From positions 281,319 to 345,318 of the forward strand of contig CBFHKH010000001.1 of assembly GCA_965656375.1 (NCBI GenBank): DNA of 64,000 bases, in the 5' to 3' direction. Both the position numbers and the translations under genes were made by a program. The DNA is from Minisyncoccia bacterium (GTDB lineage: Bacteria > Patescibacteriota > Minisyncoccia > Phycocordibacterales > UBA9973). The stretch's first letter is position 1, and each line of letters begins with the position of its first letter. Positions 1 to 64,000 of the stretch are shown one piece after another. The notes under the pieces were generated by a model, which was given only the letters and a program-made list of their open reading frames with translations, had not been told where the DNA came from and did no database searches.

Positions 1-21
1 CACTTCGAAATAGATCATAAT

Positions 22-50
22 AAAAACCTCTCATACATGAGAGGTTTTTA
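22..50. terminator. GC-core hairpin (aaaacctctcat/atgagaggtttt) with flanking T-runs, overlapping the rplU stop; looks bidirectional
   Basis: perfect 12-bp inverted repeat at 23-48 followed by T-tracts on both strands. Confidence 0.55.
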
Positions 51-413
51 TTTAATGGCTGAGATTTTAACTTCTATGAAAGGCTGGCGATGTCCGTTCT
101 TTTTGAGGTAGCGGCTCTTCTGCTTGTATTTTACTACTTTGACTGTCTTACCTTGGCCATACTTCTGGAAGAGTGATTCTACGCTCGCATTTGCGATATA
201 GGGAGATCCGATTGTTGTATCAACACCGTTGTCTACAAGGAGAACCTTGTCGAATACGATCTTGTCTCCGAGCTTGAATTCGCCCTTCATTTTCTCAACT
301 TTTAGCATATCGCCAACAGCAACTTTGTACTGCTTTCCACCTGTAAAAATAACAGCGAATTCCGTACTGTCTGATTTTGCCTTTTTTGTTGTTTTCTTTG
401 TAGCTGTTGCCAT
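48..413 (-). CDS. rplU: 50S ribosomal protein L21 with a Lys/Thr-rich N-terminal extension
   Basis: FAVIFTGGKQYKV...GDKIVFDKVLLV core typical of L21. Confidence 0.85.
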   Translation of the reverse strand: MATATKKTTKKAKSDSTEFAVIFTGGKQYKVAVGDMLKVEKMKGEFKLGDKIVFDKVLLVDNGVDTTIGSPYIANASVESLFQKYGQGKTVKVVKYKQKSRYLKKNGHRQPFIEVKISAIK

Positions 414-511
414 AAATCCTTATTTTGTAGACCTCATGAAAAGAGGATTACCACAGGCCCTATAATACACAAAACCTTTGAAAAACGCAAGCTAGAAGCT
501 ATACTATAGCC

Positions 512-1867
512 ATGTCACTTACTATCTACAATTCTCTTACCCGTCAAAAGGAGCAATTTTTACCTATCAATAAATCCTTGGTTTCTCTCTATACATGTGG
601 GCCTACCGTTTACAACTATCCGCATATTGGCAACTATAGAGCCTATATTTCAGCTGATATTTTAAAACGTTACCTCTCTTACAGTGATTATGATGTTAAA
701 TATGTCATGAATATTACTGATGTTGATGATAAAACAATACGAGATAGTACAGCACAAGGAAAAACGTTAAAGGAATTCACAGAGTTTTATGCTACTGAGT
801 TTTTTAAGGATCGCGATGATCTTAATATTGTTGCTCCTGATATCTACACAAAGGCAACCGATTATATCGCTGAAATGGTAGCACTTATCGAAAAGCTTTT
901 AGAAAAAGAGTATGCATACAAAGGTGATGATGGGTCAATTTATTTTAATATCAAAAAAGATACAGAGTATGGAAAACTTTCTCACTTTAAAATTTCCGAT
1001 TTGAAAGAAAACGCAGAAGGTCGAATGAAAAAAGACGAATATGATAAAGAAAACACTCAAGATTTTGCTCTCTGGAAAGCATGGGATTCAAATGACGGCG
1101 ATGTATACTGGGAAACTTCACTTGGCAAAGGTCGTCCAGGCTGGCATATCGAGTGTTCTGCGATGAGTATGGCGATACTTGGGGAAAGTATTGATATCCA
1201 TGTTGGTGGAGTTGATTTGATATTCCCACACCATGAAAATGAGATCGCTCAATCTGAATGTGCAACTTGTAAACCCTTTGTAAAATACTGGATGCATAAT
1301 GAGCATCTGATGGTTGAGGGTAAAAAAATGGCAAAATCACTCGGAAATTTCTATACGTTGCGTGATCTTTACGAAAAAGGTATGAATCCCCTCGCTTTTC
1401 GGTACTGGCTCTATACAGGCCACTACAGAACAAAAGTAAATTTTACATTTGAGGCAGTAGAGGGTGCGAGCGTAGCACTCAAGAAATTGTATGCTTTCTA
1501 TCATGATTTAGGCGCTGAAACCGGAGAGGTGAATCAACAGTATATCTATGAATTTAAAAAATGCATGGATGATGATTTGAATACCCCGCAAGCCCTTGCG
1601 CTTTTATGGGAACTTGTAAAAGATCCTCATGTATCGGATAAAGATAAGAAAGCAACAATGCTTAATCTTGATGCAGTTTTCGGGTTTGGATTAGACGCGT
1701 ACAAGGAAGAAGATATTCCGGATGCCGTCGCTTGCCTTGCAGAAGAACGAGAAAAGGCACGACTCAATAAAGACTGGGCTACGAGCGACCTGCTCCGTGA
1801 CAAGATTTCTGATCTTGGGTATGAAGTCAAAGATACTGATCACAGATCAAAAATCTCAAAAATATAA
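512..1867 (+). CDS. cysS: cysteinyl-tRNA synthetase
   Basis: class I HIGN motif (PHIGNYRAY), KMAKS (KMSKS-type) motif, Cys-binding CSAM/HHENE region. Confidence 0.9.
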
Positions 1868-1919
1868 TACGAATGTAACTGTTGGTAATTTTTCATATGC
1901 AAAAATTACCAACAGTATG

Positions 1920-3623
1920 TTATGTAATGGCGTCTAGTTGAAAGCTAAATGTCGATCCTTTGTTTGGACCTGCTGATGTAACAAAAACAGTACCTTTGTG
2001 TGCCTCGATGATCTCTTTTGCTAAGTAAAGCCCCAAACCTGACCCTCCCGTATTCATACGTGCACCATCTCCACGCGAAAATTTTTGAAAGAGCGTAGTT
2101 CGTATAGCATCAGTCATACCCATGCCTGTATCTGTAACGGCGAGTGTCACCTTTTTGTTAATGTTTTTTACAGACACATCGATGTGCCCTTCATTTGTGT
2201 ACTTGATAGAGTTATCTATAAGGTTGAGTACTACTTGGCGAATCTTTTCTTTATCACCATTTACCATGCACTCTGTATCAGGATCTGATTCAAAATTAAG
2301 TGCAAGATTCTTCTTTACGGCTACGATTGAAAGATCCGTAACCATATCTCGAGATACTTCACTCAAAGAAAATGGCGCCATTTCATACTTCATTCCTCCT
2401 TGTTCAATTTTTGACACATTCAATAGGTCTTCAACTATCTTAGTAAGGTTCATGGTCGATTGGAATACTCTCTCAGTAGCATCGCGAGCTTTTGGATTGA
2501 TATCCCCAAAATCTCCTTCAAGTATCATAGAAGTATACCCCTTGATAGCGGTGAGCGGACTTCGCAATTGGTGAGAAGCGAGAGACAAAAATTCTGTTTT
2601 GAGTTCATCAAGCCCTTTTAGTTTCTCATTCGCGTCAAAAAGCTGTTCTGAAAGTATTTGGAGCTGTTCACGCTGGGCAACCTCACGCTTTACAGATTTG
2701 ATCAAGAAATCCCCGAATATTACTACAAGGAGAAGTGTTACTCCGGTCAAAATATAACTCGTTGTAGTCTTTATAAAGATAAATTCGCATGCAGTGAGGA
2801 CCGCAAGAGCAACGACAAGAGCTTGGGTACCGATAAGTTTTATATTGAATGTCTGAAAGCGTACAATAGTATATACCAAAAATCCAATAAAAATAGGCAG
2901 TGCAAAGAATCCAATCAAGCTTATCTGCCAATTATCAGTGATGCTACTTGCCAAGTTCCCCCATGAGAATGCAAAAAGAAATAAGAATACGCCTAGGGTA
3001 ATATACGATATTTGTTTCCGAAACAATGCATCAGAAGACGTGCGGTGTTTCTTCAAATACAGTATGAGAAGCGAAACCACAAACAACCCTTCTATAATAT
3101 AGTCATAGTAACCCAAAAATCCTTCTACACTCAAACACGTAGACAGGTCAAATCCGGAAAGATTGAAATGTGTGGGAGTAAAGATAATTACTGGTAAATA
3201 TATAAGTCCGATCAGAAGCTTGAGCGTAAAAGACAAGTCTTTTTTCTCAAGAAATTGATAGATAAAATAGAACGCACAGATGTACACAAGTGGCTCTACC
3301 AGGATGTCGATTGCCCAAACGAACATTATGATATCGCTTCTGTTACTTGCCCAAAAGACAAGAGAGAAAAATATCCAGATAGCAGAGAAAAACAATACCC
3401 ATGCAAGAAGGTTGCTTGATAATTTACCTCGACCATTTTTCAAAATGAAAAATATAAAGATGAGTGAAGTAATGATCGCTGGAATATGAGCATAATACAC
3501 AAGCGAGGAGACATTTTTAGAAAAGATGAGAAATGTCGGAAATACGTCGCTACAGAGTGCTGGTAAATTCATAATAGGTATATTATAATACAGCCGGGTC
3601 AAAACGTCTAATATTAGTAACAA
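1920..3623 (-). CDS. membrane sensor histidine kinase (about 7 TM N-terminal sensor, HisKA + HATPase_c)
   Basis: H-box LSLASHQLRSPLTAIKGY; N/G1/G2 boxes (LIDNSIKYT, DTGMGM, GGSGLGL); long polytopic N-terminus. Confidence 0.85.
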   Translation of the reverse strand: MLLILDVLTRLYYNIPIMNLPALCSDVFPTFLIFSKNVSSLVYYAHIPAIITSLIFIFFILKNGRGKLSSNLLAWVLFFSAIWIFFSLVFWASNRSDIIMFVWAIDILVEPLVYICAFYFIYQFLEKKDLSFTLKLLIGLIYLPVIIFTPTHFNLSGFDLSTCLSVEGFLGYYDYIIEGLFVVSLLILYLKKHRTSSDALFRKQISYITLGVFLFLFAFSWGNLASSITDNWQISLIGFFALPIFIGFLVYTIVRFQTFNIKLIGTQALVVALAVLTACEFIFIKTTTSYILTGVTLLLVVIFGDFLIKSVKREVAQREQLQILSEQLFDANEKLKGLDELKTEFLSLASHQLRSPLTAIKGYTSMILEGDFGDINPKARDATERVFQSTMNLTKIVEDLLNVSKIEQGGMKYEMAPFSLSEVSRDMVTDLSIVAVKKNLALNFESDPDTECMVNGDKEKIRQVVLNLIDNSIKYTNEGHIDVSVKNINKKVTLAVTDTGMGMTDAIRTTLFQKFSRGDGARMNTGGSGLGLYLAKEIIEAHKGTVFVTSAGPNKGSTFSFQLDAIT

Positions 3624-3630
3624 AATTCTT

Positions 3631-4023
3631 ATGCTTTTAGTAAAAACAAAAATCGGTCCAAGTGAAATTCATGGAACAGGGCTCTTTGCAGATCAATTCA
3701 TACCCAAAGGAACAGTAACATGGGAGTGGAACGAAACATTCGATGTTGCGTTTGATGAAGAAGCAGTCAATTCCCTTCCTCCGCTTCAGAAAGCATACAT
3801 ACTCTATTATGCATACTTGGATAAAGAGCTTGGTAAGCTTATCCTTTGTGGTGATAGCCAGCGCTATATAAATCATTCTCGGGAGACAAATATCGATTCC
3901 TCACCTCGCAAAGATGTTGCAAGTAGAGATATACAACCTGGTGAAGAATTCCTTTGTAATTACAATCTTTTTGATAACACGTACTTTAGTCGAATCGGCC
4001 TCGACGAAAGCACACTTAAATAG
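3631..4023 (+). CDS. small SET-domain protein (putative protein lysine methyltransferase)
   Basis: GTGLFA..., INHSRETN (NHS motif) and ELxxNY elements of the SET fold; 130 aa. Confidence 0.6.
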   Translation: MLLVKTKIGPSEIHGTGLFADQFIPKGTVTWEWNETFDVAFDEEAVNSLPPLQKAYILYYAYLDKELGKLILCGDSQRYINHSRETNIDSSPRKDVASRDIQPGEEFLCNYNLFDNTYFSRIGLDESTLK

Positions 4024-4621
4024 CGTTTTTTATTTTTTGATAGATTCTTTTTCTCCACAAGAGAATCGTCAATGATCCATTAATTAGGAGAAGGTATAGA
4101 GCATAGATCCAATCTTTTTCTTCAAGAGTAAACCAACTACTGATAGCAACGACATTTAAAATACTTGAAATAGTTTCAAGGAGCCATGCATTGGGATCTT
4201 CTTCTTCAGGCCTCAAATAGGATTTCTGTATTGTTGGTACGAGTCCAATAAAATCAACAACAATGCTACCGATAAAGCCAATAAGCGGAGAATTGAAAAT
4301 AAGCCACAAGAGACAGGATCCTATTGCGCCACACAAACAAATTTTATCTAAAAGAGAAAACCTATCACCAGACCCATATTTCAGTGAAAGTAATGCTAGG
4401 ATAAATGGTCCGATCACATATGCTGCTTGAATCCAGATATTCTCATACAGATCAAGAGACAGTGAGCTTGAGAGTATTATTGCTCCTACAAGCGTAAGTA
4501 TCCACCATGTGGATCTGCTAGGCTTTGTTGAGCCTTTAAATATAGAAATGATGTATACGATGTATGCTGAAAATGAAAGAATTCCTGCAATCATTCCCAA
4601 ATTATCGATCAAGAAATCCAT
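4016..4621 (-). CDS. hypothetical polytopic membrane protein (about 6 TM)
   Basis: hydrophobic segments throughout; no recognisable motif. Confidence 0.5.
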   Translation of the reverse strand: MDFLIDNLGMIAGILSFSAYIVYIISIFKGSTKPSRSTWWILTLVGAIILSSSLSLDLYENIWIQAAYVIGPFILALLSLKYGSGDRFSLLDKICLCGAIGSCLLWLIFNSPLIGFIGSIVVDFIGLVPTIQKSYLRPEEEDPNAWLLETISSILNVVAISSWFTLEEKDWIYALYLLLINGSLTILLWRKRIYQKIKNAI

Positions 4622-4623
4622 AC

Positions 4624-4764
4624 TTATTGGACTCCTGCTTCATTGGCTGAAGAATTAATTACGGGGAAGTCTTTTATGGTGATATAGCGATGATATGTTA
4701 CAAATGCAGAAGCAAGTATTGCAATCAAGAATATTCCGATCAATACTTTAGATTTTTTATCCAT
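4624..4764 (-). CDS. possible 46-aa single-TM small membrane protein (MDKKSKVLIGIFLIAILASAFVTYHRY...)
   Basis: short ORF not in the supplied track (<60 aa); fills the gap between neighbouring genes; one TM helix. Confidence 0.3.
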   Translation of the reverse strand: MDKKSKVLIGIFLIAILASAFVTYHRYITIKDFPVINSSANEAGVQ

Positions 4765-4829
4765 ATGATCAAGTATACTATGCTTTTATATGATTGCAAA
4801 AGAGTAGTATTTTCTGTAGTATACGAATT

Positions 4830-5720
4830 ATGGCAACATCAATTTTAAATGAAACGAAAGTAGAAAATGCAGATGTAGTGATTGTAAGTGCAGCATATGA
4901 AAAAACTGCAAGCTCAAGAAAAGGTACTGTGCATGGTCCAAAGGCGATACTAAACTGTCTTAATACGAAACTTGAATTTTTCGATCGGACATACAAAAAA
5001 GAAGTGAATGCATTTGTAAAGATAGGGCAAAAAGATCTCGGAAAAATCAGTAGCCTAACTCCTGAGCGGGCACTCAAAAAGATAGCTGATGAATGCGAGA
5101 AATTGGTAGCGCAAGGTAAATTCGTCTTTCTCTTGGGCGGTGAGCATTCAGTGTCTCTCGGACTTTTTCAAGCACTTTCCAAGCATATTGATCCGAAGGA
5201 TACGACAATAGTGCAGATAGATGCCCACTGCGACCTTCGTGATACTGACGCTGACTATAGCGATCATCCATCGAGATATGCTCACTCATGCGTACTCCAC
5301 CGTGGAAACGAACTCGGCTACAAGCTTATCCAAGTCGGTATTCGAACCTATTCCATCGATGAGTATAATTATTTTTCTGACCCAAAGAACAATATCACTG
5401 TATATGAATGGGGCAATGGCAATAAAATCCCAAGCATTGATGAGATATTGAACGGTATTACTACAAAGAATGTATACCTCACTATCGATGTTGATGGTTT
5501 TGACCCTGCCTATATGCCAGGAACCGGTACGCCTGTCCAAGGCGGACTCGAATGGTGGTACGGTATGGAACTTGTGCAAAGACTCTCGAAAGAAAAAAAT
5601 CTCATCGGTGCTGATATCGTTGAGGTCTCCCCTATGCGCGATTCAGTTTTAACTGAATACGGCGCAGCACAGCTTGCATATACTATTATTGCAAATAAAT
5701 TCAGCAATAGACTAAAATAA
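4830..5720 (+). CDS. speB: agmatinase / ureohydrolase (arginase family)
   Basis: GGEHSVSLG, VQIDAHCDLRDT, DVDGFDPAYMPGTGTP Mn-binding motifs of the arginase/agmatinase family; start placed at MATSILNE rather than the upstream in-frame ATG. Confidence 0.8.
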   Translation: MATSILNETKVENADVVIVSAAYEKTASSRKGTVHGPKAILNCLNTKLEFFDRTYKKEVNAFVKIGQKDLGKISSLTPERALKKIADECEKLVAQGKFVFLLGGEHSVSLGLFQALSKHIDPKDTTIVQIDAHCDLRDTDADYSDHPSRYAHSCVLHRGNELGYKLIQVGIRTYSIDEYNYFSDPKNNITVYEWGNGNKIPSIDEILNGITTKNVYLTIDVDGFDPAYMPGTGTPVQGGLEWWYGMELVQRLSKEKNLIGADIVEVSPMRDSVLTEYGAAQLAYTIIANKFSNRLK

Positions 5721-5764
5721 AAAGGCTTGTTATAAGAACAGGCCTTTTGAACTATAAATTTATA

Positions 5765-6475
5765 CTATGTTTCTATTTTCCTTGCTTTATTCATGCCTAC
5801 TCCTATCAAATAGCAGAATATCGAAGCAATTGCACCGGAAATAATTATTGATTGCATCTCACTGATACTAAAAAACCATCTTCCAGTAGTATGTGTCATA
5901 CTGCAAATACAAATGATCAAAACCGTGCTAATTATATTCCTAATAATATAAGGAACTTTCTCTATTAAGCCATACATTACTGCATTAAGGAGTGCCATTA
6001 GCAATAGGAGTTTGAGAATATCAAAGTAGAGTTTAGGACCCCATGCTTTGGCAAATGAGGAATCATCTTTATCTTCTATGTATACACGATCAAGTTTATA
6101 AACTTTGAATTCCATCTCTTTCCAATCAATGTGATATCCAGTTTCTAAATATGTACTTCTTTTGTATGGCCCAACAAGCAGATATGCTTTATTTTTTAGT
6201 AGTTCCACTTTAACGGCCTTTGAACTAATTACAAATGAGTCCTCGCCTCTGAATAACACCTGCTTGTAGTAATAAGGGTCGCTCAATCGGTCGGGTACAG
6301 ACATTACTTTTACAAACACAAGTGTATCCTTTCCTACAGCTTTATAAACCAAAATTGATTTTTGGTTAGAGCCTGGTGAAAGATAAAAGCCATTTTTTGC
6401 CTTAGCAAGCGGGGTTTGGGTATATCCTAAACTCAATATAAAGAGGAAGGATATGGTGGTCATAAATTTTTTCAT
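5765..6475 (-). CDS. hypothetical secreted/membrane protein (signal peptide, extracytoplasmic domain, C-terminal TM helices)
   Basis: N-terminal MKKFMTTISFLFILSLGY signal; hydrophobic C-terminus. Confidence 0.5.
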   Translation of the reverse strand: MKKFMTTISFLFILSLGYTQTPLAKAKNGFYLSPGSNQKSILVYKAVGKDTLVFVKVMSVPDRLSDPYYYKQVLFRGEDSFVISSKAVKVELLKNKAYLLVGPYKRSTYLETGYHIDWKEMEFKVYKLDRVYIEDKDDSSFAKAWGPKLYFDILKLLLLMALLNAVMYGLIEKVPYIIRNIISTVLIICICSMTHTTGRWFFSISEMQSIIISGAIASIFCYLIGVGMNKARKIET

Positions 6476-6540
6476 GATTTAGTTTTAAATTGGTTAAAAA
6501 TTTTGCATATTTGCTCTAAAAGCCCATGCAGCCCTTAGAG

Positions 6541-6577
6541 CAAATAACAAAATACAACCAAAGCAATTTGGTTGTAT
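6541..6577 (-). terminator. intrinsic terminator downstream of the DHS-like gene
   Basis: stem atacaacca/tggttgtat followed by T-run on the minus strand. Confidence 0.5.
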
Positions 6578-6604
6578 TTTGTCACATATTAATATGTCCG
6601 TCAA

Positions 6605-7624
6605 CTAGGAGATATATTTTGCAATCAACTCATTTGCTTCTTTTGGATTTGCTTTACACTCGAGAAGTGCTGTAAGCATGAGCGGCGCTACGATGGTAGC
6701 ATCTGATTCGATAACGAACATCGGGGTATCCTTTGTGAGTTTATCCCATGTGATCTTTTCATTTGGAGTCGCGCCTGAGTATGAACCATAGGAAGTGGTA
6801 GAGTCAGAAATCTGGCAGAAGTATGCCCATGGCTTTGCTTCCTGTTCCATATCGTACTTAAGCGATGGAACTACGCAGATCGGAAAATCTCCGGCAATAC
6901 CGCCACCTATCTGGAAGAATCCGATCCCCTCTTCTTTTGAAAGCTGTTGATATTGATCATAGAATGCGCCCATGTACTCAATGCCGCTTTTTGCAATAGA
7001 CGCACTCGCATCGCCATGCTTCACATGAGAAGCAAAGATATTTCCAAATGTTGAATCTTCATATCCTGGCACTACCATTGGAATATTATTCTCAGCTGCA
7101 GCAAGGAGCCAGCACTCCTCGGCCTTACCTTCATGTTTTTCCTTATCAAGAGTCTGAATTAAATCATAAAAGTATTCATGCCAGAATTTGCGAGTGCCAT
7201 CCTTGGTAGCTTGTTCCCATACTGGCACAATGTGTTTCTCAACAGCACGGAATGCTTCGTCCTCTGGGATACTTGTATCTGTAACACGACGCATACGATT
7301 CTCGAGGATCTTCGTATCATCTTCCTTTGTAAAATATCTGTAATCAGGGAAATCCTTGTACGAATCATGAGCGACAAGGCGGAAAAGCGATTCTTCTAGA
7401 TTCGCACCGGTAACAGACATACCATGGATAAGTCCTGCACGAATTGCGGGGGCAAGGACAATACCAAGCTGGGCTGATGACATAGCTCCTGCTACTGCCC
7501 AAAACATCTTGCCTCCTTTCTCTGCATGTCGCCAATATGCGATGAGTGCATCGCGTGTTGCGCGAGCATTAAAGTTCTTGTAATTCTTGAGCACAAATTC
7601 TAATGTAGGAAGATTGTTATTCAT
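6605..7624 (-). CDS. deoxyhypusine synthase-like protein (bacterial DHS-like homospermidine synthase type)
   Basis: length and motifs of the DHS family (GMSVTGANLEE, NAD-binding Gly-rich stretches, GGGIAGDFP). Confidence 0.7.
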   Translation of the reverse strand: MNNNLPTLEFVLKNYKNFNARATRDALIAYWRHAEKGGKMFWAVAGAMSSAQLGIVLAPAIRAGLIHGMSVTGANLEESLFRLVAHDSYKDFPDYRYFTKEDDTKILENRMRRVTDTSIPEDEAFRAVEKHIVPVWEQATKDGTRKFWHEYFYDLIQTLDKEKHEGKAEECWLLAAAENNIPMVVPGYEDSTFGNIFASHVKHGDASASIAKSGIEYMGAFYDQYQQLSKEEGIGFFQIGGGIAGDFPICVVPSLKYDMEQEAKPWAYFCQISDSTTSYGSYSGATPNEKITWDKLTKDTPMFVIESDATIVAPLMLTALLECKANPKEANELIAKYIS

Positions 7625-7659
7625 AGTTATAGTATATCACTTATAATATAGGCTTCACA

Positions 7660-7743
7660 AATTATATCCTGAAAAAAGTCCTCGGATCTCCTCGCACTAA
7701 ATTCTTAGAGGAGCGAGGCCAGACTATTTTTCAGGATATAATT
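7660..7743 (+). repeat. palindromic intergenic element, copy A (terminal inverted repeats tatatcctgaaaaa/tttttcaggatata; inner cctcgc/gcgagg)
   Basis: about 90% identical to the reverse complement of 13838-13913. Confidence 0.8.
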
Positions 7744-7753
7744 TATTTCGCTC

Positions 7754-9133
7754 TTACCAGCCAAAATTTTTCCCAACATCATCAGGAGTTTCTCTTTTAC
7801 GAGATACTACGATGTGTCCGTTTTCTGCGATCAATTTGAGTGGCGATGAAAGCATGCAGTGGTGAGCTGCGAGTGGATCTTGATACGCACCGGTGTCATA
7901 CACCACTATATACATTGGTTGGCCACTTGCGCTATCATAATCAGGTAAAGTCACTGTGCCATTGACTCCTGTGTAAATATCGTCAGAATCGCAACTCGAT
8001 CCAGCAAGCCAGACGTCATTGAGATCTGCATCATGTTTGTTGTTCGCAGGAGAAATCGCCCATTTTTGACCGATAGCCCATGTATCGAGAAGATCATTCA
8101 TGAAGCTTCCATCAATCACGTACCATTTCTTTGCTGGACTCTTTTTATTTTTAATTTCCTTTGTATCAATAATCTTGAACACTGTGATCTGGGCTGGTGC
8201 CACAATATAGCGCCCCCATTCACATACAAGATTCGGATGCGGAAGGCCCCGCTTTTCGGACTCCTGTTTAATAAGTTTAAATATTTTTTCCATGAGCTTG
8301 TCTACCGGATAGCTCTTGTTGCGAGTATATGGGATTGGCATTCCACCGCCGATGTCGATTGTATCGAGTGATGGATTCTTTTCTTTAATCTTGAAATAAA
8401 CATCAAGAGCATACTTTACCGGACCAAGGACATCAGAAAGCTTCTCAATTTGAGATCCAATATGGTAATGGAGAATTTTAAGGTTTTTAAATGACCCCAT
8501 GTCGATGATCTCTTTCGCAGAAAATCCAAATCGATCGATCGGCTTATTCCAGTGTGAACTTGCTTTGATTGGCATATCAAGGCGTATACCGACATCATAT
8601 TTTGAATATTGGAGGAACTTCAACTCATTTGGTCCTTCAATAAGTGGAAAAATCTTAACTCCTTTATGCTGAAGATCATCAATAAGTGATATATATTTGT
8701 CAGTCTTTGGACCAGAACAAAGAATCCGGATATTTGGATTGAAAGTCTCCTGCTCAAGCATTTTCTTAACAAGCCAAAGATCATTATATGAGGAAGTTTC
8801 AAGATGCGCACCTTCACCGACGATCGCCATCACCACTTCTTTATTTTGATTTACTTTCATCGGATAGTGGTAAAAGAATTTACCTTGATATCCAACTTTC
8901 TTTGAGAGATCTTTAGCAAGATCAAGAAAATCTTCCAGGCGTTCCTCGATAACAAACGGCATGAGTATTTCAAGCGATGTTCCAAATTTTTCCGCCATGT
9001 AGCGAACGTTATAAATATTGTGACCTTCTTTTATGATAAGGTCACCTTCCTTGTTGAAGTCAAAATATTGAGTGTTGAATTCCTTCGCACCTATCTTCCA
9101 AAGCTTCTTTGAAGCCACAGAACGTTTAGTCAT
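7754..9133 (-). CDS. PLP-dependent fold-III decarboxylase (arginine/ornithine/diaminopimelate decarboxylase family); arginine decarboxylase proposed from context
   Basis: HYHIGSQ, GGGMPIPY, CDSDD motifs characteristic of alanine-racemase-fold decarboxylases; adjacent agmatinase. Confidence 0.65.
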   Translation of the reverse strand: MTKRSVASKKLWKIGAKEFNTQYFDFNKEGDLIIKEGHNIYNVRYMAEKFGTSLEILMPFVIEERLEDFLDLAKDLSKKVGYQGKFFYHYPMKVNQNKEVVMAIVGEGAHLETSSYNDLWLVKKMLEQETFNPNIRILCSGPKTDKYISLIDDLQHKGVKIFPLIEGPNELKFLQYSKYDVGIRLDMPIKASSHWNKPIDRFGFSAKEIIDMGSFKNLKILHYHIGSQIEKLSDVLGPVKYALDVYFKIKEKNPSLDTIDIGGGMPIPYTRNKSYPVDKLMEKIFKLIKQESEKRGLPHPNLVCEWGRYIVAPAQITVFKIIDTKEIKNKKSPAKKWYVIDGSFMNDLLDTWAIGQKWAISPANNKHDADLNDVWLAGSSCDSDDIYTGVNGTVTLPDYDSASGQPMYIVVYDTGAYQDPLAAHHCMLSSPLKLIAENGHIVVSRKRETPDDVGKNFGW

Positions 9134-9235
9134 CTCTTTTTACCAAGCAACTCTCGTGCCTGTAATAAAATAATAATAAAGTCATAATAGCAAACTGAGA
9201 GGATATGTAAATAGAGAATCCATGTATTGCAAATC

Positions 9236-9272
9236 TATACTAAAAATGGCCTGCGTATTACCGCAAGCCATT
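9236..9272 (-). terminator. intrinsic terminator downstream of the 428-aa ORF
   Basis: aatggcctgcg/cgcaagccatt hairpin followed by T-run on the minus strand. Confidence 0.5.
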
Positions 9273-9282
9273 CTAATAAAAC

Positions 9283-10569
9283 TTAACATATCTCTGCATA
9301 AATTGTATGACTATTGCCATGCAGACGACCTGAATTTACTTCGTGTGAATCTATGGAGAGGCATTCTCTGTGCCCGCCAATCCACTTTGAAACTCCATTC
9401 ACCGTTGCAATAAAGACCCGATCAATATACGCATAGGTATGTTGGTCCATTTCATTTACTAATTGCGGCGCTTCGTGTTCCGGTTGCAATATATATGAAC
9501 CACGACTACGCATATTTTGCCGCAATTTTTTACGAAAGTTTCCGTCATTCAAAGAACCAGATATATGTCCATAGCAACCGAAAGTACCTTGAATTGGTTT
9601 AGCACGAATTCTCTTTTCAGTACCGTTAATTGATAACAATGAATCTATACCTGCGATTTCTAAATACTTAGAAAACTCACTCAGATACATAAGGCTTGCT
9701 TCGTCTTTCACTTCAAACCCCATACCCATAAGCGGCAGATATCTTTTTGTATCATTAATTCTTCGTTCATCAGTTTCTTGCCAGGCTGGATTATCAACAT
9801 TAAATGTAATGCTGTATTCCTTTATGATGCGTCTGATGGCAGAATCACTTAACAAGGGATGTTCTACTACTGTCTCGGGGCGCTTCAGCTTTTCAATTGG
9901 GTCGGATGAACGAACATACAGGAGATAACCACACTTTCCGCCATTCGACGAAAGATGTTGCAGGAACTCATCAGGCCCAAAGAATGCATCGAAACCTGAA
10001 AGATGCAGAACTTCTTCGTCAGATATGCTATCTTCTGAGCCTTTGCCGAATTCTGCTGCTTTCATAGCAACATATTTTTCCTTGGTAACTGCAAGAAGTG
10101 CGATAGGAAGGCTGTGCTTCGTACGCAAATCCTGCATCATTAATTTTGTCTCCTTGCTATACAAGGTAGACTGATTATCCGTTTCGCACGCTTTGGAAAG
10201 TAATTGATACAGTGCCCAATTATTCTCCATTTCAAATATTCGGCGTTTTAAAATTGTTTGCACTTCTTCAATCTTCATTATGGCCAATTCATCAAGCAAC
10301 TCGCTTGGTAAACCACACATGTCAATCTGTACAATCCAATTTATCGGATTACCATTTTGGTAGCAGTACCTGTAATCAGTCGGCCATTCACGGTTCGCTT
10401 TCACGAGTGAACCAAAAGCCTTGTTACATTCATCGTATATCTTACAAAGCGCATCAGTAACTACCTGAGGATACTTTACTTGATAATCGTTGAATGAATA
10501 CGTTGGTGAAAGCGAGGACTGTATAATTCCTGTTGTCACGCTAGAGTTTAATGGATGTTTCATTTTCAA
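9283..10569 (-). CDS. hypothetical 428-aa soluble protein, function unknown
   Basis: long ORF with strong coding look; no motif I can assign with confidence. Confidence 0.6.
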   Translation of the reverse strand: MKMKHPLNSSVTTGIIQSSLSPTYSFNDYQVKYPQVVTDALCKIYDECNKAFGSLVKANREWPTDYRYCYQNGNPINWIVQIDMCGLPSELLDELAIMKIEEVQTILKRRIFEMENNWALYQLLSKACETDNQSTLYSKETKLMMQDLRTKHSLPIALLAVTKEKYVAMKAAEFGKGSEDSISDEEVLHLSGFDAFFGPDEFLQHLSSNGGKCGYLLYVRSSDPIEKLKRPETVVEHPLLSDSAIRRIIKEYSITFNVDNPAWQETDERRINDTKRYLPLMGMGFEVKDEASLMYLSEFSKYLEIAGIDSLLSINGTEKRIRAKPIQGTFGCYGHISGSLNDGNFRKKLRQNMRSRGSYILQPEHEAPQLVNEMDQHTYAYIDRVFIATVNGVSKWIGGHRECLSIDSHEVNSGRLHGNSHTIYAEIC

Positions 10570-10616
10570 TTTTTTTAGTTTTGAGATATTTTTATCACAA
10601 GACTTAAGTTAAGTCA

Positions 10617-10646
10617 AGAAAAGCCGCTCAATCGAGCGGCTTTTCT
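10617..10646. terminator. hairpin aaaagccgctc-aatc-gagcggctttt between dnaJ and the upstream gene
   Basis: perfect GC-rich stem with flanking A/T runs. Confidence 0.6.
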
Positions 10647-10661
10647 AATAAGGTTTGTCAT

Positions 10662-11738
10662 CTAAATTCCCTCTTCTTTAAGTCTCTCTAACGCTTCTTT
10701 TGATTTCTTGGAAAGTTTTTTTGGCATCTCGATCTGTATACGGAGAATGATGTCACCTCGGCCGCGTGAAGATGGTACACCCTTGCCACGTACTCGAAGC
10801 AGTTCTCCATGATTAATTCCTTCAGGAATCTTTACTTCGACTATATTGCCTTCAAGAGTTTTCAAATCATATTTCATTCCGAGAAGTGCATCAGTAAGTT
10901 TGATAGGTAGATCCATTGTGAGATTTAATCCATCGCGTCTAAATGTTGGATGCACTCGTACATTGACTTTAATATACAGATCCCCAGCTTGGCCTCCTTG
11001 GATAGCTTCACCCATACTGGTCATGCGAAGCATTTCCCCTGCATTGATTCCTGCAGGAATTTTAAGTTCTATTTCTTCTTGTTTGTTGCGAACACCCTTA
11101 CCAGCACACTCCGTACATTTCTCTGAAGGAATCTTTCCATTTCCATGACAAACGTCACAAACCCGTCTTGATTCAAATGAACCAAGTATAGAACGCTTCA
11201 TTTCACGAATCTGGCCATTACCATTGCAAGTCTTGCACGTATCCATCTTGACACCAGGCTTGCCACCAGTACCTTTACAAATATCGCACACTGACTGTTT
11301 AGATAGTAAAATTGTTCGTGTCACACCGAATATTGATTCTTCAAAGGAAAGATCTATTTCCGTCGAAATATCCCTGCCACGGCGTGCTTGTTTGCTACTT
11401 CGCCCACCTCCAAAGAAATCGCCAAAAATATCTCCAAGATCACCCATGTCGAACTCTACACCACCGTTCTGAAACCCTGAAAAATCAAATCCTCCAAATC
11501 CACCTTGCGCACCTCCGTTGAATCCTTGTGGACCATCTGCACCAAAGCGATCATACTGCGCACGCTTCTGGTCATCTGAAAGGGTTTGGTATGCCTGGTT
11601 TACTTCCTTGAACTTCGAATCATCACCCTTGTTCTTATCAGGGTGGTATTTGTGTGCGAGCTTATGATACGCCTTTTTAAGCTCATCTTTCGATGCACCT
11701 TTTTGTACTCCAAGTATTTCGTAATAATCTTTTGACAT
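10662..11738 (-). CDS. dnaJ: chaperone DnaJ
   Basis: J-domain with HPD (KYHPDKN), G/F-rich linker, four CxxCxGxG zinc-finger repeats. Confidence 0.95.
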
Positions 11739-11780
11739 ATTTTATATTATACACACTAACGTATATCAACACCCTAATAT

Positions 11781-11902
11781 CGTACTTCAGTAAAATAGCT
11801 CCTCTCATAGGACACGCGTAAAATTCTGCTGAATTTTCTGCTCCGCTCGACTCCGTCGAGCCTGCGCGAGTTCCTGCTCAAGGACTATTTTACTTTTGTA
11901 CG
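11781..11902 (-). repeat. palindromic intergenic element, diverged copy C, between dnaK and dnaJ (terminal IRs cgtacttcagtaaaatag / ctattttacttttgtacg)
   Basis: shares the AGTCCT...CTCGC...aaattctg...gagcg core with copies A/B. Confidence 0.55.
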
Positions 11903-11913
11903 AAAACTTGAAT

Positions 11914-13806
11914 TTATTTTTGTTCTGGATTCTCGTTTACTTCAGCGTCTTTGATTTCTTCTGCCTGTTGTTCTGCAGTTGTACTTCCTTCTGGAGTTGT
12001 TCCTGCTTTTTGCATTGCTTCACCGATCTTCGATACTTCAGCAGTAAGAGCTTCAAGTGCGGATTTAATTGCGGTAATGTCTGTTCCTTCTTTTGCAGTT
12101 TTTACTGCAGCAATTTTCTCTTCTACACTTGTTTTAAGAGTCGCATCGATTTTATCTCCGTATTCTTTCAATGATTTCTCAGCTGAGAATATCATCATTT
12201 CTGCTGTATTCTTCTCATCGACAAGTTCTTTTTTCTTTGCATCTTCATCAGCATGAGCGACGGCTTCATCTTGCATGCGCTTAATATCTGCATCTGTAAG
12301 ACCAGATGATGCTTCGATACGGATTGATGATTCTTTACCTGATGCTTTATCTTTCGCTTTTACGTTGAGGATACCATTGGCATCGACATCAAATGTTACT
12401 TCAATCTGTGGCATACCACGTGGTGCTGGTGGAATATCACCAAGAATAAATCTTCCAAGTGATTTGTTGTCAGATGCCATTGGTCGCTCACCTTGAGTGA
12501 TGTGGATCTCTACAGAAGTTTGATTGTCAGCTGCCGTTGAGAATACCTGGCTCTTTGAGCTTGGAATAGTCGTATTACGCTCTACAAGCTTTGTAGCGAC
12601 TCCACCAAGTGTTTCTATACCAAGCGAGAGCGGAATAACATCAAGAAGAAGCACATCTTTTACATCTCCCTGGAGAACTCCTGCCTGAACTGCAGCACCA
12701 AGCGCTACAACTTCATCTGGGTTAATTGAACGGTTTGGTTCTTTGCCGCCAAAGAGCTTCTTGACTGCCTCTACAATCGCAGGCATGCGTGTTTGTCCAC
12801 CCACCATGATAATCTCATTGATTTCGTTCATTTTGAATGGTGATGCTTCCATTGCTCGTTTTGTAATCTCGATAGAACGAGTCACATACTCTTCAGCTAG
12901 AGTTTCAAGCGTTGCACGTGTCATTTTAAGCAGCAAATGCTGTGGACCTGCATCTGTTGATGTTATGAATGGGATGTTGATTTCTGTTTCTGGTGTAGTT
13001 GAAAGCTCAATTTTTGCTTTTTCTGCCGCTTCATCAAGACGCTGGAGGGCAAGTGGATCTTTCGTTACATCTACACCTGATTGCTTTTTGAATTCATCAG
13101 CAATCCAATTGATAATTTTTTGGTCAATATCACGACCTCCCATGTGTGAATCTCCATCTGTTGATTTCACTTCAATAACATCATTTGAAACTTCAAGTAC
13201 TGATACATCGAACGTACCACCTCCGAAGTCATACACAACGATCTTCTCATCTTTCTTTGTGTTGAATCCATACGCAAGAGCTGCTGCTGTCGGCTCATTG
13301 ATGATACGCTTCACATCAAGACCTGCAATCTGACCAGCATCCTTAGTTGCCTTACGCTGTGCGTCATTGAAATATGCAGGTACCGTAATGATTGCTTCTG
13401 TGATCTTCTCACCAAGTTTTGCTTCGACATCAGCCTTGATCTTTGAAAGGATCATTGCTGATACTTCTTCTGGTCGATACCACTTATCACCAATATTTAC
13501 TTCTGCTCCACCATCTTTACCTTTCTGAATTTTGAATGGTGCAGTTTTTTGAGTCTTTTGGATTTCTGGATCTTCGAACATGTGACCCATGAATCGCTTG
13601 ATACCGTAGATCGTATTTTGGGGATTAGTCACCGCCTGACGCTTCGCAAGAAGACCAACTAATCGATCACTATTCTTACCGATTGCCACAATTGATGGCG
13701 TTGTACGCTGACCTTCGATATTCTCAATAATTTTTGGCTGACCACCTTCAATGATGGCAACTGCACTGTTTGTTGTACCTAAATCTATTCCTATTATTTT
13801 TGACAT
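11914..13806 (-). CDS. dnaK: chaperone DnaK (Hsp70)
   Basis: [18 protein letters not shown], and full-length Hsp70 architecture. Confidence 0.97.
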
Positions 13807-13837
13807 AGTTTTATAAAGCGAAACAAATTATTTTATG

Positions 13838-13913
13838 AAAAACAGTCTGGCCTCGCTCCGCTCCAGAATTTTGTGCGAGGAGATCCGAGGACTTTTTTCA
13901 GAATATAATTTGT
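13838..13913 (-). repeat. palindromic intergenic element, copy B, immediately upstream of dnaK
   Basis: reverse complement about 90% identical to copy A at 7660-7743. Confidence 0.8.
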
Positions 13914-13940
13914 GGAGCTCAATTAATTAATAATATTACT

Positions 13941-14207
13941 TTATTTTTCTAAATCTGATGACTGCAATGGACTCGGAATCGGTGGTGCAGTCATATCTAT
14001 GACACCAAAATCTTTCTCATACTTTTCAATTTGTTGCATGAAAAACAGTGCGATACTTTTTGCTACTTGTGGTGAAGTTGCGAATGGATCGAGACTGTTA
14101 CCAGAAGCAATTGCAAACATTATTGCTTCCTTGTTGTATGCCCCAAGAGCTCCATCTGCGAACTTCTTTGGTAACTGATTAAAATCTACTTTTGTTGGAT
14201 CTACCAT
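13941..14207 (-). CDS. hypothetical 88-aa protein upstream of dnaK
   Basis: ORF only; no motif. Confidence 0.4.
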   Translation of the reverse strand: MVDPTKVDFNQLPKKFADGALGAYNKEAIMFAIASGNSLDPFATSPQVAKSIALFFMQQIEKYEKDFGVIDMTAPPIPSPLQSSDLEK

Positions 14208-14339
14208 ATATTTTTATGCCTTAATTTTAATAATTTTCGATTTCTAAAGTCATTATATAGGATGTAAATTATTTTGACAAGTATTTCGTGTCCGCAAAAT
14301 ATATGTTGATATTATATTTATAACTGTTATACTGTCAAT

Positions 14340-14885
14340 ATGGCAAAAAAACCATCAATACAGAAGGCTATTTTAAGGAGTATTTCTAGGAACAAGGCTA
14401 CTTCTTTGGAAAACGTAAAAAAAGATCTAGAAAAGGTTCTTTTGACCGATTCTGAGATGCAAAAAGGTAGCTATGCCATTACTCGCTCTATCAAAAATCT
14501 TCTTTCTGATGGCCTTATAGAGGCCTTTAATTCAGAGCATAAGCAGTACTTTAGACTTACCGGTAATGGAAAGCAAAGACTCAATAATATTGCACTTGAA
14601 GCTGAAGGGGGGCTTATATCTACAAAATGGGATGGGTACTGGAGAATAGTGCTTCTTGACCTTCCCGAAGATCGTAAAAGTGAGCGCGAAGCACTCCGTT
14701 ACCTTCTCAAAAAAGCTGGCTTCATTTGCATCAAGAATTCGGTCTGGGTGTCAATGTATCCATTCGAACATCTTTTCACAAATATAAAAAAAGATCTCAG
14801 TCTTACGACAGAGATGATGATCATGGTCACTGATAAACTTGACAGAGATACTGAAGTCGAATTTCTAAAATTGACTCAAAAATAA
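14340..14885 (+). CDS. winged-helix transcriptional regulator, PaaX-like (wHTH + Cas2/VapD-like C-terminal fold)
   Basis: N-terminal HTH-like region; C-terminal WDGYWRIVLLDLPEDRKSEREALRYLLKKAGFICIKNSVWVS matching the PaaX C-terminal pattern. Confidence 0.5.
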   Translation: MAKKPSIQKAILRSISRNKATSLENVKKDLEKVLLTDSEMQKGSYAITRSIKNLLSDGLIEAFNSEHKQYFRLTGNGKQRLNNIALEAEGGLISTKWDGYWRIVLLDLPEDRKSEREALRYLLKKAGFICIKNSVWVSMYPFEHLFTNIKKDLSLTTEMMIMVTDKLDRDTEVEFLKLTQK

Positions 14886-14903
14886 AACTCCAATACTGGA
14901 GTT

Positions 14904-15494
14904 TTATTTTTGATATTCAAAGATAGTTACTCGCGCAGGACGCACTACTCGCTCGCCTATCTTAAATCCTGCTTGGATTACTTTTTCAATTGTATGATCT
15001 TTTGATTGATCGTCAGTCGGGATACTTTCGATAGATTGGTGGAGATTCGGATCAAATAAAACATTTGTCTTGTCAATTTTTTCTATCCCTGAATCAGCAA
15101 GTCCAGTTATGATCTGCTGGTAAATATATTCCACACCAGTACGCCAGTTTGGATCAACTTTTTCCCACGCATCTTTATTCCCCATTGCCATATCAAAACT
15201 ATCAATCGCCGGAAGTAGGTTTTCTACCATCTTTTCTTTTGTGATGATTGATGTAGCGCTTCTCACTTGATCCATTTCTTTTTGAAGATTTACATAATCG
15301 GCTTTTGCTCTTTGCCAGCCTGTCAAATATTCCTCTTTATCTAGACGGGCTTGTTTTAAATCATCGCGAAGTTTCTTTGCTACATCTTTTGTAGGTAGCG
15401 AATCTCCATCTTCTGTACTTGGAACAACTTCGACATCGTCAAATGCTTCCAAGATTTCTTCTTCTACATTTTTTGACTTGTGTTCATCACTCAT
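14904..15494 (-). CDS. grpE: nucleotide exchange factor GrpE
   Basis: coiled-coil N-terminus, LLPAIDSFDMA and C-terminal GERVVRPARVTIF beta-domain. Confidence 0.85.
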   Translation of the reverse strand: MSDEHKSKNVEEEILEAFDDVEVVPSTEDGDSLPTKDVAKKLRDDLKQARLDKEEYLTGWQRAKADYVNLQKEMDQVRSATSIITKEKMVENLLPAIDSFDMAMGNKDAWEKVDPNWRTGVEYIYQQIITGLADSGIEKIDKTNVLFDPNLHQSIESIPTDDQSKDHTIEKVIQAGFKIGERVVRPARVTIFEYQK

Positions 15495-15533
15495 AGCGTT
15501 CCCAGTATACAGAAAAATATATTTTTTTCAAAA

Positions 15534-16754
15534 TTATCTTTCTATCCTGTAAAGCTTATAAATAACACCTCTTTCATCATCTGAGATATATACAGTGCCA
15601 CCCGGAGATACCTGTATATCTACGGGCCTACCATTTTTCTTGCCATTTTTATCTAAAAAGCCCGTGATAAAATCTTCAGTGCCAAGATAATTACCTTTTT
15701 CATCGAGTTTAATTCGGACAACTTTGTATCCTGTTGGATCTGATCTATTCCATGATCCATGGTATGCAACAAGCAGGTTGTACCAGTATTCTTCTGGCCA
15801 ACCTTCCTCAGGAATAAAATCAAGTCCGAGCGGTGCTGAATGAGCTTCTAAATCTATATGTGATGGAGTTTCAAATGGCTCCATACATGGGTTTCGAATA
15901 TATGTTTTTTTATCAAACTCTGTATCATGAATATTCTTACCATAGCAAATCGGCCACCCATAATACTTTCCTTTCTCAACGATGTTAATCTCATCAGGCG
16001 GTGTAGTATCACCTAATCCATCACGTCCCATCTCCGTAGCCCATACCTTTCCATCAACAGGATTTGTAGTCATAAATACTGCGTTACGAAGACCTCTAGC
16101 GTACGTATCGAGTTTGTTTGTGACAATATTATAGGAAAGAATGGTGCCTTGTTTCTGATCCTTTTCTACACAAACATTGCATGAAGATCCTACAGAGATG
16201 AGAAGTGTATTGGAATATCCATCTGGCTCATTTGATGGTAGCCACATGATTGATCTGCTGTAGTGTCGATCCGTTGGATACGATGGGAGATCAACAAGTT
16301 TCTTGCCATTATACGCCTTCTCATCATCAAAATTATATCGAGAAAGTTTTCCATGCTCTGCTACATAAAGGTAATTTTGCCCACCTTCCCCCCACTCTGC
16401 TAATCCATGCGGTTTGTCGAGGCCATCTAAAATGACTTTCTTTGTCTCTGCCACTCCGTCATTATCAGTATCTTTTACAAGCGTTACTTTGCCTTCGCTT
16501 GTTTGGGTAACTAAAATTCCGGAACCTATGGGAAGCATTGTTCGTACACCTGGTACATCTTTTGCAAAAATCGAAATGCCAAATCCATCAGGAACCTTCA
16601 AATATGAGAGTGAAGATCCTTGATTAGTTTCATTTGAGATTTGATCATTTTTAGGAGGAATAGTAACAGAGCCGATTTCTTTTTTAAATACATACCATCC
16701 AATAAGGATCAGTCCGAGCATCGCTATGCTAATATATATTGCTTTTTTAGTCAT
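15534..16754 (-). CDS. membrane-anchored beta-propeller protein, soluble PQQ-dependent sugar (glucose/sorbosone) dehydrogenase-like
   Basis: N-terminal TM anchor; repeated propeller blades; C-terminal GRPVDIQVSPGGTVYISDDERGVIYKL typical of the SGDH/YliI family. Confidence 0.5.
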   Translation of the reverse strand: MTKKAIYISIAMLGLILIGWYVFKKEIGSVTIPPKNDQISNETNQGSSLSYLKVPDGFGISIFAKDVPGVRTMLPIGSGILVTQTSEGKVTLVKDTDNDGVAETKKVILDGLDKPHGLAEWGEGGQNYLYVAEHGKLSRYNFDDEKAYNGKKLVDLPSYPTDRHYSRSIMWLPSNEPDGYSNTLLISVGSSCNVCVEKDQKQGTILSYNIVTNKLDTYARGLRNAVFMTTNPVDGKVWATEMGRDGLGDTTPPDEINIVEKGKYYGWPICYGKNIHDTEFDKKTYIRNPCMEPFETPSHIDLEAHSAPLGLDFIPEEGWPEEYWYNLLVAYHGSWNRSDPTGYKVVRIKLDEKGNYLGTEDFITGFLDKNGKKNGRPVDIQVSPGGTVYISDDERGVIYKLYRIER

Positions 16755-16792
16755 ATTTTAATTATAGACTTATACTCAGTTGATGCAAGACA

Positions 16793-16826
16793 ACAAAAAA
16801 CATCCCTACAAAAGGGATGTTTTTTG
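16793..16826 (-). terminator. intrinsic terminator downstream of rpsI
   Basis: aaaaaacatccct-acaaa-agggatgtttttt. Confidence 0.6.
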
Positions 16827-16829
16827 TTG

Positions 16830-17240
16830 TTAACGTTTTGACCACTGTGGTGACTTTCGAGCCTTCTTGAGACCGAATTTCTTTCGCTCAACTTGGCGAG
16901 GATCACGCTTAAGCATTTTTGCTTTCTTTAGTGGTGTGCGGAGTTCTCCATCAAAGAGAACGAGCGCACGTGAGATTCCATGACGTACAGCTTCTGCCTG
17001 TGCATGTGAGCCACCACCTTTTGTTGTGACTACTACTTCAAATTTCTCACTCGGAGCTGAAGTTTCAAATGCGCCAGTAACAATTTTCTTGAGCTCTGCT
17101 GTTGGGAAATATACTGCGAGATCCTTTCCATTTATATCGTAGCTTGTCTTTGAAGCTTTGATGAGTTTTACAACCGCGGTCGCAGTTTTTCGGCGGCCGA
17201 TTGCTCTGAAGTATTCCTTTGTAGATGTTTTCTTTTCCAT
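16830..17240 (-). CDS. rpsI: 30S ribosomal protein S9
   Basis: GGGSHAQAEAVRHGISRAL motif, C-terminal KKAR...KR. Confidence 0.9.
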   Translation of the reverse strand: MEKKTSTKEYFRAIGRRKTATAVVKLIKASKTSYDINGKDLAVYFPTAELKKIVTGAFETSAPSEKFEVVVTTKGGGSHAQAEAVRHGISRALVLFDGELRTPLKKAKMLKRDPRQVERKKFGLKKARKSPQWSKR

Positions 17241-17243
17241 ATA

Positions 17244-17594
17244 TTATTCGCTAATTGTTAAGCGCTTCATCATAAGTGGGCGAAGCTTGTTGCTTGGAAG
17301 CATACCGTAGACTGCGAGCTCATAGAGACCTTTCCAACCTTTTTTCTCTACGATTTTCTGATTGGTATCTTGCTTGAAGCCGCCTGGATATCCTGAATAA
17401 CGCTCATGGAGGGTCTCCTTCATGCGGCGTTCTGACATCTTTGTCTCTTTTGCATTTGTTATGTATACGCGAACATCAGCGACTTTGTTTGGAACATAGT
17501 CAGGTGAATTCTTACCCATAAGAGCCTTAGCAGCAGCTGATGCCACTCGTCCAAAGGTTTTTCCGCTTGCGTCGATTGTGTGTGTTGTTGCCAT
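17244..17594 (-). CDS. rplM: 50S ribosomal protein L13
   Basis: GRVASAAAKALMGK and overall L13 pattern. Confidence 0.85.
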   Translation of the reverse strand: MATTHTIDASGKTFGRVASAAAKALMGKNSPDYVPNKVADVRVYITNAKETKMSERRMKETLHERYSGYPGGFKQDTNQKIVEKKGWKGLYELAVYGMLPSNKLRPLMMKRLTISE

Positions 17595-17599
17595 ATATA

Positions 17600-17953
17600 T
17601 TATATAAATTCTATTACTGCCATTTTACTTGCATCTCCAGCGCGTCGTGGGAGCTTTGTAATGCGAGTATATCCTCCTGCCTGACCTTTATACTTTGGAG
17701 CAATGGTATCGATAAGTTTGTTTGCTTCACTTGTAAGATTGTATACGCGAGATATAACCAAACGGCGTGATGCAAGCGTACCTACGTTTGCCTTTGTTAC
17801 AAGTTTCTCAATCATTGGGCGAAGTTCTTTTGCCTTGGCTTCAGTTGTTTCTATGCGGCCGTGAGCAATAAGCGCAAGCATCAAGCCTTTCAGTAGAGCT
17901 TCTCTCTGATTCTTCGGTCTTCCAAATTTTCGTACGTTGCTGTGATGTCTCAT
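17600..17953 (-). CDS. rplQ: 50S ribosomal protein L17
   Basis: MRHHSNVRKFGRPKNQREALLKGL... GGYTRI. Confidence 0.9.
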   Translation of the reverse strand: MRHHSNVRKFGRPKNQREALLKGLMLALIAHGRIETTEAKAKELRPMIEKLVTKANVGTLASRRLVISRVYNLTSEANKLIDTIAPKYKGQAGGYTRITKLPRRAGDASKMAVIEFI

Positions 17954-17961
17954 ATAATATA

Positions 17962-17989
17962 GTGCTAGTTGCTAAATGCTAATGGCTAA
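17962..17989. repeat. four tandem heptads tgctagt|tgctaaa|tgctaat|ggctaat in the rplQ 5' region
   Basis: same heptad pattern recurs at 44411-44442. Confidence 0.6.
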
Positions 17990-17992
17990 TTA

Positions 17993-18970
17993 TTACTTCA
18001 GTGTTATTCCGTATTCACCAAGAACCTTCTTGATCTCTTGTATACCTTTATCACCAATGCCTTCGATCTCAAGTAAATCCTCTTTCTTCTTACGTGCAAC
18101 GCCACCGATAGTACGGATATTTGCACCTGTAAGCGCATTTAGCGTGCGAGTAGAAAGATCAAGGGTATCAATACGAGTCTTTAATATATCAGTGAACTCA
18201 TTCCCGCCAGTAACTTCTTTTGATTCTTTGCTTTCTGCTGATTCAATTTCAGGCATTGAAGCTACATTTCTTTTTGACTCAATAGTAAATCCAACAATTG
18301 CCTGTAATTGTTCTACCATAATAGTGATAGCCTGTTCAAGTGCTTCACGAGGAGTCATCGTGCCGTCTGTTTCAATCGTCATGCGAAGGCGATTGTGATT
18401 AGTTTTATCACCAACACGCATGTTTTCTACTTCATAAGAAACACGACGAATCGGAGTAAAGATTGCATCTACAGCAATAGTGCCAACTTCTGTTTTGGCT
18501 TTTTGATGAACATCCTTTGGTACAAATCCAAGACCTTTTTCCACAACCATTTCAATAGAAAGAGTGTTCTTACCTGTAACCTCAGCAATGTGAAGATTCT
18601 TGTTCAGTACTTCTACTTGACCAGAAACTTCAATATCACCTGCAGTAACAGTCTTTGGTCCTTTGATTGAAAGTTTGACTGTCTGTGGCTCATCAGTTGT
18701 AAGGCGGAAACGAACCTGCTTGAGGTGAAGTAGTATTGTAATGACATCTTCCTTTACGCCATCAAGCACAGAGAATTCGTGATCAGCACCTTCAATTTTG
18801 AGACTTGTAATAGCAGCACCAGTAAGTGACGAGAGTATAATACGGCGAAGTGAATTGCCGAGGGTATGCCCATACCCAGGGTAAAGACCATCAATTTCAT
18901 AGACACCTTTTGTGTCTACTTCAGAAACGATAGATAATTTTGATGGTAATATGATATTTAGATCAGTCAT
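17993..18970 (-). CDS. rpoA: DNA-directed RNA polymerase alpha subunit
   Basis: NTD/CTD architecture, GNSLRRILLSS and C-terminal helix-hairpin-helix region. Confidence 0.92.
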   Translation of the reverse strand: MTDLNIILPSKLSIVSEVDTKGVYEIDGLYPGYGHTLGNSLRRIILSSLTGAAITSLKIEGADHEFSVLDGVKEDVITILLHLKQVRFRLTTDEPQTVKLSIKGPKTVTAGDIEVSGQVEVLNKNLHIAEVTGKNTLSIEMVVEKGLGFVPKDVHQKAKTEVGTIAVDAIFTPIRRVSYEVENMRVGDKTNHNRLRMTIETDGTMTPREALEQAITIMVEQLQAIVGFTIESKRNVASMPEIESAESKESKEVTGGNEFTDILKTRIDTLDLSTRTLNALTGANIRTIGGVARKKKEDLLEIEGIGDKGIQEIKKVLGEYGITLK

Positions 18971-19031
18971 ATGTATATAAAGCTATAAAGCTTGCAAATT
19001 AATTATAAAAAATTAACCGATGCGTATGTCT

Positions 19032-19640
19032 TTAACGACTATAGAACTCAAGCACAGTGTTAAGGTCAAGGTAGCCTTCTACATTTTTTGGCTTGCCTTG
19101 CACTACTCCAGATAATTTCTCAACATCAAAAGTAAGCCAGTTCGGAAGTGTATACTCTTTCATTTTCTTTGCCATATCAGCGAATAAGACACTTTTTTGA
19201 CTTCCTGGACGAACTGCGATCACATCTCCAACTTTTACTTTCTGTGAAGCAATCGTAGTTTTCTTGCCATTTACAGTAATGTGCCCATGGGAGACCATTT
19301 GTCGTGAAAGTCTGCGAGTATGCGCAAGGCCGTAACGGTACACAACGTTATCGAGACGTGTTTCGAGAAGTTCAAAAAGATGTTCAGTTGCTGGTGCACC
19401 TTTGAAAGCAACAGCTTCGTTGATGTAGTTTTGGAATTGCTTTTCACTGATTCCATACATAAAACGAACTTTCTGTTTTTCAACGAATTGAAGTGCGTAG
19501 CCAGAAAGTTGCTTTGGGCGCTTGCTTTTTGAAGCCTTAGCATGGCGAGCTTCAGACGCAACGAACTTTGGTGTTTGACATTTTTCAAATACTCCTGGTC
19601 CTAGACGTCTGCACATTTTATATTTTTGAACTGTTTTCAT
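19032..19640 (-). CDS. rpsD: 30S ribosomal protein S4
   Basis: CRRLG, S4 RNA-binding domain (LDNVVYRYGLAHTRRLSRQMVSHGHITVNGKK). Confidence 0.9.
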   Translation of the reverse strand: MKTVQKYKMCRRLGPGVFEKCQTPKFVASEARHAKASKSKRPKQLSGYALQFVEKQKVRFMYGISEKQFQNYINEAVAFKGAPATEHLFELLETRLDNVVYRYGLAHTRRLSRQMVSHGHITVNGKKTTIASQKVKVGDVIAVRPGSQKSVLFADMAKKMKEYTLPNWLTFDVEKLSGVVQGKPKNVEGYLDLNTVLEFYSR

Positions 19641-19657
19641 ATGTATTGTTTAAAAAA

Positions 19658-20110
19658 TTATACTCGGCGAGGCTTTTTTGGCTTTGGGCCATTGTGTGGC
19701 ACTGGGGTAACATCTCGAACACCTGTAATCTCTATATCGTATGCCATAAATGCGCGAATTGTTGGCTCACGGCCTGATCCGACGCCGGTAACTTTCACAT
19801 CAACTTCGCGAATTCCAAGAGCTTTTGCTTTCTCTCCAATAATTGATCCTGCTTTAGAAGCTGCGAATGGGGTGCCTTTTTTTGCACCTTTAAATCCAAG
19901 TGAGCCAGCTGAGGTCCAAAAGATAGTATTACCTTCCTTGTCTGAAAGTACAACTTTTGTATTGTTAAATGTCGCTTCAACGTGAAGTGTTCCTGCAACG
20001 ATCTTTTTCTTCGGAACTTTAACTCCAGATTTTGGTGCGCTTTCAACAAGAGTGACATCATTGTCTCCATTCTTTTCTTCTTCTTTAGTTATGATTTTTA
20101 CCTTTCCCAT
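19658..20110 (-). CDS. rpsK: 30S ribosomal protein S11
   Basis: NNTKVVLSD..GN..WTSAGSLGFKG...A; C-terminal VTPVPHNG..P. Confidence 0.9.
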   Translation of the reverse strand: MGKVKIITKEEEKNGDNDVTLVESAPKSGVKVPKKKIVAGTLHVEATFNNTKVVLSDKEGNTIFWTSAGSLGFKGAKKGTPFAASKAGSIIGEKAKALGIREVDVKVTGVGSGREPTIRAFMAYDIEITGVRDVTPVPHNGPKPKKPRRV

Positions 20111-20115
20111 ATTAA

Positions 20116-20496
20116 TTATGTTTTACTTTCCTTACGGCGACCAGATGCCATTGTTTTACGAACATTACCACGGATAGTACGAGAGTTTGTTTTTGTTCTC
20201 TGTCCATTAACTGGAAGGCGGCGCATATGACGAACTCCACGGTAGGCTTTGATGTCTTTTAAACGCTTGATGTTTGAAGCGATTTCACGCTTGAGACCAC
20301 CTTCGATAGACATAGTTTCGATGACCTTGCGGATTGCGTTTTCTTGGTCGACAGTGAGAGAATCGGCTTTGATAGTTGGATCAATATCTACTTCTTTGAG
20401 TATTGAACGTGCTCGTGAAATACCGATACCGTAGAGCGATGTAAGACCAATGTCTAAATGTTTGTTATTTGGAATGTTGATACCTAAAATTCTCAT
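20116..20496 (-). CDS. rpsM: 30S ribosomal protein S13
   Basis: MRILGINIP..K....LTSLYGIG, AYRGVRHMRRLPV. Confidence 0.92.
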   Translation of the reverse strand: MRILGINIPNNKHLDIGLTSLYGIGISRARSILKEVDIDPTIKADSLTVDQENAIRKVIETMSIEGGLKREIASNIKRLKDIKAYRGVRHMRRLPVNGQRTKTNSRTIRGNVRKTMASGRRKESKT

Positions 20497-20511
20497 AATT
20501 ATAATTTTTGA

Positions 20512-20625
20512 TTATTGCTTCTGTTTATGCTTAGGGTTTGAGCAAATAACACGAAGATGACCCTCGCGCTTCACAAGTTTACATTTTGCACAAATTTTTT
20601 TAACTGCTGATTTAATCTTCATAAT
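20512..20625 (-). CDS. rpmJ: 50S ribosomal protein L36 (37 aa; the supplied 60-aa ORF is an upstream in-frame extension)
   Basis: [36 protein letters not shown] with C-x2-C...C-x4-H zinc ribbon. Confidence 0.85.
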
Positions 20626-20738
20626 TACCTTAATGCGAAAGAAAAACAGAGGGTTTTCACCCTGTATCAATGTCTTATGCGTATGTCGTACCATAGTACA
20701 CTATCCTCAGAAAAAAGGCAAGGGGCACTTGTGTCTGC

Positions 20739-20954
20739 CTAGTTTCTCTTTATGATTCGTCCTTTTCCGCCATATGGATCAAGAAGGACTTCTACTTTAT
20801 CACCTACTAATACCTTGATACGATGCATGCGCATCTTCCCTGCAAGATATGTGATGATGACATTGCCATCACCAATATCAACGCGAAAAAGTGTGTTCGG
20901 AAGTGCTTCAGTAACGGTACCTATCACTGTATTATTTTCGTCTTTTTGATTCAT
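20739..20954 (-). CDS. infA: translation initiation factor IF-1
   Basis: S1-like OB fold; GKMRMHRIKVLVGDKVEVLLDPYGGKGRIIKR. Confidence 0.9.
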   Translation of the reverse strand: MNQKDENNTVIGTVTEALPNTLFRVDIGDGNVIITYLAGKMRMHRIKVLVGDKVEVLLDPYGGKGRIIKRN

Positions 20955-20996
20955 TAGTGTGTTTATATAGTACTAAAATGTAACTCGTCCGTCAAA

Positions 20997-22487
20997 CTAC
21001 AATGCGGTTACATGTATTTTTGAAATATCAGTCGGGAGGGATTTCTGCCATGGTGGGAAGAGCGTTGCACGCGCTTCGGCAATACCGGGATCAGTTTTAA
21101 AAAGTGATGGCAACATATCTTTTGAAACTCCTACTATTCGTGCTTTAAAATTCTCTATATCAGGGTGCCAAATTGCCGTTGCCTTCCCCGTTAAATTAAA
21201 TGCAACAGTATGCATATCTTTAGTAATGATCTGATTTTCATTCAAGAATGAGAATTTAAGTTTTGCTATTTCTGGTATATCAATTTCCTTTCGTTCAATA
21301 GTGCCGATGCTAGATAATTTATTTTTGATGAGAGCATCTTCTAAATCACTTTCTTTGAAAATTATTGCGGCAAGCGTCCCAGTGATACCGACGGTAGCTT
21401 CGGGGGTTGAAGATCTCACTGCCTCATCGACAGTATAAGTAAAGGTAAATGCATCAGGATAGAGAATATATCCTTTTGGTACCTCTGCATTTACTTTCTT
21501 TATTAGTCTACTTTTAAAAGTTGATTGTGCTGTTGCGCTTACATTTCCCTTCTCGGTTGCACCAAGGATATAGGCAAGTCCTTGTGCACCGCCCTTGATA
21601 GGCTGTACTGCTTTCGCATATATTTTCTTGAATTTAGTTGTACCTTTGTAGGCAGAGATTGTAAAATCAGTCGAAGTGCTATTGTAGGCATCTCCGGGTA
21701 GAAATGCAGTTATCCTAACATCTACAGTCCCCGGAATTATTTGAGTGCCAGAAGTTTTATATCCAGGAATTGTAACTTTAGTATCAGTGAGGTAGGTTTT
21801 GCCATTTGCATCTGCCAAATGAGAACGCGGAGCAATAGTAACAGGCGTCGTACTGAATTCATTATAGAGGGTTACTGTACCTGTTGCATTACGTTTGGCA
21901 TCTTCAGTTTCTGTTAAAACAATATTCTTAGCATCACTATCAGTGACAATCATTATTTCAAATGAGATATCGGTATCAGTATTTTTTGAGGCTATGAATT
22001 CTGTAGCGTCGAGAACAAGCTCTTCATGTTTCTCTTGTATGACAACAGTTGTTCTTTCAAAATACATTGCGCCATGATAAAGAACCGCTAGGAGTATTGA
22101 AAACATAAAAAGGAAAACTATAGATTTGCGGACACTTTTCTTGTTTCCTCTCATTCGTGGAGTTCCTGTAAGCCGCTTAACAGGTTCTTCCTTTCTTATT
22201 TCGATAGTATCTCGAGGTACTTTTGCTTGCCATCCAGATGTAAAGACTGCAGCTTTTTGTAATGATTCTCTGTCAGAAAATCCTTTCTCAGAAGTTTCAG
22301 TTGGGATCTGGACGACTTCGCGTGCAGGCATTTCTTTCTCTTGTGGTTTTATTTGGACAGGAGGTACTCCGCGTACTTTCTCTAACTCAATTCTGCTCGG
22401 TGTACCTGGAGCTTTAATTTCCGTATTTGAAGCTTTTACGTTTTTTCTGCTTGTAAGCTTCATATCCATCATTATTTTCTTTGACAT
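20997..22487 (-). CDS. hypothetical bitopic membrane protein (about 115-aa basic cytoplasmic N-terminus, one TM, about 360-aa external domain); possibly PilN/PilO-like partner of the adjacent ATPase
   Basis: topology only; directly downstream of and near-overlapping the actin-like ATPase gene. Confidence 0.45.
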   Translation of the reverse strand: MSKKIMMDMKLTSRKNVKASNTEIKAPGTPSRIELEKVRGVPPVQIKPQEKEMPAREVVQIPTETSEKGFSDRESLQKAAVFTSGWQAKVPRDTIEIRKEEPVKRLTGTPRMRGNKKSVRKSIVFLFMFSILLAVLYHGAMYFERTTVVIQEKHEELVLDATEFIASKNTDTDISFEIMIVTDSDAKNIVLTETEDAKRNATGTVTLYNEFSTTPVTIAPRSHLADANGKTYLTDTKVTIPGYKTSGTQIIPGTVDVRITAFLPGDAYNSTSTDFTISAYKGTTKFKKIYAKAVQPIKGGAQGLAYILGATEKGNVSATAQSTFKSRLIKKVNAEVPKGYILYPDAFTFTYTVDEAVRSSTPEATVGITGTLAAIIFKESDLEDALIKNKLSSIGTIERKEIDIPEIAKLKFSFLNENQIITKDMHTVAFNLTGKATAIWHPDIENFKARIVGVSKDMLPSLFKTDPGIAEARATLFPPWQKSLPTDISKIHVTAL

Positions 22488-22488
22488 A

Positions 22489-23673
22489 TTATTTATATTC
22501 TTTCTTTCTCATTATTGCTATTGCTTCTATCATCAAGAATGGATCACAGAGTCCATCTTTGACTCTACACATATTCAAAAATTCTGGACCTTCAAGAGTT
22601 ACCACTGTAGAGGTATGATCGGCAACCATTGACTGAATATATTCTTCATTGCGTACAACGTTTGCAAACCAATCACGAATATCGTTATCAGCAGTGAGGA
22701 ATATTGTCCCTGGTAGTGTGAGCGTATGGGGAAGCGTGCCAATACACTGGCGAAACGCTTCACTCCATGAATTTTCAATTGATTTAAAAAGTGGGCCGAG
22801 TTTATCTTTAAATTTCTCTGATATCACACCTTTTGTATGGAGCGCAAATAATTCTTTTGCATCACGGAGCTCTATCTCAAGTTTGCTACACATATATTTA
22901 AAAAATGTCTTCTTTCCAAAAGGAAATGAGAGCGTCGCCCGTAGTATCCCTTTTGACACAATGCCAACATCTGTGATTTCACCATTAATATCAAGCAAGA
23001 GATAAGAATCTGGAGTCACATACCTGTCACGAACAGCGATAAATGATGCAACCATAAATGAAGAGAATGTGACTGGTTTTGAGTGATATGTTTTTGAAAG
23101 TGTTTTTTTAATTCTTTCAAGACATATCTTTGGAGAAAGCGAAATAATCATATTCATTTCAATAGCTTTAGTCTTTTTTCCGAATGGATCAAGCACTGGA
23201 TAGCCATTGAGTGATACCCCCATAATATGGTGCTCTATTACTTCAGGTGCGCTCTCTACTCCACCATATTTTTTTTGGTACATTTCGGTGAGTGATACAA
23301 TTTCTTTTTGAAAGAGTTCATCTCCGAGGCGCCTTGTAAATACGAATGGAACTTCTTTAGACATCTTGATCGTTCGAGTTTCTGATATATACCATGGAGA
23401 TGCAACTACACAGACAATCTCATCAGGTGCACCTAGCTTTGCTTTATATAGTTCTGATGCGGTTGTATTAAGTGCGGTAAGCATATCACTCAAGAATATA
23501 TTGAAGTCGAGCACATTTTGAAATGTAATCTGAGTGCGAGCAGACTTTATAATTTCAGGAACTCCGGTACCATCATCTGGTATACGAGCGAGAGCTCCAC
23601 CAACAGATCCTGAACCAATATCGAAAATCGCCACGAGGCGCTCTTTGTGTGATGATGAAGAAAACAATCCCAT
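22489..23673 (-). CDS. actin-like (ASKHA) ATPase, PilM/FtsA-like
   Basis: phosphate-1 AIFDIGSGSVGGAL and phosphate-2 LLLDINGEITDVGIV (DIGGGTTD-type) motifs; a bona fide FtsA is encoded separately at 41873. Confidence 0.5.
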   Translation of the reverse strand: MGLFSSSSHKERLVAIFDIGSGSVGGALARIPDDGTGVPEIIKSARTQITFQNVLDFNIFLSDMLTALNTTASELYKAKLGAPDEIVCVVASPWYISETRTIKMSKEVPFVFTRRLGDELFQKEIVSLTEMYQKKYGGVESAPEVIEHHIMGVSLNGYPVLDPFGKKTKAIEMNMIISLSPKICLERIKKTLSKTYHSKPVTFSSFMVASFIAVRDRYVTPDSYLLLDINGEITDVGIVSKGILRATLSFPFGKKTFFKYMCSKLEIELRDAKELFALHTKGVISEKFKDKLGPLFKSIENSWSEAFRQCIGTLPHTLTLPGTIFLTADNDIRDWFANVVRNEEYIQSMVADHTSTVVTLEGPEFLNMCRVKDGLCDPFLMIEAIAIMRKKEYK

Positions 23674-23724
23674 AGGATTATTATACTATAGTTTAATATA
23701 AAATATCTATATATTTGAGAGTAA

Positions 23725-25371
23725 TTAACTGAGTATCGCTTTAATACGACGTATACCTTGTGCGACAGCTTCTTCTTTTTGTATTTTGAAATGTCCGAGC
23801 TCACTTGTGTTGGATACATGAGGACCTCCACAGAACTCTTTAGAAATCGGATTTCCATCCTCGTCTTCAATAAAATAAAGAGATACAGTCTCCGGATATT
23901 TCGCTCCGAATTCCATTTCAGCACCTAGTTTCTCCGCTTCATGAAGCGGCATCTCTTTACGAACTACTGCCAATCCTTGAGAAATTTTATCATTTACCCA
24001 CTTTTCTACTGCCATTTTTTCTTCATCAGTAAGCTTATGGTCACATAAAAAATCGATTCTCAAACGCTCTTCCGTGATATTACTTCCCCGCTGTTTGATA
24101 CTCGAACTTACAACTGCTTGAAGCGCTGCAAGGAGCAAGTGGTGTGCAGTGTGCAGTTTGATGGTTTTGGGTTCATGGTTCGCAAGTCCACCTTTGAACA
24201 TCCCCGCGGACGCAGTTTGAGAAAGCTTCTGATGTTCAGTCATTTTTGCAGTAAATGCTTCTTTATCTATATGGATACCTTTTTCTCTTGCTAATTCTTC
24301 GGTTAGTTCGATTGGAAATCCGTAAGTGGTAGCTAAAACAAACGGATCTGTACCTTTTTCAAACTCCTTAAGACCTGTTTCGAGAGTTTTTCGAAATTTT
24401 TCTTCTTCTTTTTGTATTTCGTCCTTCTCATCAAGAACATACACACTAGCATACATTTTTTTTATCATTTCAATCTGGCCAATAAGAGGTTCTTTTGAAA
24501 ATTTTACTGCGCGACGAATAAGCCGGCGAAGTACATACCCTCTGCCAGTGTTACCTGGAATAACTCCATCTGAAATCATAAAGAGTGCTGCTTTAACATG
24601 ATCCGCAACAATCCGTTCTTCCTTAGATTTTTCCGTATTAAATACATCAGTATCATATACACTTTTCTTGTTCTGCACAGTTGCAAGTAATCGTTCGAAG
24701 CCCATTCCAGTATCAATCCCAAGTGTATCTAGTTTTTTTAGGGTAGCTTCCCCGCGATCAAGTTTCTCTCGAGAGCCATCGCAAAAATATTCATTAAAGA
24801 CAATATTCCATATCTCCACATCATCGCCATTTGCATTCTTGCAATAAATCTCGGTTGTCGGACCGCATGGGCCTGAGTCTCCAGTCGGACCCCAGAATAC
24901 ATCACTTCCGTCTTCACGAATATCAAGATTCGGATCTATGCGTGCCCAGATATTTTTTGATTCTTCATCCTTAGGAACTACACCTTCACCTTTATAGAAG
25001 GTTACATACGAAATACGTAATCCTAATTCCTTGGTTATGAATTCATGCGCATACTCTATCGCTTCCTTTCTCCCATATCCACCAAATGAGAAGTTCCCGA
25101 GCATTTCAAAGAATGAAAGATGTGTATCATCCCCCACTTCATCAATATCACCTGTACGGACGCATTTTTGTGCAGTTACAATATTTTTATTACCAAAATC
25201 TTTAATAGCATTATCAGGTGCACCATAATACGGTTTGAATTGTTGCATTCCTGCAGTCGTAAACAATACAGAAATATCACCTTCTGGAACAAGAGATGAT
25301 GAAGGGAGCCGTGTATGACCTTTTGATTCAAAGAATGAAAGGAATTTCTCGCGTAATTCGTTTGATTGCAT
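23725..25371 (-). CDS. alaS: alanyl-tRNA synthetase, short form (catalytic + editing domains, no C-Ala domain)
   Basis: N-terminal FTTAGMQQFKP class II core; editing HTAHHLL...CGGPHV motifs; 548 aa vs about 870 for canonical. Confidence 0.85.
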   Translation of the reverse strand: MQSNELREKFLSFFESKGHTRLPSSSLVPEGDISVLFTTAGMQQFKPYYGAPDNAIKDFGNKNIVTAQKCVRTGDIDEVGDDTHLSFFEMLGNFSFGGYGRKEAIEYAHEFITKELGLRISYVTFYKGEGVVPKDEESKNIWARIDPNLDIREDGSDVFWGPTGDSGPCGPTTEIYCKNANGDDVEIWNIVFNEYFCDGSREKLDRGEATLKKLDTLGIDTGMGFERLLATVQNKKSVYDTDVFNTEKSKEERIVADHVKAALFMISDGVIPGNTGRGYVLRRLIRRAVKFSKEPLIGQIEMIKKMYASVYVLDEKDEIQKEEEKFRKTLETGLKEFEKGTDPFVLATTYGFPIELTEELAREKGIHIDKEAFTAKMTEHQKLSQTASAGMFKGGLANHEPKTIKLHTAHHLLLAALQAVVSSSIKQRGSNITEERLRIDFLCDHKLTDEEKMAVEKWVNDKISQGLAVVRKEMPLHEAEKLGAEMEFGAKYPETVSLYFIEDEDGNPISKEFCGGPHVSNTSELGHFKIQKEEAVAQGIRRIKAILS

Positions 25372-25400
25372 ACACCCATACTATACCAAAACATGAGAAC

Positions 25401-25433
25401 AGAAAAGCCCTTCTCTTTAAAAGGGCGTTTGTT
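25401..25433 (-). terminator. intrinsic terminator downstream of the mgtC-family gene
   Basis: gccctt-ctcttta-aagggc followed by T-run on the minus strand. Confidence 0.5.
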
Positions 25434-25436
25434 GTC

Positions 25437-25934
25437 TTAATGTTCTCCAGGAGATGATTCTTTAAAAAGTTTTGTTTTTCTAAACTGTTCCTCGAGGAAC
25501 CAGAGTACGATAAATATAAACAAGGTCAGAAATGTAGCAATGATGGCGATTTTGTACGCACCAAAGCCAGATGCCATACCGATACCAGCCGAAACCCAGA
25601 GCCCTGTTGCAGTTGTGAGACCCATAAGCTTGTTGTCCTTTGTAAATATCAATCCAGTTCCTATAAAACCGACACCGACAATTATCTGTGCTACGATATG
25701 AAGTGGATTCATACCTGGAACATTCATGTATGTTTGAACCATTTGTTCAGACACCACTACAAATAACGCTGAACCCATAGCTACGAGTGCATAGGTGCGC
25801 ATACCAGCAGTTTTGTGAGCCCACACACGCTCAGTGCCGATAATGAGACCCAATACTACCGCAACAAAAAGCCGTATAATAATTTCCATCGTTGCCCCAT
25901 CAAAAAAATTTTCCATATGGAGTAAGTATACCAA
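25437..25934 (-). CDS. MgtC/SapB family membrane protein
   Basis: LGLIIGTERVWAHKTAGMRTYALVAMGSALF signature. Confidence 0.8.
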   Translation of the reverse strand: MVYLLHMENFFDGATMEIIIRLFVAVVLGLIIGTERVWAHKTAGMRTYALVAMGSALFVVVSEQMVQTYMNVPGMNPLHIVAQIIVGVGFIGTGLIFTKDNKLMGLTTATGLWVSAGIGMASGFGAYKIAIIATFLTLFIFIVLWFLEEQFRKTKLFKESSPGEH

Positions 25935-25938
25935 ACAA

Positions 25939-27009
25939 TTACATAACTACGCCACCGCCCACGCAGATATCCCCATCATAAAGAACTATAGATTGACCAG
26001 GTGAAACTATAGTAGGTTTATGAAATAAAATAGTGGTATTTTCTATTGTGCATGGTAGTTCTTCTCCATGGTAGCGAATTTGAGCTCTGTATACCTTATT
26101 CTCTTGTGGATTACTAGAAATCCAATTTATTTTTTGCAATTTGAATGATTGCGTATCGGTATCACCACCGACTGCTATAGCTGAGTGTGGTGATACTGTT
26201 ATAGTATTTTTTTCTATATCTTTTGCTACAACATAGAGCGGTCCATCATCATTAGAATGCTTCGTAATTGTAAACCCATGTCGTTCTCCAAGAGTGAAAA
26301 ATACAGCTCCTCTGTGGGAACCCACGACCTCTCCATTTTCGCCAAGAACAACACCTATTTTTTCAGGGATGTAATGCTTCAAAAAAGATTTCATATCGAG
26401 CGGTCCAAGGAAACAGACTCCTTGGCTATCTTTCTTTGTTGCAGTTGGTAAGCCATATTTTTCTGCAAGCTTTCTTACTTCTTTCTTTTCTAGATGCCCA
26501 ATAGGAAAAAGTGTATGGGACAGATCATCTTGCGTTAGTGTCCATAAAAAATATGATTGATCTTTATCCTTGTCTGGGGATCTTTTGAGAAAAGAATTGT
26601 CATTGATTGCATAGTGTCCCGTCGCAATAGCATCTGCACCATGTGCTTTTGCAAAATTCCAAAAAATACCGAATTTCACTTCACGATTACACATAACATC
26701 TGGGTTAGGAGTATTACCCTTTTTGTATTCTTCGATCATATAGTCTGCTACTCCTTTCTTATAAGCATCCTCTGCATCACACTCAAGAAATGGAATCGAG
26801 AGATGAGCGCAGACACGCATCGCATCGCGCCGCTCATCGCGCCATGTACACTCAATGAAATCTGGTTGCCAGGTGCGAATAAAAACACCAACTACATCGT
26901 AGCCTTGATCCTTAAGGAGCGCTGCAGATACAGATGAATCAACTCCACCTGATACGCCTATAAATACGGTTTTATGTATCCTCTCTGCCATCTCGCAAAT
27001 ATACCACAT
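25939..27009 (-). CDS. mnmA: tRNA-specific 2-thiouridylase MnmA
   Basis: PP-loop SGGVDSS, catalytic Cys region, overall MnmA length; start may be the internal MAERIH. Confidence 0.9.
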   Translation of the reverse strand: MWYICEMAERIHKTVFIGVSGGVDSSVSAALLKDQGYDVVGVFIRTWQPDFIECTWRDERRDAMRVCAHLSIPFLECDAEDAYKKGVADYMIEEYKKGNTPNPDVMCNREVKFGIFWNFAKAHGADAIATGHYAINDNSFLKRSPDKDKDQSYFLWTLTQDDLSHTLFPIGHLEKKEVRKLAEKYGLPTATKKDSQGVCFLGPLDMKSFLKHYIPEKIGVVLGENGEVVGSHRGAVFFTLGERHGFTITKHSNDDGPLYVVAKDIEKNTITVSPHSAIAVGGDTDTQSFKLQKINWISSNPQENKVYRAQIRYHGEELPCTIENTTILFHKPTIVSPGQSIVLYDGDICVGGGVVM

Positions 27010-27851
27010 GGAAGCAGTTTGTCTGAGCCCGATTGCTCGATTGTAAGTTCACCTATTTCGATACTCCCTTTCTTCCCTTCCATCATGTCATTCAAATTAT
27101 TCTGATATGCAATTGGTGAGTAACCTGCAGTGTAGCCGTTAATAAGAATAAATAATGGATCATCAGTTAATATACCCTTACAAAGTTTCATAAGTTCCAG
27201 GAAATGCTCTTCAATCTTCCAGAGTTCGTCTTTTGGCCCATGCCCAAAAGATGGCGGGTCCATTATAATCGCATCATATCTGTTACCTCGTTTAATCTCT
27301 CGTTTCAAGAAAAGTATGCAATCTTCAACGATCCATCGTATTGGCTTGTCTTGGAGGCCTGAGAGTGCAGCATTATCTCGTGCCCATGCTACTGCAGTTT
27401 TCGACCCATCTACATGGCATACTTCTGCACCTGCTTTTGCAGCTGCGAGAGTCGCTCCTCCCGTGTATGCAAATAAATTGAGGACTTTGATTGGTCTCTT
27501 GTACAACCCTTGATTCTTTTTTATAACTTCTTCTGTCCACTGCCAATTAGGAAGCTGCTCTGGGAAAAGTCCTGTGTGTTTAAAAGATGAAGGCGCAATT
27601 CGGAAAGTAAGACCACCTAATTCTATGGTCCAATTTTTAGGAACTCCCTCTTTTATATTCCACTTTGTGCGAGTACCCTTTCGAACAAATACAAGATCGG
27701 CATTATTCCACATATCGCTACTCTGTGATCTCTGCCACAGCGCCTCTGGATCAGGACGGAGAAATATATAGGGGCCATAGCGTTCAAGCTTCTGTCCCAT
27801 ACCTGCATCAATGAGTTCATAATCTTTTTCTTTTGTAGTTTTAAGTATCAT
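26958..27851 (-). CDS. class I SAM-dependent RNA methyltransferase, RlmI/YccW-like core
   Basis: LNLFAYTGGATL (motif I) and IIMDPPSFGHG (motif IV DPPxF); overlaps the mnmA start. Confidence 0.55.
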   Translation of the reverse strand: MILKTTKEKDYELIDAGMGQKLERYGPYIFLRPDPEALWQRSQSSDMWNNADLVFVRKGTRTKWNIKEGVPKNWTIELGGLTFRIAPSSFKHTGLFPEQLPNWQWTEEVIKKNQGLYKRPIKVLNLFAYTGGATLAAAKAGAEVCHVDGSKTAVAWARDNAALSGLQDKPIRWIVEDCILFLKREIKRGNRYDAIIMDPPSFGHGPKDELWKIEEHFLELMKLCKGILTDDPLFILINGYTAGYSPIAYQNNLNDMMEGKKGSIEIGELTIEQSGSDKLLPCGIFARWQRGYIKPYL

Positions 27852-28784
27852 TTATCGTAAATAGGTATCAATATTTCTTTTATGCTCGCCATAGGTTTTC
27901 GCAAAATGGACTGTACCATCTTTTCCATGAAGATAAAAGAGATAGGGAGATTCGCTTGGATTAATTGCTGCCTGTATTGAGGAAAGTCCTGGGTTTGCAA
28001 TGGGAGCAGTTGGAAGGCCTGTCTTTTTATATGTTTCAGGTGCAGCATCAACTTGAAGTGGCATTCCTTTCTCGAGTCGCTTCCATAATATTCCGGAAAT
28101 AAGATCGATGTCATTTTTGCCCTTTGCTTCTTTTTCCAAAATCGATGCCATGATGATGATATCCTCGAGAGAATGTCCACTCTTACTAATATCTTCCGTA
28201 AGTGTTTTGATCCGCGTAGAAAAGTTTGCGGTTAGATCAGAGATCATTTCATATGATGTTGTAAATGGGAAGAAAAAATATGTATCAGGAAACAAGTATC
28301 CTTGTTTCGCACGAGAATCTGAAAGGAATAGATCTCTTCGGAACGCGGATGTTTTTTGTGCAAGGATATCTGCCATTTCTTCATTTGTAATTCCCTCTTT
28401 AAATGTTATCTTCACTGGATCGATTCGATGTTCACCAGATGCAAGCATCCATGCTACACGCCAAACTGGCATAGTGTAATCAAAGCGGTAATCTCCTCTA
28501 TCAACTTGCCTGTCCATTCTTAAAATTTTAGTAAAAGCTTTGAGAAGTACCGCATGTCTCACAATATTTTTTGCTTCAAGATCCCGAGCAACCGAATCAA
28601 GGGACTCGCCTTGGTCGATATGAACAATTGTTGGCTCTCTATTTGCTCTTCCCTGAGTTATATCAGGCGCCGACATTGCTCTATAGCCCCATATACCAAG
28701 AAGGAGAAGGAGAAAAACAGGATAGAGCACCTTGTGAGAGCGAAAGAAAGAAGGCTTTTTTGTTTCTTCTGATACTTGCTCCAT
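27852..28784 (-). CDS. mltG: endolytic murein transglycosylase MltG (YceG family)
   Basis: N-terminal TM anchor; GYLFPDTYFF and LQVDA motifs. Confidence 0.8.
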   Translation of the reverse strand: MEQVSEETKKPSFFRSHKVLYPVFLLLLLGIWGYRAMSAPDITQGRANREPTIVHIDQGESLDSVARDLEAKNIVRHAVLLKAFTKILRMDRQVDRGDYRFDYTMPVWRVAWMLASGEHRIDPVKITFKEGITNEEMADILAQKTSAFRRDLFLSDSRAKQGYLFPDTYFFFPFTTSYEMISDLTANFSTRIKTLTEDISKSGHSLEDIIIMASILEKEAKGKNDIDLISGILWKRLEKGMPLQVDAAPETYKKTGLPTAPIANPGLSSIQAAINPSESPYLFYLHGKDGTVHFAKTYGEHKRNIDTYLR

Positions 28785-28790
28785 ATTGTA

Positions 28791-30086
28791 TTACATCGGC
28801 AAATTGGAAGGTGGCTTTGCAATCTTTGACTCAATTCGCTTGAAGCTTGGAGTCTCTGAGACCATGCCTGGGAAGTGGAAAATTGTTGCAAGTTCTCGAG
28901 AAGACATTACGAATATTTGTGGAGAGCCAGAAGGAAAGAAAGCAGCAAGGACCTTTGGATATTTAAATGAATATTGGATAGGTGGGTGGAAAAATGTACG
29001 CATTCGAAAGAAATCGAGTGTGCGCTTTTTATATTTAGTAAGAGCAAGCCCTGTAGGATCAGACCATGGTGCATCGAATTGTGTAGAGTTGATACGATTA
29101 AGTTCGTTAACATCAGGCTGTGCATATTGACGCCAGATAAGACGTGAATTACGTCTTAAATTCATAAATTGTTCCTCAGTGCAGAGATTTTTATTCGAGA
29201 GTGTCACCACTCGAATGCCGCAATCGAAATGGATCAAACTCGCATTTTCTACCATTACTTTTACTTTATTCTTGAGTGGTTCTGGAGTACGCATATCCAT
29301 ACCCATAGTATCTCCATTATCATTTCTTTGGATACGAGTATACGGTAAGAGCATATTTTCAATAAATTCATATGTAGCGGCATAGAAATCAATGTGTTTG
29401 CCGGTGTGGTGACTATGATATGTCTTTATGTTCTGACGTATGACAATTTGCACCCACATTTGCTGACCACGAGGCAGTGACCCTAAAAATTCTATAACTG
29501 GTGTAATCGGATCGATCTTGTATTCTTCTTTGGTGCCGCTGTCCATTTCTTCCATGTCTCGATAGGTACGGATCGGCAAGAAATCTTCTTTCATCTTGGT
29601 GTATTCGCACCCCCACATATCCCACTCTCCATTTTTTCGATATTGAGGAACATGGAGTGTATAATCTTCGGCTTCAACGACTTTCGCTTGCGGATACTGC
29701 GCGTAGATCTGTGTTTCTACGAGCTCCCGCATACGAGACGGAGTACGTATAAAGAAGTGAACTTTGCCATCAATGGATGCCATCTCAAGTGAGAACCAGA
29801 ACCATGGTGCACCTTGGATGTATTGCTCCCAAAAACCTTTTATACTTTTTTGATAGAACGCATTTGAGAATATTAACTCCATGGCTGCCGGAGATTTAAT
29901 GACATCGCGTGGAACATGAATCTCGAGAAGCACCCACTTGATACCCATGATGAAGCGCTCCTGGCGATAGTGATGCCAGAGTCTAAGCGCGATCATGGTC
30001 AGTGGAATAGGCATCAGATACCCGATCGTGACGAGAAGAATTTGCACAAGATTAAAACTATGAGTAGCAAAGAAATCTGAAAGCAT
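28791..30086 (-). CDS. hypothetical 431-aa membrane-anchored protein
   Basis: N-terminal TM segments, large soluble domain, no assignable motif. Confidence 0.5.
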   Translation of the reverse strand: MLSDFFATHSFNLVQILLVTIGYLMPIPLTMIALRLWHHYRQERFIMGIKWVLLEIHVPRDVIKSPAAMELIFSNAFYQKSIKGFWEQYIQGAPWFWFSLEMASIDGKVHFFIRTPSRMRELVETQIYAQYPQAKVVEAEDYTLHVPQYRKNGEWDMWGCEYTKMKEDFLPIRTYRDMEEMDSGTKEEYKIDPITPVIEFLGSLPRGQQMWVQIVIRQNIKTYHSHHTGKHIDFYAATYEFIENMLLPYTRIQRNDNGDTMGMDMRTPEPLKNKVKVMVENASLIHFDCGIRVVTLSNKNLCTEEQFMNLRRNSRLIWRQYAQPDVNELNRINSTQFDAPWSDPTGLALTKYKKRTLDFFRMRTFFHPPIQYSFKYPKVLAAFFPSGSPQIFVMSSRELATIFHFPGMVSETPSFKRIESKIAKPPSNLPM

Positions 30087-30249
30087 AATTAATTTGTATA
30101 TACTTCGGTAGTAGTTGTCGTTGTTTCGCGTACACTTGATTTGGATACAGAGAACATGCCTATGAGTATTGCTGCGATAACAAGACCGATAATTATCATA
30201 ATGATATGTATAATACCTCTATTGTACATATACCTAGTATATCATATCA

Positions 30250-30288
30250 AAAAAGAAAATCCCTCTGATCAGAGGGATTTTCTTTTTA
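30250..30288. terminator. hairpin gaaaatccctctgatcagagggattttc with flanking A/T runs
   Basis: perfect 12-bp stem; abuts the stop of the 30289 gene. Confidence 0.6.
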
Positions 30289-31320
30289 TTAGAGAGCGCT
30301 GTAAAGTCCTGCTTTGTTCTTTTTGAAATATTTTGAGTTCTGAAGATTAACGAGAATGGTATTTTTCTTGAGGTACCGCTCCTTCATAACCTGTTCGACG
30401 ATATCTTCTTTTGACATTGGGCCATTCTTTCGAAGAAGCTCTTTAATCACATCACGCACTACACCGGACTTATATCCCCATTCTGAAAGTGCGTAAATAC
30501 CGCGACCGACAAGTACAAAACGAGGATCTTTGATGAGTTCATTGTGGCATGTTGCAGTGTGACACTTCTTGTCGAATGTATTTGCAACTGCTTTTGCAAC
30601 TTCACGGAAGTGCATTGGTGAGCCGTGCTTACGCATCATAAGGAATGCATAGTCTTTGACCCCTCGAGTTTTGATACTCGAAGAGGTAGCCTTGCCCCAC
30701 TCTCCGAGAGGGTTGCGGCTAATATTTTTAGACATACTGAGCCAACGTTTTGCCATTTCTTCATTTTTGTATTGTTCAGAAAGGTCTTTCACTTCATCAA
30801 GGAATCGAGCTATAAGCTCAGATTCAGGAACAAGCTCATCATCTGAAAGATTTTCAAAAAGATTCTTGAGTGATTTATGTACTTCTTCTGATACATCGCT
30901 ATCGACACTCCATCTTGTTTTAAAATCATCGTCTTCTTTGTGTTTTGTAAATTCATCACCAAGAGTCAAATAGAGATGAATATGATTTTGTGTAAGTTTA
31001 TCTTTTGAAAGATGATTCAACAGATCCTGTTCAGAAACAATTGCTCCGAGGGTATGTATAAGCTTTTTTAATTCTTCGAATACAGCCTTTTCATCTTTGA
31101 ATGCTTGAGATTTTCGTATTAGCGCAAGTGCTGCGTTCTCAATCTGGCGAACACGCTCACGTGTGATACCGTATTTCTGGCCGATAGCTTCAAGTGTCTT
31201 CCGCTGTGCATCATCAGTGAGGCCAAAGCGATTTGTGATCACCTCGTAGGCGCGATCAGGCAGATGTGAGAGCATCCGCTTTGTAACTTGCTTTGGTTTA
31301 AATGTAACAGTGGTGGCCAT
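30289..31320 (-). CDS. sigma-70 region-4 HTH protein with two C-terminal HARE-HTH-like winged-helix modules
   Basis: N-terminal YEVITNRFGL..QRKTLEAIGQKYGITRERVRQIENAALALIR (sigma r4); C-terminal HFREVAKAV...RFVLVGRGIYALSEWGY and SKEDIVEQVMK...KYFKKNKAGLYS. Confidence 0.55.
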   Translation of the reverse strand: MATTVTFKPKQVTKRMLSHLPDRAYEVITNRFGLTDDAQRKTLEAIGQKYGITRERVRQIENAALALIRKSQAFKDEKAVFEELKKLIHTLGAIVSEQDLLNHLSKDKLTQNHIHLYLTLGDEFTKHKEDDDFKTRWSVDSDVSEEVHKSLKNLFENLSDDELVPESELIARFLDEVKDLSEQYKNEEMAKRWLSMSKNISRNPLGEWGKATSSSIKTRGVKDYAFLMMRKHGSPMHFREVAKAVANTFDKKCHTATCHNELIKDPRFVLVGRGIYALSEWGYKSGVVRDVIKELLRKNGPMSKEDIVEQVMKERYLKKNTILVNLQNSKYFKKNKAGLYSAL

Positions 31321-31425
31321 ATGAATAAAAAATTAAAGTTATAATTAAATTTGTATTTTTATAATATCACTAGTATCAAATAAAGTCAACTTTTGTGGTA
31401 AAATCGGTTAAAAAACCCAGAATAC

Positions 31426-33243
31426 CTATTTTTTACTAGTTGTTTTTGCCTTTGCTCGTGCGGTCTCAGTAAGGAATTTCTTGCGTAAACGGACGTTCTT
31501 TGGTGTAATTTCGAGGTATTCGTCGTCTGCCATAACTTCGAGACCACGCTCAATCGAGAGTTTATATGGGGGCTTCACATTAATTGCTTCATCGGCACCA
31601 CTTGAACGCATGTTTGAGAGCTGTTTACCCTTTGTAGGGTTCACAGACATCTCTTCCCCTTTTGTTACGTTTCCAACTACCATTCCTTCGTACACTTCAT
31701 CACCGTGTTCAATATACAATGTACCTCTTTCCTGAAGAGTCCAGAGTGAGAACGCTGCCGTTTTACCGGCAATCATAGAAGTCATTGAGCCGACATCGCG
31801 TTTCTTTATCTCTCCTGCGTATTCACGAAATTCGATAAACCGTGATGCAAGCAAACCTTCTCCTTTTGTATCGACAACAAACTGACCTCTATAGCCCAAG
31901 AGTCCGCGTGTAGGGATATCAATCAACATACGAGTGATGCCTTCTTTCTCATGCATGTTCGTGATCATTCCACGTCGAGCGGTGAGTTTTTCGATAACTG
32001 CTCCAGCGTATTCATTACGAACATCGATAGTCACTTCTTCATACGGTTCCAATTTTTTGCCACCTTCTTCTTTTATAATAACGTGTGGCTGCGATACTTG
32101 GAGTTCGTATCCTTCGCGACGCATATTCTCAAGTAAAACTGCAATATGAAGTTCTCCGCGACCATAGACAAGGTATCCTTCTTGCATCTCTTCTTCATCC
32201 GTACCATCAAAATTTATTTTAAGCCCTACGTTGATCTCGAGCTCCTTCTCAAGTCGTTCTCGAATCTGACGACTCGTAACGTATTTTCCCTCACGGCCCG
32301 CAAATGGTGAATCGTTAACCAGAAAGTTGAGAGAGATAGTCGGCTCATCGATCGCGATAGAGGGAAGCGCTTTTGTATCTGTAGTATCAGTAAGTGTCTC
32401 ACCGATAAAGACATCTGAAATACCAGCGATAATAGCAATATCCCCTGTGCCGAGAACATCAACTTCTTTACGAGAAATACCTTCGAATGTAAACATTTTG
32501 GTAATACGCGCATTGCGTGAATTACCTTTGTCATCTTTGACGATAAGATTTGAACCAGTCTTTATAGATCCTGCATATGCGCGAGCGATCGCAAGACGAC
32601 CGAGAAAGTTATCATATCCCAAATTAAACACCTGAGCTTGGAATGGCGCATCGTGATCTTTTGAGGCTTCTGGAACCTCTTGTAGCACAAGATCAAGAAG
32701 TGGAGTGAGATCTTTAGATTCATCCTCCAAATTTAGCTTTGCAATTCCTTGGCGACCAATTGCATAAATAGTTTTAAAGTCGATTTGTGCGTCTGTCGCG
32801 CCGAGTTCTATAAAGAGTTCGAGAATCTCATCATGAACACGGTGTGGATTCGCAGCAGGTTTATCGATCTTATTTATCACAACGATTGGTTTGAGGCCAA
32901 GTTCGAGTGATTTCTTGAGTACAAACCGGGTCTGCGGCATCGGACCCTCTTGAGCATCAACAAGAAGAAGAACCGAGTCAATCGCACGAAGCACACGTTC
33001 TACTTCTGAACCAAAGTCGCTGTGGCCCGGTGTATCAACAATATTGATTTTAGTCCCTTTGTAATTTACCGAAGTATTCTTTGAGTAAATGGTAATACCA
33101 CGCTCTTGTTCGAGAGCGTTTGAGTCCATTGTGGCACCGTCATCATTCATGCCACATTGCTTCATTAACTCATCGGTAAGTGTGGTCTTACCATGGTCCA
33201 CGTGAGCGATGATAGCGATATTTCGAATTTCTGTTGGTTTCAT
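31426..33243 (-). CDS. typA: translational GTPase TypA/BipA
   Basis: [14 protein letters not shown]1, DTPGH G3, NKID G4, EF-G-like domains. Confidence 0.92.
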
Positions 33244-33261
33244 GTACTAGTTGTGTAATTA

Positions 33262-33292
33262 GGATAAAAAATAAAACGCCATGTGGCGAAAT
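33262..33292 (-). terminator. weak intrinsic terminator downstream of rseP
   Basis: cgcca-tg-tggcg stem then T-run on the minus strand. Confidence 0.35.
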
Positions 33293-33333
33293 GTAAATTT
33301 AATATATCATAGATTTTTAAGAATGTAAAATAC

Positions 33334-34428
33334 CTATAATAATTTTACAATGTCATTATATGTGATAACTACCATAAGTATCATAAGTAAAATGAAACCA
33401 ATGGCATTGGCAGTATTTGCAAAACTCGGCTTGATTCGAGATCCTTTTATTTTTTCTATTAGCAGGAAGAGAAGTCGCCCACCATCAAGTGCTGGGAATG
33501 GTATAAGGTTAATTACTGCGAGATTGATAGAAATAAGTGCAGTAAATGAAAGAAGATAGATGAATCCAAACTCTGCTGCATCCCCTACTACTCCGACAAT
33601 TCCCACAGGTCCAGTCACAGAAGAGAGATTCCCATGGCCCATAACACTATCATGTATGAGCGTATAAAATCCATGTACTGTTGCAAGAACAATATTCCAT
33701 GAAAGTTTTAATCCTTCCCAGAGTGCTTTGTGAATTGGGAGTTTTAATGTGCCAATAATATCCATACTAATACCAATCATCGGTGTATGAGTTGTCTCAT
33801 TTGTTTCTGGAGTAATTATTGTTTCTTGATTTGCTTTGCCTCGTATATATGAAACAGTAATAGGTTCACCATTGTGCCGTCTAACAAAGTACTGCACACT
33901 CTCTGCTGAAGGAGTTTCGGTGGTATCTGTAGGTGTTTCTAGATGCATGATCTTATCACCAATTTTAAGTCCAGCTTTTTCTGCAGGAGAACTTGCCACA
34001 ACACTTGTAACAGTAAGAGCTTGATCATGTATTGTCACACCGCTTGGTGCTGTACCGACTGATGTTGGAAGTCCAGACATGAATCCAACAGAAAGCAGCA
34101 GCCACGCAACAAGGAAATTCATGACCACCCCGGCGACCATTACCGAAGCTTGAACAGCTTTAGATTTATAGACAATACTCCGTGCTTTATCAGGACCATT
34201 GATAGAATCCTCATCTGGATTCTCACCAAAGATCTTTACATATCCTCCAATAGGAAACGCATTAAAACGGTATGTAGTCTCACCTCTTTTAATACTCAAC
34301 AGTTTTGGACCCATGCCGAATGCAAATTCATCTACGCGTATACCGTTTTTCTTTGCAACAATAAAATGCCCCCATTCATGAGCAATAACGAGCACAAGCA
34401 AAATTAGTATAAAAATAATAATATTCAT
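33334..34428 (-). CDS. rseP: RseP-like site-2 protease (M50 family) with PDZ domain
   Basis: HEWGHF (HExxH), PDZ region (GLKIGDKI), C-terminal LIPFPALDGG. Confidence 0.88.
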   Translation of the reverse strand: MNIIIFILILLVLVIAHEWGHFIVAKKNGIRVDEFAFGMGPKLLSIKRGETTYRFNAFPIGGYVKIFGENPDEDSINGPDKARSIVYKSKAVQASVMVAGVVMNFLVAWLLLSVGFMSGLPTSVGTAPSGVTIHDQALTVTSVVASSPAEKAGLKIGDKIMHLETPTDTTETPSAESVQYFVRRHNGEPITVSYIRGKANQETIITPETNETTHTPMIGISMDIIGTLKLPIHKALWEGLKLSWNIVLATVHGFYTLIHDSVMGHGNLSSVTGPVGIVGVVGDAAEFGFIYLLSFTALISINLAVINLIPFPALDGGRLLFLLIEKIKGSRIKPSFANTANAIGFILLMILMVVITYNDIVKLL

Positions 34429-34441
34429 TTAAGTTTTAAAA

Positions 34442-35026
34442 TTATATCACAAAATCTTGTATCTTCTTAATAACAGCAGGGTTACTGAGATCAATTTTTG
34501 CAATATAAATAACGGGCTCTGGAGAAGGAACTTTCGAATTCTTCATATGCACCTGAGAAACTTCGAAACCAAAAGACTTATAATTATTAAGTGATTTTTG
34601 ATTCCAAGCTATGAAACCAGCATCAGCTTCAGTTCCACCTCGTTTTAATATTTCTTTAAGTCTCAGAGCTATCATTTTCTTCTGAATACCCTGACCTCTA
34701 AATTCTCTTTTTACATAATCCCATTGAAGTCTCCAGATAGTATCTGTTTTGGATTTTTTAATAGCACGTCCAAATCCAGCATATTCGGTTTGAGTTTTTG
34801 GTAATACAAAAATTTTATCCTGGGAAAGTATGTCATTTTGCCACTCTTCTTTCGTTTTATTTTTTTCTTGCTCCAATTCTTCTTCTGTGATATATCCAAA
34901 CATTTCAGAATAGTCACCCGATATTTCCAAAAGTCTAAGTTCTTTGCATTTTTCCCAATCATCTATAGTTGCAAATTCTATTTTTACAGGAGCTTGCTCT
35001 TGATGGGGATTAAATCTTTCTATCAT
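34442..35026 (-). CDS. GNAT family N-acetyltransferase
   Basis: motif A FRGQGIQKKMIALRLKEI. Confidence 0.55.
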   Translation of the reverse strand: MIERFNPHQEQAPVKIEFATIDDWEKCKELRLLEISGDYSEMFGYITEEELEQEKNKTKEEWQNDILSQDKIFVLPKTQTEYAGFGRAIKKSKTDTIWRLQWDYVKREFRGQGIQKKMIALRLKEILKRGGTEADAGFIAWNQKSLNNYKSFGFEVSQVHMKNSKVPSPEPVIYIAKIDLSNPAVIKKIQDFVI

Positions 35027-35030
35027 AGAG

Positions 35031-35585
35031 TTAATTCATCACATCTATTTCTTTCTTTGCAAATATTGCTTCGAGGTTTTGGTTCGATTCATCAACACAT
35101 TTCTGAATATCTTCTTTTGCTCGCTTCATATCGTCTTCTGGCATATCTTTGAGATTGTCCATTTCGTCCTGGCGTGCTTTACGAACACTGATACGAGCAT
35201 CCTCGAGTTTTTCTTTTAAGATCTTCGCAAGTTTTGTACGATTCTCTGTTGTAAGCATTGGAAATATAACCCGAACACCATCACTATCGGACATGACTGA
35301 AAGCCCAAGGTCAGCTTCATTAATTGCGCTTTCTATATCTCTGATTTGATTTTTGTCCCATGGAGCGACGCGAAGTGTTTTTGAATCCTCGATTGTTATT
35401 CCTGCGACATTTTTGATGGGCATTCTCGATCCATAGCTCTCAACTGAAATACTATCGAGGATCATTGGAGTTGCTTTACCAGTATGCACTGAAGAGTACT
35501 CCTTCGAAAGCCATTCTTCTATTTTTCGTAATTCTTGTTTTAAATTCGCCGTATTGTATGCCATATAAAATATATTATAGCACAA
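35031..35585 (-). CDS. frr: ribosome recycling factor
   Basis: RRF pattern (ISVESYGSRMPIKNVAGITIEDSKTLRVAPWDK...). Confidence 0.9.
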   Translation of the reverse strand: MCYNIFYMAYNTANLKQELRKIEEWLSKEYSSVHTGKATPMILDSISVESYGSRMPIKNVAGITIEDSKTLRVAPWDKNQIRDIESAINEADLGLSVMSDSDGVRVIFPMLTTENRTKLAKILKEKLEDARISVRKARQDEMDNLKDMPEDDMKRAKEDIQKCVDESNQNLEAIFAKKEIDVMN

Positions 35586-36273
35586 GGGCTATGTGTTCTA
35601 AAATCATTTTCACCGAAGCTCCCGGCGTGCTTAAATAGTCACGGCTATTTTCTAACTCTCTCAGAATAAATCTTATTTTTTCATCTTTTATATTTGATTT
35701 GAACTTCTTATATAGTGTGCGCTCTATTTCATTTATAAGGGCTGTAGCTTGGTATCGAAGCTCACCGCTTGTCTCATTGTCTTTATTTTCTTTTATGAGA
35801 TCAGCTACCAATTCAATTCGTTCCCGTGGCGTTGATTTGATGAAAGCTTCTGATTTCTTTGACGGAGAATCACCAATCCCGCCTACCTTTATAAGGTGGG
35901 TTCGAGACTGAATCGTATCGGCAAGCATAGCGGCACGTGGCACAACAAGAAAAAAGTGTGTGTCAGCTTGCGGCTCTTCAATGATCTTAAGGAGAGATTG
36001 CTCAGCTTCCCGATTGATAAACTTTGCTCCGATGATACAAACTCTTTTCTGTTCGGTAAGACCACGAGTACTATGCCATTCCTTTATAGTCTGTGCGTCA
36101 GCAATCGTAAATGATTCATATATATGGTGAAAAAAATCTGGATTACGTGCTCCTATATCTTCGCGTCCTTCGAGAAATACACGCAGAAGATCGACGGTAT
36201 CACTTGGATCCCCTTCGACGATATAACTATGATAGAGATCGGTTGGAAAAAGTTTTGCCAAGCTATTCATAGC
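35575..36273 (-). CDS. holB: DNA polymerase III delta-prime subunit-like (clamp loader)
   Basis: HSYIVEGD..., LLKIIEEPQADTHFFLV box; start chosen at MNSLAKLF to avoid overlap with the upstream gene. Confidence 0.6.
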   Translation of the reverse strand, partial: AMNSLAKLFPTDLYHSYIVEGDPSDTVDLLRVFLEGREDIGARNPDFFHHIYESFTIADAQTIKEWHSTRGLTEQKRVCIIGAKFINREAEQSLLKIIEEPQADTHFFLVVPRAAMLADTIQSRTHLIKVGGIGDSPSKKSEAFIKSTPRERIELVADLIKENKDNETSGELRYQATALINEIERTLYKKFKSNIKDEKIRFILRELENSRDYLSTPGASVKMILEHIALVL

Positions 36274-36274
36274 T

Positions 36275-37342
36275 TTATTGTACCTCAAGCGGGAATATAT
36301 CCGAAAGTTCGCCAGAATAATAGAATTCGTATGCAATATCTCCGAATGCATAATCGACTCCGTTTATATTTATGATCGTTCCACCTACTTTTGGATCTGC
36401 TTTTGGCTGTGAATAATAAAATCCAAGATTATAGAGCGTAGCAAGTACATCCGGTCGATTGCTAATATCATATCCAGCTTGCTTCCACTGGGCTTCTATT
36501 TGCCTCATATAAAGTCCAATATACAAATATGAATAATATGGATTCTTTGGATCAGTAATACGCGTAAGTCGAGCACTTTCGGTATCTTCTCCTGGGCTAT
36601 AATCAACTATATGTTCCATATCTCTACCCAGATAAAACGGTGATTTAGTATCTTTCAAATATGTCTCAATGGTCGCAACAGTTTTAGGCTTGAGTCCAGC
36701 GATACCGAATGAAGTATTCGAAAGTGAAGCAAGAATTTTGAGTGGTTCAAAATAGCTTTTGAAAGATTCGCGTCTACTATTGAAAAATCTAAATTGTTCG
36801 CCAATCACACCTGAGAGGATGAGTCGCGGTGAAATACCTGCATCATGTGCAGCTTTCCGAATAATATCCTGATCACGAGTAAAGACATTTTTCATCAGAT
36901 CCCACTGATCAGTATCTGCCCAGTTGAACGCGGAAAGCGGAACATTGAATGTTTGCGTGCTCGGAGCATTACAATTATTCATGAGAATACGAAAGCTTGG
37001 ATCACTTTCGAAGCGTTTAGAAGCAACACGGACCATTTGCTGAAGAAGAGTCTCAGTACCACCCCGCGAAAGAGTTTTATAAATATTTGTAGCAGTTAAC
37101 GGCGCGTATTTACCAAGCACATTTATCCGGCACGTAAGAACGAGATCGCTCGAAAGAGTATGTTCATCATTCGATGCTTTTTGGATATTGAAATATGAAT
37201 TACGCTCAGAGATAGACCCCTTTACGTTTAGGAGGCCTGTATGCATCGCTATATATACGGCCACAAATATAAGCCCTATCACAGCAAAGATATAGAGAAG
37301 TACGCGAAATATTTTTTTGTAAATATTTGTAGTATATTTCAT
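36275..37342 (-). CDS. hypothetical N-terminally anchored protein downstream of mreB
   Basis: single N-terminal TM, about 320-aa soluble domain, no motif. Confidence 0.5.
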   Translation of the reverse strand: MKYTTNIYKKIFRVLLYIFAVIGLIFVAVYIAMHTGLLNVKGSISERNSYFNIQKASNDEHTLSSDLVLTCRINVLGKYAPLTATNIYKTLSRGGTETLLQQMVRVASKRFESDPSFRILMNNCNAPSTQTFNVPLSAFNWADTDQWDLMKNVFTRDQDIIRKAAHDAGISPRLILSGVIGEQFRFFNSRRESFKSYFEPLKILASLSNTSFGIAGLKPKTVATIETYLKDTKSPFYLGRDMEHIVDYSPGEDTESARLTRITDPKNPYYSYLYIGLYMRQIEAQWKQAGYDISNRPDVLATLYNLGFYYSQPKADPKVGGTIININGVDYAFGDIAYEFYYSGELSDIFPLEVQ

Positions 37343-37344
37343 TC

Positions 37345-38364
37345 TTATCGTTTACTGAGAATTGTTTTTTTGTATGTATCGAGGTGATTAAGAGCTTCCC
37401 CTGTTCCCTTTGCAACACAAAGAAGCGGCTCATCAGCAACACGAGCTTTGACACCAGTTCGTCTATAGATCAAATCAGCGAGATTCCGAAGCTGCGATGT
37501 ACCGCCCGTCATAATAACACCATCATCTATGATATCTGATGCAAGTTCCGGTGGTGTCAACGCAAGGACATCTTTGACTGCGTTGATCATCATACGCAAT
37601 TCTTTATCAATAGCGCGTACAATCTCGTTTGTAGATATTTGGGCTGTGCGCGGAAGCCCTTGGATGAAGTCACGTCCTTTGATAGTAATGACAAGTTCTT
37701 CTTCAAGCGGCACTGCTGCACCAATTTTCATTTTAATTGCTTCAGCTGTTTTGTCCCCGATTGCCAAATTGAATGTCTTTTTAATATAGTCAGCAATTGC
37801 CTGGTCGATCTTGTCTCCCGCGCATTTGACTGATGTCGAAGCGACAATACCGCCAAGAGAGATAACTGCAACGTCTGTTGTTCCTCCCCCAATATCCATA
37901 ATCATATGACCTTTTGATTCTTGAATAGGGATTCCCGCACCAATAGCAGCAAGAATTGGTTCCTTCACAATATATGCGTTCTTTGCCCCAGCACGAACTG
38001 CTGCTTCGATAACTGCACGGCGTTCTGTTGAGGTGATACCTGCAGGTACGGAGACCATCACATCCGGTTTCCAGAGATTATATTTACCAAGAGCTTTGTT
38101 TATAAAATACCGGAGCATTGCTTCAGTGACCCGATAATCAGCGATCACTCCATCTTTCATCGGACGGTATACAATAATGCTTTCTGGGGTTTTACCGATC
38201 ATCTCCTTTGCCTCAAGTCCGATAGCAAGTATTGAATTATCTTGCTCTGAAACAGCTACCACTGAAGGCTCATTTAAAACAATGCCTTTTGTTGGCAAAT
38301 ACACAAGAGTATTGGCAGTCCCTAGATCTATACCTAATTTTTTAGAAAAAAATGCCATATGCAT
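37345..38364 (-). CDS. mreB: rod shape-determining protein MreB
   Basis: LGIDLGTANT, DIGGGTTD, full actin fold. Confidence 0.95.
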   Translation of the reverse strand: MHMAFFSKKLGIDLGTANTLVYLPTKGIVLNEPSVVAVSEQDNSILAIGLEAKEMIGKTPESIIVYRPMKDGVIADYRVTEAMLRYFINKALGKYNLWKPDVMVSVPAGITSTERRAVIEAAVRAGAKNAYIVKEPILAAIGAGIPIQESKGHMIMDIGGGTTDVAVISLGGIVASTSVKCAGDKIDQAIADYIKKTFNLAIGDKTAEAIKMKIGAAVPLEEELVITIKGRDFIQGLPRTAQISTNEIVRAIDKELRMMINAVKDVLALTPPELASDIIDDGVIMTGGTSQLRNLADLIYRRTGVKARVADEPLLCVAKGTGEALNHLDTYKKTILSKR

Positions 38365-38432
38365 TGCTACTATAGCATAAAATTATAATAACTAAGTATA
38401 TTTCATACTAGTGTTTGATATCAAGATTAGAT

Positions 38433-38461
38433 TTGACAAAATTTAAGAAATACATTATAGT
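38433..38461 (+). promoter_or_regulatory. sigma70-like promoter TTGACA-17-TATAGT upstream of the 38502 gene
   Basis: consensus -35, exact 17-nt spacer, near-consensus -10. Confidence 0.5.
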
Positions 38462-38501
38462 TTTTAAAAAATAATTACATTCAACTTTAAAAAACCAACT
38501 C

Positions 38502-39116
38502 ATGAATCAGACAGAAAAATTGAATTTAATCTCAGATGTTATTAAAAAACTAGCTGGAAATAATGCATGCACATGGTTTGAGGCCGTTAATGCAGCAATA
38601 AATAAAAAAGAATACTGGAAGGATATTAATGTAATTCCTAACAAAATATCTGTTGGAAAATTAACAGAAAAAACTTTGATACATCGACTCAATAGTATTA
38701 AATGTGAAATTCTTTATTATGCAAAAAAATTAATGGAGCATGAGGATTTCTACATTACAAAATCGAGATCAAAAGTGAAATTTGCAATTGTACCAACAGC
38801 GACTTTCATGAGGAAGGAAGATAATAAAAATGGCTATCCGATTGAAGAATTGATTGAAAAAATAAGACGTAGTCCAAAATATGGATTATGTGAACCTTCA
38901 GATGCTTTTTTTGTACGTTTGGATTATCACAATCAATCCTTGGCACAAACACTACTTACAGCAATGGACCCAATTACAATATCAAAAACAGGGAATCCTG
39001 GCGGTGTGTTCTGTCTTAAGACCAGCGAAGATAATACAGAGACTATTGATAGCTATCAACACTATCCTCACCTAAGTTTGTATAATCACGTACCGTGGCT
39101 TGTGAGAGTAAAGTAA
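38502..39116 (+). CDS. hypothetical 204-aa protein, orphan, in an AT-rich island with its own promoter and terminator
   Basis: ORF only. Confidence 0.5.
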   Translation: MNQTEKLNLISDVIKKLAGNNACTWFEAVNAAINKKEYWKDINVIPNKISVGKLTEKTLIHRLNSIKCEILYYAKKLMEHEDFYITKSRSKVKFAIVPTATFMRKEDNKNGYPIEELIEKIRRSPKYGLCEPSDAFFVRLDYHNQSLAQTLLTAMDPITISKTGNPGGVFCLKTSEDNTETIDSYQHYPHLSLYNHVPWLVRVK

Positions 39117-39140
39117 TTAAAAAACATATTAGAGAATCTA

Positions 39141-39183
39141 GACTCCTTTGCAAGGTAATAAACCAGCAAAGGAGTTTTATTAT
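39141..39183 (+). terminator. intrinsic terminator after the 204-aa gene
   Basis: ctcctttgc...gcaaaggag + TTTTATT. Confidence 0.6.
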
Positions 39184-39216
39184 TTAATTATCTTCGTCCT
39201 ATGCTAGGATAAAGGT

Positions 39217-41169
39217 ATGTATATCGCTACTGTCATACCTATACAAAAAGGCCATCAGAAGGAGCATCTTTCATATTTTTCGGCGAGCGATATACCCCTC
39301 GGATCTATCGTAACAATCCCCGTGCGATCAAAGAAAGTCGATGCTATCGTCATACGTATCGAGGATGCACGTGAGATGAAGTCAGACCTCAAGCAAAGAG
39401 AATATCAACTCAAAAAAATTGAAAGTGTCAAAGGTCCATCACCATTTGGAAATGAATTCTTTGTCGCATGTAGCCGAATGAAAGACTACGCAGTAAGCAA
39501 CACCGGCGCTATCATCAAAGCGCTTCTGCCTACAGTTTTTCTAGAAAATATTTCTGAACTCAAGAATCCTGTGGCTCCACGTATCATAACGAGCACAGAA
39601 AATGTAAAACAAGAAAAGCTCATATTCCAAGCACTCACTCCAGATCGTATTAGTTGGTATCGGACTCTTATCCGCGAGGCATTTGCAAAGAAGGAATCAA
39701 TATTCCTCTGTGTACCGACACGATATGACATTGAGGAATGCACGCGAGAACTTACAAAAGGTATTGAACAGTATGTCTTCGCTTTTCATAGCGATATGAC
39801 AAAAAAAGCATTACTTCAGTCGTATAATGACGTACTCTCTCTCCCTCATCCAGTCCTGATCATTGGAACAGGAATGTTTCTTTCAATAGAAAGATCCGAC
39901 ATCAAGACTCTTATTGTAGAACATGAGAGCTCCGATACATACAAACAATTTAATAGGCCGTATCTCGATATTAGGAATTTCGCTGAAGTTCTCTCAAGTA
40001 TCAAAAACTGGAAGCTTATCCTAGCCGATACGCTTCTTCGACCAGATACGCTTTCTCGTCACGAAGAAGAAGGACTGGGAGAAGTTCATCCACCACTTTT
40101 TCGTCTTCCCGAAGTTGAGCGACAACTTGTCATCGATATGAAAGAAGAAGTAGACGACAAAGGCATCAAAAGCTTTACTGTGCTTTCTCATACAACACGG
40201 CAGATGATCGAGTTCGCCCTTGCGCATGATGAATCTGTCTTTCTCTTTTCCGTACGCAAAGGTCTGGCGGGAGTGACTGTATGTCATGATTGTGGACATA
40301 CGCTTTTATGCCCGTCATGTTCTACTCCTGTAGTGCTCTATGGTGCAAAGAGACGTGACCCAACAAAGACAGAATCGGAGCGAATATTTATGTGCAATAA
40401 ATGCGGACGGAAAGAGACAACAGAAGTGCGCTGCACAAATTGTACCAGTTGGAATCTTGTTCCACTCGGTATTGGTACTGATCGGGTGTATGAAGAGGTA
40501 GAGAAATTATTTAAAAATGCAACCATCATCCAGATTGACAAAGAATCAACGAGCACCGACAAAGAGGCTCGCGATGCAATCACCCGATTTACAAAAACAA
40601 AAGGTGCAATACTCATCGGTACTGAGATGGTATTTTCATACCTCCATAGCGAAGTGACTCACAGCGCACTTATTTCTCTCGACGGACTCCTCTCAATCCC
40701 AAGCTTCAATATCAGCCAAAAGATTCTCCACATTATCGAGAAGCTTCATTATGCAACAACCCGCAATCTCATCATCCAAACTCGCATTCCAGATAACCAG
40801 ATACTCAAATACATATTAAGTGGTAATGTGTTACCACTCTATCGTGAAGACCTTAAAGAACGGAGAGCATTCGGATACCCACCCTTTAAGCGATTGATAA
40901 AAATTACTTTCACTGGCACCGCAAAAGAAACAGAAAAAGCTCGCTCATATCTCAATCACGTGCTCGGAGCATATGATCCGCAAATCTTTTCTGCATTCAT
41001 TGGTCGAATCAAGGGACACTATATTACAAATACGGTCATTCGAGTTGACCCTCACTTGTGGCCGCTCCCAACTACAGAACGGAAAGGTGTAGACCGATCT
41101 CTCTTGGATACTCTTTCTACCCTTCCTCCATCATTCTCTATAAATGTAGATCCAGAGGACCTTTTGTAA
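39217..41169 (+). CDS. priA: primosomal protein N' (PriA)-like with degenerate helicase Walker A/B but intact Cys-rich zinc module
   Basis: CHDCGHTLLCPSC...CNKCGRKE...CTNC zinc fingers and PriA C-terminal domain; Walker A position reads ALTPDRISWY; DEEH position reads VEHESSDTYKQ. Confidence 0.7.
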   Translation: MYIATVIPIQKGHQKEHLSYFSASDIPLGSIVTIPVRSKKVDAIVIRIEDAREMKSDLKQREYQLKKIESVKGPSPFGNEFFVACSRMKDYAVSNTGAIIKALLPTVFLENISELKNPVAPRIITSTENVKQEKLIFQALTPDRISWYRTLIREAFAKKESIFLCVPTRYDIEECTRELTKGIEQYVFAFHSDMTKKALLQSYNDVLSLPHPVLIIGTGMFLSIERSDIKTLIVEHESSDTYKQFNRPYLDIRNFAEVLSSIKNWKLILADTLLRPDTLSRHEEEGLGEVHPPLFRLPEVERQLVIDMKEEVDDKGIKSFTVLSHTTRQMIEFALAHDESVFLFSVRKGLAGVTVCHDCGHTLLCPSCSTPVVLYGAKRRDPTKTESERIFMCNKCGRKETTEVRCTNCTSWNLVPLGIGTDRVYEEVEKLFKNATIIQIDKESTSTDKEARDAITRFTKTKGAILIGTEMVFSYLHSEVTHSALISLDGLLSIPSFNISQKILHIIEKLHYATTRNLIIQTRIPDNQILKYILSGNVLPLYREDLKERRAFGYPPFKRLIKITFTGTAKETEKARSYLNHVLGAYDPQIFSAFIGRIKGHYITNTVIRVDPHLWPLPTTERKGVDRSLLDTLSTLPPSFSINVDPEDLL

Positions 41170-41214
41170 AATTCTTGCGTACTAAATTAGAATATGGTAG
41201 TATAATTCCTACAT

Positions 41215-41463
41215 ATGATTACAGTTATAGAGGTTAAGAAAAATACAAATGAGAGCAATATGAACCTGGTCCGTCGCTTTTCTCGAAAGGTTCAGGAGTC
41301 TGGCATCATTCAAAAAGTAAAGAGTAAGCGCTACAATGAACGATCACTCTCAAAGCTTAAGACTAAGCAAGCAACACTCAAGCGTATCAACCGACGCAAG
41401 AATCATGAGAAGCTCCTAAAATTAGGTAAAGCTCAGGTCGTTACAAAACGAGGTCATAGATAG
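41215..41463 (+). CDS. rpsU: 30S ribosomal protein S21
   Basis: VRRFSRKVQESGI...KRYNE...; highly basic, 82 aa. Confidence 0.75.
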   Translation: MITVIEVKKNTNESNMNLVRRFSRKVQESGIIQKVKSKRYNERSLSKLKTKQATLKRINRRKNHEKLLKLGKAQVVTKRGHR

Positions 41464-41466
41464 GAC

Positions 41467-41850
41467 ATGACTGTCGAATTCTGCACAATCACAAACAAGA
41501 CAAAAGGCAAGCTTCCACGCTTGCCTTTTGCTTCGATAAAGGAGGCTATTTTGGGGCCGACCTATGATCTTTCAGTAAGCTTTGTTGGAAAAGGTACTCA
41601 AAAGAAGTTCAATAGCATCTACCGAGGAAAAGACAAAACTACAAATGTACTTTCCTTTCCTCTTTCAAAAAATTCTGGAGAAATTACTTTTGATCTTGTA
41701 CAAGTAAAACGTGATGCTCCACTCTTTGAGATGACCTATTCGCAATTCTTAAAATTCCTCTTTATCCACGGATGCTTGCATTTGAAAGGTTTCGAACATA
41801 GTAGTACAATGGAGAAACAGGAGAAGAAATTTCTTGCGATGTTTTCGTAA
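41467..41850 (+). CDS. ybeY: rRNA maturation endoribonuclease YbeY
   Basis: HGCLHLKGFEH (H3xH5xH zinc motif). Confidence 0.85.
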   Translation: MTVEFCTITNKTKGKLPRLPFASIKEAILGPTYDLSVSFVGKGTQKKFNSIYRGKDKTTNVLSFPLSKNSGEITFDLVQVKRDAPLFEMTYSQFLKFLFIHGCLHLKGFEHSSTMEKQEKKFLAMFS

Positions 41851-41872
41851 CTAATCACTTCTCTCAATCACC

Positions 41873-43048
41873 ATGGCAAGAAGCAATTACACATGCGGCA
41901 TCGATATAGGTACTCACACGACTCGAGTCGTTATTATCGGTACCAGTAAGGATGGCAAAAATCCTGAACTTCTCGCAGTCGGTGCAGCTCCAACAAATGG
42001 CATGCGGCTCGGATACATCACCAATACTGATCACGTAGCACAAAGCATTAAACAAGCAGTCGCACAAGCAGAAAAAGCATTTGGAGGGAAAGTCCGTCGC
42101 GCACTTGTCTCTATCGGTGGGATTGGTCTTGCCTCCGTGATTTCAACAGGATCAGTTGTAGTTTCTCGAGCTGATCAAGAAATTACCCACCTCGATATTT
42201 CTAAAGCACTTGCAGATAGCGAAGAAAATCTCGAGATCATCAACAAAAAGATTGTTCATATAATTCCCTTGTCGTACAAGCTCGATGGTAAGGACATACA
42301 CGGTAGACCAGAAGGAATGAAAGGAATCAAGCTCGAAGTACGAACTCTTTTTGTCACTTGCCTCAAGCAAAATGTAGAAGATCTGATCACTGCCTGCGCA
42401 CTCGCTCATATTGAAGTAGAAGATGTCATCGCTTCACCTATCGCAGGCTCTTTAGTCCTACTTGGAACAAAACAAAAAGCTGCTGGCTGTGCCCTTATCG
42501 ATATTGGAGCAGAAACCGTATCGCTTGCTGTATTTGAAAACAATCTCCTTATCTCACTTCATGTATTTTCTATCGGCAGTATGGATATTACGAAGGATAT
42601 TGCACTCGGATTTAAAATCGCACTCGAAGAAGCAGAAAGTATTAAATTGGGCTCAGTCATTGGAGGTGATTATTCAAAAAAGAAACTAGATGAGATTATA
42701 GAAGCTCGCCTTGGCGATATATTTGAACTTGTGGAACGGGAACTTAAACGCATTCGACGCAATGAATTGCTTCCGGCTGGTGTGATACTTACTGGTGGTG
42801 GTGCATATGTAGCAAAGATAGAAGAACTCGCACGCACCGCACTTAAACTTCCCGCTCGAGTCGGGCCAGCTGACGGAACTCTCACGAGTAAATGGAAAAT
42901 CCGAGACGCGTCATGGTACACCGCGTTCGGACTTGCGCTCTCAATGCGCGATAGCGGAGGTTCAAACACACTTCATAGCTCAATCGGAGATAATGTAAAA
43001 GAAGTGAAGGGATTTTTCAAATCCATTCTCTCTCAACTTTTGCCATAA
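41873..43048 (+). CDS. ftsA: cell division protein FtsA
   Basis: CGIDIGTHTTRVVI, actin-fold motifs, immediately upstream of ftsZ. Confidence 0.85.
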   Translation: MARSNYTCGIDIGTHTTRVVIIGTSKDGKNPELLAVGAAPTNGMRLGYITNTDHVAQSIKQAVAQAEKAFGGKVRRALVSIGGIGLASVISTGSVVVSRADQEITHLDISKALADSEENLEIINKKIVHIIPLSYKLDGKDIHGRPEGMKGIKLEVRTLFVTCLKQNVEDLITACALAHIEVEDVIASPIAGSLVLLGTKQKAAGCALIDIGAETVSLAVFENNLLISLHVFSIGSMDITKDIALGFKIALEEAESIKLGSVIGGDYSKKKLDEIIEARLGDIFELVERELKRIRRNELLPAGVILTGGGAYVAKIEELARTALKLPARVGPADGTLTSKWKIRDASWYTAFGLALSMRDSGGSNTLHSSIGDNVKEVKGFFKSILSQLLP

Positions 43049-43165
43049 GTTCTGCTTTTGTCAAAAAAGACGAATCTAGCCTTTTTGGAAATTTCTGCTA
43101 TCATATACATACGTAGGTCTTACACCTGTAGTTATTAATAAGAAAAGGCACACGCCTTATAATAT

Positions 43166-44338
43166 ATGCCTAAAATTAATCCAGACATAGAATCATTCGC
43201 TCGCATTAAAGTTATTGGTATTGGCGGTTCAGGAAAGAATGCGCTTAATCACATGATCACCTCGAAGGTTCGTGGTGTTGAATTCATCGTAATGAATACT
43301 GACACACAGGACCTGCACAACTCATTTGCTGAAAAGAAAGTTCATCTTGGTAAGAATCTTACCAAAGGTCTTGGTGCGGGAATGAACCCTGAGATCGGCA
43401 AACGTGCCGCTGAAGAAACAAAAGCTGAAATTCAAGATGTCATCAAAGGCGCAGACATGGTATTTATCGCCTGCGGTATGGGAGGTGGTACTGGTACTGG
43501 TGCAGCACCGATAGTTGCGCAAGCTGCTAAAGAACAAGGTATCCTCACTGTCGCTGTCGTGACAAAGCCGTTTTCATTTGAAGGCAACCAGCGCATGAAA
43601 CTCGCAGAAGAAGGTCTCGCCCTTCTTGAGCGTGAAGTTGATGCGATACTTGTTATTCCCAATGACCGATTGATCGCTATTTCAAGCAAAGAAGTTGGCT
43701 TCCGTCAGGCATTTGCGATGTGTGACGAAGTTCTAAAGCAAGCAGTTGAAGGTATCTCCGAACTTATTACAACTCCAGGTATGATCAATGTAGACTTTGC
43801 TGATATTCGTGCAGTTATGCATGATGCTGGATCTGCTCTCATGGGAGTCGGTATTGCTGCAGGTGACGGTAGAGCAGAAAAAGCAGCACTTGAAGCGATC
43901 AATTCTCCTCTCCTTGATCTTTCTATTTCTGGTGCACGTGGAGTGCTCTTTGCAATCTCAGGTGGTGATGATCTCACAATCCATGAGATTCAAGAAGCTG
44001 CAAAGATCATCACTGAGTCTATAGACAAAGATGCAAAGGTTATATTTGGAACTATTCGTGATGACAAGCTCAAGAAGGGCGAGATGAAAGTCACTGTTAT
44101 CGCTACTGGCTTCCCTACTGATATGCCAAAACGCTCTCTATTCCAGAGTCAGGTAAAGATGGGTGGAGATACGGTCGCAACCGCAAGCAAAGAAGACATC
44201 CTTCAAGCGGTTACAAAAGAAACAGGTAAAGATCTCTCAAATGATTACGTGAAAAAGGCAGACAAGGATAATGATTTATTTATAGATGACACAGATGACT
44301 GGAGCACTGTTCCGGCATTCCTCCGAAGGAAAAAATAG
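43166..44338 (+). CDS. ftsZ: cell division protein FtsZ
   Basis: GIGGSGKNA, tubulin signature GGGTGTG, C-terminal conserved DDW...PAFLRRK tail. Confidence 0.97.
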   Translation: MPKINPDIESFARIKVIGIGGSGKNALNHMITSKVRGVEFIVMNTDTQDLHNSFAEKKVHLGKNLTKGLGAGMNPEIGKRAAEETKAEIQDVIKGADMVFIACGMGGGTGTGAAPIVAQAAKEQGILTVAVVTKPFSFEGNQRMKLAEEGLALLEREVDAILVIPNDRLIAISSKEVGFRQAFAMCDEVLKQAVEGISELITTPGMINVDFADIRAVMHDAGSALMGVGIAAGDGRAEKAALEAINSPLLDLSISGARGVLFAISGGDDLTIHEIQEAAKIITESIDKDAKVIFGTIRDDKLKKGEMKVTVIATGFPTDMPKRSLFQSQVKMGGDTVATASKEDILQAVTKETGKDLSNDYVKKADKDNDLFIDDTDDWSTVPAFLRRKK

Positions 44339-44346
44339 TAACTACC

Positions 44347-44386
44347 CTAAAACGACCTCATACACGAGGTCGTTTTGGTTTTTTAC
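44347..44386 (+). terminator. intrinsic terminator after ftsZ
   Basis: aaaacgacctc-ataca-cgaggtcgtttt + T-run. Confidence 0.65.
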
Positions 44387-44410
44387 TAAATCTATATTAT
44401 AATTCTCCTA

Positions 44411-44442
44411 CTGCTAGCTGCTAATTGCTAGTAGCTAAAAGC
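44411..44442. repeat. heptad repeat ctgctag|ctgctaa|ttgctag|tagctaa|aagcta immediately upstream of trxB
   Basis: same TGCTAR heptad motif as at 17962-17989. Confidence 0.6.
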
Positions 44443-44448
44443 TATATT

Positions 44449-45396
44449 ATGTACGATTTAATTATTCTCGGTGGAGGACCAGCAGGAACAGCTGCAGCTG
44501 TGTACGCTGCTCGTAAACAATTAAAAACAGCGATCATTACTGCCGAATTTGGTGGCCAATCTACCGTATCTGAACTTATATATAACTGGATCGGTACTCC
44601 TGAAATTTCCGGAGCAGATCTTGGTAAAAATTTGAAAGCACACACGTTATACTACAAAGGTCCATATCTTGATGTCTTTGATGGTGAAAAAGTGACGAAA
44701 GTTACCAAAGACAAAAATGGTGTTGAAGTAATCACAGAAGGAGGTACTACATATACATCCCACGCTCTTCTTGTGGCCACAGGTAGTGGTAGACGTAAGC
44801 TCGATGCAGTGAATGCAGATCAATTCGAACATAAAGGTATTACCTACTGTGCATCATGCGATGGTCCACTATTTGCTGATCAGGATGTGCTTGTCATTGG
44901 TGGAGGTAACGCTGGATTCGAAACAGCCGCGCAACTTCTTGCCTACTGCAAGAGTGTTACACTCATTCATCGTAGTGCGGACTTTAAGGCGGATGAGATT
45001 ACTGTAAAAAAGATACTTGAGAATCCGAAGTTCAAAGCTATCACTAATGCAGACATACTTCGTGTCGATGGCCAGCCTGCGCAGGCAGGCGAGCTACAAT
45101 TTGTTGGTTCGCTGACCTATAAAGACAAGCTCACTGGACTAGAACATTCGATTGAAACCACAGGAATATTTGTCGAAGTTGGTCAGATACCTAATACTGA
45201 TTTTATGAAAGGTGTAGTAGATATAGATACAGGCGGCAAGCTCATCGTCGACCCTATGACTCAAATGACCTCAGTTGCTGGTATTTGGGCCGCGGGTGAT
45301 TGCACAAATGGTAGATATCATCAAAATAATATCGCTGCCGGCGACGCTGTCAAAGCTCTCGAAGATCTCTATATCTGGATACAGAAGAATACATAA
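44449..45396 (+). CDS. trxB: thioredoxin-disulfide reductase
   Basis: FAD GGGPAG, redox CASCDG, NADPH GGGNAG; start at MYDLIIL (the supplied ORF begins 8 codons earlier). Confidence 0.9.
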   Translation: MYDLIILGGGPAGTAAAVYAARKQLKTAIITAEFGGQSTVSELIYNWIGTPEISGADLGKNLKAHTLYYKGPYLDVFDGEKVTKVTKDKNGVEVITEGGTTYTSHALLVATGSGRRKLDAVNADQFEHKGITYCASCDGPLFADQDVLVIGGGNAGFETAAQLLAYCKSVTLIHRSADFKADEITVKKILENPKFKAITNADILRVDGQPAQAGELQFVGSLTYKDKLTGLEHSIETTGIFVEVGQIPNTDFMKGVVDIDTGGKLIVDPMTQMTSVAGIWAAGDCTNGRYHQNNIAAGDAVKALEDLYIWIQKNT

Positions 45397-45428
45397 CAAA
45401 AAAGACTGCAGAAGCAGTCTTTTTTGTT
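45397..45428. terminator. bidirectional hairpin aaaaagactgc-agaa-gcagtcttttt between convergent trxB and the GlmU-like gene
   Basis: perfect stem flanked by A-run and T-run. Confidence 0.7.
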
Positions 45429-46185
45429 ATGTATTCGTTATTAAGATTTTTTCAAGTATTTCTAGTTCAGCTTTTGAATTTGGTTGTAAACCTTCAATAA
45501 TATTGGAAACTGGAACAGCCTCAATTTTCTTACTTTGATCACACGCAATCTTGATGAGGTCAGTTAAGTAGTACTCCCCTTGTGCATTTTCATTTTTAAG
45601 TGAATCTATATTTTTCCAAAGCCATTTTGTATCAAATGCATATAAAGCAGGGTTCAATTCTTTTATTCTCTTTTCATCTTCAGTTGCATCTTTGAACTCA
45701 GTAATTTTTTTTACTGATCCATCAGAGTCACGAATGATTCTACCAAAGTTCGTATACAGACCTACTCTCCAATCTTTAAAGTCAGGAACAACAACTGTTC
45801 CTATGGTAATCGTTGGGGTTTTCTCTATATGAGTTTTAATAATGTTTTGTATCGTTTGCATTGAAATAGTAGGTTGGTCGGCTGATATAACGAGAGTTAT
45901 ATCATTCTCTGGGTTTACAGATTCTTTTGCAGAAAGAACAGCATGACCTGTACCAAGCTGCTCTTTTTGAACAGCATATGTGTAACCATCACCAAGAGCT
46001 TCACGAATATAATCCCCCTTCTGACCTATGACTATAACTGGTTTGTCACAGACACCAGATGACTCAATAGTGTCTAAAATATGCTCAATAAACGGCTTTC
46101 CATTAAGTGGAGTGAGAGCCTTTGGTATTTCAGATTGCATTCTTTTACCGTGTCCTGCAGCAAGTATTATAATTTGGGTTTTCAT
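45427..46185 (-). CDS. UDP-N-acetylglucosamine pyrophosphorylase-like nucleotidyltransferase (GlmU N-terminal domain only; no LbH acetyltransferase domain)
   Basis: ILAAGHGKRMQSEIPKAL, QLGTGHA, EYYLTD motifs of GlmU uridyltransferase domain; start may be the upstream ATG at 46227. Confidence 0.65.
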   Translation of the reverse strand: MKTQIIILAAGHGKRMQSEIPKALTPLNGKPFIEHILDTIESSGVCDKPVIVIGQKGDYIREALGDGYTYAVQKEQLGTGHAVLSAKESVNPENDITLVISADQPTISMQTIQNIIKTHIEKTPTITIGTVVVPDFKDWRVGLYTNFGRIIRDSDGSVKKITEFKDATEDEKRIKELNPALYAFDTKWLWKNIDSLKNENAQGEYYLTDLIKIACDQSKKIEAVPVSNIIEGLQPNSKAELEILEKILITNT

Positions 46186-46277
46186 ATACTTTGCTATAGT
46201 AGCAGACTTACAATCTTTTTCCAACATCGTATTTTTGTGTTTTTGATAAAAAATGCTATACTCTTTAACATGTTTTT

Positions 46278-46349
46278 GGCCCTATCGTCTAACGGTTAGG
46301 ACATCGGCTTTTCAAGCCGGTAATCCGGGTTCGATTCCCGGTAGGGTCA
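46278..46349 (+). tRNA. tRNA-Glu (anticodon UUC)
   Basis: cloverleaf ggcccta...tagggtc acceptor, anticodon loop ttTTCaa, T-loop ttcgatt. Confidence 0.85.
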
Positions 46350-46361
46350 CAGGTGCTGTAG

Positions 46362-46448
46362 GGAAAGGTGGCTGAGTGGTTGAAGGCACCGCTCTCGAAA
46401 AGCGGCAGGGGTGAAAGCTCCTCGAGGGTTCAAATCCCTCCCATTCCG
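46362..46448 (+). tRNA. tRNA-Ser (anticodon CGA), long variable arm
   Basis: D-arm gctgagtggttgaaggc, anticodon loop ctCGAaa, extended variable arm, T-loop ttcaaat; one acceptor mismatch. Confidence 0.8.
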
Positions 46449-46458
46449 CAGGAAAAAC

Positions 46459-46531
46459 GCGCGGTTAGCTCAGTTGGTAGAGCGTCCCCTTGACGTGGGG
46501 AAGGCCACAGGTTCGAATCCTGTATCGCGCA
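46459..46531 (+). tRNA. tRNA-Val (anticodon GAC)
   Basis: acceptor gcgcggt/atcgcgc, D-arm agctcagttggtagagc, anticodon loop ttGACgt, T-loop ttcgaat. Confidence 0.85.
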
Positions 46532-46737
46532 CAAATATATCTCCTTTTGCCCATATTTAGCAAGCTATTCTGGCTTGACTTTTAAGGTTATTTATGCTAT
46601 TATATTCAAGTAATTCGTTCTTTGAAAATTTAAAGCTTAGGTCTTGTTTATGAGGACAATTCTCGCCTTCCCTTCATTATTTGAAAGGTTAGCGTTGTCT
46701 TCATAAACAAAAATTCTAAACTTTTAAAATAAACACT

Positions 46738-47238
46738 ATGTCATCACACAACACTTCACACGCAACAGAAACCGAAGCTTCAGATAAAAGCATACGGGCA
46801 ACTGTACCAGAACCAAAATTGTCAATTGTATTTGGAATAATTATCGGTATCATACTACTAATTATCACATTTGTGGTTGTCAAGAACCTGTATAAAAACA
46901 GGCCACAGGAATACTTCCTAACAAAAATCGGGTACGGTGGATATCTGGAAATTGAGGTTAGACCAAACCACACTCCATACAAGATATTCCTAACACCGAG
47001 CCGGGATTTCCATCAGATCTGGTCAGAAGACGAACTTGAAGTAATCACTCTAAGCAAAAGCAAGAGTGAAACAAGAAGAATACGTGGTAGATCCATAGTT
47101 AATGGATCATCATTCTCTTCCCATGCTGACTTCAATGCAATCTTGCTAAAGAACGAAACAAATCATTCAATCACCTTCAAAATCAGCAAGTGTCGTTCTC
47201 TCGAGGACAGCATCCCTAATTTTGGAATTAAAAACTAA
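46738..47238 (+). CDS. hypothetical single-TM membrane protein
   Basis: ORF with one TM (IVFGIIIGIILLIITFVVV). Confidence 0.45.
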   Translation: MSSHNTSHATETEASDKSIRATVPEPKLSIVFGIIIGIILLIITFVVVKNLYKNRPQEYFLTKIGYGGYLEIEVRPNHTPYKIFLTPSRDFHQIWSEDELEVITLSKSKSETRRIRGRSIVNGSSFSSHADFNAILLKNETNHSITFKISKCRSLEDSIPNFGIKN

Positions 47239-48289
47239 TCACATGCAAACATTTTTTTTAAATTTCGAAATTTTTATTTGTATAGCTGTAATCTTAGCAA
47301 CAGGTAAGATAGCATTCCCAACCTACACCTATACGTACAAATTTTCTTTGATCGTATGGTGTATTGGAATATGCATTTTTGCCTTTCAGCTTATCAGCAT
47401 CTCTTCAAACATTGATGTTGAACAAACCATTGATGCTGTACAGATTGTATCGTGCGTTGTGTCCTTAGCAATATGTAGTTTTACTGCGTATTTAAACGGA
47501 AGACAACTCACATACAAAACTATGACTATAGTTGTCTCCCGGGTAACCAACAAAGCAGTAGGAGTTATCGGTCCAGGAATAGGTTCTATAGATCCGTGGT
47601 TTGAAATCACCGCAAAACCTATTAGCCTGAAAGCTGAAGAAGTTCGCATTAAAGAAACACCATGGATGCAAACAGGTACGCGAGGCATCTTAGCTCGAAT
47701 ACTTGAAATTAGCATTATGCTTCAATGTAAAGGTAACAGTGATTCTAAATCTAAAGGTAACAGTGATCCTAAGAGTATAATTTCTCTCTATAACATTGTA
47801 GGTGGAGTAGAAACTGTTATAGAGCGCATTAAAAACTTCGCTGATGAATTCTTTTTGGATGAAGTTGGTGTTGTGGAAGCTCAAAAATTAGATACTGGTA
47901 GAAAGAAATTCAGAGAAGCTATGCGGATAAAATTAGAAAAAGAAATAAATCATTTTTGCTGTGAGAATGGATATCCCTATATAGTTAAGCAGATATTGAT
48001 AGGTGATACCGAACTTTCTAAACAGTACTACGATGCATTGGCCGAACTTGCTTTGACCATCCTAAGGGAAAATGCATTGAATAAGAGCGCAGAGATGACT
48101 GGTGAGAGGGTTAGAGCTCTTGGAAAAGTTTTATTGCCTACTGGCAGTGAATCACAGCAGTTTGAAGCTGCTCAGATAACACTGAAAGAAATCAAGAAAA
48201 CAATTGAGGATAAGAAATTTGGAGTTGATGCTGATATGGCAAAACTTATCAAATTGATTGTTCCAGTTCTTTTCAAGTCTCGCAAGTAA
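47222..48289 (+). CDS. hypothetical polytopic membrane protein with in-frame 24-nt tandem duplication (KGNSDSKS/KGNSDPKS)
   Basis: several N-terminal TM helices; duplication at 47729-47776. Confidence 0.45.
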   Translation: MELKTNHMQTFFLNFEIFICIAVILATGKIAFPTYTYTYKFSLIVWCIGICIFAFQLISISSNIDVEQTIDAVQIVSCVVSLAICSFTAYLNGRQLTYKTMTIVVSRVTNKAVGVIGPGIGSIDPWFEITAKPISLKAEEVRIKETPWMQTGTRGILARILEISIMLQCKGNSDSKSKGNSDPKSIISLYNIVGGVETVIERIKNFADEFFLDEVGVVEAQKLDTGRKKFREAMRIKLEKEINHFCCENGYPYIVKQILIGDTELSKQYYDALAELALTILRENALNKSAEMTGERVRALGKVLLPTGSESQQFEAAQITLKEIKKTIEDKKFGVDADMAKLIKLIVPVLFKSRK

Positions 48290-48302
48290 GAAAATCAAAT
48301 TT

Positions 48303-48334
48303 TAAGTCCCAGCACACGCTGGGACTTTTTTATT
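48303..48334. terminator. bidirectional hairpin agtcccagc-acac-gctgggact + T6 between convergent genes
   Basis: perfect 9-bp GC-rich stem. Confidence 0.7.
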
Positions 48335-50213
48335 TACGAGCTTCGAGTGCTACCCAGTAATCATAATTTCCAGTCCAGGTATCTTTTTGATAGTAACGTT
48401 CTTCGAGAATAACAGGAGACTGTATATCATCAACTGTCTCAACTCCTGCTTCATTGGCAATTCTGATAAGCGCGTTTTTTATAGCAATGTTTCTTGCCGC
48501 AGAGTATCCAGTACTCACACCAGAACCAATTGCTCTATAATAATTTGCATCAGATGTATATGTTGATTTGAGTGGATCTTTCTTACCACTTTCATTGCTA
48601 ACTTCTGGTATTCCCCCACTTACACTCCCTATTGGCTTGAGTGTACAATCTGCTGTTCTACCCCCTTTTATAGGCGCTCGTGCATCCATCCAAACATAAT
48701 AATTCTTCGTTTCTTTATCATATGCAGTAAGCATTCCATACTGTGCAGGTAAGTTCTGAGCAGTTTTTTCTTCAAGTAGATTATTGTCAGAAAGGAACGC
48801 TTTTCGCATTTTTGTTTTTATTTCCGTGAGAGCTCCAAACTCAGTAGTGCTTTTACCATAATCTTCCTTCCTCCAGCAAAGTGCGTTTGGTTCGTATTTT
48901 TGAAGAAACGGACTTTTTGTAAAATCTTTTATAGTGTTTTTAAGTACAGTCTGGCTGAGGTTAATCTCATCACTTGTAGCAGCAATCTTTGAGAACAAGG
49001 TAGATTCTGGCATCTCTCGCGCTTCTTTGCCTTTTACAACTGTAAGCTTAGATGCTGAACAATCCGATACCGTACCTGTACTTTTTGGTGCTCTCGCATC
49101 AAGCCACACATAGTATTTACTCGTTTTATTATTATATAAAATTATAGTCGTATAGAGTATCGGGTAATTTGCTTTGATCACCCCTGTTGTATCAGCGATC
49201 TTTGCATATTCTGCCTTCGCGCGTGTTCGTGCTTTTTCAAGAGCATCATATTCTGTTTCTGCCTCGCCCGGAACAGGCATCACCCAGCAGAGATTACTTG
49301 GTTCGTACGTTGCAAAGGGGCTCGTTGTATAGAACGTAAGCGGCAAATCTGGAGTCTCTCCGCTACTACTAATATTCTGCGATGAAAACACTGCTGCTTG
49401 GGGAATGACTGGAGCCTCTTTTAAAACCTTAAGAGTATTACAATTTTTCTCCATAGTCCCTTGTCCAATCGGAGCTCTGACATCAAGCCACGCATAATAC
49501 GTCCTTGTAGTCACGTCATACAACACCTTCGATCCAAACACTACAGGATAAGCTTTTTTACTCACATCTTTGTCGGAGATGTTATTAATTCGAAGGTATT
49601 CAGATCGAGCGAACTTCTTTACTTGATCAAGTGCATCATATTCTGTATTTGATTTCATTGGATATGCTTCTCTCCAACAAAGCGCATCTTTTTGATATGT
49701 TGGGAATGGGCTTGTAGTGAATGTTGCTTGTGGGAGCTTGGGAGTACCTGTAATAGTGCTAATGTCTTTGACGTCTGTCGTATCTCCAAAGCCAAGACCA
49801 GTGCCAGTATTATCTGCAATATCTCTATCCTTAACATCCACACCAGTAACTACAAAGTCGCCGTTATTATTAACTTTTATCTTATTCTCTCCGATAGTAG
49901 AGAGAATGATTTTCATAATACCGAATACAGCGGTCATAATAAAAAGACCAAAGACTCCCCATATCATAATTGACTTACTTTTCTTATGGACTTCTTCATT
50001 ACCCGGCGAAAGCAGGTAACGGGTAAGTCCATAAAGAAAATACGCCATAGCACACGCAAACATGAAAATAATGATAGGGTTAATAATAACCCTATCAATA
50101 CTTTTCATAAGAGTTGTAAGACTCGCTTCTGCAACTGGAATGATTTGAAAATCAACCATGGATGTTTGATTAGCAGATGACGCCTGGACCAGGGATACAA
50201 GGGATTGCATCAC
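48330..50213 (-). CDS. large surface protein: N-terminal VirB2/TrbC-like pilin module fused to a triplicated about 120-aa Cys/Trp-containing ectodomain plus distinct C-terminal domain
   Basis: N-terminal ...FLYGLTRYLLSPGNEEVHKKSKSIMIWGVFGLFIMTAVFGI like the four upstream paralogs; three repeats with ...LCW...TEYDAL...YY(A/V)W(L/M)D(V/A)RAP; true start may be the internal MVDFQ. Confidence 0.6.
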   Translation of the reverse strand: MMQSLVSLVQASSANQTSMVDFQIIPVAEASLTTLMKSIDRVIINPIIIFMFACAMAYFLYGLTRYLLSPGNEEVHKKSKSIMIWGVFGLFIMTAVFGIMKIILSTIGENKIKVNNNGDFVVTGVDVKDRDIADNTGTGLGFGDTTDVKDISTITGTPKLPQATFTTSPFPTYQKDALCWREAYPMKSNTEYDALDQVKKFARSEYLRINNISDKDVSKKAYPVVFGSKVLYDVTTRTYYAWLDVRAPIGQGTMEKNCNTLKVLKEAPVIPQAAVFSSQNISSSGETPDLPLTFYTTSPFATYEPSNLCWVMPVPGEAETEYDALEKARTRAKAEYAKIADTTGVIKANYPILYTTIILYNNKTSKYYVWLDARAPKSTGTVSDCSASKLTVVKGKEAREMPESTLFSKIAATSDEINLSQTVLKNTIKDFTKSPFLQKYEPNALCWRKEDYGKSTTEFGALTEIKTKMRKAFLSDNNLLEEKTAQNLPAQYGMLTAYDKETKNYYVWMDARAPIKGGRTADCTLKPIGSVSGGIPEVSNESGKKDPLKSTYTSDANYYRAIGSGVSTGYSAARNIAIKNALIRIANEAGVETVDDIQSPVILEERYYQKDTWTGNYDYWVALEARK

Positions 50214-50526
50214 TGTGTAGCTGTTCAGAACCTACGCCAAATGTGTTTGTAACAAGGCGGATGATTCCCCAGAATGCAACGATAACAAAGAGACCGATAA
50301 GACCCTGGATGATTTTCGCACGTGACTTTTTCTTTGCTTCTTCGTCTGATGAAAGAGTATACTGGATGACTCCCCAGATAAAGTACACAACAGCAAGCGT
50401 AATGAGCACAGGAATAAGAGTAGCCAAGATCTTGTTTATCACTGTGATGACAGAGAACGCATCAGCAGCAAAAGCCAGGAATGGCACGGAACCAAGAACA
50501 ACACCGAATGAAATGATTTTCTTCAT
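50170..50526 (-). CDS. small T4SS-pilin-like (VirB2/TrbC-like) membrane protein
   Basis: signal peptide, hydrophobic helix, SSDEEAKKKSRAK loop, second helix IIQGLIGLFVIVAFWGII. Confidence 0.55.
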   Translation of the reverse strand: MKKIISFGVVLGSVPFLAFAADAFSVITVINKILATLIPVLITLAVVYFIWGVIQYTLSSDEEAKKKSRAKIIQGLIGLFVIVAFWGIIRLVTNTFGVGSEQLHSDAIPCIPGPGVIC

Positions 50527-50648
50527 ATATTAAACGTAATAATAAACTTAATAATAACTGTATCTATTCCCGCCGACCGCAGGCAATGAGATGGGACCTC
50601 TATAGTACATATCTAGTATATCATACCTGATAGCAAGATTTGCAAGGG

Positions 50649-51029
50649 TTATTGGGAAAGCTGTGGAATAAGAGTTTTGATCCCGAACGTATTTGAAAGA
50701 ACTCCAACAAGTCCCCACATGCTCACCATGACAAAAAGCGTAATGAGTCCCCAGATCATATATGTCTTCCCTTTCTTGCGCTTTTCTTCATTGTCAGGAT
50801 TCAAGAAAAATTGAATGATGCCCCAGATGAATCCTGCTGTCGCAAGTGTAAAGAGGAATGGTATGATGAACTGGATGATGGTGCAGCTTCCCCATTTGAA
50901 GATATGCCCGAGGCTTGTAAACGGTGGTGATACCTGGCTACAATTTGCAGTAGTTCTATCAGCTGCCGCAGTTACAAGCGGAACTGATGCATACGCTAAA
51001 ACTCCGAGTGTTCTAAATGTATTTTTCAT
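50649..51029 (-). CDS. small T4SS-pilin-like (VirB2/TrbC-like) membrane protein
   Basis: signal peptide MKNTFRTLGVLAYASVPLVTAAA; helix...FFLNPDNEEKRKKGKTYMIWGLITLFVMVSMWG. Confidence 0.55.
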   Translation of the reverse strand: MKNTFRTLGVLAYASVPLVTAAADRTTANCSQVSPPFTSLGHIFKWGSCTIIQFIIPFLFTLATAGFIWGIIQFFLNPDNEEKRKKGKTYMIWGLITLFVMVSMWGLVGVLSNTFGIKTLIPQLSQ

Positions 51030-51543
51030 CTTTAATGCGTTTGGTTGTGCTTCTAATTTCATCGACCGTTCCCTTAATAGCGTTTGCTATGACATACGAG
51101 CCAAGCAGGAGCGCAGCACCAACAAGTGTGTAGAGAAGTGCTTTCTTTGCTTTGGTAAGCTTCTCACTATTACCTGCTGCTGTCACAAAAAGGAATCCAG
51201 AATATATGATGGCAAGAGCTACGATAGGTATGCCTACAGTTAATACAAAATTAAGAATAGTCTCTATAAAAGAAGGAATATCTTCTACGCCTGCGATCGG
51301 ATTCTTAATACCAGTTTCAATTTTGATTCCATCCCCATTCTTTTTAGTTTGGGTATTATCAATATTTGCTGAATTTTGTTGTGTGTTATCGATATCAGCA
51401 GTAGGACATTTAGGTTCTCCTGGTTTACCACAAGCATTTACCATTGTTCCAGGCATGAAAAACACAAGAGCGATAACGAAGATGAGACTATACTGTACCA
51501 ATAAACTTCCTATTGTGTGTTTAGTTTGATTTATTTTTTTCAT
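51013..51543 (-). CDS. T4SS-pilin-like membrane protein with longer Asn/Gln/Thr-rich N-terminal region
   Basis: ...VGIPIVALAIIYSGFLFVTAAGNSEKLTKAKKALLYTLVGAALLLGSYVIA. Confidence 0.5.
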   Translation of the reverse strand: MKKINQTKHTIGSLLVQYSLIFVIALVFFMPGTMVNACGKPGEPKCPTADIDNTQQNSANIDNTQTKKNGDGIKIETGIKNPIAGVEDIPSFIETILNFVLTVGIPIVALAIIYSGFLFVTAAGNSEKLTKAKKALLYTLVGAALLLGSYVIANAIKGTVDEIRSTTKRIKDEKYI

Positions 51544-51560
51544 AATTTACAAATTAATAA

Positions 51561-51968
51561 TTAACGTATTAAAAAAGTTTCCCCTTTGAAACCAAGCGTT
51601 ACAAAGATTGTCTTGATAATAAGCCATGCTGCAAGAGCAATTATATACCCTATAATAACATTCTTTATAATTTTCTTTGCTTTTGTAACTTTTTCGGAAC
51701 TACCGCCTGAGAATAACAATTGCGCTCCAGCAATACAAAGCGCAAGTGCTGCAAGTGGTGCAGCAATCTTAAAGAGAAGAAAATCAATAACATTATTAAT
51801 GAGCTCGATAAAGGAATTAAAATTACATTGCTCTGTAATCGTTCGTCTTCCATCTGACTCAGTTATAATCTTCCCACAATCAGGAACCAACCCTGCTGCA
51901 TGTACAATAAGATATGGAGCAAAGATAATCACGAATGCAATGATGAATCCAAATAGTTTTCTTTTCAT
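51561..51968 (-). CDS. small T4SS-pilin-like (VirB2/TrbC-like) membrane protein
   Basis: signal peptide; IAAPLAALALCIAGAQLLFSGGSSEKVTKAKKIIKNVIIGYIIALAAWLII. Confidence 0.55.
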   Translation of the reverse strand: MKRKLFGFIIAFVIIFAPYLIVHAAGLVPDCGKIITESDGRRTITEQCNFNSFIELINNVIDFLLFKIAAPLAALALCIAGAQLLFSGGSSEKVTKAKKIIKNVIIGYIIALAAWLIIKTIFVTLGFKGETFLIR

Positions 51969-51972
51969 AAAA

Positions 51973-53277
51973 TTATTTCTTAGTTATAAATTCTAACTGT
52001 GCTTGTGCCTTGTTGATCGCATCATCAGTCGAAAGCTTGCTTGAGAGGACATTCTGAATCAATTCAGAGAAGATCTGGTCGCTTCCTTTCGTATCAGGAT
52101 CAAGCCACGTGCGTGATATAACTGCAGAGTTAAAGAAAGTAAATAGATACGGATCTACCGGTCTCTCTGCAAGAAGTGTGCGCGATGCAGGCGGAAGTGA
52201 TACAGCACTCGCAAAATTCTTTGCAGTGTCTCCAGTTGTGAGCAACCCAGCAACACTAAATGCAGTGGTTAGATTTGTAGATTTCTTGTTTACCGCAAGC
52301 GCATAAATAGTACCGTACGTACGCTTAGTATTGGTTCCGCGAGTTTGGAGCATTTGTGTAACATCAAAGCTTAAGTTTGGATTAACAGATTGAATTTTGA
52401 AAAGCTCGCTTGCTCGGCCAAGATAAAATACAAGCTTTCCTCCTGTAAATAGATCAATTGAGTTTGGCAATGCTCTATTCCATGAATACGCCGGTGCGGT
52501 CGGACTTGAAAACTCTGTGAAAAAGTTAATGACTGATTCTATTGGCGATACTGGAAGAGCAGAAGTATTCTCATTAAGAGCAGGAATATATCCTGTCGCT
52601 GTCGTCTTTATAATAGGGTTACCATTTTGCAAAAGGAGCGTTGCGAGAATATCTTTCGCATGGGTAATATTATCAAATCTGCCGAGTCCAATTATACTCT
52701 GGAGGATCGTTCCATCATCTTTTTTTATAGTTAGATCAGGCACGAGTGGAAAAAGTTCATCCCAATATTCAGGTAGCTTTGCGATACCCGCATTTGAGAT
52801 GAGATCTTTGTTGTAGTAGAGCACCATTGGATCAGTTACCATCGGAAAGCCGATGATTCCATCACTTGCAAGGTATACATTTGCACCATCGATAAATGCA
52901 TCCTGGAATGATTTTTGCGGATAGTTTGTATATGGAATTTTATAAATAAAGTCGCGATCTTTCTGAACCATATCCGGAGAGAGGAAAAAGAGATCAGGCC
53001 CAGTACCCGCAGCAAATGCTTCAATAAGAGATTGCTGGTATGTTGACTCATTCTTCACCACATAGCTAATAGTCAGATCTCTATTAGCATCTCGCGTCTC
53101 GTCAAATACTTTATAAATGTCAGGGCTATTAAATGTTCCCCAAATCACGATCTTACCAGTAGGTTCAGTCGTATTTTTTGTTGCACCTCCTATCTTCAAA
53201 AGTCCCGAGAATATCAAAACGGCAAATACGAAAAATGCCATGAAGATTGCAACTAAGATTGTTTGGAAGTTATTCAT
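51973..53277 (-). CDS. membrane-anchored extracellular solute-binding protein (SBP family 1, sugar-type) without adjacent ABC permease/ATPase
   Basis: N-terminal TM anchor; KIVIWGTF..., GPDLFF, LYYNKDL...LPEYWDEL, C-terminal DDAINKAQAQLE typical of SBP_bac_1. Confidence 0.55.
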   Translation of the reverse strand: MNNFQTILVAIFMAFFVFAVLIFSGLLKIGGATKNTTEPTGKIVIWGTFNSPDIYKVFDETRDANRDLTISYVVKNESTYQQSLIEAFAAGTGPDLFFLSPDMVQKDRDFIYKIPYTNYPQKSFQDAFIDGANVYLASDGIIGFPMVTDPMVLYYNKDLISNAGIAKLPEYWDELFPLVPDLTIKKDDGTILQSIIGLGRFDNITHAKDILATLLLQNGNPIIKTTATGYIPALNENTSALPVSPIESVINFFTEFSSPTAPAYSWNRALPNSIDLFTGGKLVFYLGRASELFKIQSVNPNLSFDVTQMLQTRGTNTKRTYGTIYALAVNKKSTNLTTAFSVAGLLTTGDTAKNFASAVSLPPASRTLLAERPVDPYLFTFFNSAVISRTWLDPDTKGSDQIFSELIQNVLSSKLSTDDAINKAQAQLEFITKK

Positions 53278-53798
53278 CTCTTGAAAAGTATACCATAATG
53301 ATGGTCTGGAACAGATATCGTTTTAGCTTTTTTGAATCCTCGTTTTTCAAAAAGTTCTAACGCTCTCTTTTCTGTCACTACAAAATGAGGGGCTGGTCCC
53401 ATCCCTCCGAATGAATCAGCCCAGTCTATGCAAAGAATTTCTCCATCAGTTTTTAGAATGCGCTTGGCTTCATCAATGAGACCAAGCTTGTCATCTACTT
53501 GAAATAAAACATTCGACATAATCACTCTATCAACACTAGCATCTTTAATTTTTGTGCCGTGTACTTTTTCGATATCACCCCAAATACAATCTACATTTAG
53601 GATGCCGAGGTTGTGTATCTCCGATTCAAGTTTTTTAACCAAATCTTTTTGGACTTCTACTGCATACACGTGACCAGTTCTACCGACTTTCTTGCTTACA
53701 GCTTTTACATACGCACCAGTCCCAGATCCAAGATCAGCAACACACATACCTTCTTCTATAGAAAGATGTGCAACATTTTGTTCTGGGTTTGAAAACAT
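53274..53798 (-). CDS. class I SAM-dependent methyltransferase (small, 174 aa)
   Basis: motif I VADLGSGTGAY, motif II/III (VDRVIMSNVL). Confidence 0.7.
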   Translation of the reverse strand: MFSNPEQNVAHLSIEEGMCVADLGSGTGAYVKAVSKKVGRTGHVYAVEVQKDLVKKLESEIHNLGILNVDCIWGDIEKVHGTKIKDASVDRVIMSNVLFQVDDKLGLIDEAKRILKTDGEILCIDWADSFGGMGPAPHFVVTEKRALELFEKRGFKKAKTISVPDHHYGILFKR

Positions 53799-53819
53799 GA
53801 TTTTATTATATCATTTTTA

Positions 53820-56264
53820 TTATAAACAGGTGATAGAAGCAATGCTATCTCCGGCTCGCATCTTCATAACAGTTACGCCTTGGGTCTGACGACCGGATGT
53901 AGGAATTGATTTGAGATCAACTCGAATGACCTGACCTTTCTGTGACACTGCAATAATTTCATTTTCATCTGCAACAATCTTGGCCACAATAAGTTTTCCA
54001 GTTTTTGGAGTAACTTTAGCAGTCTTTATACCTGACCCACCTCGCTTTTGAACTTTGTATTCCTTAATATTTGTCTTTTTACCGAGACCATTTGAAGAGA
54101 GTGTAAGGAGTGCGAGCGCAGTTTCCCCTTTTGGTACACGATCAACACCAATAACGACATCGCCCTTACCGAGCTTCATCGCACGTACGCCCGATGCTTG
54201 TCTTCCCATCTCACGAACATCAGATTCCTTAAAGCGAATTGATTGGCCATTTGTTGTAGCAAGCATAACATCATCATTCTTGACGACAGCGAGTACTTCT
54301 TGCAATTCATCCCCTTTCTCGAGTTTGATGGCAAGTAATCCACTTCGACGAACATCCTTGAAGCTCTCCGCAGAGACTTTCTTCACTACACCCATAGTTG
54401 TAACCAGCATCAGGTGCTCTACAGTCTTCTTTACCTCTTTGTCTATTGGCAATATTGATGTAACTCGTTCGTCACCTTCGAGAGAAAGGAAATTCATGAT
54501 TGATTTTCCTTTAGTTGCACGCTTGCCTTCTGGAATATCATACATCTTTATCTGATAGGCTTTACCGCGATTCGTAAAGAAGAGGAGGTCGCTATGCGTA
54601 TTTGCAGATACAAGCATCGTTACAAAGTCTTCTTCTTTTGGCTCTATATCTATCACGCCAACACCGCCTCTTTTCTGGGTTCGATATTCGCCTGGGTCTG
54701 TGCGCTTTACATACCCACCCTTCGTAAAGACGAGCACTGATTCTTTCTCAGGGATAAGATCTTCTTCGTTGATCGCTTTGACTCCTCCTTTGATGACGCG
54801 TGTTCTTCGTTCATCAGCATGTTTATCTTTGATCTCAGCAAGTTCATTACTGATCACGCCAAGCATTTTCTTTGGACTCGCGAGCAAGATCTCGAGCTCT
54901 TTGATAAGTGCTTGTTTTTCTTTTAATTCTAACTCAACGTTCTTTCGCTCAAGACCTGCGAGCTTCTGAAGCCTCATATCAAGAATCGCTTGAGCTTGAA
55001 GATCAGAGAATTTAAACTCTTTCATCAAGTTATGTTTTGCAGTCGCTGTATCTTTTGATGCACGTATAACAGAGATCACTTTATCTATATGATCAAGTGC
55101 TTTTTTAAGACCAAGTAAGATATGCTCACGTTCGCGGGCTTTGCGAAGGTCGTACTCCGTACGACGACGAACAATCACTACACGGTGATTAATAAATTCT
55201 GTAAGAAGACTCTTAAGTGAGAGAGTCTGTGGGACACCATCGACAAGGGCAACGATGTTGAAATTGAAAGACTGTTCGAGCTGGGTATGCTTGTAAATAT
55301 AATTCAGAACTTTCTGCGGGAATACTCCTGCCTTCAGATCGATAGCAATACGTATATCTTTTGCAGATTCATCGCGAAGCCCTTTGATGCCTTCGAGTTT
55401 TTTATCTTGGATGAGTGTAGCAATAGATTCAATGAGTGAAGATTTGTTTACACGGTACGGAATAGAAGTAATGATGATTTGGAATGTACCACTCTTAGCT
55501 TCAATGATCTCTGCCTCGCCTCGTGTGACCACTCCACCGCGTCCTGTTGAATACGCATGAATCATATCTGTTTGCCCATATACAATACCGCCAATCGGAA
55601 AATCTGGACCTTTGATGAATTCCATAAGGTCTTCTGTTGTTGCATCGGGATTATCAATAAGATGAACTGTGGCATCAATGACTTCTCCCAAGTTGTGCGG
55701 AGGAATGTTTGTTGCCATACCGACAGCAATACCAAGCGTGCCGTTTAGGAGGAGGGATGGAACTGCGGTCGGGAGAATGCTTGGCTCCTTGCGAGTCTGA
55801 TCATAGTTAGGGCGAAAATCGACAGTTTCTTTTTCGAGATCAAGAAGAAGCTGCGCAGAAATTCGAGACATCTTAGCCTCTGTATAACGCATCGCCGCAG
55901 GATTATCCCCATCGATTGAACCGAAGTTACCTTGCCCTGATATCAGAGGGTATCGGTATGAAAATTCTTGCGCCATGCCGGTCATCGAATCATACACTGC
56001 TTGATCTCCATGAGGATGATATTTACCAAGAACCTCACCGACTACCGTCGCACTCTTACGGAATCGACTTTGATAGGTAAGCCCCATCTCATGCATTGCA
56101 TACAGAATCCTGCGGTGCACTGGTTTGAGTCCATCGCGAACGTCAGGTAGTGCACGATCAGTAATAACCGACATCGCATAATCGATGAAGGATTCTTTCA
56201 TTTCAGAACCAATATTCACTGAAACGACATTTACATGCTCTGGTTTAATCTCTTCTTTTGCCAT
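53820..56264 (-). CDS. gyrA: DNA gyrase subunit A
   Basis: active-site/QRDR region [22 protein letters not shown]-terminal beta-pinwheel repeats. Confidence 0.97.
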
Positions 56265-56266
56265 AA

Positions 56267-56584
56267 TTATTGTGCAGGCTCATCTACTACAATTAAATCC
56301 ACCTGTTTTTCTGTAGTCTCTACCTTCGCCTTTGAGAAAGAAACACTACCAACACTCGCTGTAATATTCTTGAATGCGTCAGACACAGAACCAGCAAAGA
56401 GTGCAAATGGCTTTGGGCCTTGTTCTGTCTCTGCTACAACAATATTTCTCGCTTTAGTTCTATCTGTCATGCCATACACCCAGACTGATCCAACAATCGC
56501 CATACATACGGCAAGAGAGGCAACGAGAATCTGTTTACGTACTGGTTCTTCTTTTGATTGTAATTTTTTTATATATGTATGCAT
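56267..56584 (-). CDS. hypothetical small N-terminally anchored protein translationally coupled to gyrA
   Basis: stop 2 nt before gyrA start; one TM. Confidence 0.45.
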
Positions 56585-56611
56585 ATGTATCCAAATGATT
56601 ATAGTTTTAAA

Positions 56612-57238
56612 TTACGACGATAACACGACTACTTCACCTTCACGACCGATCAAGTCTTTTGCTTTTATCGTAAGTTTCTCTGAAGCTACGATTTTATCCT
56701 GCCCTGCTTCTTTCAAGAATGCTTTGAGAGTCTTGTCGTCATAATCCATCGGGATGATGAGTTTCGGCTCAAATGACACTGCGAGCTTATATGCGTCAGA
56801 AGCGCTCAACAATTCATCATTCCCAACTGGAACGAATAGTATATCGGGAGATTCAATCTCACCTTTTACCGAAGCACTCAATTTTCCTTCAGTTACACAC
56901 CCGAGAAAACAGAGCGATATATTGTCAATCGAGAGCGTATATATAGTATTGATATATTTCTTGCCTCCCATTGTCGCTTCTGTCAGGATTCCTTTTATGA
57001 AAATATCTTTTATCTCGTAGTCTCCTGGTCCCTTTATCTCAAACGGTACAGTATCACCATGTGCGACCATATCGAATCCGTTATAGTCTGGATGATTTGT
57101 CGTAGAAAGAGCAATTGCAGAGCCAAAGCGAGATGCTTTAGCGTTTGATTTTGAATCCTTACTGATCGGGTTGAATGCAAGCACCAAGTCCCCTTGGCTT
57201 ATCTTGAAGAATTGCTTGCCGAGATATGTGATAATCAT
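56612..57238 (-). CDS. MBL-fold metal-dependent hydrolase-like protein
   Basis: MIITYLGKQFFKI...LVLAFNP start typical of UPF0173/MBL-fold hydrolases; HGD motif. Confidence 0.45.
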   Translation of the reverse strand: MIITYLGKQFFKISQGDLVLAFNPISKDSKSNAKASRFGSAIALSTTNHPDYNGFDMVAHGDTVPFEIKGPGDYEIKDIFIKGILTEATMGGKKYINTIYTLSIDNISLCFLGCVTEGKLSASVKGEIESPDILFVPVGNDELLSASDAYKLAVSFEPKLIIPMDYDDKTLKAFLKEAGQDKIVASEKLTIKAKDLIGREGEVVVLSS

Positions 57239-57295
57239 AGGTCTAGTATAGCAGATCAGAGCCTAGGAATAAAGGAAAAGGGGTGTTATTTGTGC

Positions 57296-57324
57296 TTGCA
57301 AAATATACCCCTTTATAGTATAGT
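57296..57324 (+). promoter_or_regulatory. sigma70-like promoter TTGCAA-17-TATAGT
   Basis: 17-nt spacer; drives the + strand toward the hairpin/T-run at about 57405-57429. Confidence 0.35.
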
Positions 57325-57326
57325 GC

Positions 57327-57429
57327 ATACATTATAAGCCCAGGTTGAGAGTAACCCTCTTTTGGATATCCCGATTGGGATGAGACTCGAGAGAACCTCG
57401 AACTGCGCCGCAATAGTGCGGTTTTTATT
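57327..57429 (+). ncRNA. candidate about 100-nt small RNA or attenuator leader upstream of rpsA, ending in ccgca-atag-tgcgg + T5
   Basis: promoter-like box upstream, internal hairpins (atccc-gatt-gggat), terminator-like 3' end; followed by a second hairpin gcccaagg...ccttgggc just before the rpsA RBS. Confidence 0.25.
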
Positions 57430-57472
57430 GTGCCCAAGGCACATCCGCCTTGGGCGGAAGTTAATATAAAAT

Positions 57473-58606
57473 ATGAAAAAAGAAGTAGAAGAAAAAAATG
57501 TAATAGACAGTATTGCAGAACATGCAAAGATCGAACTCTCAAGTATCGGTAAAATGCTTGATAAAGCTGAAGTCCCTCCACAAGTCGATGCACTTGTTGA
57601 AGGTCCAGTTATTTCGATCGCAAAGTCATCTGTATATATCGACCTTGCACCGTTTGGTACAGGTATCATTTACGGACGTGAATTTATAAATGCAAAAGAT
57701 ATCATCAAGAAGGTTAACATCGGTGACGTCGTCAAAGCAAAAGTAGTCTCTACTGATAATGATGAAGGCTATATTGAGCTTTCTCTCAAGGAAGCAAAAC
57801 AGGCACTCATCTGGAGTGAAGCTGATAAAGCAATCAAGTCAAAGACTGCACTTGAACTTACAGTCAAAGAAGCAAACAAAGGTGGACTTATTCTCGAATG
57901 GCAAGGTATCGCTGGATTCCTTCCTGCAAGTCAGCTCAAGAGCGAACACTATCCTCGAGTAGAAGATAGTGATAAAGACAAGATATTGAAAGCACTCAAG
58001 ATGCTCGTCGGCAAGCGCATCAGTGTTGTTATGATCTCTGCACTTCCAAAGGAAGGCAAGCTCATCTTCTCTGAAAAAGACAACAATCCAGAAGAGCGCC
58101 AGGAGATCATCGGCAAGTACGCGATCGGCGATGAACTCGAATGTACTGTTGCTGGAATCGTAGACTTCGGAGTCTTCCTTAAAGTTGAAGAAGGTCTTGA
58201 AGGCCTTGTGCACATCTCAGAAATTGATTGGGGACTCGTAGAGGATCCACGCTCAATGTTCAAAGTTGGTGATGCGGTAAAGGCAAAGATCATCGAGATC
58301 AAAGATGGCAAGATTTCACTTTCTATCAAAGCGCTTAAGGAAAATCCATGGAATGAATTTGAATCTACACTCAAGAAAGGAGATATCATCTCTGGAGTTG
58401 TCATCAAGTTCAACAAGCATGGTGCCCTCGTTTCTATCAAGCAAGGTGTTGCAGGACTCGTCCACAACTCAAGCTTTGGATCTGAAGAGAAACTCAAGAA
58501 GAGCCTCGAACTCGGAAAGACATATAACTTCCAAGTTACTCTCTTTGAACCAAAAGATCAGCGTATGACACTCGTCTACCTCGAAGACGGAAAGAAGGCT
58601 GAATAA
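57473..58606 (+). CDS. rpsA: 30S ribosomal protein S1-like (four S1 domains, short form)
   Basis: repeated S1 OB-fold signatures (GDVVKAKVV..., GLVHISEIDWG...VGDAVKAKIIEI, GALVSIKQGVAGLVH). Confidence 0.8.
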   Translation: MKKEVEEKNVIDSIAEHAKIELSSIGKMLDKAEVPPQVDALVEGPVISIAKSSVYIDLAPFGTGIIYGREFINAKDIIKKVNIGDVVKAKVVSTDNDEGYIELSLKEAKQALIWSEADKAIKSKTALELTVKEANKGGLILEWQGIAGFLPASQLKSEHYPRVEDSDKDKILKALKMLVGKRISVVMISALPKEGKLIFSEKDNNPEERQEIIGKYAIGDELECTVAGIVDFGVFLKVEEGLEGLVHISEIDWGLVEDPRSMFKVGDAVKAKIIEIKDGKISLSIKALKENPWNEFESTLKKGDIISGVVIKFNKHGALVSIKQGVAGLVHNSSFGSEEKLKKSLELGKTYNFQVTLFEPKDQRMTLVYLEDGKKAE

Positions 58607-58614
58607 TATATCGA

Positions 58615-58646
58615 TTAAAAAATCCCCTCTATGGGGATTTTTTAAT
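58615..58646. terminator. bidirectional hairpin aaaaaatcccc-tctat-ggggatttttt between convergent rpsA and pth
   Basis: perfect stem flanked by A6/T6. Confidence 0.7.
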
Positions 58647-59229
58647 TATATAAACTCATTGCTTTATCTTTTCCGCCATTTGCGAGCGTAGAAAGAATCT
58701 CGGTAACGAGTTTTGATTGCTTCTTCAAAGTTTTGAGTTCATCTTCTTTAAATGCACCGAGAAGAAACTTCAGAACTGCCTGTTCCCCACTCGGCTTCTT
58801 GAGCTTGCCTGTCGGAGTGTGCGGCGAGACACCGATACGAATACGAACGAATTCTTTTGATTTTACTTTTTTGATTATAGATTCAACACCATTGTGCCCA
58901 CCACTTGATCGGTTGAAGGATATCTTTAGACTTCCTACTGGAATATCGAGATCATCATAGACAACGACAAGGTTTTTCAATTTCTTTTTATCATCTATAA
59001 CTTGTGCGACTGCATTACCAGAATTATTCATAAATGTCTCTGGTAACATGAAATCAAACTTCTCTCCTTCTACTTCGCCTTTTGCGCGAAGAGATTTTGT
59101 TTTCATATCATTCTTCCAATCTGAAAATTCTTCTGCGTTCGCAATGTGTTCCAAAATAATTCGCCCGGCATTGTGCCGAGTCTTTGCATATTCTTCTCCC
59201 GGATTTCCAAGTCCAACAATTAACATCAT
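58642..59229 (-). CDS. pth: peptidyl-tRNA hydrolase
   Basis: MLIVGLGNPGEEYAKTRHNAGR, HNGV motif. Confidence 0.9.
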   Translation of the reverse strand: MMLIVGLGNPGEEYAKTRHNAGRIILEHIANAEEFSDWKNDMKTKSLRAKGEVEGEKFDFMLPETFMNNSGNAVAQVIDDKKKLKNLVVVYDDLDIPVGSLKISFNRSSGGHNGVESIIKKVKSKEFVRIRIGVSPHTPTGKLKKPSGEQAVLKFLLGAFKEDELKTLKKQSKLVTEILSTLANGGKDKAMSLYN

Positions 59230-59252
59230 ATGACATATAGTAACAAATTTAT

Positions 59253-59346
59253 ACAGAGTATGCTAAAGGGGGTTTTGAGCGTGTCGACGCGAAAACTTCA
59301 GAATTTTTTAAGCTTCAAAAAATTCGTACTCTTTAACATACTCTGT
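59253..59346. repeat. nested palindromic intergenic element D (terminal IRs acagagtatgctaaag/ctttaacatactctgt; inner gaatttttt-aagctt-aaaaaattc)
   Basis: architecture, and the cgcg..aaaattctg core (on the reverse strand), resemble elements A-C. Confidence 0.5.
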
Positions 59347-59418
59347 GTAAATTTGTAAGGCTACAACACAGAAATATCTATTCTGTCAATACACGTTGTA
59401 TGGTATTATAATGCCTAT

Positions 59419-60018
59419 ATGGAAAATAATATCATAGAGAAACCGGTAGAAGTCGAACAGTCAAAGTGGAAAAAGCATGCAGCAGGTGCGTGGGATTTGG
59501 TAAAGTTCGCAGCTATCGCTCTTGCGATTGTGATCCCTATTCGTCTCTTTATTGCGCAACCATTCGTTGTTTCTGGGGATTCAATGTTCCCTACATTTCA
59601 TAATGGGCAATACTTGATTGTCGATGAGATCTCATATATCGTCAATGGTCCGCATCGCGGTGATGTTGTGATATTCAAATACCCGAACGATCCGTCACGT
59701 TACTTTATTAAACGTATTATCGGAATGCCAAATGAAACGATCACATTAAATAATGGCACTGTCACAATTAGCAATGCTAAAAATCCTGAAGGCTTTACTT
59801 TGAATGAACCGTACATAAATGAAACATTTAACGCCACTCACACCTACACTACCAAAAGCGATGAATACTTCGTAATGGGTGACAATCGTAATCGCAGTTC
59901 TGATTCCCGTTCATGGGGATCTCTTCCCCGAAAACTAATGATAGGGAGAGCATATTTGAGACTTCTCCCTGTCGCAGATGCAACATATTTACCAGGAGCA
60001 TACACAGAAGAAAAATAA
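59419..60018 (+). CDS. lepB: signal peptidase I
   Basis: SGDSMFPT (Ser box), KR box YFIKRIIGMP, GDNRNRSSDSRSWG. Confidence 0.9.
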   Translation: MENNIIEKPVEVEQSKWKKHAAGAWDLVKFAAIALAIVIPIRLFIAQPFVVSGDSMFPTFHNGQYLIVDEISYIVNGPHRGDVVIFKYPNDPSRYFIKRIIGMPNETITLNNGTVTISNAKNPEGFTLNEPYINETFNATHTYTTKSDEYFVMGDNRNRSSDSRSWGSLPRKLMIGRAYLRLLPVADATYLPGAYTEEK

Positions 60019-60032
60019 TATATACACCACAT

Positions 60033-61334
60033 ATGAGCACAGAAAAGAAAAAAAGCAGCAAAGAACCACTCGCATCAGTCAAAGGTATGCGCGACATCGT
60101 AGACGAGCAATATTACCAATTCCAAGGATTTTTCGAAAAAGCTCAGGAGATAGCAGTCTACTATGGCTTTCGCCCGATAGAGACTCCGCTACTTGAGCAC
60201 GAGAGCACATTTACTACGGCTATTGGCGTCGGTACCGATGCGATAGACAAGGAGATGTATACATTAAAGACTAAGGGTGGCGATCATCTCGCAGTTCGTC
60301 CAGAAAATACTGCGGGTGTTATGCGTGCATATATCGAGCATGGCATGCAGGCGCTTCCGCAACCAGTCATGATGTATTATTATGGCCCATTCTTCCGCCA
60401 CGACAAGCCACAACGCGGACGGTACCGTCAGTTCTATCAGTTCGGTCTTGAATCTTTGGGTTCTGAAAAAAGTATTATCGACGCACTTATCATCAAAACA
60501 ACACTTGCTATCTTAGAAGAAGCTGGTGCTCAAAATCTCTATGTCAGCATCAACTCTATCGGAGACAAAGAATGCCGAGGTTCATATATCCGCGAATTGA
60601 CCAATTACTATAAAAAGCATCTCTCGAGTCTGCCTTCTGTTGATCGTGAACGGCTCAAGACTAATCCACTTCGCATTCTCGATTCAAAAGAAGCAAAGAC
60701 GATTGAGTTAAACGCTGGAGCTCCTGATTCCCTCTCCTACCTCTGTGCATCTTGCAAAAAACACTTCAAAGAAGTTCTCGAATATCTCGAACAGATGGAA
60801 GTGCCGTACAAGATGGACAAGAACCTCGTTCGAGGTCTCTCATACTACTCACGTACAGTTTTTGAAATCATAGAAGAAGCAGGTGGTGAAGAAGGCACTC
60901 CACTTACAATCGCAGGTGGCGGTCGCTACGACTATCTCGGCAAACAGCTCGGATCAAAGAAAGATATCCCTGCGATGGGAGTCTCTATCGGTGTTGATCG
61001 CGTCGTAGAATCGACCTGGTACAAGAAACTTTGTCCTCGTATCTTGAAGAAGCCTAAAATTTATTTTATTCAACTTGGATTTGACGCAAAACTCAAATCA
61101 CTGGGTGTCATCGAAATTTTACGAAAAGGTAAAGTGCCAATCGCTCAGTCGATATCAAAAGATAATCTAGGAGCCCAGCTTGCGGTTGCTGAGAAACTCG
61201 GTATGCGATACGCGATTATCTTTGGACAAAAGGAAGCTATGGAAGGCACGGTAATTTTCCGCGACATGGACAATCGTTCCCAAGAGACGGTCAAGCTTCC
61301 AAAACTCCTTGAATATATAAAGGAACTTAAATAA
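60033..61334 (+). CDS. hisS: histidyl-tRNA synthetase
   Basis: class II motifs (GMRD..., FRHDKPQRGRYRQFYQ, GGGRYD), anticodon-binding C-terminus; start at MSTEKK (the supplied ORF extends upstream into lepB). Confidence 0.9.
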   Translation: MSTEKKKSSKEPLASVKGMRDIVDEQYYQFQGFFEKAQEIAVYYGFRPIETPLLEHESTFTTAIGVGTDAIDKEMYTLKTKGGDHLAVRPENTAGVMRAYIEHGMQALPQPVMMYYYGPFFRHDKPQRGRYRQFYQFGLESLGSEKSIIDALIIKTTLAILEEAGAQNLYVSINSIGDKECRGSYIRELTNYYKKHLSSLPSVDRERLKTNPLRILDSKEAKTIELNAGAPDSLSYLCASCKKHFKEVLEYLEQMEVPYKMDKNLVRGLSYYSRTVFEIIEEAGGEEGTPLTIAGGGRYDYLGKQLGSKKDIPAMGVSIGVDRVVESTWYKKLCPRILKKPKIYFIQLGFDAKLKSLGVIEILRKGKVPIAQSISKDNLGAQLAVAEKLGMRYAIIFGQKEAMEGTVIFRDMDNRSQETVKLPKLLEYIKELK

Positions 61335-61338
61335 TACT

Positions 61339-61890
61339 ATGGTAGAAATCGTTCAAAACGGCCATCCTGTGTTACGCAAAGTAGCCAAAGAGGTTCCTTT
61401 GAGTGATATCAGTACGCCAAAAATAGTAAACGTGTTGTCCGATATGAAGAAAGCACTCCATTCTCAGGATGATGGAGTAGCTATTGCTGCACCACAGATT
61501 GGCGAATCATATCGTATCTTTGTGGTATCAGGAAAGATCTTCGAAGAAGATTTTATTCGTGGCAAAGGATCGCAGTCGCATGCAAGGAGAGAAATCAAAA
61601 AAGCTCACCCGGATCTCGTGTTCATTAATCCAGTATTTAAAAAAATATCAAAGGATCGCAAGCTTATGGCCGAGGGATGCCTTTCCGTACGACCACTCTA
61701 TGGAAAAGTCCGTAGAGCAACTAAGGCGACGATGGAAGCCTATGATGAACACGGTAAGAAATTCACTACGTCAGGATCAGGGCTCCTTGCCCATATATTT
61801 CAGCACGAGACAGACCATTTAGATGGCATCCTCTTTATAGATAAAGCGCGCGATGTTCACGAGTCGACCTCAGAAACAGAATTTACATAG
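61339..61890 (+). CDS. def: peptide deformylase
   Basis: GVAIAAPQIG, EGCLS, QHETDHLDG (HExxH). Confidence 0.9.
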   Translation: MVEIVQNGHPVLRKVAKEVPLSDISTPKIVNVLSDMKKALHSQDDGVAIAAPQIGESYRIFVVSGKIFEEDFIRGKGSQSHARREIKKAHPDLVFINPVFKKISKDRKLMAEGCLSVRPLYGKVRRATKATMEAYDEHGKKFTTSGSGLLAHIFQHETDHLDGILFIDKARDVHESTSETEFT

Positions 61891-61891
61891 T

Positions 61892-62728
61892 ATGAAAAAT
61901 ATTCCTTTTGCATTTTTTGGTACACCCAATGTCGCATCAAAGACGCTTGATATTTTATTTTCGTCCGGATATGTACCGCGTGTAATCATCACCTCTCCTG
62001 ATGCTCGAAGTGGGCGTGGTATGCATTTATCTCCTACAGAGGTTTCTATTTGGGCAACAGAGCATTCTATAGAATGCTTGAAGCCTGAAAAAATCACTCC
62101 AGAATTCATAGAAGAGTTCAAGAAGTTCAATGTCGATCTTTCTATCGTCGTTGCCTACGGCAAAATACTTCCTGAGGTTCTAATCAATACCCCGCTTTAC
62201 GGCACTATAAATATTCACTACTCTCTCCTCCCAAAATACAGAGGAGCATCCCCGCTTGAACAAGCACTTCTAAACGGAGATACCGTCACAGGAGTAACAA
62301 TTCAACAAATGGAATTTAAACTCGACACAGGTGCGATCCTTGCGAGTGAAGAAGTGGCTATCGATATACACGAAGACAAAGAAACTATTCGCGCAAAGCT
62401 CATTCGGCTCGGAGCACAGAAACTCTGCGACATTCTTCCTACTATTGTAAAAGGAACTCTAACTCCTAGTATTCAAGATGAAGCTCAGGCGACGTATTGT
62501 ACAAAGCACAAAAAAGAAGATGGGGAGATTGACCTACACGGGGATGGGAAAGAAAATTACAACAAGTACCGCGCATTCAAAGGCTGGCCAGGAACATTTT
62601 TTTTCAAAGACGGTAAACGCATAAAAATTACAAAGGCGAAATATGAAAATGACTCATTCGTCATCGAACGAGTCATTCCTGAAGGCAAGAAAGAAATTGA
62701 CTATGCTCTATTTAATACTTCGAAGTAA
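61892..62728 (+). CDS. fmt: methionyl-tRNA formyltransferase (short)
   Basis: FFGTP start, HYSLLPKYRGASPLEQAL (SLLP motif), C-terminal beta-barrel domain. Confidence 0.85.
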   Translation: MKNIPFAFFGTPNVASKTLDILFSSGYVPRVIITSPDARSGRGMHLSPTEVSIWATEHSIECLKPEKITPEFIEEFKKFNVDLSIVVAYGKILPEVLINTPLYGTINIHYSLLPKYRGASPLEQALLNGDTVTGVTIQQMEFKLDTGAILASEEVAIDIHEDKETIRAKLIRLGAQKLCDILPTIVKGTLTPSIQDEAQATYCTKHKKEDGEIDLHGDGKENYNKYRAFKGWPGTFFFKDGKRIKITKAKYENDSFVIERVIPEGKKEIDYALFNTSK

Positions 62729-63095
62729 GCGGATTTCTGTTTGAGATACCTTTCAACATCTTTTTAACGCTCAGTGCTCCACGTTTAAACAGAGTTTTCT
62801 TACGATCTTTCGTATGAGTGATTTTCCTGACAATTTCTTCTTTTGCTTCTTCGATCGAAGCATAGAGGTCTGAAGTTTCAGCCATTGTAAAGTATCGCTC
62901 GCCGTTAATCTGTATATCAAACTCTGCTTTAAACACTTCGCCTTGTTTATGATGATTAGTTGTTTTGCCGATTTCTACATACCCAGTCATGGTGCCCTTT
63001 TTTACAAATTTTCCGATAGAAGCGAGGTGTTTATTTACAAAGTCAGTAATCGCATCCGTTAATTCTATATTTGTTCCTTTGATATTGATATTCAT
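62712..63095 (-). CDS. hpf: ribosome hibernation promoting factor (S30AE/RaiA family)
   Basis: MNINIKGTNIELTDAITDFVNKHL... pattern of HPF. Confidence 0.75.
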   Translation of the reverse strand: MNINIKGTNIELTDAITDFVNKHLASIGKFVKKGTMTGYVEIGKTTNHHKQGEVFKAEFDIQINGERYFTMAETSDLYASIEEAKEEIVRKITHTKDRKKTLFKRGALSVKKMLKGISNRNPLTSKY

Positions 63096-63176
63096 ATTAT
63101 GTATAGGTTAACTGGTAATACTTTTATTATACCAAAAACAAAATCTGCTGGCATCTTGACTACGTATGAAAATCTT

Positions 63177-63205
63177 TTGACAGAATCAAAAACCGCGCAT
63201 ATACT
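63177..63205 (+). promoter_or_regulatory. sigma70-like promoter TTGACA-17-TATACT; -10 ends 6 nt before the ATG, implying a leaderless mRNA
   Basis: consensus -35, 17-nt spacer. Confidence 0.45.
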
Positions 63206-63211
63206 GAGCTT

Positions 63212-63481
63212 ATGAATAGAATATATACAAAAAAGACGAATCGAGGTCTTGCCATAGTAGAAACATTACTTATAATTGCTGTTATATTACTCATTATTGC
63301 TTTCTTTTCCCGCTGGGGCCGTTCCGGCACAGTGTATCGTTATAATACGAATTCTCGAGGCCAGAGCACGGTTGTTACTCCTAATTCTTCTACAACCTAT
63401 ACGACAACGACGACCATCCCGAGTTCAACTACTACATATACCAATACCTATCAGGACACAACCTACCAGCCAGTGCAGTAA
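63212..63481 (+). CDS. type IV pilin-like protein (class III signal peptide G|LAIVE, hydrophobic helix, Thr/Tyr-rich tail)
   Basis: KKTNRG-LAIVETLLIIAVILLI with Glu at +5 after Gly. Confidence 0.5.
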   Translation: MNRIYTKKTNRGLAIVETLLIIAVILLIIAFFSRWGRSGTVYRYNTNSRGQSTVVTPNSSTTYTTTTTIPSSTTTYTNTYQDTTYQPVQ

Positions 63482-63496
63482 TAATAGAAAGAATAT

Positions 63497-63540
63497 ACAT
63501 AAAGACCGTAAGCAAAAGCTTACGGTCTTTATGTATATTT
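63497..63540 (+). terminator. intrinsic terminator cataaagaccgtaagc-aaaa-gcttacggtctttatg
   Basis: perfect 16-bp stem followed by T-rich run. Confidence 0.7.
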
Positions 63541-63625
63541 ACATTAATACAAAACTTGACTTTTTTATAAGAATAGGTTAGAATAATAAAAATTTAAATA
63601 GGAAATGAATAAATAACTCTCAGCT

Positions 63626-63679
63626 TCATAAGCTTGGAGTTTAGAGTTATTTATTCATAATTTCTACTCTAACCTTAAA
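63626..63679. promoter_or_regulatory. long perfect palindrome tgaataaataactct...agagttatttattca (inner agcttcataagctt) between a TTGACT-17-TAGAAT promoter (63556-63584) and the ArsR-type gene; candidate autoregulatory operator
   Basis: 15-bp arms, position between promoter and start codon. Confidence 0.45.
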
Positions 63680-63690
63680 AATTAAAGATC

Positions 63691-64000
63691 ATGATGGCTA
63701 CGCCCCAAACACGTGAGCAGGATACTACAGGTTCTGCTACTACTCATCCTATTAATTTAGATTACAATGCACTTAAAAATGCCGCCTTGGTGTTACGAGC
63801 ACTGAATCACAAGCTGCGACAGCAACTTATGAAATTAATTGAAGATGAAAAGAAACTTACTGTTACAGAAATTTATGTACGCCTGCGCCTGGAACAATCA
63901 GTTGCCTCCCAGCACCTTGCAATTTTACGCAAGGCCGGGATTGTAAACACTGAACGTGATGGAAAATTTATTTTCTATACGATAAACTACAAGCGCATTG
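63691..64000 (+). CDS. ArsR/SmtB-family winged-helix regulator (3' end beyond window)
   Basis: LTVTEIYVRLRLEQSVASQHLAILRKAGIV HTH. Confidence 0.7.
   Translation, partial: MMATPQTREQDTTGSATTHPINLDYNALKNAALVLRALNHKLRQQLMKLIEDEKKLTVTEIYVRLRLEQSVASQHLAILRKAGIVNTERDGKFIFYTINYKRI

Follow-up and report, generated by a model that had tools for sequence, protein, structure and literature searches.

The bacterial homologues of deoxyhypusine synthase (DHS) assayed so far, termed SpeY or CdmS, all condense two molecules of agmatine into N1,N9-bis(guanidino)homospermidine (G44G, "diagmatine") (PMC10981699, PMC13625781). CdmS of Thermus thermophilus uses only agmatine and does not consume putrescine, and G44G is then converted to homospermidine by a ureohydrolase (PMC10981699). 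Accumulation of G44G in E. coli without speB was reported for six further SpeYs from different phyla and for the T. thermophilus control, but not for eukaryotic DHS or bacterial homospermidine synthase (HSS), and the SpeB homologues associated with SpeY hydrolyzed G44G and not agmatine (PMC13625781). Two putrescines are joined by HSS, which is no homologue of DHS, and the SpeY and HSS routes were described as mutually exclusive, since a true agmatinase would starve SpeY (PMC13625781). The same three gene types as in the locus described here, among them a short "ancestral" arginine decarboxylase (ADC) of the alanine-racemase (AR) fold, form a cluster in Winogradskyella (PMC13625781).

The window, a 64,000-nucleotide stretch of a Patescibacteria genome, probably encodes an agmatine-dependent "diagmatine" route to sym-homospermidine, leading from arginine through agmatine and G44G to homospermidine (probability about 0.7). 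Direct observation covers the gene identities, catalytic residues, phylogenetic position and conserved linkage of a real core module of three genes, for a short SpeA-type ADC, a DHS-fold protein and an agmatinase-family ureohydrolase. All five open reading frames (ORFs) of the locus were found together with the motifs quoted for them in the initial annotation (Table 1), and the domain E-values of those with family matches were far beyond chance. The three enzyme-family assignments made there held on domain and motif evidence, as did the notion of a compact module leading from arginine to homospermidine. The order it gave, arginine to agmatine to putrescine to homospermidine, is at odds with the published SpeY/CdmS biochemistry (PMC10981699, PMC13625781), and its premise that bacterial DHS-like proteins make homospermidine from two putrescines is wrong, the putrescine enzyme being the non-homologous HSS. 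Its alternative suggestion, action of the DHS-like enzyme on substrates derived from agmatine, fits better, with a precedent that is bacterial and not only archaeal.

Table 1. Features of the locus (positions in the window)
Feature	Position	Strand	Remark
Agmatinase-family Mn ureohydrolase, 296 aa	4830..5720	+	PF00491; convergent with minus-strand genes
Predicted secreted/membrane protein, 236 aa, guest gene	5765..6475	-	ORF
DHS-fold, SpeY-like enzyme, 339 aa	6605..7624	-	PF01916
SpeA-like ADC, short (459 aa), AR fold	7754..9133	-	PF02784 + PF00278
Promoter-like hexamer pair TTTACA-16-TATTAT with TG	9184..9211	-	Consensus match only; in 149-bp gap upstream of decarboxylase gene
Predicted ATP-grasp-like ligase, guest gene	9283..10569	-	428-aa ORF from TTG start; database protein 426 aa
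dnaJ	10662-11738	-	Syntenic anchor upstream of module
dnaK	11914-13806	-	Syntenic anchor upstream of module; dnaJ-dnaK span 10662..13806

In the proposed mechanism, the short SpeA-like pyridoxal phosphate (PLP) decarboxylase would convert L-arginine to agmatine. The divergent SpeY/CdmS-type enzyme would then oxidize one agmatine by means of tightly bound NAD. The 4-guanidinobutyl unit, held at Lys295 as an imine, would pass to a second agmatine at its primary amine, and reduction would yield G44G. The Mn ureohydrolase would finally remove both guanidino groups to give homospermidine and 2 urea, so that the "agmatinase" would act last in order and putrescine would be no obligatory intermediate. 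We infer the substrates and products of these enzymes by analogy with the assayed SpeY systems.

The decarboxylase contained both AR-fold decarboxylase domains of Pfam, the PLP-lysine context YPMKVNQ and the motifs HIGSQ, GGG and CDSDD, and its top matches were biosynthetic ADC/SpeA (NCBIfam NF003763, 182 bits; PDB 3nzq, 103 bits). Compared with E. coli SpeA it lacked about 100 residues (382-481 of the SpeA chain), which agrees with the "ancestral AR-fold ADC" form without the four-helix bundle. The initial annotation had named a diaminopimelate decarboxylase (DAPDC) of lysine synthesis as the contrary outcome; its coincidental placement beside the other two genes is extremely improbable. The lysA model did reach 132 bits along the whole length, the C-terminal 160 residues alone gave 36 bits to DAPDCs versus 20 to SpeA, and the R-x-R-E-T tail is common to the decarboxylase and DAPDCs, but the overall score was higher with the SpeA models (182 and 162 bits). 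The specificity residues are also of the SpeA and not the DAPDC type, with SpeA-like C-D-S-D-D in place of the C-E-S-(G/S)-D present in all five DAPDC alignments shown, and with Asp and Ile in place of DAPDC Arg344 and Tyr348 inside the SpeA-type D-x-W-x-I-x-Q.

The DHS-fold protein, referred to as DS, matched the Pfam DS profile from position 10 to 286 of 288 (E = 6e-38), as expected for the full-length homologue annotated initially. Its identity to CdmS and CsSpeY was only about 25%, with BLAST scores of 79 and 71 bits, respectively, compared to 46-57 bits for eukaryotic DHS/HSS. In a neighbor-joining (NJ) tree (309 columns, 200 bootstraps) the DS subfamily, on a long branch and with no more than two references each for SpeY and the archaea, grouped with CsSpeY and CdmS at 99.5% bootstrap, apart from archaeal and eukaryotic DHS; CsSpeY is an orthologue of the genetically characterized Anabaena SpeY and itself no assayed protein. 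Residues D190, GGG240-242, E289, W293, K295 and D308 were invariant, the catalytic Lys, Glu and Trp and the NAD-binding residues being invariant throughout the alignment, and G46, "TGAN", S191, Q271 and an insertion after GGG were common to DS and SpeYs.

Both spermidine-binding Asp of human (Hs) DHS were replaced. Five pocket positions were conserved within the subfamily and unlike both reference SpeYs: Hs K287 was Gly, H288 Asp (Asn in SpeY), D243 Asn (Phe/Met in SpeY), D316 Tyr (Leu in SpeY) and D313 Tyr. Since these residues differ from those of characterized SpeYs, the substrate or product could differ. DS scored below the cut-off of all seven NCBIfam DS-family equivalogs, including the curated SpeY models NF001980 (102 bits, cut-off 450) and NF002699 (70 bits, cut-off 500), whereas CdmS and CsSpeY each passed their own model. 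It was 83-94% identical to other Paceibacteria homologues, and identity remained at 84-86% in genome comparisons where CysRS, DnaJ and the sigma factor shared 43-69%; the subfamily also takes in archaeal members. Judged by sequence, DS is part of a separate, very conserved lineage with a pocket altered relative to the characterized SpeYs.

Such a lineage might make a related but different product instead of plain homospermidine, from another amine acceptor or another aminobutyl/guanidinobutyl donor. The altered pocket and the failure of the subfamily in both curated SpeY models point that way, as does relative P0244, in which the DS domain is fused with a methyltransferase domain of NNMT/PNMT type and with an AdoMet_dc domain, a hint of additional chemistry in some branches of the lineage. 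This is unlikely, however, as the conserved partners are exactly the G44G-route genes (an ADC of either fold and an Arginase-family hydrolase) and nothing else, and no variation occurs at the Glu (CdmS E293, Hs E323) put forward as the guanidino-binding residue.

The high conservation of DS between genomes and the archaeal members would also suit a protein modifier, which would attach a guanidinobutyl or aminobutyl group taken from agmatine to a protein lysine, in EF-P for example, the agmatinase-like enzyme then trimming the adduct. The model is aIF5A of Haloferax volcanii, where the DHS gene clusters with an essential agmatinase-like gene and deoxyhypusine formation dependent on agmatine was put forward (PMC5178350). 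Such a role is very unlikely here: a/eIF5A is absent from Bacteria, neither efp nor any other candidate target was linked to DS in any of the seven CPR contexts, His288, Asp243 and Asp316 are missing, DS groups with the small-molecule SpeYs and not with archaeal/eukaryotic DHS, and every bacterial homologue tested gave a free polyamine.

The ureohydrolase matched Pfam Arginase (E = 1e-62) and carried the motifs GGEHS, DAHCD and DVDGFDP, with metal ligands invariant across five partner homologues (CPR, Euryarchaeota and Pseudomonadota), whose alignment favors ATG at 4830 as the start over the upstream TTG at 4794. It scored 98-108 bits against agmatinases, with 3pzl, 3lhl and 7lol as best PDB matches, and about 58 bits against formiminoglutamases, the family named initially as evidence to the contrary. 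It also exceeded the cut-off of the agmatinase equivalog TIGR01230 (220.5 versus 174.3 bits). That score and the agmatinases as nearest solved structures would suit the route of the initial annotation, in which the agmatinase makes putrescine and the DHS-like enzyme joins two putrescines, or putrescine and another amine, to homospermidine, and a DS pocket unlike those of assayed SpeYs makes a change of substrate conceivable. The putrescine route is nevertheless improbable, because no DHS-fold bacterial enzyme is known with two putrescines as substrate, CdmS leaves putrescine untouched, all assayed SpeYs need agmatine, the putrescine enzyme HSS is non-homologous and its route described as exclusive of that of SpeY, and DS groups with the SpeYs. 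For the diagmatine route, we infer by analogy (PMC13625781) a preference of the ureohydrolase for G44G over agmatine, which sequence cannot tell.

Related Paceibacteria keep the three genes as neighbors, the arrangements numbering at least three. An ADC gene lay within three genes of DS in 7/7 CPR contexts examined, and an Arginase-family gene adjoined DS in six of these, while on the P0143 contig none was found within 5 kb. The order dnaK-dnaJ-(variable guest)-ADC-DS was seen again in L062, L090 and the P0143 contig. In a euryarchaeote and a proteobacterium, DS relatives at 42-48% identity were AdoMet_dc::DS fusions adjoining Arginase-family genes, a neighborhood that mirrors the known speDA-speY-speB clusters (PMC10407285) and gives Rosetta-stone support for the agmatine route. 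Survival of the decarboxylase gene's linkage to the DS and Arginase genes through rearrangements, and the SpeD-type decarboxylase filling the same slot in other lineages, argue further against a DAPDC.

The remaining two genes had been listed in addition to the pathway genes in the initial annotation. Linkage across related loci indicates that they are guests and not conserved members: insertions in a conserved dnaK-dnaJ-ADC-DS-agmatinase block, outside the pathway. The 428-aa ORF is real, with an identical 426-aa protein on record from an 840-kb contig. Searched by sequence, it matched nothing in Pfam, NCBIfam or PDB. Its fold is ATP-grasp-like: in Foldseek the AF2 model (pLDDT 90.9) came closest to 3n6x, a "putative glutathionylspermidine synthase" (E = 1e-5, TM 0.45), with (homo)glutathione synthetases, DcsG and Ddl ranking next. 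Among 58 genomes with homologues, these stood beside polyamine genes only in L001, and in 49 of the 58 loci an ArgE/DapE-type M20 deacylase gene followed about 77 bp downstream; this partner is absent from the window. The N-terminus of the 236-aa protein resembles a signal peptide, and hydrophobic segments lie toward its C-terminus. It had no family match in Pfam or NCBIfam and no homologue in the fetched loci at E ≤ 1e-5, and related genomes have DS immediately beside the Arginase gene, this gene missing between them. The promoter-like pair is of a kind found 28 times in the region against 27.4 expected from shuffling and so weak evidence; if functional, it could allow transcription of ADC and DS independent of the 428-aa gene.

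Compared with known systems, bacterial HSS (EC 2.5.1.44; PDB 4TVB) is likewise NAD-dependent and has the end product proposed here, but it differs from DS in its non-homologous, carboxyspermidine dehydrogenase-related fold, its putrescine substrate and the lack of G44G, and nothing resembling HSS was found in the region. Eukaryotic and archaeal DHS (EC 2.5.1.46; PDB 6XXJ, 7cmc) share with DS the PF01916 fold, the K, E, W, GGG and D framework and, as predicted for DS, the NAD-dependent lysine-imine mechanism. Unlike them, DS lacks the N-terminal extension, has His288, Asp243, Asp316 and Lys287 replaced and belongs to bacteria, which are without the eIF5A substrate; it scored only 28-38 bits against solved DHS structures, compared with 94-125 bits for CdmS. 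The speDA-speY-speB clusters of CPR (Peregrinibacteria), DPANN archaea, Marinimicrobia and Armatimonadota (PMC10407285) also combine SpeY with an agmatine-producing decarboxylase into a homospermidine module in small-genome uncultivated lineages, and the nearest non-CPR relatives of DS are the AdoMet_dc::DS fusions described above, but the window decarboxylase is a PLP-dependent AR-fold enzyme, not a pyruvoyl SpeD derivative, and the genes in the window are separate and unfused.

T. thermophilus CdmS (caldomycin/G44G synthase, TTHA1570) with TtSpeB (PMC10981699) shows the same pairing of a DHS fold with a ureohydrolase. The Lys (K299 in CdmS, K295 in DS), Glu (E293 and E289) and Trp are conserved, and both proteins have lost the human D243/D316 acidic pair and carry the TGAN motif and the insertion after GGG. 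Identity is only 26%, however, CdmS passes NF002699 at 545 bits, and it has F, L, K and N at N195, Y282, G245 and D246 of DS. The Winogradskyella algicola cluster (PMC13625781), compared by description, likewise combines an ancestral AR-fold ADC, short, SpeA-like and without the roughly 100-aa four-helix bundle, with SpeB (diagmatine ureohydrolase) and SpeY, and the same chemistry is predicted for both. In contrast to W. algicola, the host of the window has a genome of roughly 0.84 Mb, and its DS belongs to a separate lineage. The pathway itself is already known from these recent descriptions, and the module from a tiny CPR/Patescibacteria genome would be a divergent new example of it.

All five ORFs claimed in the initial annotation were recovered at their coordinates, and the motifs quoted for them (DAHCD, DVDGFDP, HIGSQ, GGG, and CDSDD) were visible in the translations. 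Close relatives of the window carry the labels Paceibacteria, Nomurabacteria, or Patescibacteria. The regional base composition was unremarkable, and the promoter and terminator scans for operon structure, with counts at or below the shuffle expectation, were uninformative. A SET-domain protein gene, found here in a CPR genome, shares 8 bp with the terminal part of a multi-pass membrane protein gene whose product was without a family match. The features discussed are listed in the table.

Coordinates of features in the window and in the fetched loci (prefix L).
Feature	Location	Strand	Length	Remarks
SET-domain protein gene	3631-4023	+	130 aa	PF00856, E = 1.9e-11
Multi-pass membrane protein gene	4016-4621	-	201 aa	
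Agmatinase-family ureohydrolase gene	4830-5720	+		PF00491, E = 1e-62; TIGR01230, 220.5 bits (cut-off of 174.3 passed)
Membrane-type ORF	5765-6475	-	236 aa	
DHS-fold (DS) protein gene	6605-7624	-	339 aa	PF01916, E = 5.8e-38, profile positions 10-286 of 288
SpeA-like decarboxylase (ADC) gene	7754-9133	-	459 aa	PF02784, E = 5e-21; PF00278, E = 5e-5; PLP Lys, HIGSQ, and GGG motifs present
Putative ATP-grasp-like ligase ORF	9283-10569	-	428 aa	
dnaK-dnaJ part of dnaK-dnaJ-ADC-DS block	10662-13806			
DS match in closest relative	L001:1666-2367			tblastn
Example of ligase-deacylase unit	L037:11389-12477			
Example of ligase-deacylase unit	L001:4112-5182			
PAD_porph ORF	L090:8200-8355		51 aa	agmatine deiminase family
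Lone DS-subfamily gene, Gemmatimonadota	L065/L066:6001-6975			
AdoMet_dc (SpeD-like)::DS fusion P0243	L067/L068:6001-7410		469 aa	Arginase-family gene adjoins
AdoMet_dc (SpeD-like)::DS fusion P0255	L072:6001-7362		453 aa	Arginase-family gene adjoins
DS-subfamily gene of L069	L069:6001-6954			

The match of the DS protein to PF01916 is full-length, and its score was below the cut-off in all seven NCBIfam equivalogs of the DS family. Among the curated SpeY models, NF001980 ("homospermidine biosynthesis protein"), the best of the seven, gave 101.6 bits against a cut-off of 450 and NF002699 gave 70.4 against 500; the curated DHS equivalogs TIGR00321, NF002006, NF002294, NF002630, and NF003052 gave 60-92 bits against cut-offs of 304-434. 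The controls, Thermus thermophilus SpeY (CdmS) and a cyanobacterial SpeY (CsSpeY), passed their own models with 545 and 588 bits, respectively. Solved DHS structures were matched weakly by the DS protein (28-38 bits), compared to 94-125 bits for CdmS against the same structures. By BLAST, CdmS scored 79 bits, CsSpeY 71 bits, and eukaryotic DHS and homospermidine synthases (HSS) 46-57 bits; the reference sequences came only from the supplement of PMC10981699 and from PDB alignments. HMMER, run exhaustively over 50%-identity representatives, returned 206 clusters at E ≤ 1e-30, and every examined full-length match (at least 300 aa) resembled the window protein more closely than it did any of the references. 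None of ten subfamily representatives tested reached an NCBIfam cut-off. Judged by these scores, the lineage is a distinct, uncurated subfamily, and because the NCBIfam models miss it, "deoxyhypusine synthase family protein" is the only annotation that its genes receive.

In a neighbor-joining tree (309 columns, 200 bootstraps), to be read with its few references, distance method, and long subfamily branch in mind, the subfamily was recovered at 100%, grouped with CsSpeY at 82%, and with CsSpeY plus CdmS at 99.5%. Two archaeal DHS (7cmc and 8put) and the eukaryotic DHS/HSS fell outside this group. In the column analysis, all of 29 subfamily sequences had D190, G240-242, E289, W293, K295, and D308, corresponding to D238, GGG282-284, E323, W327, K329, and D342 of human DHS (Hs). 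K295 is the catalytic Lys (CdmS K299), E289 is the guanidino- or amine-binding Glu (CdmS E293), and the GGG and Asp residues belong to the NAD-binding set. Common to the subfamily and the SpeYs only are Gly at Hs105, TGAN at Hs131-134, Ser at Hs239, and Gln at Hs305, as well as an insertion that follows the GGG loop. The spermidine-site residues His288, Asp243, and Asp316 of human DHS are not kept, being D246, N195, and Y282 in the DS protein; both spermidine-binding Asp are thereby lost. The latter two positions are non-acidic in the SpeYs as well, with different residues (Phe/Met and Leu in CdmS and CsSpeY, those of CdmS being Phe204 and Leu286). The subfamily has conserved pocket changes of its own, Hs K287 to Gly, H288 to Asp (Asn in SpeYs), and D313 to Tyr. 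We conclude that the DS protein probably works like a SpeY, although it belongs to neither curated SpeY family, and we infer its exact substrates. Given the remodelled pocket, a different coupling product is conceivable and, in our estimate, unlikely.

The initial annotation gave the joining of two putrescines as the established activity of bacterial DHS-like proteins. This is incorrect. The two-putrescine enzyme is HSS, of unrelated fold. T. thermophilus CdmS used agmatine only, not putrescine or spermidine, with N1,N9-bis(guanidino)homospermidine (G44G; caldomycin or diagmatine) as product, which a ureohydrolase turns into homospermidine (PMC10981699). Six further SpeYs from diverse phyla, together with the T. 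thermophilus SpeY control, led to G44G accumulation in agmatinase-deficient Escherichia coli; no such accumulation was seen with DHS from human or plant or with HSS from bacteria (2026 JBC, PMC13625781). The same study found that SpeY-associated SpeB homologues hydrolysed G44G and not agmatine, and called the SpeY and HSS routes mutually exclusive. In the seven proteins scanned (3631-10569, all five ORFs included), no HSS- or carboxyspermidine-dehydrogenase-type fold was found, and PF01916 was the sole polyamine-synthase-type match. As the most probable explanation we propose a route from arginine through agmatine and G44G to homospermidine, to which we assign a probability of about 0.7: the ADC would convert arginine to agmatine, the SpeY-like enzyme would couple agmatine to G44G in an NAD-dependent reaction through an imine on K295, and the ureohydrolase would convert G44G to homospermidine. 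The putrescine route of the initial annotation is improbable.

The ADC carries the two domains (PF02784 and PF00278, PLP barrel and C-terminal sheet) of the alanine-racemase-fold decarboxylases that act on basic amino acids, and its top family and structure matches are biosynthetic arginine decarboxylases. It passed neither the SpeA nor the lysA models of NCBIfam, scoring 182 bits for NF003763 (cut-off 369), 162 for TIGR01273 (624), and 132 for lysA (298). TIGR01273 and NF003763 are built on the SpeA form of about 630 aa with a four-helix insert, and the window protein is without it: its alignment to E. coli SpeA skips from chain residue 382 to 481, so that the insert of about 100 residues is absent, like in the "ancestral" short form. 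Structure matches gave 103 bits for E. coli SpeA (3nzq) and 79 bits for diaminopimelate decarboxylases (DAPDC). The C-terminal 160 residues alone scored in the opposite order (DAPDC 36 bits versus SpeA 20 bits). The window protein has C-D-S-D-D as SpeA, compared to C-E-S-(G/S)-D of DAPDC in 5/5 alignments shown, and Arg344 and Tyr348 of the Mycobacterium tuberculosis DAPDC align with Asp and Ile inside a D-x-W-x-I-x-Q motif common to SpeA. The DAPDC identity was rejected on these specificity residues, with the C-terminal domain still DAPDC-like in overall score, and a coincidental DAPDC neighbor is extremely improbable. Robust clustering with DAPDC, set beforehand as grounds for abandoning the polyamine assignment, was not seen, the specificity positions being of the SpeA type.

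For the ureohydrolase, the homologue alignment favors the ATG at 4830 as the start. The binuclear-Mn ligands H118, D143, H145, D147, D232, D234, and E277 (308-aa ORF numbering) are complete and invariant. The protein was below the cut-off of the formimidoylglutamase and arginase models; with these family models failing and agmatinase structures matching best, a formiminoglutamase or arginase identity was rejected.

Gene linkage was compared in seven CPR contexts (the window, L001, the L059-61 and L062-64 types, L089, L090, and the contig of P0143). The ADC gene lies no more than three genes from the DS gene in 7/7, and an Arginase-family gene adjoins it in six, the P0143 contig having the ADC only. 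At least three arrangements were found, ADC>DS><Arg, DS><Arg<DUF192<ADC, and dnaK>dnaJ>ADC>DS>Arg; since orientations differ between contexts, the association has been kept through rearrangement. The dnaK-dnaJ-ADC-DS block is syntenic in several Paceibacteria, e.g., L062 and L090. In L090, a single Paceibacterota contig, the Arginase-family gene is followed about 1 kb downstream by a short ORF that matches PAD_porph and may be left over from the pathway's alternative iminohydrolase branch. In L001, the closest relative, the DS match spans only 234 of 339 residues, which could reflect either truncation of the gene or divergence of its N-terminal portion. The Gemmatimonadota DS-subfamily gene, which lies downstream of an Amidohydro_3 gene, is a solitary one that has neither an ADC nor an Arginase-family gene within 6 kb, so not every member of the subfamily shows the partner linkage.

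In relatives, the positions between dnaJ, ADC, and DS are taken by other unrelated genes (a 254-aa ORF, DUF6624, and DUF192), and in the window by the gene of the 428-aa putative ligase; the ligase and membrane-protein genes are therefore best seen as guests of a variable block rather than as pathway members. Neither product matched a Pfam or NCBIfam family. The AF2 model of the 428-aa protein (pLDDT 90.9) is confident, and its fold may be of the ATP-grasp-ligase type; the structure search ranked 3n6x, a "putative glutathionylspermidine synthase," first (E = 1e-5, TM 0.45), ahead of glutathione and homoglutathione synthetases, DcsG, and Ddl. The family is widespread in CPR (375 matches), and its candidacy as a fourth module member was rejected, as among 58 genomes homologues adjoin polyamine genes only in L001. 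There, the putative ligase and deacylase genes sit as an inserted pair that separates DS from ADC and runs on the opposite strand. In 49 of 58 loci from many CPR lineages, the ligase homologue is followed downstream, after about 77 bp, by an ArgE/DapE-type M20 deacylase gene, with which it makes up a conserved unit of two genes; this partner, present in L001, is absent from the whole window, whose copy has had it lost or relocated. Module membership of the 236-aa membrane protein was likewise rejected, no homologue being found in any fetched locus.

The DS protein retains 83-94% identity across the top 120 database clusters. Between the window and syntenic L062, identity was 84% for DS, 80% for ADC, 69% for the sigma factor, 61% for DnaJ, 52% for agmatinase, and 43% for CysRS; in comparison to L059, it was 86% for DS, 65% for agmatinase, and 50% for ADC. 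As read from these identities, the DS enzyme is under unusually strong constraint and its partners have different histories; the discordant ADC and agmatinase values suggest that the partners of a core enzyme that itself evolves slowly have been replaced or transferred. This combination is the main reason for keeping the reading of a functionally different branch in view. The remodelled pocket (G245, D246, N195, Y279, and Y282) and the 84-86% identity where housekeeping proteins reach 43-69% would in that case mark a third DHS/SpeY branch with a different acceptor, not a plain G44G synthase. The acceptor could be a protein lysine (EF-P-type, a hypusine-like modification from agmatine) or a non-agmatine amine; we regard such a branch as rather unlikely. 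Modification of a protein by the DS enzyme, after the model put forward for aIF5A of Haloferax (PMC5178350), is very unlikely. By eye, no efp or IF5A gene was recognized among the ORFs of the 64-kb window, and the annotation of related loci shows none close to the DS gene. The alternatives to the agmatine-G44G route had no positive support other than the pocket differences and the high DS conservation.

Outside CPR, relatives with 42-48% identity are AdoMet_dc::DS fusions adjoining Arginase-family genes in a marine euryarchaeote and a proteobacterium; the taxa carrying such fusions are marine Euryarchaeota and one Pseudomonadota MAG. Since SpeD homologues clustered with speY are arginine decarboxylases (PMC10407285), the fusions lend Rosetta-stone support to the view that the DS lineage acts on agmatine. 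No description of SpeDA-SpeY fusions was found in the literature examined. A 756-aa relative (P0244) on a 2.5-kb metagenome contig is a triple fusion of AdoMet_dc, an NNMT/PNMT-type methyltransferase, and DS. DS-subfamily genes 40-50% identical to the window protein are also borne by 16 IMG/VR viral contigs (up to 97 kb), amid dense co-directional small ORFs; the loci concerned were L069-L071 and the IMG/VR loci L073-L088. Two neighboring ORFs matched PHROGs of unknown function. No DS-like gene was found in deposited phage genomes, and a 2023 survey reported no SpeY/DHS homologues from viruses (PMC9992855).

Should the prediction be correct, a complete three-enzyme arginine-to-homospermidine route is kept by a large group of Patescibacteria that are ultra-small and depend on hosts; with the DS protein among the most conserved of its neighborhood, this would point to homospermidine or diagmatine as physiologically important there. 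Genome-scale models of these bacteria should not infer putrescine from an "agmatinase" neighboring a DS-fold gene. The agmatine-dependent pathway would extend to a third, sequence-divergent SpeY lineage, which marine archaea and proteobacteria carry in the form of decarboxylase::SpeY fusions and which is also present on viral contigs.

In the literature search, no paper tying Patescibacteria to homospermidine was found, and PMC13625781 is without mention of Patescibacteria. Clusters of the speDA-speY-speB type are already described from CPR, DPANN, and further uncultivated lineages (PMC10407285). The three gene types of the window are those of the Winogradskyella algicola cluster (PMC13625781), in which an "ancestral" alanine racemase (AR)-fold ADC without the four-helix bundle of about 100 aa accompanies SpeB and SpeY. 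The pathway and the SpeY clusters of CPR and DPANN organisms are thus already published; what is new is the recognition of a separate, highly conserved Paceibacteria DS lineage that is paired with an AR-fold ADC of the short form and that the curated models overlook.

Follow-up and report, generated by a model that had tools for sequence, protein, structure and literature searches.

A probable family of non-autonomous, hairpin-shaped insertions in Patescibacteria, located between genes and in frame inside housekeeping genes

The stretch of DNA analyzed here (64,000 nucleotides, referred to as the window) contains three palindromic elements, designated A, B and C, the last two within a chaperone operon (Table 1). 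Between the element ends, A (7652-7751) and B (13818-13918, reverse complement) are identical in 90 of 101 aligned columns (89%); before trimming, the similarity was seen between 7634-7752 and the reverse complement of 13817-13936. The local alignment score of 148 lies far above the values obtained with 500 dinucleotide shuffles (16.9 ± 2.4), and the two elements of ~ 90% identity described in the original prediction are thus borne out over 100 nt. The 21-mer and 16-mer cores occur within the window only in A and B, and the inner CCTCGC/GCGAGG helix that had been noted is found in both. Terminal inverted repeats had also been ascribed to both copies; they are perfect in A (18 nt) and imperfect in B (76% over 33 nt), with a fold of -36.8 kcal/mol and z = -6.3 for A and z = -2.2 for B. 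The 3' arm of A departs from the subfamily consensus in clustered changes that turn it into the exact complement of the 5' arm. At Rfam gathering thresholds, the whole window yielded three tRNAs only, and the A/B element fell into no family; in E-value mode, the best match of A was a plastid 3' UTR model with 24 bits against a threshold of 61.7 bits.

Table 1 Positions of the palindromic elements and their parts in the window (CM, covariance model)
Feature	Position	Strand	Remarks
Copy A, complete element	7652..7751	+	CM R1 90.7 bits, E = 2e-18
Copy A, ends			Set by comparison of the empty site in L057 with the filled site in L056
Copy A, neighbours			Stop of Orn/Arg decarboxylase-like gene (7754-9133, -); start of deoxyhypusine-synthase-like gene (6605-7624, -); Pfam
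Copy A, 5' end motif GCTTCAC	7652..7658	+	GC, hairpin closure (in folds, pairs with 3' GC); TTC, one side of the basal 3 x 3 internal loop
Copy A, 5' arm	7659..7676	+	18/18 complementary to 7727-7744; arm columns covary across 45 copies
Copy A, 5' core half AGTCCTCGGATCTCCTCGC	7677..7695	+	Exact 19-mer; identical 19-mer at 47 Patescibacteria loci
Copy A, 3' core half GCGAGGCCAGAC	7713..7724	+	GCCAGAC retained in 43/49 copies, outside the query
Copy A, 3' arm	7727..7744	+	Perfect complement of 5' arm
Copy A, 3' end motif TTTCGC	7746..7751	+	
Copy B, complete element	13818..13918	-	CM R1 87.8 bits, E = 1e-17
Copy B, site			Between 88-aa ORF (ORF88; 13941-14207, -) and dnaK start codon (13806), within the ORF88-dnaK-dnaJ transcription unit
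Copy B, 5' core half	13875..13893	-	
Copy B, 3' core half	13845..13856	-	
Element C	11780..11903	.	Between dnaK and dnaJ; second palindromic insertion family

Element C had been regarded, as 11781-11902, as a diverged relative of A and B, a relationship that was rejected by both the shuffle test and the covariance model. Its best local score against A was 18 vs 16.3 ± 2.2 for shuffles, with 127 of 500 shuffles reaching 18, and the family covariance model, run with filters off, did not report C at E ≤ 10. C is itself a strong palindrome (-49 to -51 kcal/mol, z = -7 to -8), and its family has a design like that of A/B, with a conserved branched core of ~ 85 nt and variable arms. An orthologue of C was found in the related locus L056; L057 and L059 lack C and have a spacer of 20-22 nt between dnaK and dnaJ. 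Two further C-type copies, present in groundwater metagenomes, have different arms and flanks and carry compensatory changes in the inner hairpins. As judged from these sequence comparisons, C belongs to a second family, separate from A/B. A further candidate, D (59243-59356), was rejected as a relative of A; it scored only 20.7 bits, from the hairpin alone, and its core was absent from all fetched loci.

A k-mer search for more copies and their gene contexts, suggested as a check alongside the original prediction, was performed with an exact 19-mer in 185,579 species genomes. The query matched 51 loci, 47 of them in 32 genomes of Patescibacteria, mostly Paceibacteria. The 3' core is present at these 47 loci and absent from the four non-Patescibacteria matches; conservation of the 5' core among the 47 loci is partly a matter of ascertainment, because the exact 19-mer served as the query. 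The copies are dispersed singly, not arrayed, and are associated with unrelated genes in all orientations, dnaK adjoining only 2 of the ~ 50 copies examined. Relative to co-directional flanking genes, the orientation of the intergenic copies is approximately random (10 vs 8), and nine copies lie between divergent genes. Copy density is low, with two copies in the 64 kb of the window and, in 340 kb of seeded loci, only two additional, diverged ones. No transposase-like Pfam family was detected among 10 ORFs around A, B and C in the window and 20 host or flanking ORFs elsewhere, and no autonomous version, parent IS or partner protein was seen among the 47 loci. Carriage by viruses was also rejected (the type-1 core gave one chance match, the type-2 core none). 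Our literature search, the coverage of which was incomplete, found no description of such elements in Patescibacteria, and an earlier description may exist.

The unit of ~ 100 nt consists of a two-pair GC clamp, a 3 x 3 internal loop (TTC opposite TTC), a helix with variable sequence, constant length and an A-run/T-run at its end, and an asymmetric, conserved apical core, GTCCTCGGAT...GCCAGAC. The apical module comprises a GTC/GAC helix, a CTC-versus-A loop, a GG/CC helix, an ATCT bulge, a CCTCGC/GC(T/G)(C/A)GG helix and a variable tip. Covariation across relatives, another of the suggested checks, was found in the arm columns of 45 copies: 18 of the 24 pairs tested had changes on both sides, and arm pairing amounted to 81.8% vs 38-51% with slid partners, the observed value being reached by 0 of 500 shuffles. 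Arm GC content ranges from 7 to 78% and correlates with host GC content (rho 0.61, p = 7e-6), while the core is constant and identical in hosts of 31 to 56% GC. The arms are wholly different between copies, even inside one genome (L002, L016, L022, L034), and only the GC plus TTC motifs recur at the ends. The geometry is nevertheless fixed: whatever the arm sequence, the distance from the start of the 5' end motif to the core is 25 nt in 19 of 23 copies and 24-26 nt in 21 of 23. The reverse strand folds better than the forward strand because of tandem G.A loops. Arm mismatches display no strand bias (GT/TG 32 vs AC/CA 41), and strand-specific RNA selection in the arms was rejected, given this lack of GU-versus-AC asymmetry. 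The core was also compared, by eye only, with the defining positions of K-turns, bulge-helix-bulge motifs, attC sites and tRNA-like structures, none of which fitted.

Comparison of orthologous loci, likewise proposed beforehand, revealed that close relatives are polymorphic for presence and absence at all three positions in the window. A, B and C are all filled in L056 (DnaK 95%), whereas L054, L057, L058 and L059 (DnaK 87-95%) are without the elements, their sites being empty, short and AT-rich; a covariance model search of the loci of these empty-site relatives found no further copy. At site B, the ORF88-dnaK spacer is 29-38 nt in L054, L057 and L058 and filled in L056. Filled and empty sites differ by the entire hairpin with both end motifs. 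No target-site duplication was found in these comparisons at sites A and B, and in 23 copies the longest direct repeat of the flanks averaged 1.30 nt vs 1.15 ± 0.28 nt for shuffled flanks; nor was a target motif found. Two further readings, namely, insertion of the core into existing terminator hairpins, which would account for the variable arms, and origin of the arms as inverted copies of the target, were rejected because the empty sites are without a hairpin, the arms of A and B are alike at different loci, and the intragenic inserts carry both arms.

In 19 of 49 copies (~ 40%), the element lies in frame inside a long ORF, and three forward frames and one reverse frame are used. The identity of eleven host ORFs was confirmed, for TrmD through the annotation of homologues and for the other ten through Pfam: PolA, a class I aaRS, a RecJ-like protein, LigA, PheS, Tgt, MnmA, aminotransferase V, PheT (twice) and TrmD. 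The frame is open, with no stop codon, in all 19 copies and in all TrmD length variants seen, so that, to judge by open frames only, the intragenic copies would be translated. Since the core is read in four frames, there is no single conserved peptide. At one site, TrmD homologues present empty, filled, flipped and decayed states; a neighbour-joining tree of TrmD was rejected for dating the insertion, as the states are intermixed and the resolution is too poor. AlphaFold modelling of TrmD with the insert gave a mediocre mean pLDDT of 65, with the low-confidence insert placed between a helix and a strand.

These data raise the question of whether the palindromes serve the genes that they adjoin. 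In the original prediction, they were possible operators or RNA structures controlling chaperone expression. In the form considered here, they would replace HrcA/CIRCE at dnaK/dnaJ as operators or as an RNA thermosensor and perhaps be bound by the PaaX-like protein. The placement of B, only 12 nt ahead of the start codon of dnaK, and that of C between dnaK and dnaJ fit this reading, as do the presence of the PaaX-like gene beside grpE and dnaK in all six related loci and the absence, correctly noted before, of a CIRCE consensus (TTAGCACTC-N9-GAGTGCTAA inverted repeat; no match in the whole window with up to 3 mismatches). However, B and C are missing in four of five related lineages with unchanged gene order, and these four relatives have no element before dnaK. 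Upstream of the operon, conservation in five lineages (the window, the filled L056 and three empty-site relatives) concerns not the element but the double promoter located between ORF88 and the PaaX-like gene, with a perfect TTGACA-16-TATAAT promoter at 14338-14311 ahead of ORF88. As this region is conserved whether or not the element is present, the idea of a chaperone operator is unsupported. Moreover, the start codon is outside the hairpin, there is no Shine-Dalgarno sequence to mask, A sits between polyamine-pathway genes, and the other ~ 45 copies flank or occupy unrelated genes. A family so widespread, with copies in spacers as well as in frame within essential genes, is therefore not a chaperone-specific control site, and we regard this explanation as extremely improbable. 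B and C are recent passengers in the ORF88-dnaK-dnaJ operon, not regulators, which disposes of an attractive but mistaken view of this region. The decarboxylase transcript probably stops at copy A, which directly follows the decarboxylase stop codon; runs of A5-6 and T5-6 surround the core in intergenic copies, and a simple terminator scan calls none of A, B and C. The intragenic copies allow another reading, according to which the hairpin would be excised from the transcript and the ends rejoined as in an intron, the protein never carrying the insert. The long basal helix, each end of which has conserved loops, the sites in essential genes and the conservation at the nucleotide level would agree with such processing, but open frames in 19 of 19 intragenic copies and in the TrmD length variants, across four frames, would be needless if the RNA were excised. 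In addition, the five co-directional pairs of flanking genes that were tested include no split gene, the ORFs around "intergenic" copies being distinct genes, and neither an Rfam ribozyme or intron family nor bulge-helix-bulge geometry at the base was found. Intron-like excision is thus very unlikely.

The nature of the constraint on the core was assessed at the TrmD site, where orthologues were picked by protein alone and amino-acid-invariant columns were compared for codon change. Codons vary in 113 of 136 such columns in the host, in 5 of 7 in the rest of the element (arms, loop, end motifs) and in 1 of 8 in the core. With the host codons saturated and the core frozen at synonymous sites, these sequence comparisons suggest that the nucleic acid itself is under constraint at this orthologous site. 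A purely selfish, decaying element would not be expected to conserve its core in a resident, orthologous copy, and the finding suggests concerted evolution or an additional function, in cis or at the level of the host. One possible explanation, which we put forward only tentatively, is a domesticated structured signal, in which the core would be a binding or processing site, in DNA or RNA, for a host protein; candidates include a nuclease determinant, an element that acts on transcript ends or stability, and a topological or nucleoid site of the REP type. Purifying selection would keep the core at each locus and mobility would provide the spread only, which is compatible with a mobile-element explanation. 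Besides the frozen synonymous sites, this possibility is favored by the identity of the core across hosts of differing GC content while the arms ameliorate, by the fixed arm length and the conserved, asymmetric internal loops, whose asymmetries would otherwise be wiped out by template-switch correction of the kind seen in copy A, and by the better fold of the reverse strand. T-runs are also longer in intergenic than in coding copies (5.5 vs 3.3, p = 6e-6), which fits transcript ending. On the other hand, no partner protein was identified, the near-random orientation of the intergenic copies, the nine copies between divergent genes and the unbiased arm mismatches speak against such a signal, close relatives manage without the element at the same sites, and concerted evolution or repeated replacement could imitate constraint.

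Several known systems share features with the A/B family. Rickettsia palindromic elements (RPEs) are characterized in PMC10969869, which cites Ogata et al. 2000, as palindromes of ~ 100-150 nt in a reduced-genome lineage, located between genes and, with unusual frequency, in frame in unrelated housekeeping genes, to which they add a peptide. The A/B family likewise occupies spacers and, unusually often and in frame, unrelated housekeeping genes, where it would add a peptide, and neither has a known transposase. However, its hosts belong to another phylum, and the likeness is one of features, not of aligned sequences; what is conserved in A/B elements is the apical core together with two small loops, the arms being free to vary, and the core is used in four frames and constrained at synonymous sites. 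Thus, with Patescibacteria as its hosts, the A/B family can only be a functional analogue of RPEs at most. REPs are described in PMC3733652 as extragenic, high-copy, species-specific sequences of 20-40 nt with a GTAG or CGTC tag. Like REPs, BIMEs and REPINs, the A/B element is a GC-rich imperfect palindrome with polarity-giving bulges and no target-site duplication, and in both cases recognition as folded DNA is presumed and a role in transcript ends or stability may exist. Unlike REPs, it is ~ 100 nt long, low-copy, often intragenic and conserved across a class, and none of the tags GTAG, CTAC, CGTC and GACG occurs in A or B. MITEs (Correia, ERIC, BOX) are defined by terminal inverted repeats common with a parent IS and by target-site duplications. 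A/B elements are similarly short, non-coding, multi-copy, hairpin-forming and insertion-polymorphic between relatives, and both may carry terminator-like or promoter-like sequences; in contrast to MITEs, the A/B family has neither a target-site duplication nor a family-wide terminal inverted repeat, and many copies are intragenic. The earlier proposal of a MITE/REP-like mobile element therefore holds as regards spread over many loci and species, presence/absence polymorphism and independence of particular genes, but not as regards the formal definitions of MITEs and REPs. attC sites have conserved ends and a variable centre, mark cassette boundaries in arrays beside an integrase and are not intragenic. 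The likeness to them is one of principle only, since recognition seems to need a fold, fixed spacing and polarity-setting unpaired bases, with the helix sequence free; the R''/R' boxes (RYYYAAC/GTTRRRY) are not matched by GCTTCAC/TTTCGC, in which the central three bases are unpaired, and the copies are single. A central domain conserved over very deep divergence, with flanks that differ between families, is a feature of SINE superfamilies according to PMC4758252. Here, the analogy would extend to the evolutionary pattern only, as SINEs are eukaryotic retroposons and not hairpins.

Beyond the observed family membership, arm covariation, fixed geometry, insertion polymorphism, in-frame copies and nucleotide conservation of the core, we consider it likely that A and B represent a non-autonomous, hairpin-shaped insertion family specific to Patescibacteria (class Paceibacteria and neighbours). 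According to this model, the whole hairpin would enter AT-rich DNA without target-site duplication, and insertions would persist in intergenic spacers or in frame in tolerant protein loops, where they would be read through and translated. The invariant core, the arms of free sequence and fixed length, and the synonymous-site freeze together argue for a protein that recognizes folded nucleic acid. Such a protein may rely on shape and distance rather than terminal sequence in reading the folded tip and the basal loop, and could either move the element or bind it, while intra-palindrome template switching may renew the complementarity of the arms. A more far-reaching version, which we consider doubtful although worth stating, is that this is a class of hairpin element not described before and at least as old as the class Paceibacteria, whose core and basal loop are shape-read by some protein at fixed spacing and whose core is under in-place purifying selection, even in essential genes. 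If true, the element would represent one of two things, a new mode of transposition that is structure-guided and duplication-free or a nucleic-acid signal that acts genome-wide and has been domesticated, and the family of C would be a second, independent case of the same design in the same genomes.

Few mobile elements have been recognized in the tiny genomes of Patescibacteria, which make up a large and uncultured part of the bacterial tree. If a class-wide hairpin alters the loops of essential enzymes, the proteins and genomes of these bacteria would have a new source of variation; DNA polymerase I, DNA ligase, aminoacyl-tRNA synthetases and tRNA-modifying enzymes are among the enzymes concerned. 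Such an element would account for odd insertions and "extra" segments in their gene calls and protein alignments and would provide a ready marker for lineage and insertion polymorphism. Its partner protein, once found, would reveal a new transposition route or a new host signal.

The two look-alike palindromes, A and B, proved to be real copies of one hairpin element of about 100 nt: 90 of 101 aligned columns are identical, and the local alignment score is 148, against 16.9 ± 2.4 for shuffled sequences. The arms, the variable complementary strands around a conserved apical core, are perfect over 18 nt in A and imperfect in B. A covariance model of the family (R1) matched only these two copies in the window (90.7 and 87.8 bits); the next-best matches (≤27 bits) are ordinary long AT-rich hairpins. 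Element C, originally taken for a diverged relative, is a strong palindrome that resembles A no more than expected by chance and that R1 does not find.

Coordinates of elements, genes and other features in the window and in fetched loci (L)
Feature	Location	Strand	Remarks
Copy A	window 7652-7751	+	trimmed to element ends
Copy B	window 13818-13918	-	trimmed to element ends
Element C	window 11780-11903; L056 11910-12025; L060 7650-7775; L061 1100-1225		
Element D	window 59243-59356		third long palindrome; 26-nt arms 92% complementary, 62-nt centre
Divergent genes flanking D	window 58642-59229; 59419-60018	-; +	
Deoxyhypusine-synthase-like (DHS) gene	window 6605-7624	-	
Orn/Arg-decarboxylase-like gene	window 7754-9133	-	
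Gene of unknown kind	window 9283-10569	-	
dnaJ	window 10662-11738	-	
dnaK	window 11914-13806	-	
ORF88	window 13941-14207	-	88-aa ORF
PaaX-like gene	window 14340-14885	+	
grpE	window 14904-15494	-	
PaaX-like/ORF88 spacer	window 14208-14339		equivalents in L054, L056, L057, L058
AT-rich leaders	window 13806-13840, 7624-7652; L054 9972-10003		
AT-rich gene-end hairpins	window 19-52, 1878-1916, 6547-6582, 14876-14913, 16790-16830, 30250-30287, 45387-45436, 63492-63539		
Direct repeats	window 48673-49651		
Nested insert within the 3' core	L028 6612-6636; L030 2574-2598; L042 221-245		
Aminoacyl-tRNA synthetase ORF	L011 5487-7997		
Copy in Tgt gene	L037 3232-3330		

Are A and B mobile, or, as the other reading of the original prediction had it, operators or RNA structures controlling the chaperone genes? 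In the window, which belongs to a Patescibacteria genome (GC content of the window 38-43%) and whose DnaK has its closest named homologues in Candidatus Paceibacterota and Nomurabacteria, all genes but one around A, B and C lie on the minus strand, and contigs with close DnaK relatives keep the order grpE, PaaX-like gene, (ORF88), dnaK, dnaJ, ..., decarboxylase, DHS. One such contig, L056 (DnaK 95%), carries orthologues of A and B (91.8 and 91.1 bits) and of C; none of the three was found in L054 (95%), L057 (93%), L058 (91%) or L059 (87%). The spacers of these four relatives are short and AT-rich, measuring, where the site is intact, 29-38 nt between ORF88 and dnaK (L054, L057, L058), 20-22 nt between dnaK and dnaJ (L057 and L059, both lacking C there) and 22 nt between decarboxylase and DHS (L057). 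Alignment of filled and empty sites showed precise presence and absence at orthologous loci: the inserted segment comprises the whole hairpin with its two end motifs, and the target is AT-rich DNA. The target-site duplications that had been considered were found neither at these sites nor in a test across 23 copies.

The four A and B copies of the window and L056 are 86-94% alike, with orthologues no closer than paralogues. Relative to the subfamily consensus, A bears clustered changes that render its arms perfectly complementary, a pattern that template switching within a quasi-palindrome would be expected to leave. Such switching is a known process, and it would provide a selection-free route to arm covariation.

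Upstream of ORF88 lie a perfect TTGACA-16-TATAAT promoter (12/12 matches) and a near-perfect second one (TTGTCA-17-TATAAT); two tandem promoter-like sites are also seen in the equivalent spacers of the relatives. This spacer is almost invariant in five lineages, namely the window and L056, which are filled, and three relatives without the element. Since the promoter region is thus common to filled and element-free lineages, B and C are recent insertions within the ORF88-dnaK-dnaJ unit and not its conserved control sites, and the chaperone-control reading is left unsupported. CIRCE is absent from the window, as had been noted, and the PaaX-like gene, always located between grpE and dnaK, is a candidate for regulating the chaperone genes of this CIRCE-less lineage. 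The leaders of dnaK and its neighbours are AT-rich with no recognisable Shine-Dalgarno sequence, whether the element is present or not, and this lineage may initiate translation without one. At many gene ends in the window there are perfect, AT-rich hairpins of unusual length (16-23 bp) between A-runs and T-runs; they have the appearance of bidirectional terminators and are similar to the arms of the A/B family. Elsewhere, there are three copies of a direct repeat at intervals of about 384-414 nt, 74-76% identical over 38 nt. A second repeat family is in register with them, and the pattern suggests domains repeated in tandem within one gene.

The mobile-element reading was right in substance, as the filled and empty sites indicate, although the element fails the formal tests for a MITE and for a REP, as well as those for attC, CIRCE and every Rfam family. 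The element works like the Rickettsia palindromic elements, and its intragenic and intergenic behaviour fits that described for them (PMC10969869). No published description was found in the literature searched, the coverage of which is incomplete.

Further copies were recovered with the exact 19-mer AGTCCTCGGATCTCCTCGC, scanned in one genome per species (185,579 species). This gave 51 loci, 47 of them in 32 Patescibacteria genomes labelled Paceibacterota, Nomura-, Adler-, Vogel- and Zambryskibacteria and some Saccharibacteria; the four loci in non-Patescibacteria genomes share nothing with the element beyond the 19-mer and were rejected as chance matches. In all 47, a complete or interrupted 3' core lies shortly downstream of the 19-mer. 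Read side by side, the copies consist of an end motif (G)CTTCA(C/T), a variable 5' arm, the 5' core AAAAAGTCCTCGGATCTCCTCGC, a variable tip (2 nt up to a 40-nt extra hairpin), the 3' core GC(T/G)(C/A)GGCCAGAC(A/T)TTTTT, a 3' arm complementary to the 5' arm and an end motif (C/T)TTCGC. Several tests uphold this structure. Covariation was examined for 24 arm pairs over 45 aligned copies: 81.8% are paired, compared with 38-51% when the partners are slid, 18 of the 24 have changed on both sides, and none of 500 shuffles reached the observed covariation. Arms can differ entirely among copies of one genome (L002, L016, L022, L034), and their GC content (7-78%) follows that of the host (rho 0.61), with the core unchanged. 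The distance from the start of the end motif to the core is 25 nt in 19 of 23 copies and 24-26 nt in 21, whatever the arm sequence. In folds, the terminal GC pairs with the opposite terminal GC, so that two TTC triplets face each other in a 3x3 loop, and the whole element is thus one long hairpin. Its conserved spots are its few asymmetric ones (the basal loop, the CTC-versus-A loop and the ATCT bulge), which give the element polarity.

R1 added two diverged copies from the fetched loci, one of them the second within the same PheT gene (L045) and the other with a "type 2" core, GTCCTCGGAT-GAGGGAGGACAAGGA-GCCAGAC (L022), which reduces the invariant module to GTC CTC GG AT ... G CC A GAC. Three copies in three genomes contain one and the same nested ~27-nt insert, CCCAGTAGGTCATTCTACTGAATGAGA, which splits the 3' core at GGCCA|GAC; they are a sub-family or an element within an element.

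Scanning metagenomes with the conserved segment of C yielded two more copies (L060, L061) with different arms and flanks. This family has a branched conserved core of ~85 nt and variable arms, and two inner hairpins show compensatory changes across the four copies, e.g., AAAATTC/GAATTTT (window), AAAAATC/GATTTTT (L056, L060) and AAAATCT/AGATTTT (L061), which places C in a second family of palindromic insertions that shares the design of A and B. It is apparently this design as such that the genomes tolerate or propagate. Element D scores only 20.7 bits with R1, and its core occurs in none of the fetched loci.

Of the 49 copies, 19 sit inside long ORFs and keep the frame open; they are read in one reverse frame (SEEIRGL) or in one of three forward frames (KSSDLLA, KVLGSPR, SPRISS). 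Pfam confirmed ten host ORFs: DNA polymerase I, a class I aminoacyl-tRNA synthetase, a RecJ-like DHH protein, NAD-dependent DNA ligase, PheS, PheT in two species (one with two copies), Tgt, MnmA and a class V aminotransferase. The synthetase ORF also matches His_Phos_1 (histidine phosphatase) at residues 517-684 in the same frame; in the Tgt copy, the CTTCGC end motif is directly followed by a second partial 3' core (TCGGCCAGACATTTTCATCAGG), apparently from a partial copy that is either in tandem or rearranged. Split genes around "intergenic" copies were considered and rejected, the co-directional flanking ORFs being distinct genes. The forward sense prevails in 15 of 18 coding copies; the reverse strand carries the Shine-Dalgarno-like GAGGAGAUCC, avoidance of which within genes could possibly explain this bias.

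In TrmD, a copy occupies the same position in three species. Among 120 aligned close homologues (224-271 aa) retrieved with one TrmD, the site is empty (KKILKKKN), filled with type-1 or type-2 elements, filled with the core flipped (SGRAIS...SEEIRG), occupied by other unrelated inserts, or reduced to decayed remnants (RFLKSS only, or ARP only). These mixed states imply a long history of insertion, inversion between arms and decay. In other lineages this position holds inserts of quite another kind (YELRIKN..., HPTL...KRGIK, ...EVQPL...KRFC; P0031, P0046, P0062, P0075, P0077, P0095 and others), which suggests a hot spot accepting several kinds of insertion. The AlphaFold model places the insert, with low confidence, between a helix and a strand, which is weak evidence compatible with a tolerated loop.

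Because the loci were found by the exact 19-mer, 5' core conservation among the 47 is partly circular; constraint was therefore assessed in TrmD orthologues selected by protein similarity alone. AAG TCC TCG GAT CTC CTC GCC is unchanged in three of four type-1 orthologues, and GCC AGA in all. At amino-acid-invariant columns, codons vary in 113 of 136 columns of the host gene (pairwise codon difference 50%) and in 5 of 7 in the arms, loop and end motifs (41%), compared with 1 of 8 in the core (5%), indicating that the core is constrained as nucleic acid at its resident site. Such constraint would not be expected of a repeat that is purely selfish and decaying, and it suggests a function in cis or for the host, or else concerted evolution. 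T-runs are longer in intergenic than in coding copies (5.5 vs 3.3, p = 6e-6). This would follow if intergenic copies can terminate transcription and if selection acts against such runs within genes. Folding is better for the reverse strand than for the forward, because its loops become G.A-rich; this counts as one single observation, since the copies have the core in common. Arm mismatches show no strand bias. The core may possibly be a signal read by its shape and selected in place, with a putative protein partner.

What the first reader, a model, noticed from the sequence alone, without database searches (positions are those of the whole stretch)
14340..14885. PaaX-like wHTH regulator embedded divergently inside the grpE-dnaK-dnaJ locus where hrcA is expected
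Seen in sequence: a 181-aa protein with an N-terminal HTH-like region and a C-terminal WDGYWRIVLLDLPEDRKSEREALRYLLKKAGFICIKNSVWVS block. The block matches the PaaX C-terminal (Cas2/VapD-like beta-alpha-beta) pattern. The gene is transcribed divergently between grpE and the 88-aa ORF/dnaK. Established knowledge: bacterial dnaK operons are usually controlled by HrcA/CIRCE or sigma32. Neither an hrcA gene nor a CIRCE inverted repeat (TTAGCACTC-N9-GAGTGCTAA) is visible in this locus. Inference: this regulator, with the palindromic elements upstream of dnaK and dnaJ, may form a lineage-specific heat-shock control circuit.
Basis: partly seen in the sequence, partly recalled or inferred. Interest (0 to 1): 0.55.

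Follow-up and report, generated by a model that had tools for sequence, protein, structure and literature searches.

The report
Truncated PaaX-like repressor guarding dnaK
A small DNA-binding protein related to the PaaX repressor sits back-to-back with the dnaK chaperone operon in hundreds of ultra-small (Patescibacteria) bacteria, next to a conserved 30-bp palindrome that overlaps the promoters, so it is very probably an undescribed regulator of the Hsp70 chaperone genes in this lineage.

Summary
The ORF is real. It encodes 181 aa: a winged-helix domain plus the PaaX central Cas2-like domain (PF20803). PaaX's C-terminal ligand-binding domain is absent.

The gene lies head-to-head with dnaK in 76 of 80 species-level relatives with 50-81% identity. 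It also lies next to a grpE/dnaK operon in 8 of 11 distant family members (24-51% identity) that had usable context.

The decisive new result is a 30-bp palindrome, ACAAGTATTTnGyG-AC-CrCnAAAtacTTGT, at window 14277-14306. It occurs in 79 of 81 loci, usually 60-64 nt upstream of the regulator's ATG. Its arms overlap the -35 boxes of the dnaK-directed promoter and of the regulator's own leaderless promoter. It also covers the predicted start site of a second, consensus dnaK-directed promoter. Where dnaJ is unlinked from dnaK, dnaJ has its own copy.

No CIRCE, HAIR or CtsR box occurs in 909 kb of such loci.

Best reading: an autoregulated repressor of the Hsp70 operon, analogous in function to HrcA or HspR. 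Heat responsiveness, the sensing mechanism and the absence of hrcA elsewhere in the genome are untested. I found no literature describing it.

The parts
14340..14885 (+). Gene for the 181-aa truncated PaaX-like regulator (wHTH residues ~7-90; Cas2-like PaaX_M domain residues ~95-171)
   Evidence: ORF; PF20803 E=5e-19; AF2 pLDDT 89.5; Foldseek top hit PaaX 8A39; 1849 homologous clusters, all from Patescibacteria where a source names the organism
14277..14306 (.). 30-bp palindromic operator ACAAGTATTTCGTGTCCGCAAAATATATGT (25/30 match to the family consensus; its centre, TC, is atypical)
   Evidence: Only copy in the 64 kb, with 0 expected by chance. Present in 79/81 loci, 60-64 nt upstream of the regulator ATG in 62/79, with six invariant positions
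14252..14280 (-). P1, the proximal dnaK-operon promoter: -35 TTGTCA (14280-14275, overlapping 4 bp of the operator's left arm), 17-bp spacer, -10 TATAAT (14257-14252)
   Evidence: Consensus scan 11/12. Across 68 loci the -35 is TTGTCA in 56, the spacer is 17 bp in 59, and the -10 is TATAAT or TATACT in 60
14311..14338 (-). P2, the distal dnaK-directed promoter: TTGACA-16-TATAAT (12/12). The predicted start site, ~14304, lies inside the operator. P2 overlaps the regulator's own promoter face to face
   Evidence: Score >=10/12 in 43/68 loci (12/12 in 23) against 2.4% of shuffles; the -10 ends 2-8 nt from the operator edge in most loci
14306..14333 (+). Promoter of the regulator gene: -35 TTGATA (its first base is the last base of the operator), 16-bp spacer, TGn-TATACT. 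The -10 ends 6 nt before the ATG, so the mRNA is predicted to be leaderless
   Evidence: In 52/68 loci the -10 ends 6-7 nt before the ATG, and a Shine-Dalgarno-like motif occurs in only 1/79
13941..14207 (-). 88-aa ORF, the first gene downstream of the operator and promoters; a conserved small protein resembling DUF3467
   Evidence: Orthologues of 63-85% identity at the same position in about 10 loci; DUF3467 hits of 17-24 bits against a cut-off of 25 in every orthologue tested
11914..13806 (-). dnaK (Hsp70), the predicted main target
   Evidence: 630-aa ORF; 70-93% identical orthologues divergent from the regulator in 76/80 loci; the orthologous gene in related loci carries precomputed PF00012 HSP70 hits
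10662..11738 (-). dnaJ, downstream in the same transcription direction
   Evidence: Where dnaJ is unlinked from dnaK (L039, L042, L057) it has its own operator copy abutting a -35 TTGAAA
14876..14913 (.). Perfect 17-bp stem, 4-nt loop hairpin shared by the convergent 3' ends of the regulator gene and grpE (a bidirectional terminator)
14904..15494 (-). grpE, convergent with the regulator. No operator lies upstream of it in this lineage. In more distant relatives grpE is the first gene of the operator-controlled operon
   Evidence: PF01025 E=5e-34; no operator core near grpE; grpE-dnaK(-dnaJ) operons divergent from the regulator in L085, L087, L109, L111

Best explanation
The gene encodes a truncated PaaX-family transcription factor. 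It keeps the winged-helix DNA-binding domain and the Cas2-like dimerisation domain but lacks the acyl-CoA-binding C-terminal domain. As a dimer it binds the 30-bp palindrome at 14277-14306, which lies between its own gene and the orf88-dnaK-dnaJ operon. The outer 4 bp of the left arm form part of the -35 box of the dnaK promoter P1. The right arm abuts the -35 box of the regulator's own leaderless promoter. The predicted start site of a second, consensus dnaK-directed promoter (P2) falls inside the palindrome. Occupancy should therefore exclude RNA polymerase from all three promoters: the protein represses the Hsp70 operon and itself. Release under proteotoxic stress would de-repress dnaK. Release could come from intrinsic thermolability or from titration of DnaK/DnaJ, by analogy with HspR-DnaK and HrcA-GroEL. 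Shown here: domain architecture, conserved synteny, the conserved operator and its position relative to consensus promoters, and the dnaJ-specific copies. Inferred: that this protein is what binds the palindrome, and that it represses. Speculative: the stress signal.
For: Architecture: PF20803 at 68.5 bits, an AF2 model with pLDDT 89.5, and best structural match PaaX 8A39 plus the PaaX-like 3L09 and 3KFW.
Synteny: the gene is divergent from dnaK in 76/80 GTDB species loci at 50-81% identity. It is divergent from grpE/dnaK operons for 8 of 11 distant members at 30-51% identity (+68, 42-45, 48, 82, 84).
Operator: present in 79/81 loci, with 69 distinct sequences, six invariant positions and a fixed 60-64-nt distance to the ATG.
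Specificity: the core TTNGYGRYCRCNAA is absent from the rest of 864 kb except upstream of unlinked dnaJ genes. The relaxed core is found only at canonical sites, three dnaJ sites and one stray hit in 909 kb.
Protein site rather than hairpin: the symmetric variable positions vary independently (13/18: TA 20, CA 19, TG 19, CG 11), and the central AC step occurs in either orientation.
Promoter geometry: near-consensus P1, an autoregulatory leaderless promoter, and a conserved P2 whose start site lies in the operator.
Co-variation: the operator centre changes together with the protein in distant members while the 30-bp geometry is kept. The one unlinked member I inspected (L110) has no such palindrome.
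Family precedent: PaaX is a repressor that competes with RNA polymerase and binds widely spaced inverted half-sites, TGATTC-N27-GAATCA (PMC9493321).
Against: There is no experimental or expression data. Binding of this protein to the palindrome is inferred only from co-occurrence.
On P1 and on the regulator's promoter the operator lies mainly upstream of the -35 box (centre about -47). That position is also compatible with activation.
The promoters are consensus predictions in AT-rich DNA.
The window's own operator is one of the weaker copies (25/30, atypical centre TC).
No additional regulon members such as groESL or clpB were found, but the metagenome test for them was deliberately restrictive.
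grpE is not under the operator in this lineage.
Whether hrcA/CIRCE exists elsewhere in the genome is unknown.
Confidence: 0.68

Rival explanations
1. The protein binds the palindrome but acts as an activator of dnaK, and possibly of itself. It would contact sigma region 4 or the alpha C-terminal domain from a site overlapping or abutting the -35 box, as class II activators do.
For: The operator centre lies about 46-48 bp upstream of the predicted P1 and regulator start sites and overlaps the -35 boxes by only 1-4 bp. The dnaJ-specific copies sit immediately upstream of a -35 TTGAAA.
Against: P1 is already near consensus (TTGTCA-17-TATAAT in most loci), which is unlike activator-dependent promoters. 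The operator covers the predicted start site of the conserved consensus promoter P2, a position that can only repress. The offset between operator and -35 differs by 3 bp between sides and loci (-4 or -1), so the helical phase is not kept. Characterised PaaX proteins are repressors.
Confidence: 0.12
2. The regulator does repress dnaK, but not as the heat-shock switch. HrcA/CIRCE, a sigma factor or an RNA thermometer elsewhere handles heat. This protein would couple Hsp70 levels to another signal such as growth state, host attachment or a small ligand bound by the Cas2-like domain.
For: No sensing mechanism can be read from the sequence. grpE has escaped the operator in this lineage. No operator was found outside Hsp70-system promoters. 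Only 64 kb of a contig of about 840 kb was available.
Against: The dnaK loci carry no CIRCE, HAIR or CtsR box in 909 kb from 93 loci. In distant relatives the regulator occupies exactly the position upstream of grpE-dnaK-dnaJ that hrcA holds in Firmicutes (established knowledge; loci). A dedicated, autoregulated repressor of the Hsp70 operon is the pattern of every known bacterial heat-shock repressor.
Confidence: 0.15
3. The palindrome is not this protein's site. It would be a structural element (an RNA hairpin in the P2 transcript, a cruciform or a terminator) or the site of another factor, and the PaaX-like gene would be a syntenic passenger with an unrelated role such as a Cas2-like nuclease or toxin-antitoxin function.
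For: The palindrome would be transcribed from P2 and could fold, as CIRCE does in mRNA. No binding data exist.
Against: There is no compensatory covariation at the variable symmetric positions, and the outer right arm is degenerate in a whole clade. The element lies upstream of P1's start site. Its distance to the regulator's ATG is fixed, and its centre co-varies with the protein in distant members. The protein has a canonical wHTH. The Cas2 model scores below its cut-off (15.7 against 24.5 bits), and none of the loci whose called genes were listed shows a cas gene.
Confidence: 0.05

Closest known systems
PaaX, the phenylacetyl-CoA-responsive repressor of the paa catabolon (E. coli; PDB 8A39; PaaX-like 3L09 and 3KFW/Rv0674)
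   Same: It has an N-terminal wHTH followed by the Cas2-like central (dimerisation) domain, and PaaX is its best sequence and structure match in the PDB. Its operator also consists of widely spaced inverted half-sites at promoters, and its gene is autoregulated from a divergent or adjacent position. PaaX itself represses by competing with RNA polymerase.
   Different: It is 181 aa against about 305-316 aa, and the five-helix C-terminal domain that binds phenylacetyl-CoA is missing. It scores 35.8 bits against the 264.55-bit TIGR02277 cut-off. No paa genes are nearby; the target is the Hsp70 operon. The operator sequence is unrelated (ACAAGTATTTnGyG-AC-CrCnAAATACTTGT against TGATTC-N27-GAATCA).
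HrcA/CIRCE, the heat-shock repressor encoded at hrcA-grpE-dnaK-dnaJ in Firmicutes and many other bacteria
   Same: The regulator gene sits directly upstream of the (grpE-)dnaK-dnaJ operon. A long perfect or near-perfect palindrome lies at the promoter and, for P2, at or after the start site. The circuit is predicted to be autoregulated.
   Different: There is no homology: the fold differs, no HrcA Pfam hit was found and no CIRCE sequence is present. The gene is divergent from the operon rather than co-transcribed with it. No link to groESL was seen.
HspR/HAIR, the MerR-family repressor of the dnaK operon in Actinobacteria, Helicobacter and Campylobacter
   Same: It is a dedicated repressor of the dnaK operon. 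Chaperone feedback, with DnaK as co-repressor, is the best available model for how this regulator might sense stress.
   Different: HspR belongs to the MerR family and is encoded at the end of the operon. The HAIR motif is absent here.

Membership tests
PaaX (TIGR02277 equivalog; Pfam PaaX + PaaX_M + PaaX_C) | Central Cas2-like domain (PF20803 PaaX_M) | tested here: met
   68.5 bits against a cut-off of 24, residues 95-171
PaaX (TIGR02277 equivalog; Pfam PaaX + PaaX_M + PaaX_C) | N-terminal winged-helix DNA-binding domain | tested here: met
   AF2 gives H7-17, H23-34, H37-56 and a beta-wing at 60-73. Foldseek aligns the whole protein to PaaX 8A39 and the N-domain to PadR/MarR wHTH proteins. 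The Pfam sequence hits are only weak (HTH_61, PadR)
PaaX (TIGR02277 equivalog; Pfam PaaX + PaaX_M + PaaX_C) | C-terminal helical inducer-binding domain (PaaX_C), giving a full length of about 300 aa | tested here: not met
   The protein ends at residue 181 and has no PaaX_C hit. The matched PaaX chain 8A39 is 305-316 residues long. The C-terminal domain binds phenylacetyl-CoA
PaaX (TIGR02277 equivalog; Pfam PaaX + PaaX_M + PaaX_C) | Score above the equivalog cut-off, and linkage to paa catabolic genes | tested here: not met
   35.8 bits against 264.55. The neighbours are dnaK, dnaJ, grpE and ribosomal protein genes in all loci
HrcA/CIRCE | HrcA protein domains (PF01628/PF03444) | tested here: not met
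   No HrcA hit for the regulator or any of the five other locus ORFs scanned. No HrcA family is listed for any called gene in L083-L089 or L109-L111
HrcA/CIRCE | CIRCE operator TTAGCACTC-N9-GAGTGCTAA at chaperone promoters | tested here: not met
   0 matches at <=3 mismatches in the window and in 909 kb from 93 loci
HrcA/CIRCE | hrcA present elsewhere in the same genome | not testable with these tools
HspR/HAIR and CtsR | HAIR (CTTGAGT-N7-ACTCAAG) or the CtsR direct repeat at the dnaK promoter | tested here: not met
   None in 909 kb
Cas2 (TIGR01573) | Score above the cut-off, and a CRISPR-cas context | tested here: not met
   15.7 bits against 24.5. No cas gene appears among the called genes listed for L081-L089 and L109-L111; CRISPR arrays were not searched for
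Bacterial heat-shock repressor (functional class) | Stress- or temperature-dependent loss of operator binding and de-repression of chaperone genes | not testable with these tools
   This needs EMSA or footprinting at different temperatures and expression data. Only the promoter-operator geometry is available

The most novel reading that the evidence does not exclude
A previously unrecognised family of heat-shock repressors, truncated PaaX proteins, has replaced HrcA/CIRCE as the master control of the Hsp70 system across a large part of the Patescibacteria. Stress would be sensed not through a small ligand but through the Cas2-like domain, either by its thermolability or by its interaction with DnaK/DnaJ. 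This would add another independent class of bacterial heat-shock repressor beside HrcA, HspR, CtsR and RheA, and would be one of the first transcription circuits with a defined operator in the CPR.
Probability: 0.4. Interest if true: 0.72.

Novelty: new variant of a known kind. Interest (0 to 1): 0.6.

Why it matters
Gene regulation in Patescibacteria (the CPR) is almost entirely unknown. These organisms are largely uncultivated and carry few recognisable transcription factors.

This locus offers a complete, compact circuit that can be tested in vitro: one small protein, one 30-bp operator and three predicted promoters. It is conserved over hundreds of species, which makes it directly accessible to EMSA, footprinting and reporter assays without culturing the organism.

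If confirmed, it would show how a streamlined lineage controls its main chaperone system without HrcA/CIRCE at the locus. It would also show that the PaaX scaffold can work without its ligand-binding domain. The defined operator consensus could then be used to annotate Hsp70 promoters in CPR metagenomes.

Tried and rejected
1. They fold stably, and the first keeps its outer stem through compensatory changes. However, they are missing from close relatives, and a shared motif recurs at other positions and in other orientations.
2. An RNA-structure reading of the 30-bp palindrome is rejected on the pair statistics.
3. Rfam gave nothing in the locus.
4. The first AF2 run, on a shallow alignment, gave a poor C-terminal domain (pLDDT 58.8). 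A 118-sequence alignment fixed this.
5. A second homologue search with a diverse profile returned the same close subfamily again and added little.
6. The regulon search gave no further members. A viral-contig scan produced 11 chance-level hits. The single metagenome scan used flank exclusion against canonical sites. It gave 8 hits: 3 variant canonical loci and 5 unrelated perfect hairpins in non-CPR contigs. So there is no evidence for further targets, but the test loses weak sites and any site preceded by T four bases upstream.
8. Literature searches found no description of a dnaK-linked PaaX-like regulator.
9. Whether hrcA lies elsewhere in the genome could not be addressed.

Full report
OBSERVATION.

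The ORF at 14340-14885 (+) is real and encodes 181 aa. Residues 95-171 match Pfam PaaX_M, the central Cas2-like domain of PaaX, at E=5e-19 (68.5 bits, cut-off 24). The N-terminus gives only weak HTH_61/DUF4364/PadR hits. Against NCBIfam the protein reaches 35.8 bits on the PaaX equivalog model, whose cut-off is 264.55, and 15.7 bits on cas2, whose cut-off is 24.5.

The real C-terminal domain binds the inducer phenylacetyl-CoA in PaaX (PMC9493321), and it is missing here.

An AlphaFold model built on a 118-sequence alignment has pLDDT 89.5. It shows a three-helix winged helix (H7-17, H23-34, H37-56, wing 60-73), a linker helix, and a beta-alpha-beta-beta-alpha-beta domain. Its best PDB match is E. 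coli PaaX 8A39, aligned over both domains. The PaaX-like proteins 3L09 and 3KFW and many PadR/MarR/AspA-type wHTH proteins follow. A profile search of PDB sequences agrees.

After grpE come a glucose/sorbosone-dehydrogenase-like gene and the rpsI-rplM-rplQ-rpoA block. There is no CIRCE in the window at up to 3 mismatches, and Rfam finds nothing in the locus.

FAMILY AND SYNTENY.

The protein has 1849 homologous 90%-identity clusters. All are about 180 aa and carry PF20803. Where a source names the organism it is Patescibacteria, Paceibacterota or Nomurabacteria. The window's own copy lies on a contig of 840 kb.

In a library of 50%-identity representatives, a profile of the family finds 2871 proteins at E<=1e-3 but only 17 at E<=1e-30. 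The window's protein thus belongs to a tight subfamily within a broad family of roughly 190-aa truncated PaaX proteins.

A scan of one genome per GTDB species found 239 relatives, of which the best 80 loci were kept. In 76 of those 80 the gene lies head-to-head with dnaK, usually 100-300 bp apart. Three of the exceptions are cut by a contig end and one has an insertion. dnaJ usually follows dnaK, and grpE is usually convergent just downstream, followed by rpsI.

I then looked at eleven more distant members with enough flanking DNA:
- Eight, at 30-51% identity, are also divergent from a chaperone operon. They are P0122, P0123, P0124, P0127, P0129, P0137, P0141 and P0156. In this group the operon is typically grpE-dnaK(-dnaJ), so the regulator occupies the position that hrcA holds in Firmicutes (+68, 42-45, 48, 82, 84).
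- Three, at 24-34% identity (P0135, P0164, P0197), are not next to chaperone genes.

THE OPERATOR.

Aligning the 160 nt upstream of the regulator's ATG across the loci reveals a 30-bp palindrome with consensus ACAAGTATTTnGyG-AC-CrCnAAAtacTTGT.
- It is present in 79 of 81 loci. The two without it lack upstream DNA or contain Ns.
- There are 69 distinct versions. Six positions are invariant (C2, G12, G14, C17, C19, G29) and many others nearly so.
- It starts 60-64 nt before the ATG in 62 of 79 loci.
- In the window it is 14277-14306. That is the only copy in 64 kb, with 0 expected by chance.

Two observations argue for a protein-binding site on duplex DNA rather than a hairpin. First, the symmetric variable positions vary independently of each other. 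For pair 13/18 the counts are TA 20, CA 19, TG 19 and CG 11. Second, the central step is AC or its complement GT in 62 of 69 versions, so it occurs in either orientation.

The core TTNGYGRYCRCNAA occurs nowhere else in 864 kb of these loci, on either strand, except upstream of dnaJ in L039 and L057. With a slightly relaxed core, L042 joins them. In all three loci dnaJ has become separated from dnaK, and the extra palindrome abuts a -35 TTGAAA followed by 17 bp and a good -10. The element therefore tracks Hsp70-system promoters, not merely the regulator's own gene.

In the distant dnaK-linked members the 30-bp geometry and the outer TTGACAAGT...TTGTCAA arms persist, but the centre changes together with the protein. 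Examples are CATATATATG, CACTATATTG, TACGACCGTA and CATGACCGCG. These members also replace the otherwise invariant Asn53 of the recognition helix. The unlinked member L110 has no such palindrome. This co-variation is suggestive only: the sample is small and confounded by phylogeny.

PROMOTER GEOMETRY.

Consensus scans place three promoters on this one operator.
- P1 reads towards orf88-dnaK-dnaJ. It is TTGTCA-17-TATAAT, and its -35 box is formed by the outer 4 bp of the left arm.
- The regulator's own promoter is TTGATA-16-TGnTATACT, and its -35 box begins at the last base of the right arm. Its -10 ends 6 nt before the ATG.
- P2 is a perfect TTGACA-16-TATAAT that also reads towards dnaK. Its -35 box lies over the regulator's start codon region, and its predicted start site, about 14304, is inside the operator.

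All three are conserved across 68 loci.
- P1 has -35 TTGTCA in 56, a 17-bp spacer in 59 and -10 TATAAT or TATACT in 60.
- The regulator's -10 ends 6-7 nt before the ATG in 52, and only 1 of 79 loci has a Shine-Dalgarno-like motif. A leaderless mRNA is therefore predicted.
- P2 scores at least 10/12 in 43 loci, and 12/12 in 23, against 2.4% of shuffled controls.

A protein sitting on the palindrome would occlude two -35 boxes and one start site.

MECHANISM.

The best-supported reading is an autoregulated repressor of the Hsp70 operon. A dimer, held together by the Cas2-like domain as in PaaX, would place its two wHTH domains on the two half-sites and exclude RNA polymerase. Four points favour repression over activation:
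- the promoters are near consensus;
- the operator covers the P2 start site;
- the operator-to-(-35) offset is variable (-4 or -1);
- PaaX itself represses by competing with RNA polymerase at widely spaced half-sites.

The ligand-binding domain is absent, so an acyl-CoA signal is unlikely. By analogy with HspR-DnaK, HrcA-GroEL, or RheA and CtsR, the signal would be chaperone titration or intrinsic thermolability. That step is speculation.

The loci carry no CIRCE, HAIR or CtsR box in 909 kb. In the window's lineage grpE has left the operon and has no operator.

The elements at 13838-13913 and 11781-11902 are long GC-rich hairpins. Close relatives have only a 34-nt AT-rich spacer between orf88 and dnaK, and 5-23 nt between dnaK and dnaJ.

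The motif AAWTTCAGCAGAAWTTT from the second element recurs in six other loci at different positions and in both orientations.

The first element keeps its outer stem through compensatory changes in the five loci that have it. It may therefore act as an optional intra-operon RNA hairpin, or it may be a MITE-like insertion. Either way it is not the conserved control element.

LIMITS.

- No binding or expression data exist.
- The search for further regulon members was restrictive and negative.
- Only 64 kb of the genome could be inspected, so an hrcA/CIRCE circuit elsewhere, for example at groESL, is not excluded.
- Four literature searches found no description of this regulator.

VERDICT.

This is a new functional variant of the PaaX family: truncated, linked to the Hsp70 operon, with a new operator. 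It is conserved widely in Patescibacteria and is directly testable.

Noticed in passing
window 13838-13913 and 11781-11902: GC-rich long hairpins lie in the orf88-dnaK and dnaK-dnaJ spacers. They are present in only some close relatives. The second shares the motif AAWTTCAGCAGAAWTTT with elements at other positions and orientations in L010, L025, L031, L036, L042 and L044. The first keeps its outer stem through compensatory changes. They could be MITE/REP-like insertions or optional intra-operon RNA hairpins.
   Followed up: partly
window 13941-14207 (-): The 88-aa ORF is a real, conserved small protein (63-85% identity in about 10 loci) that resembles DUF3467 at just below the Pfam cut-off. 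In this sub-clade it is the first gene transcribed from the operator-controlled promoters, ahead of dnaK. Its function is unknown.
   Followed up: partly
window 14328-14342 and 68 related loci: The regulator's mRNA is predicted to be leaderless. The -10 ends 6-7 nt before the ATG in 52/68 loci, and there is essentially never a Shine-Dalgarno motif.
   Followed up: yes
window 14904-15494; L085, L087, L109, L111: grpE has changed sides. In distant relatives it is the first gene of the operator-controlled grpE-dnaK-dnaJ operon. In the window's clade it lies on the other side of the regulator, downstream of the rpsI ribosomal block, with its own promoter-like site (15531->15504) and no operator.
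   Followed up: partly
L003, L011, L045, L069, L078 (between the regulator's promoter and its ATG): Palindromic insertions of 70-120 nt, for example CCTGTCCCGTTAGAA...TTCTAACGGGATG, separate the conserved promoter and operator from the annotated start. In these loci the mRNA would not be leaderless, or a different start codon is used.
   Followed up: no
L088, L089, L110: Other subfamilies of the ~190-aa truncated PaaX family in Patescibacteria are not linked to chaperone genes. Their neighbours include HIT, PDDEXK nuclease, UDG, tRNA synthetase and rRNA methyltransferase genes. This suggests the scaffold is a general CPR transcription-factor family with unknown targets.
   Followed up: partly
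window 15534-16754 (-): A glucose/sorbosone-dehydrogenase-like gene is inserted between grpE and rpsI. Among the 80 related loci only L045 has it.
   Followed up: no
window 30289-31320 (-): A 343-aa protein has a segment resembling sigma-70 region 4 by eye (...GITRERVRQIENAALALIRK...). It might be a sigma-like or other HTH factor and was not analysed.
   Followed up: no
window 9283-10569 (-): The 428-aa ORF immediately downstream of dnaJ has no Pfam hit at E<=1.
   Followed up: no
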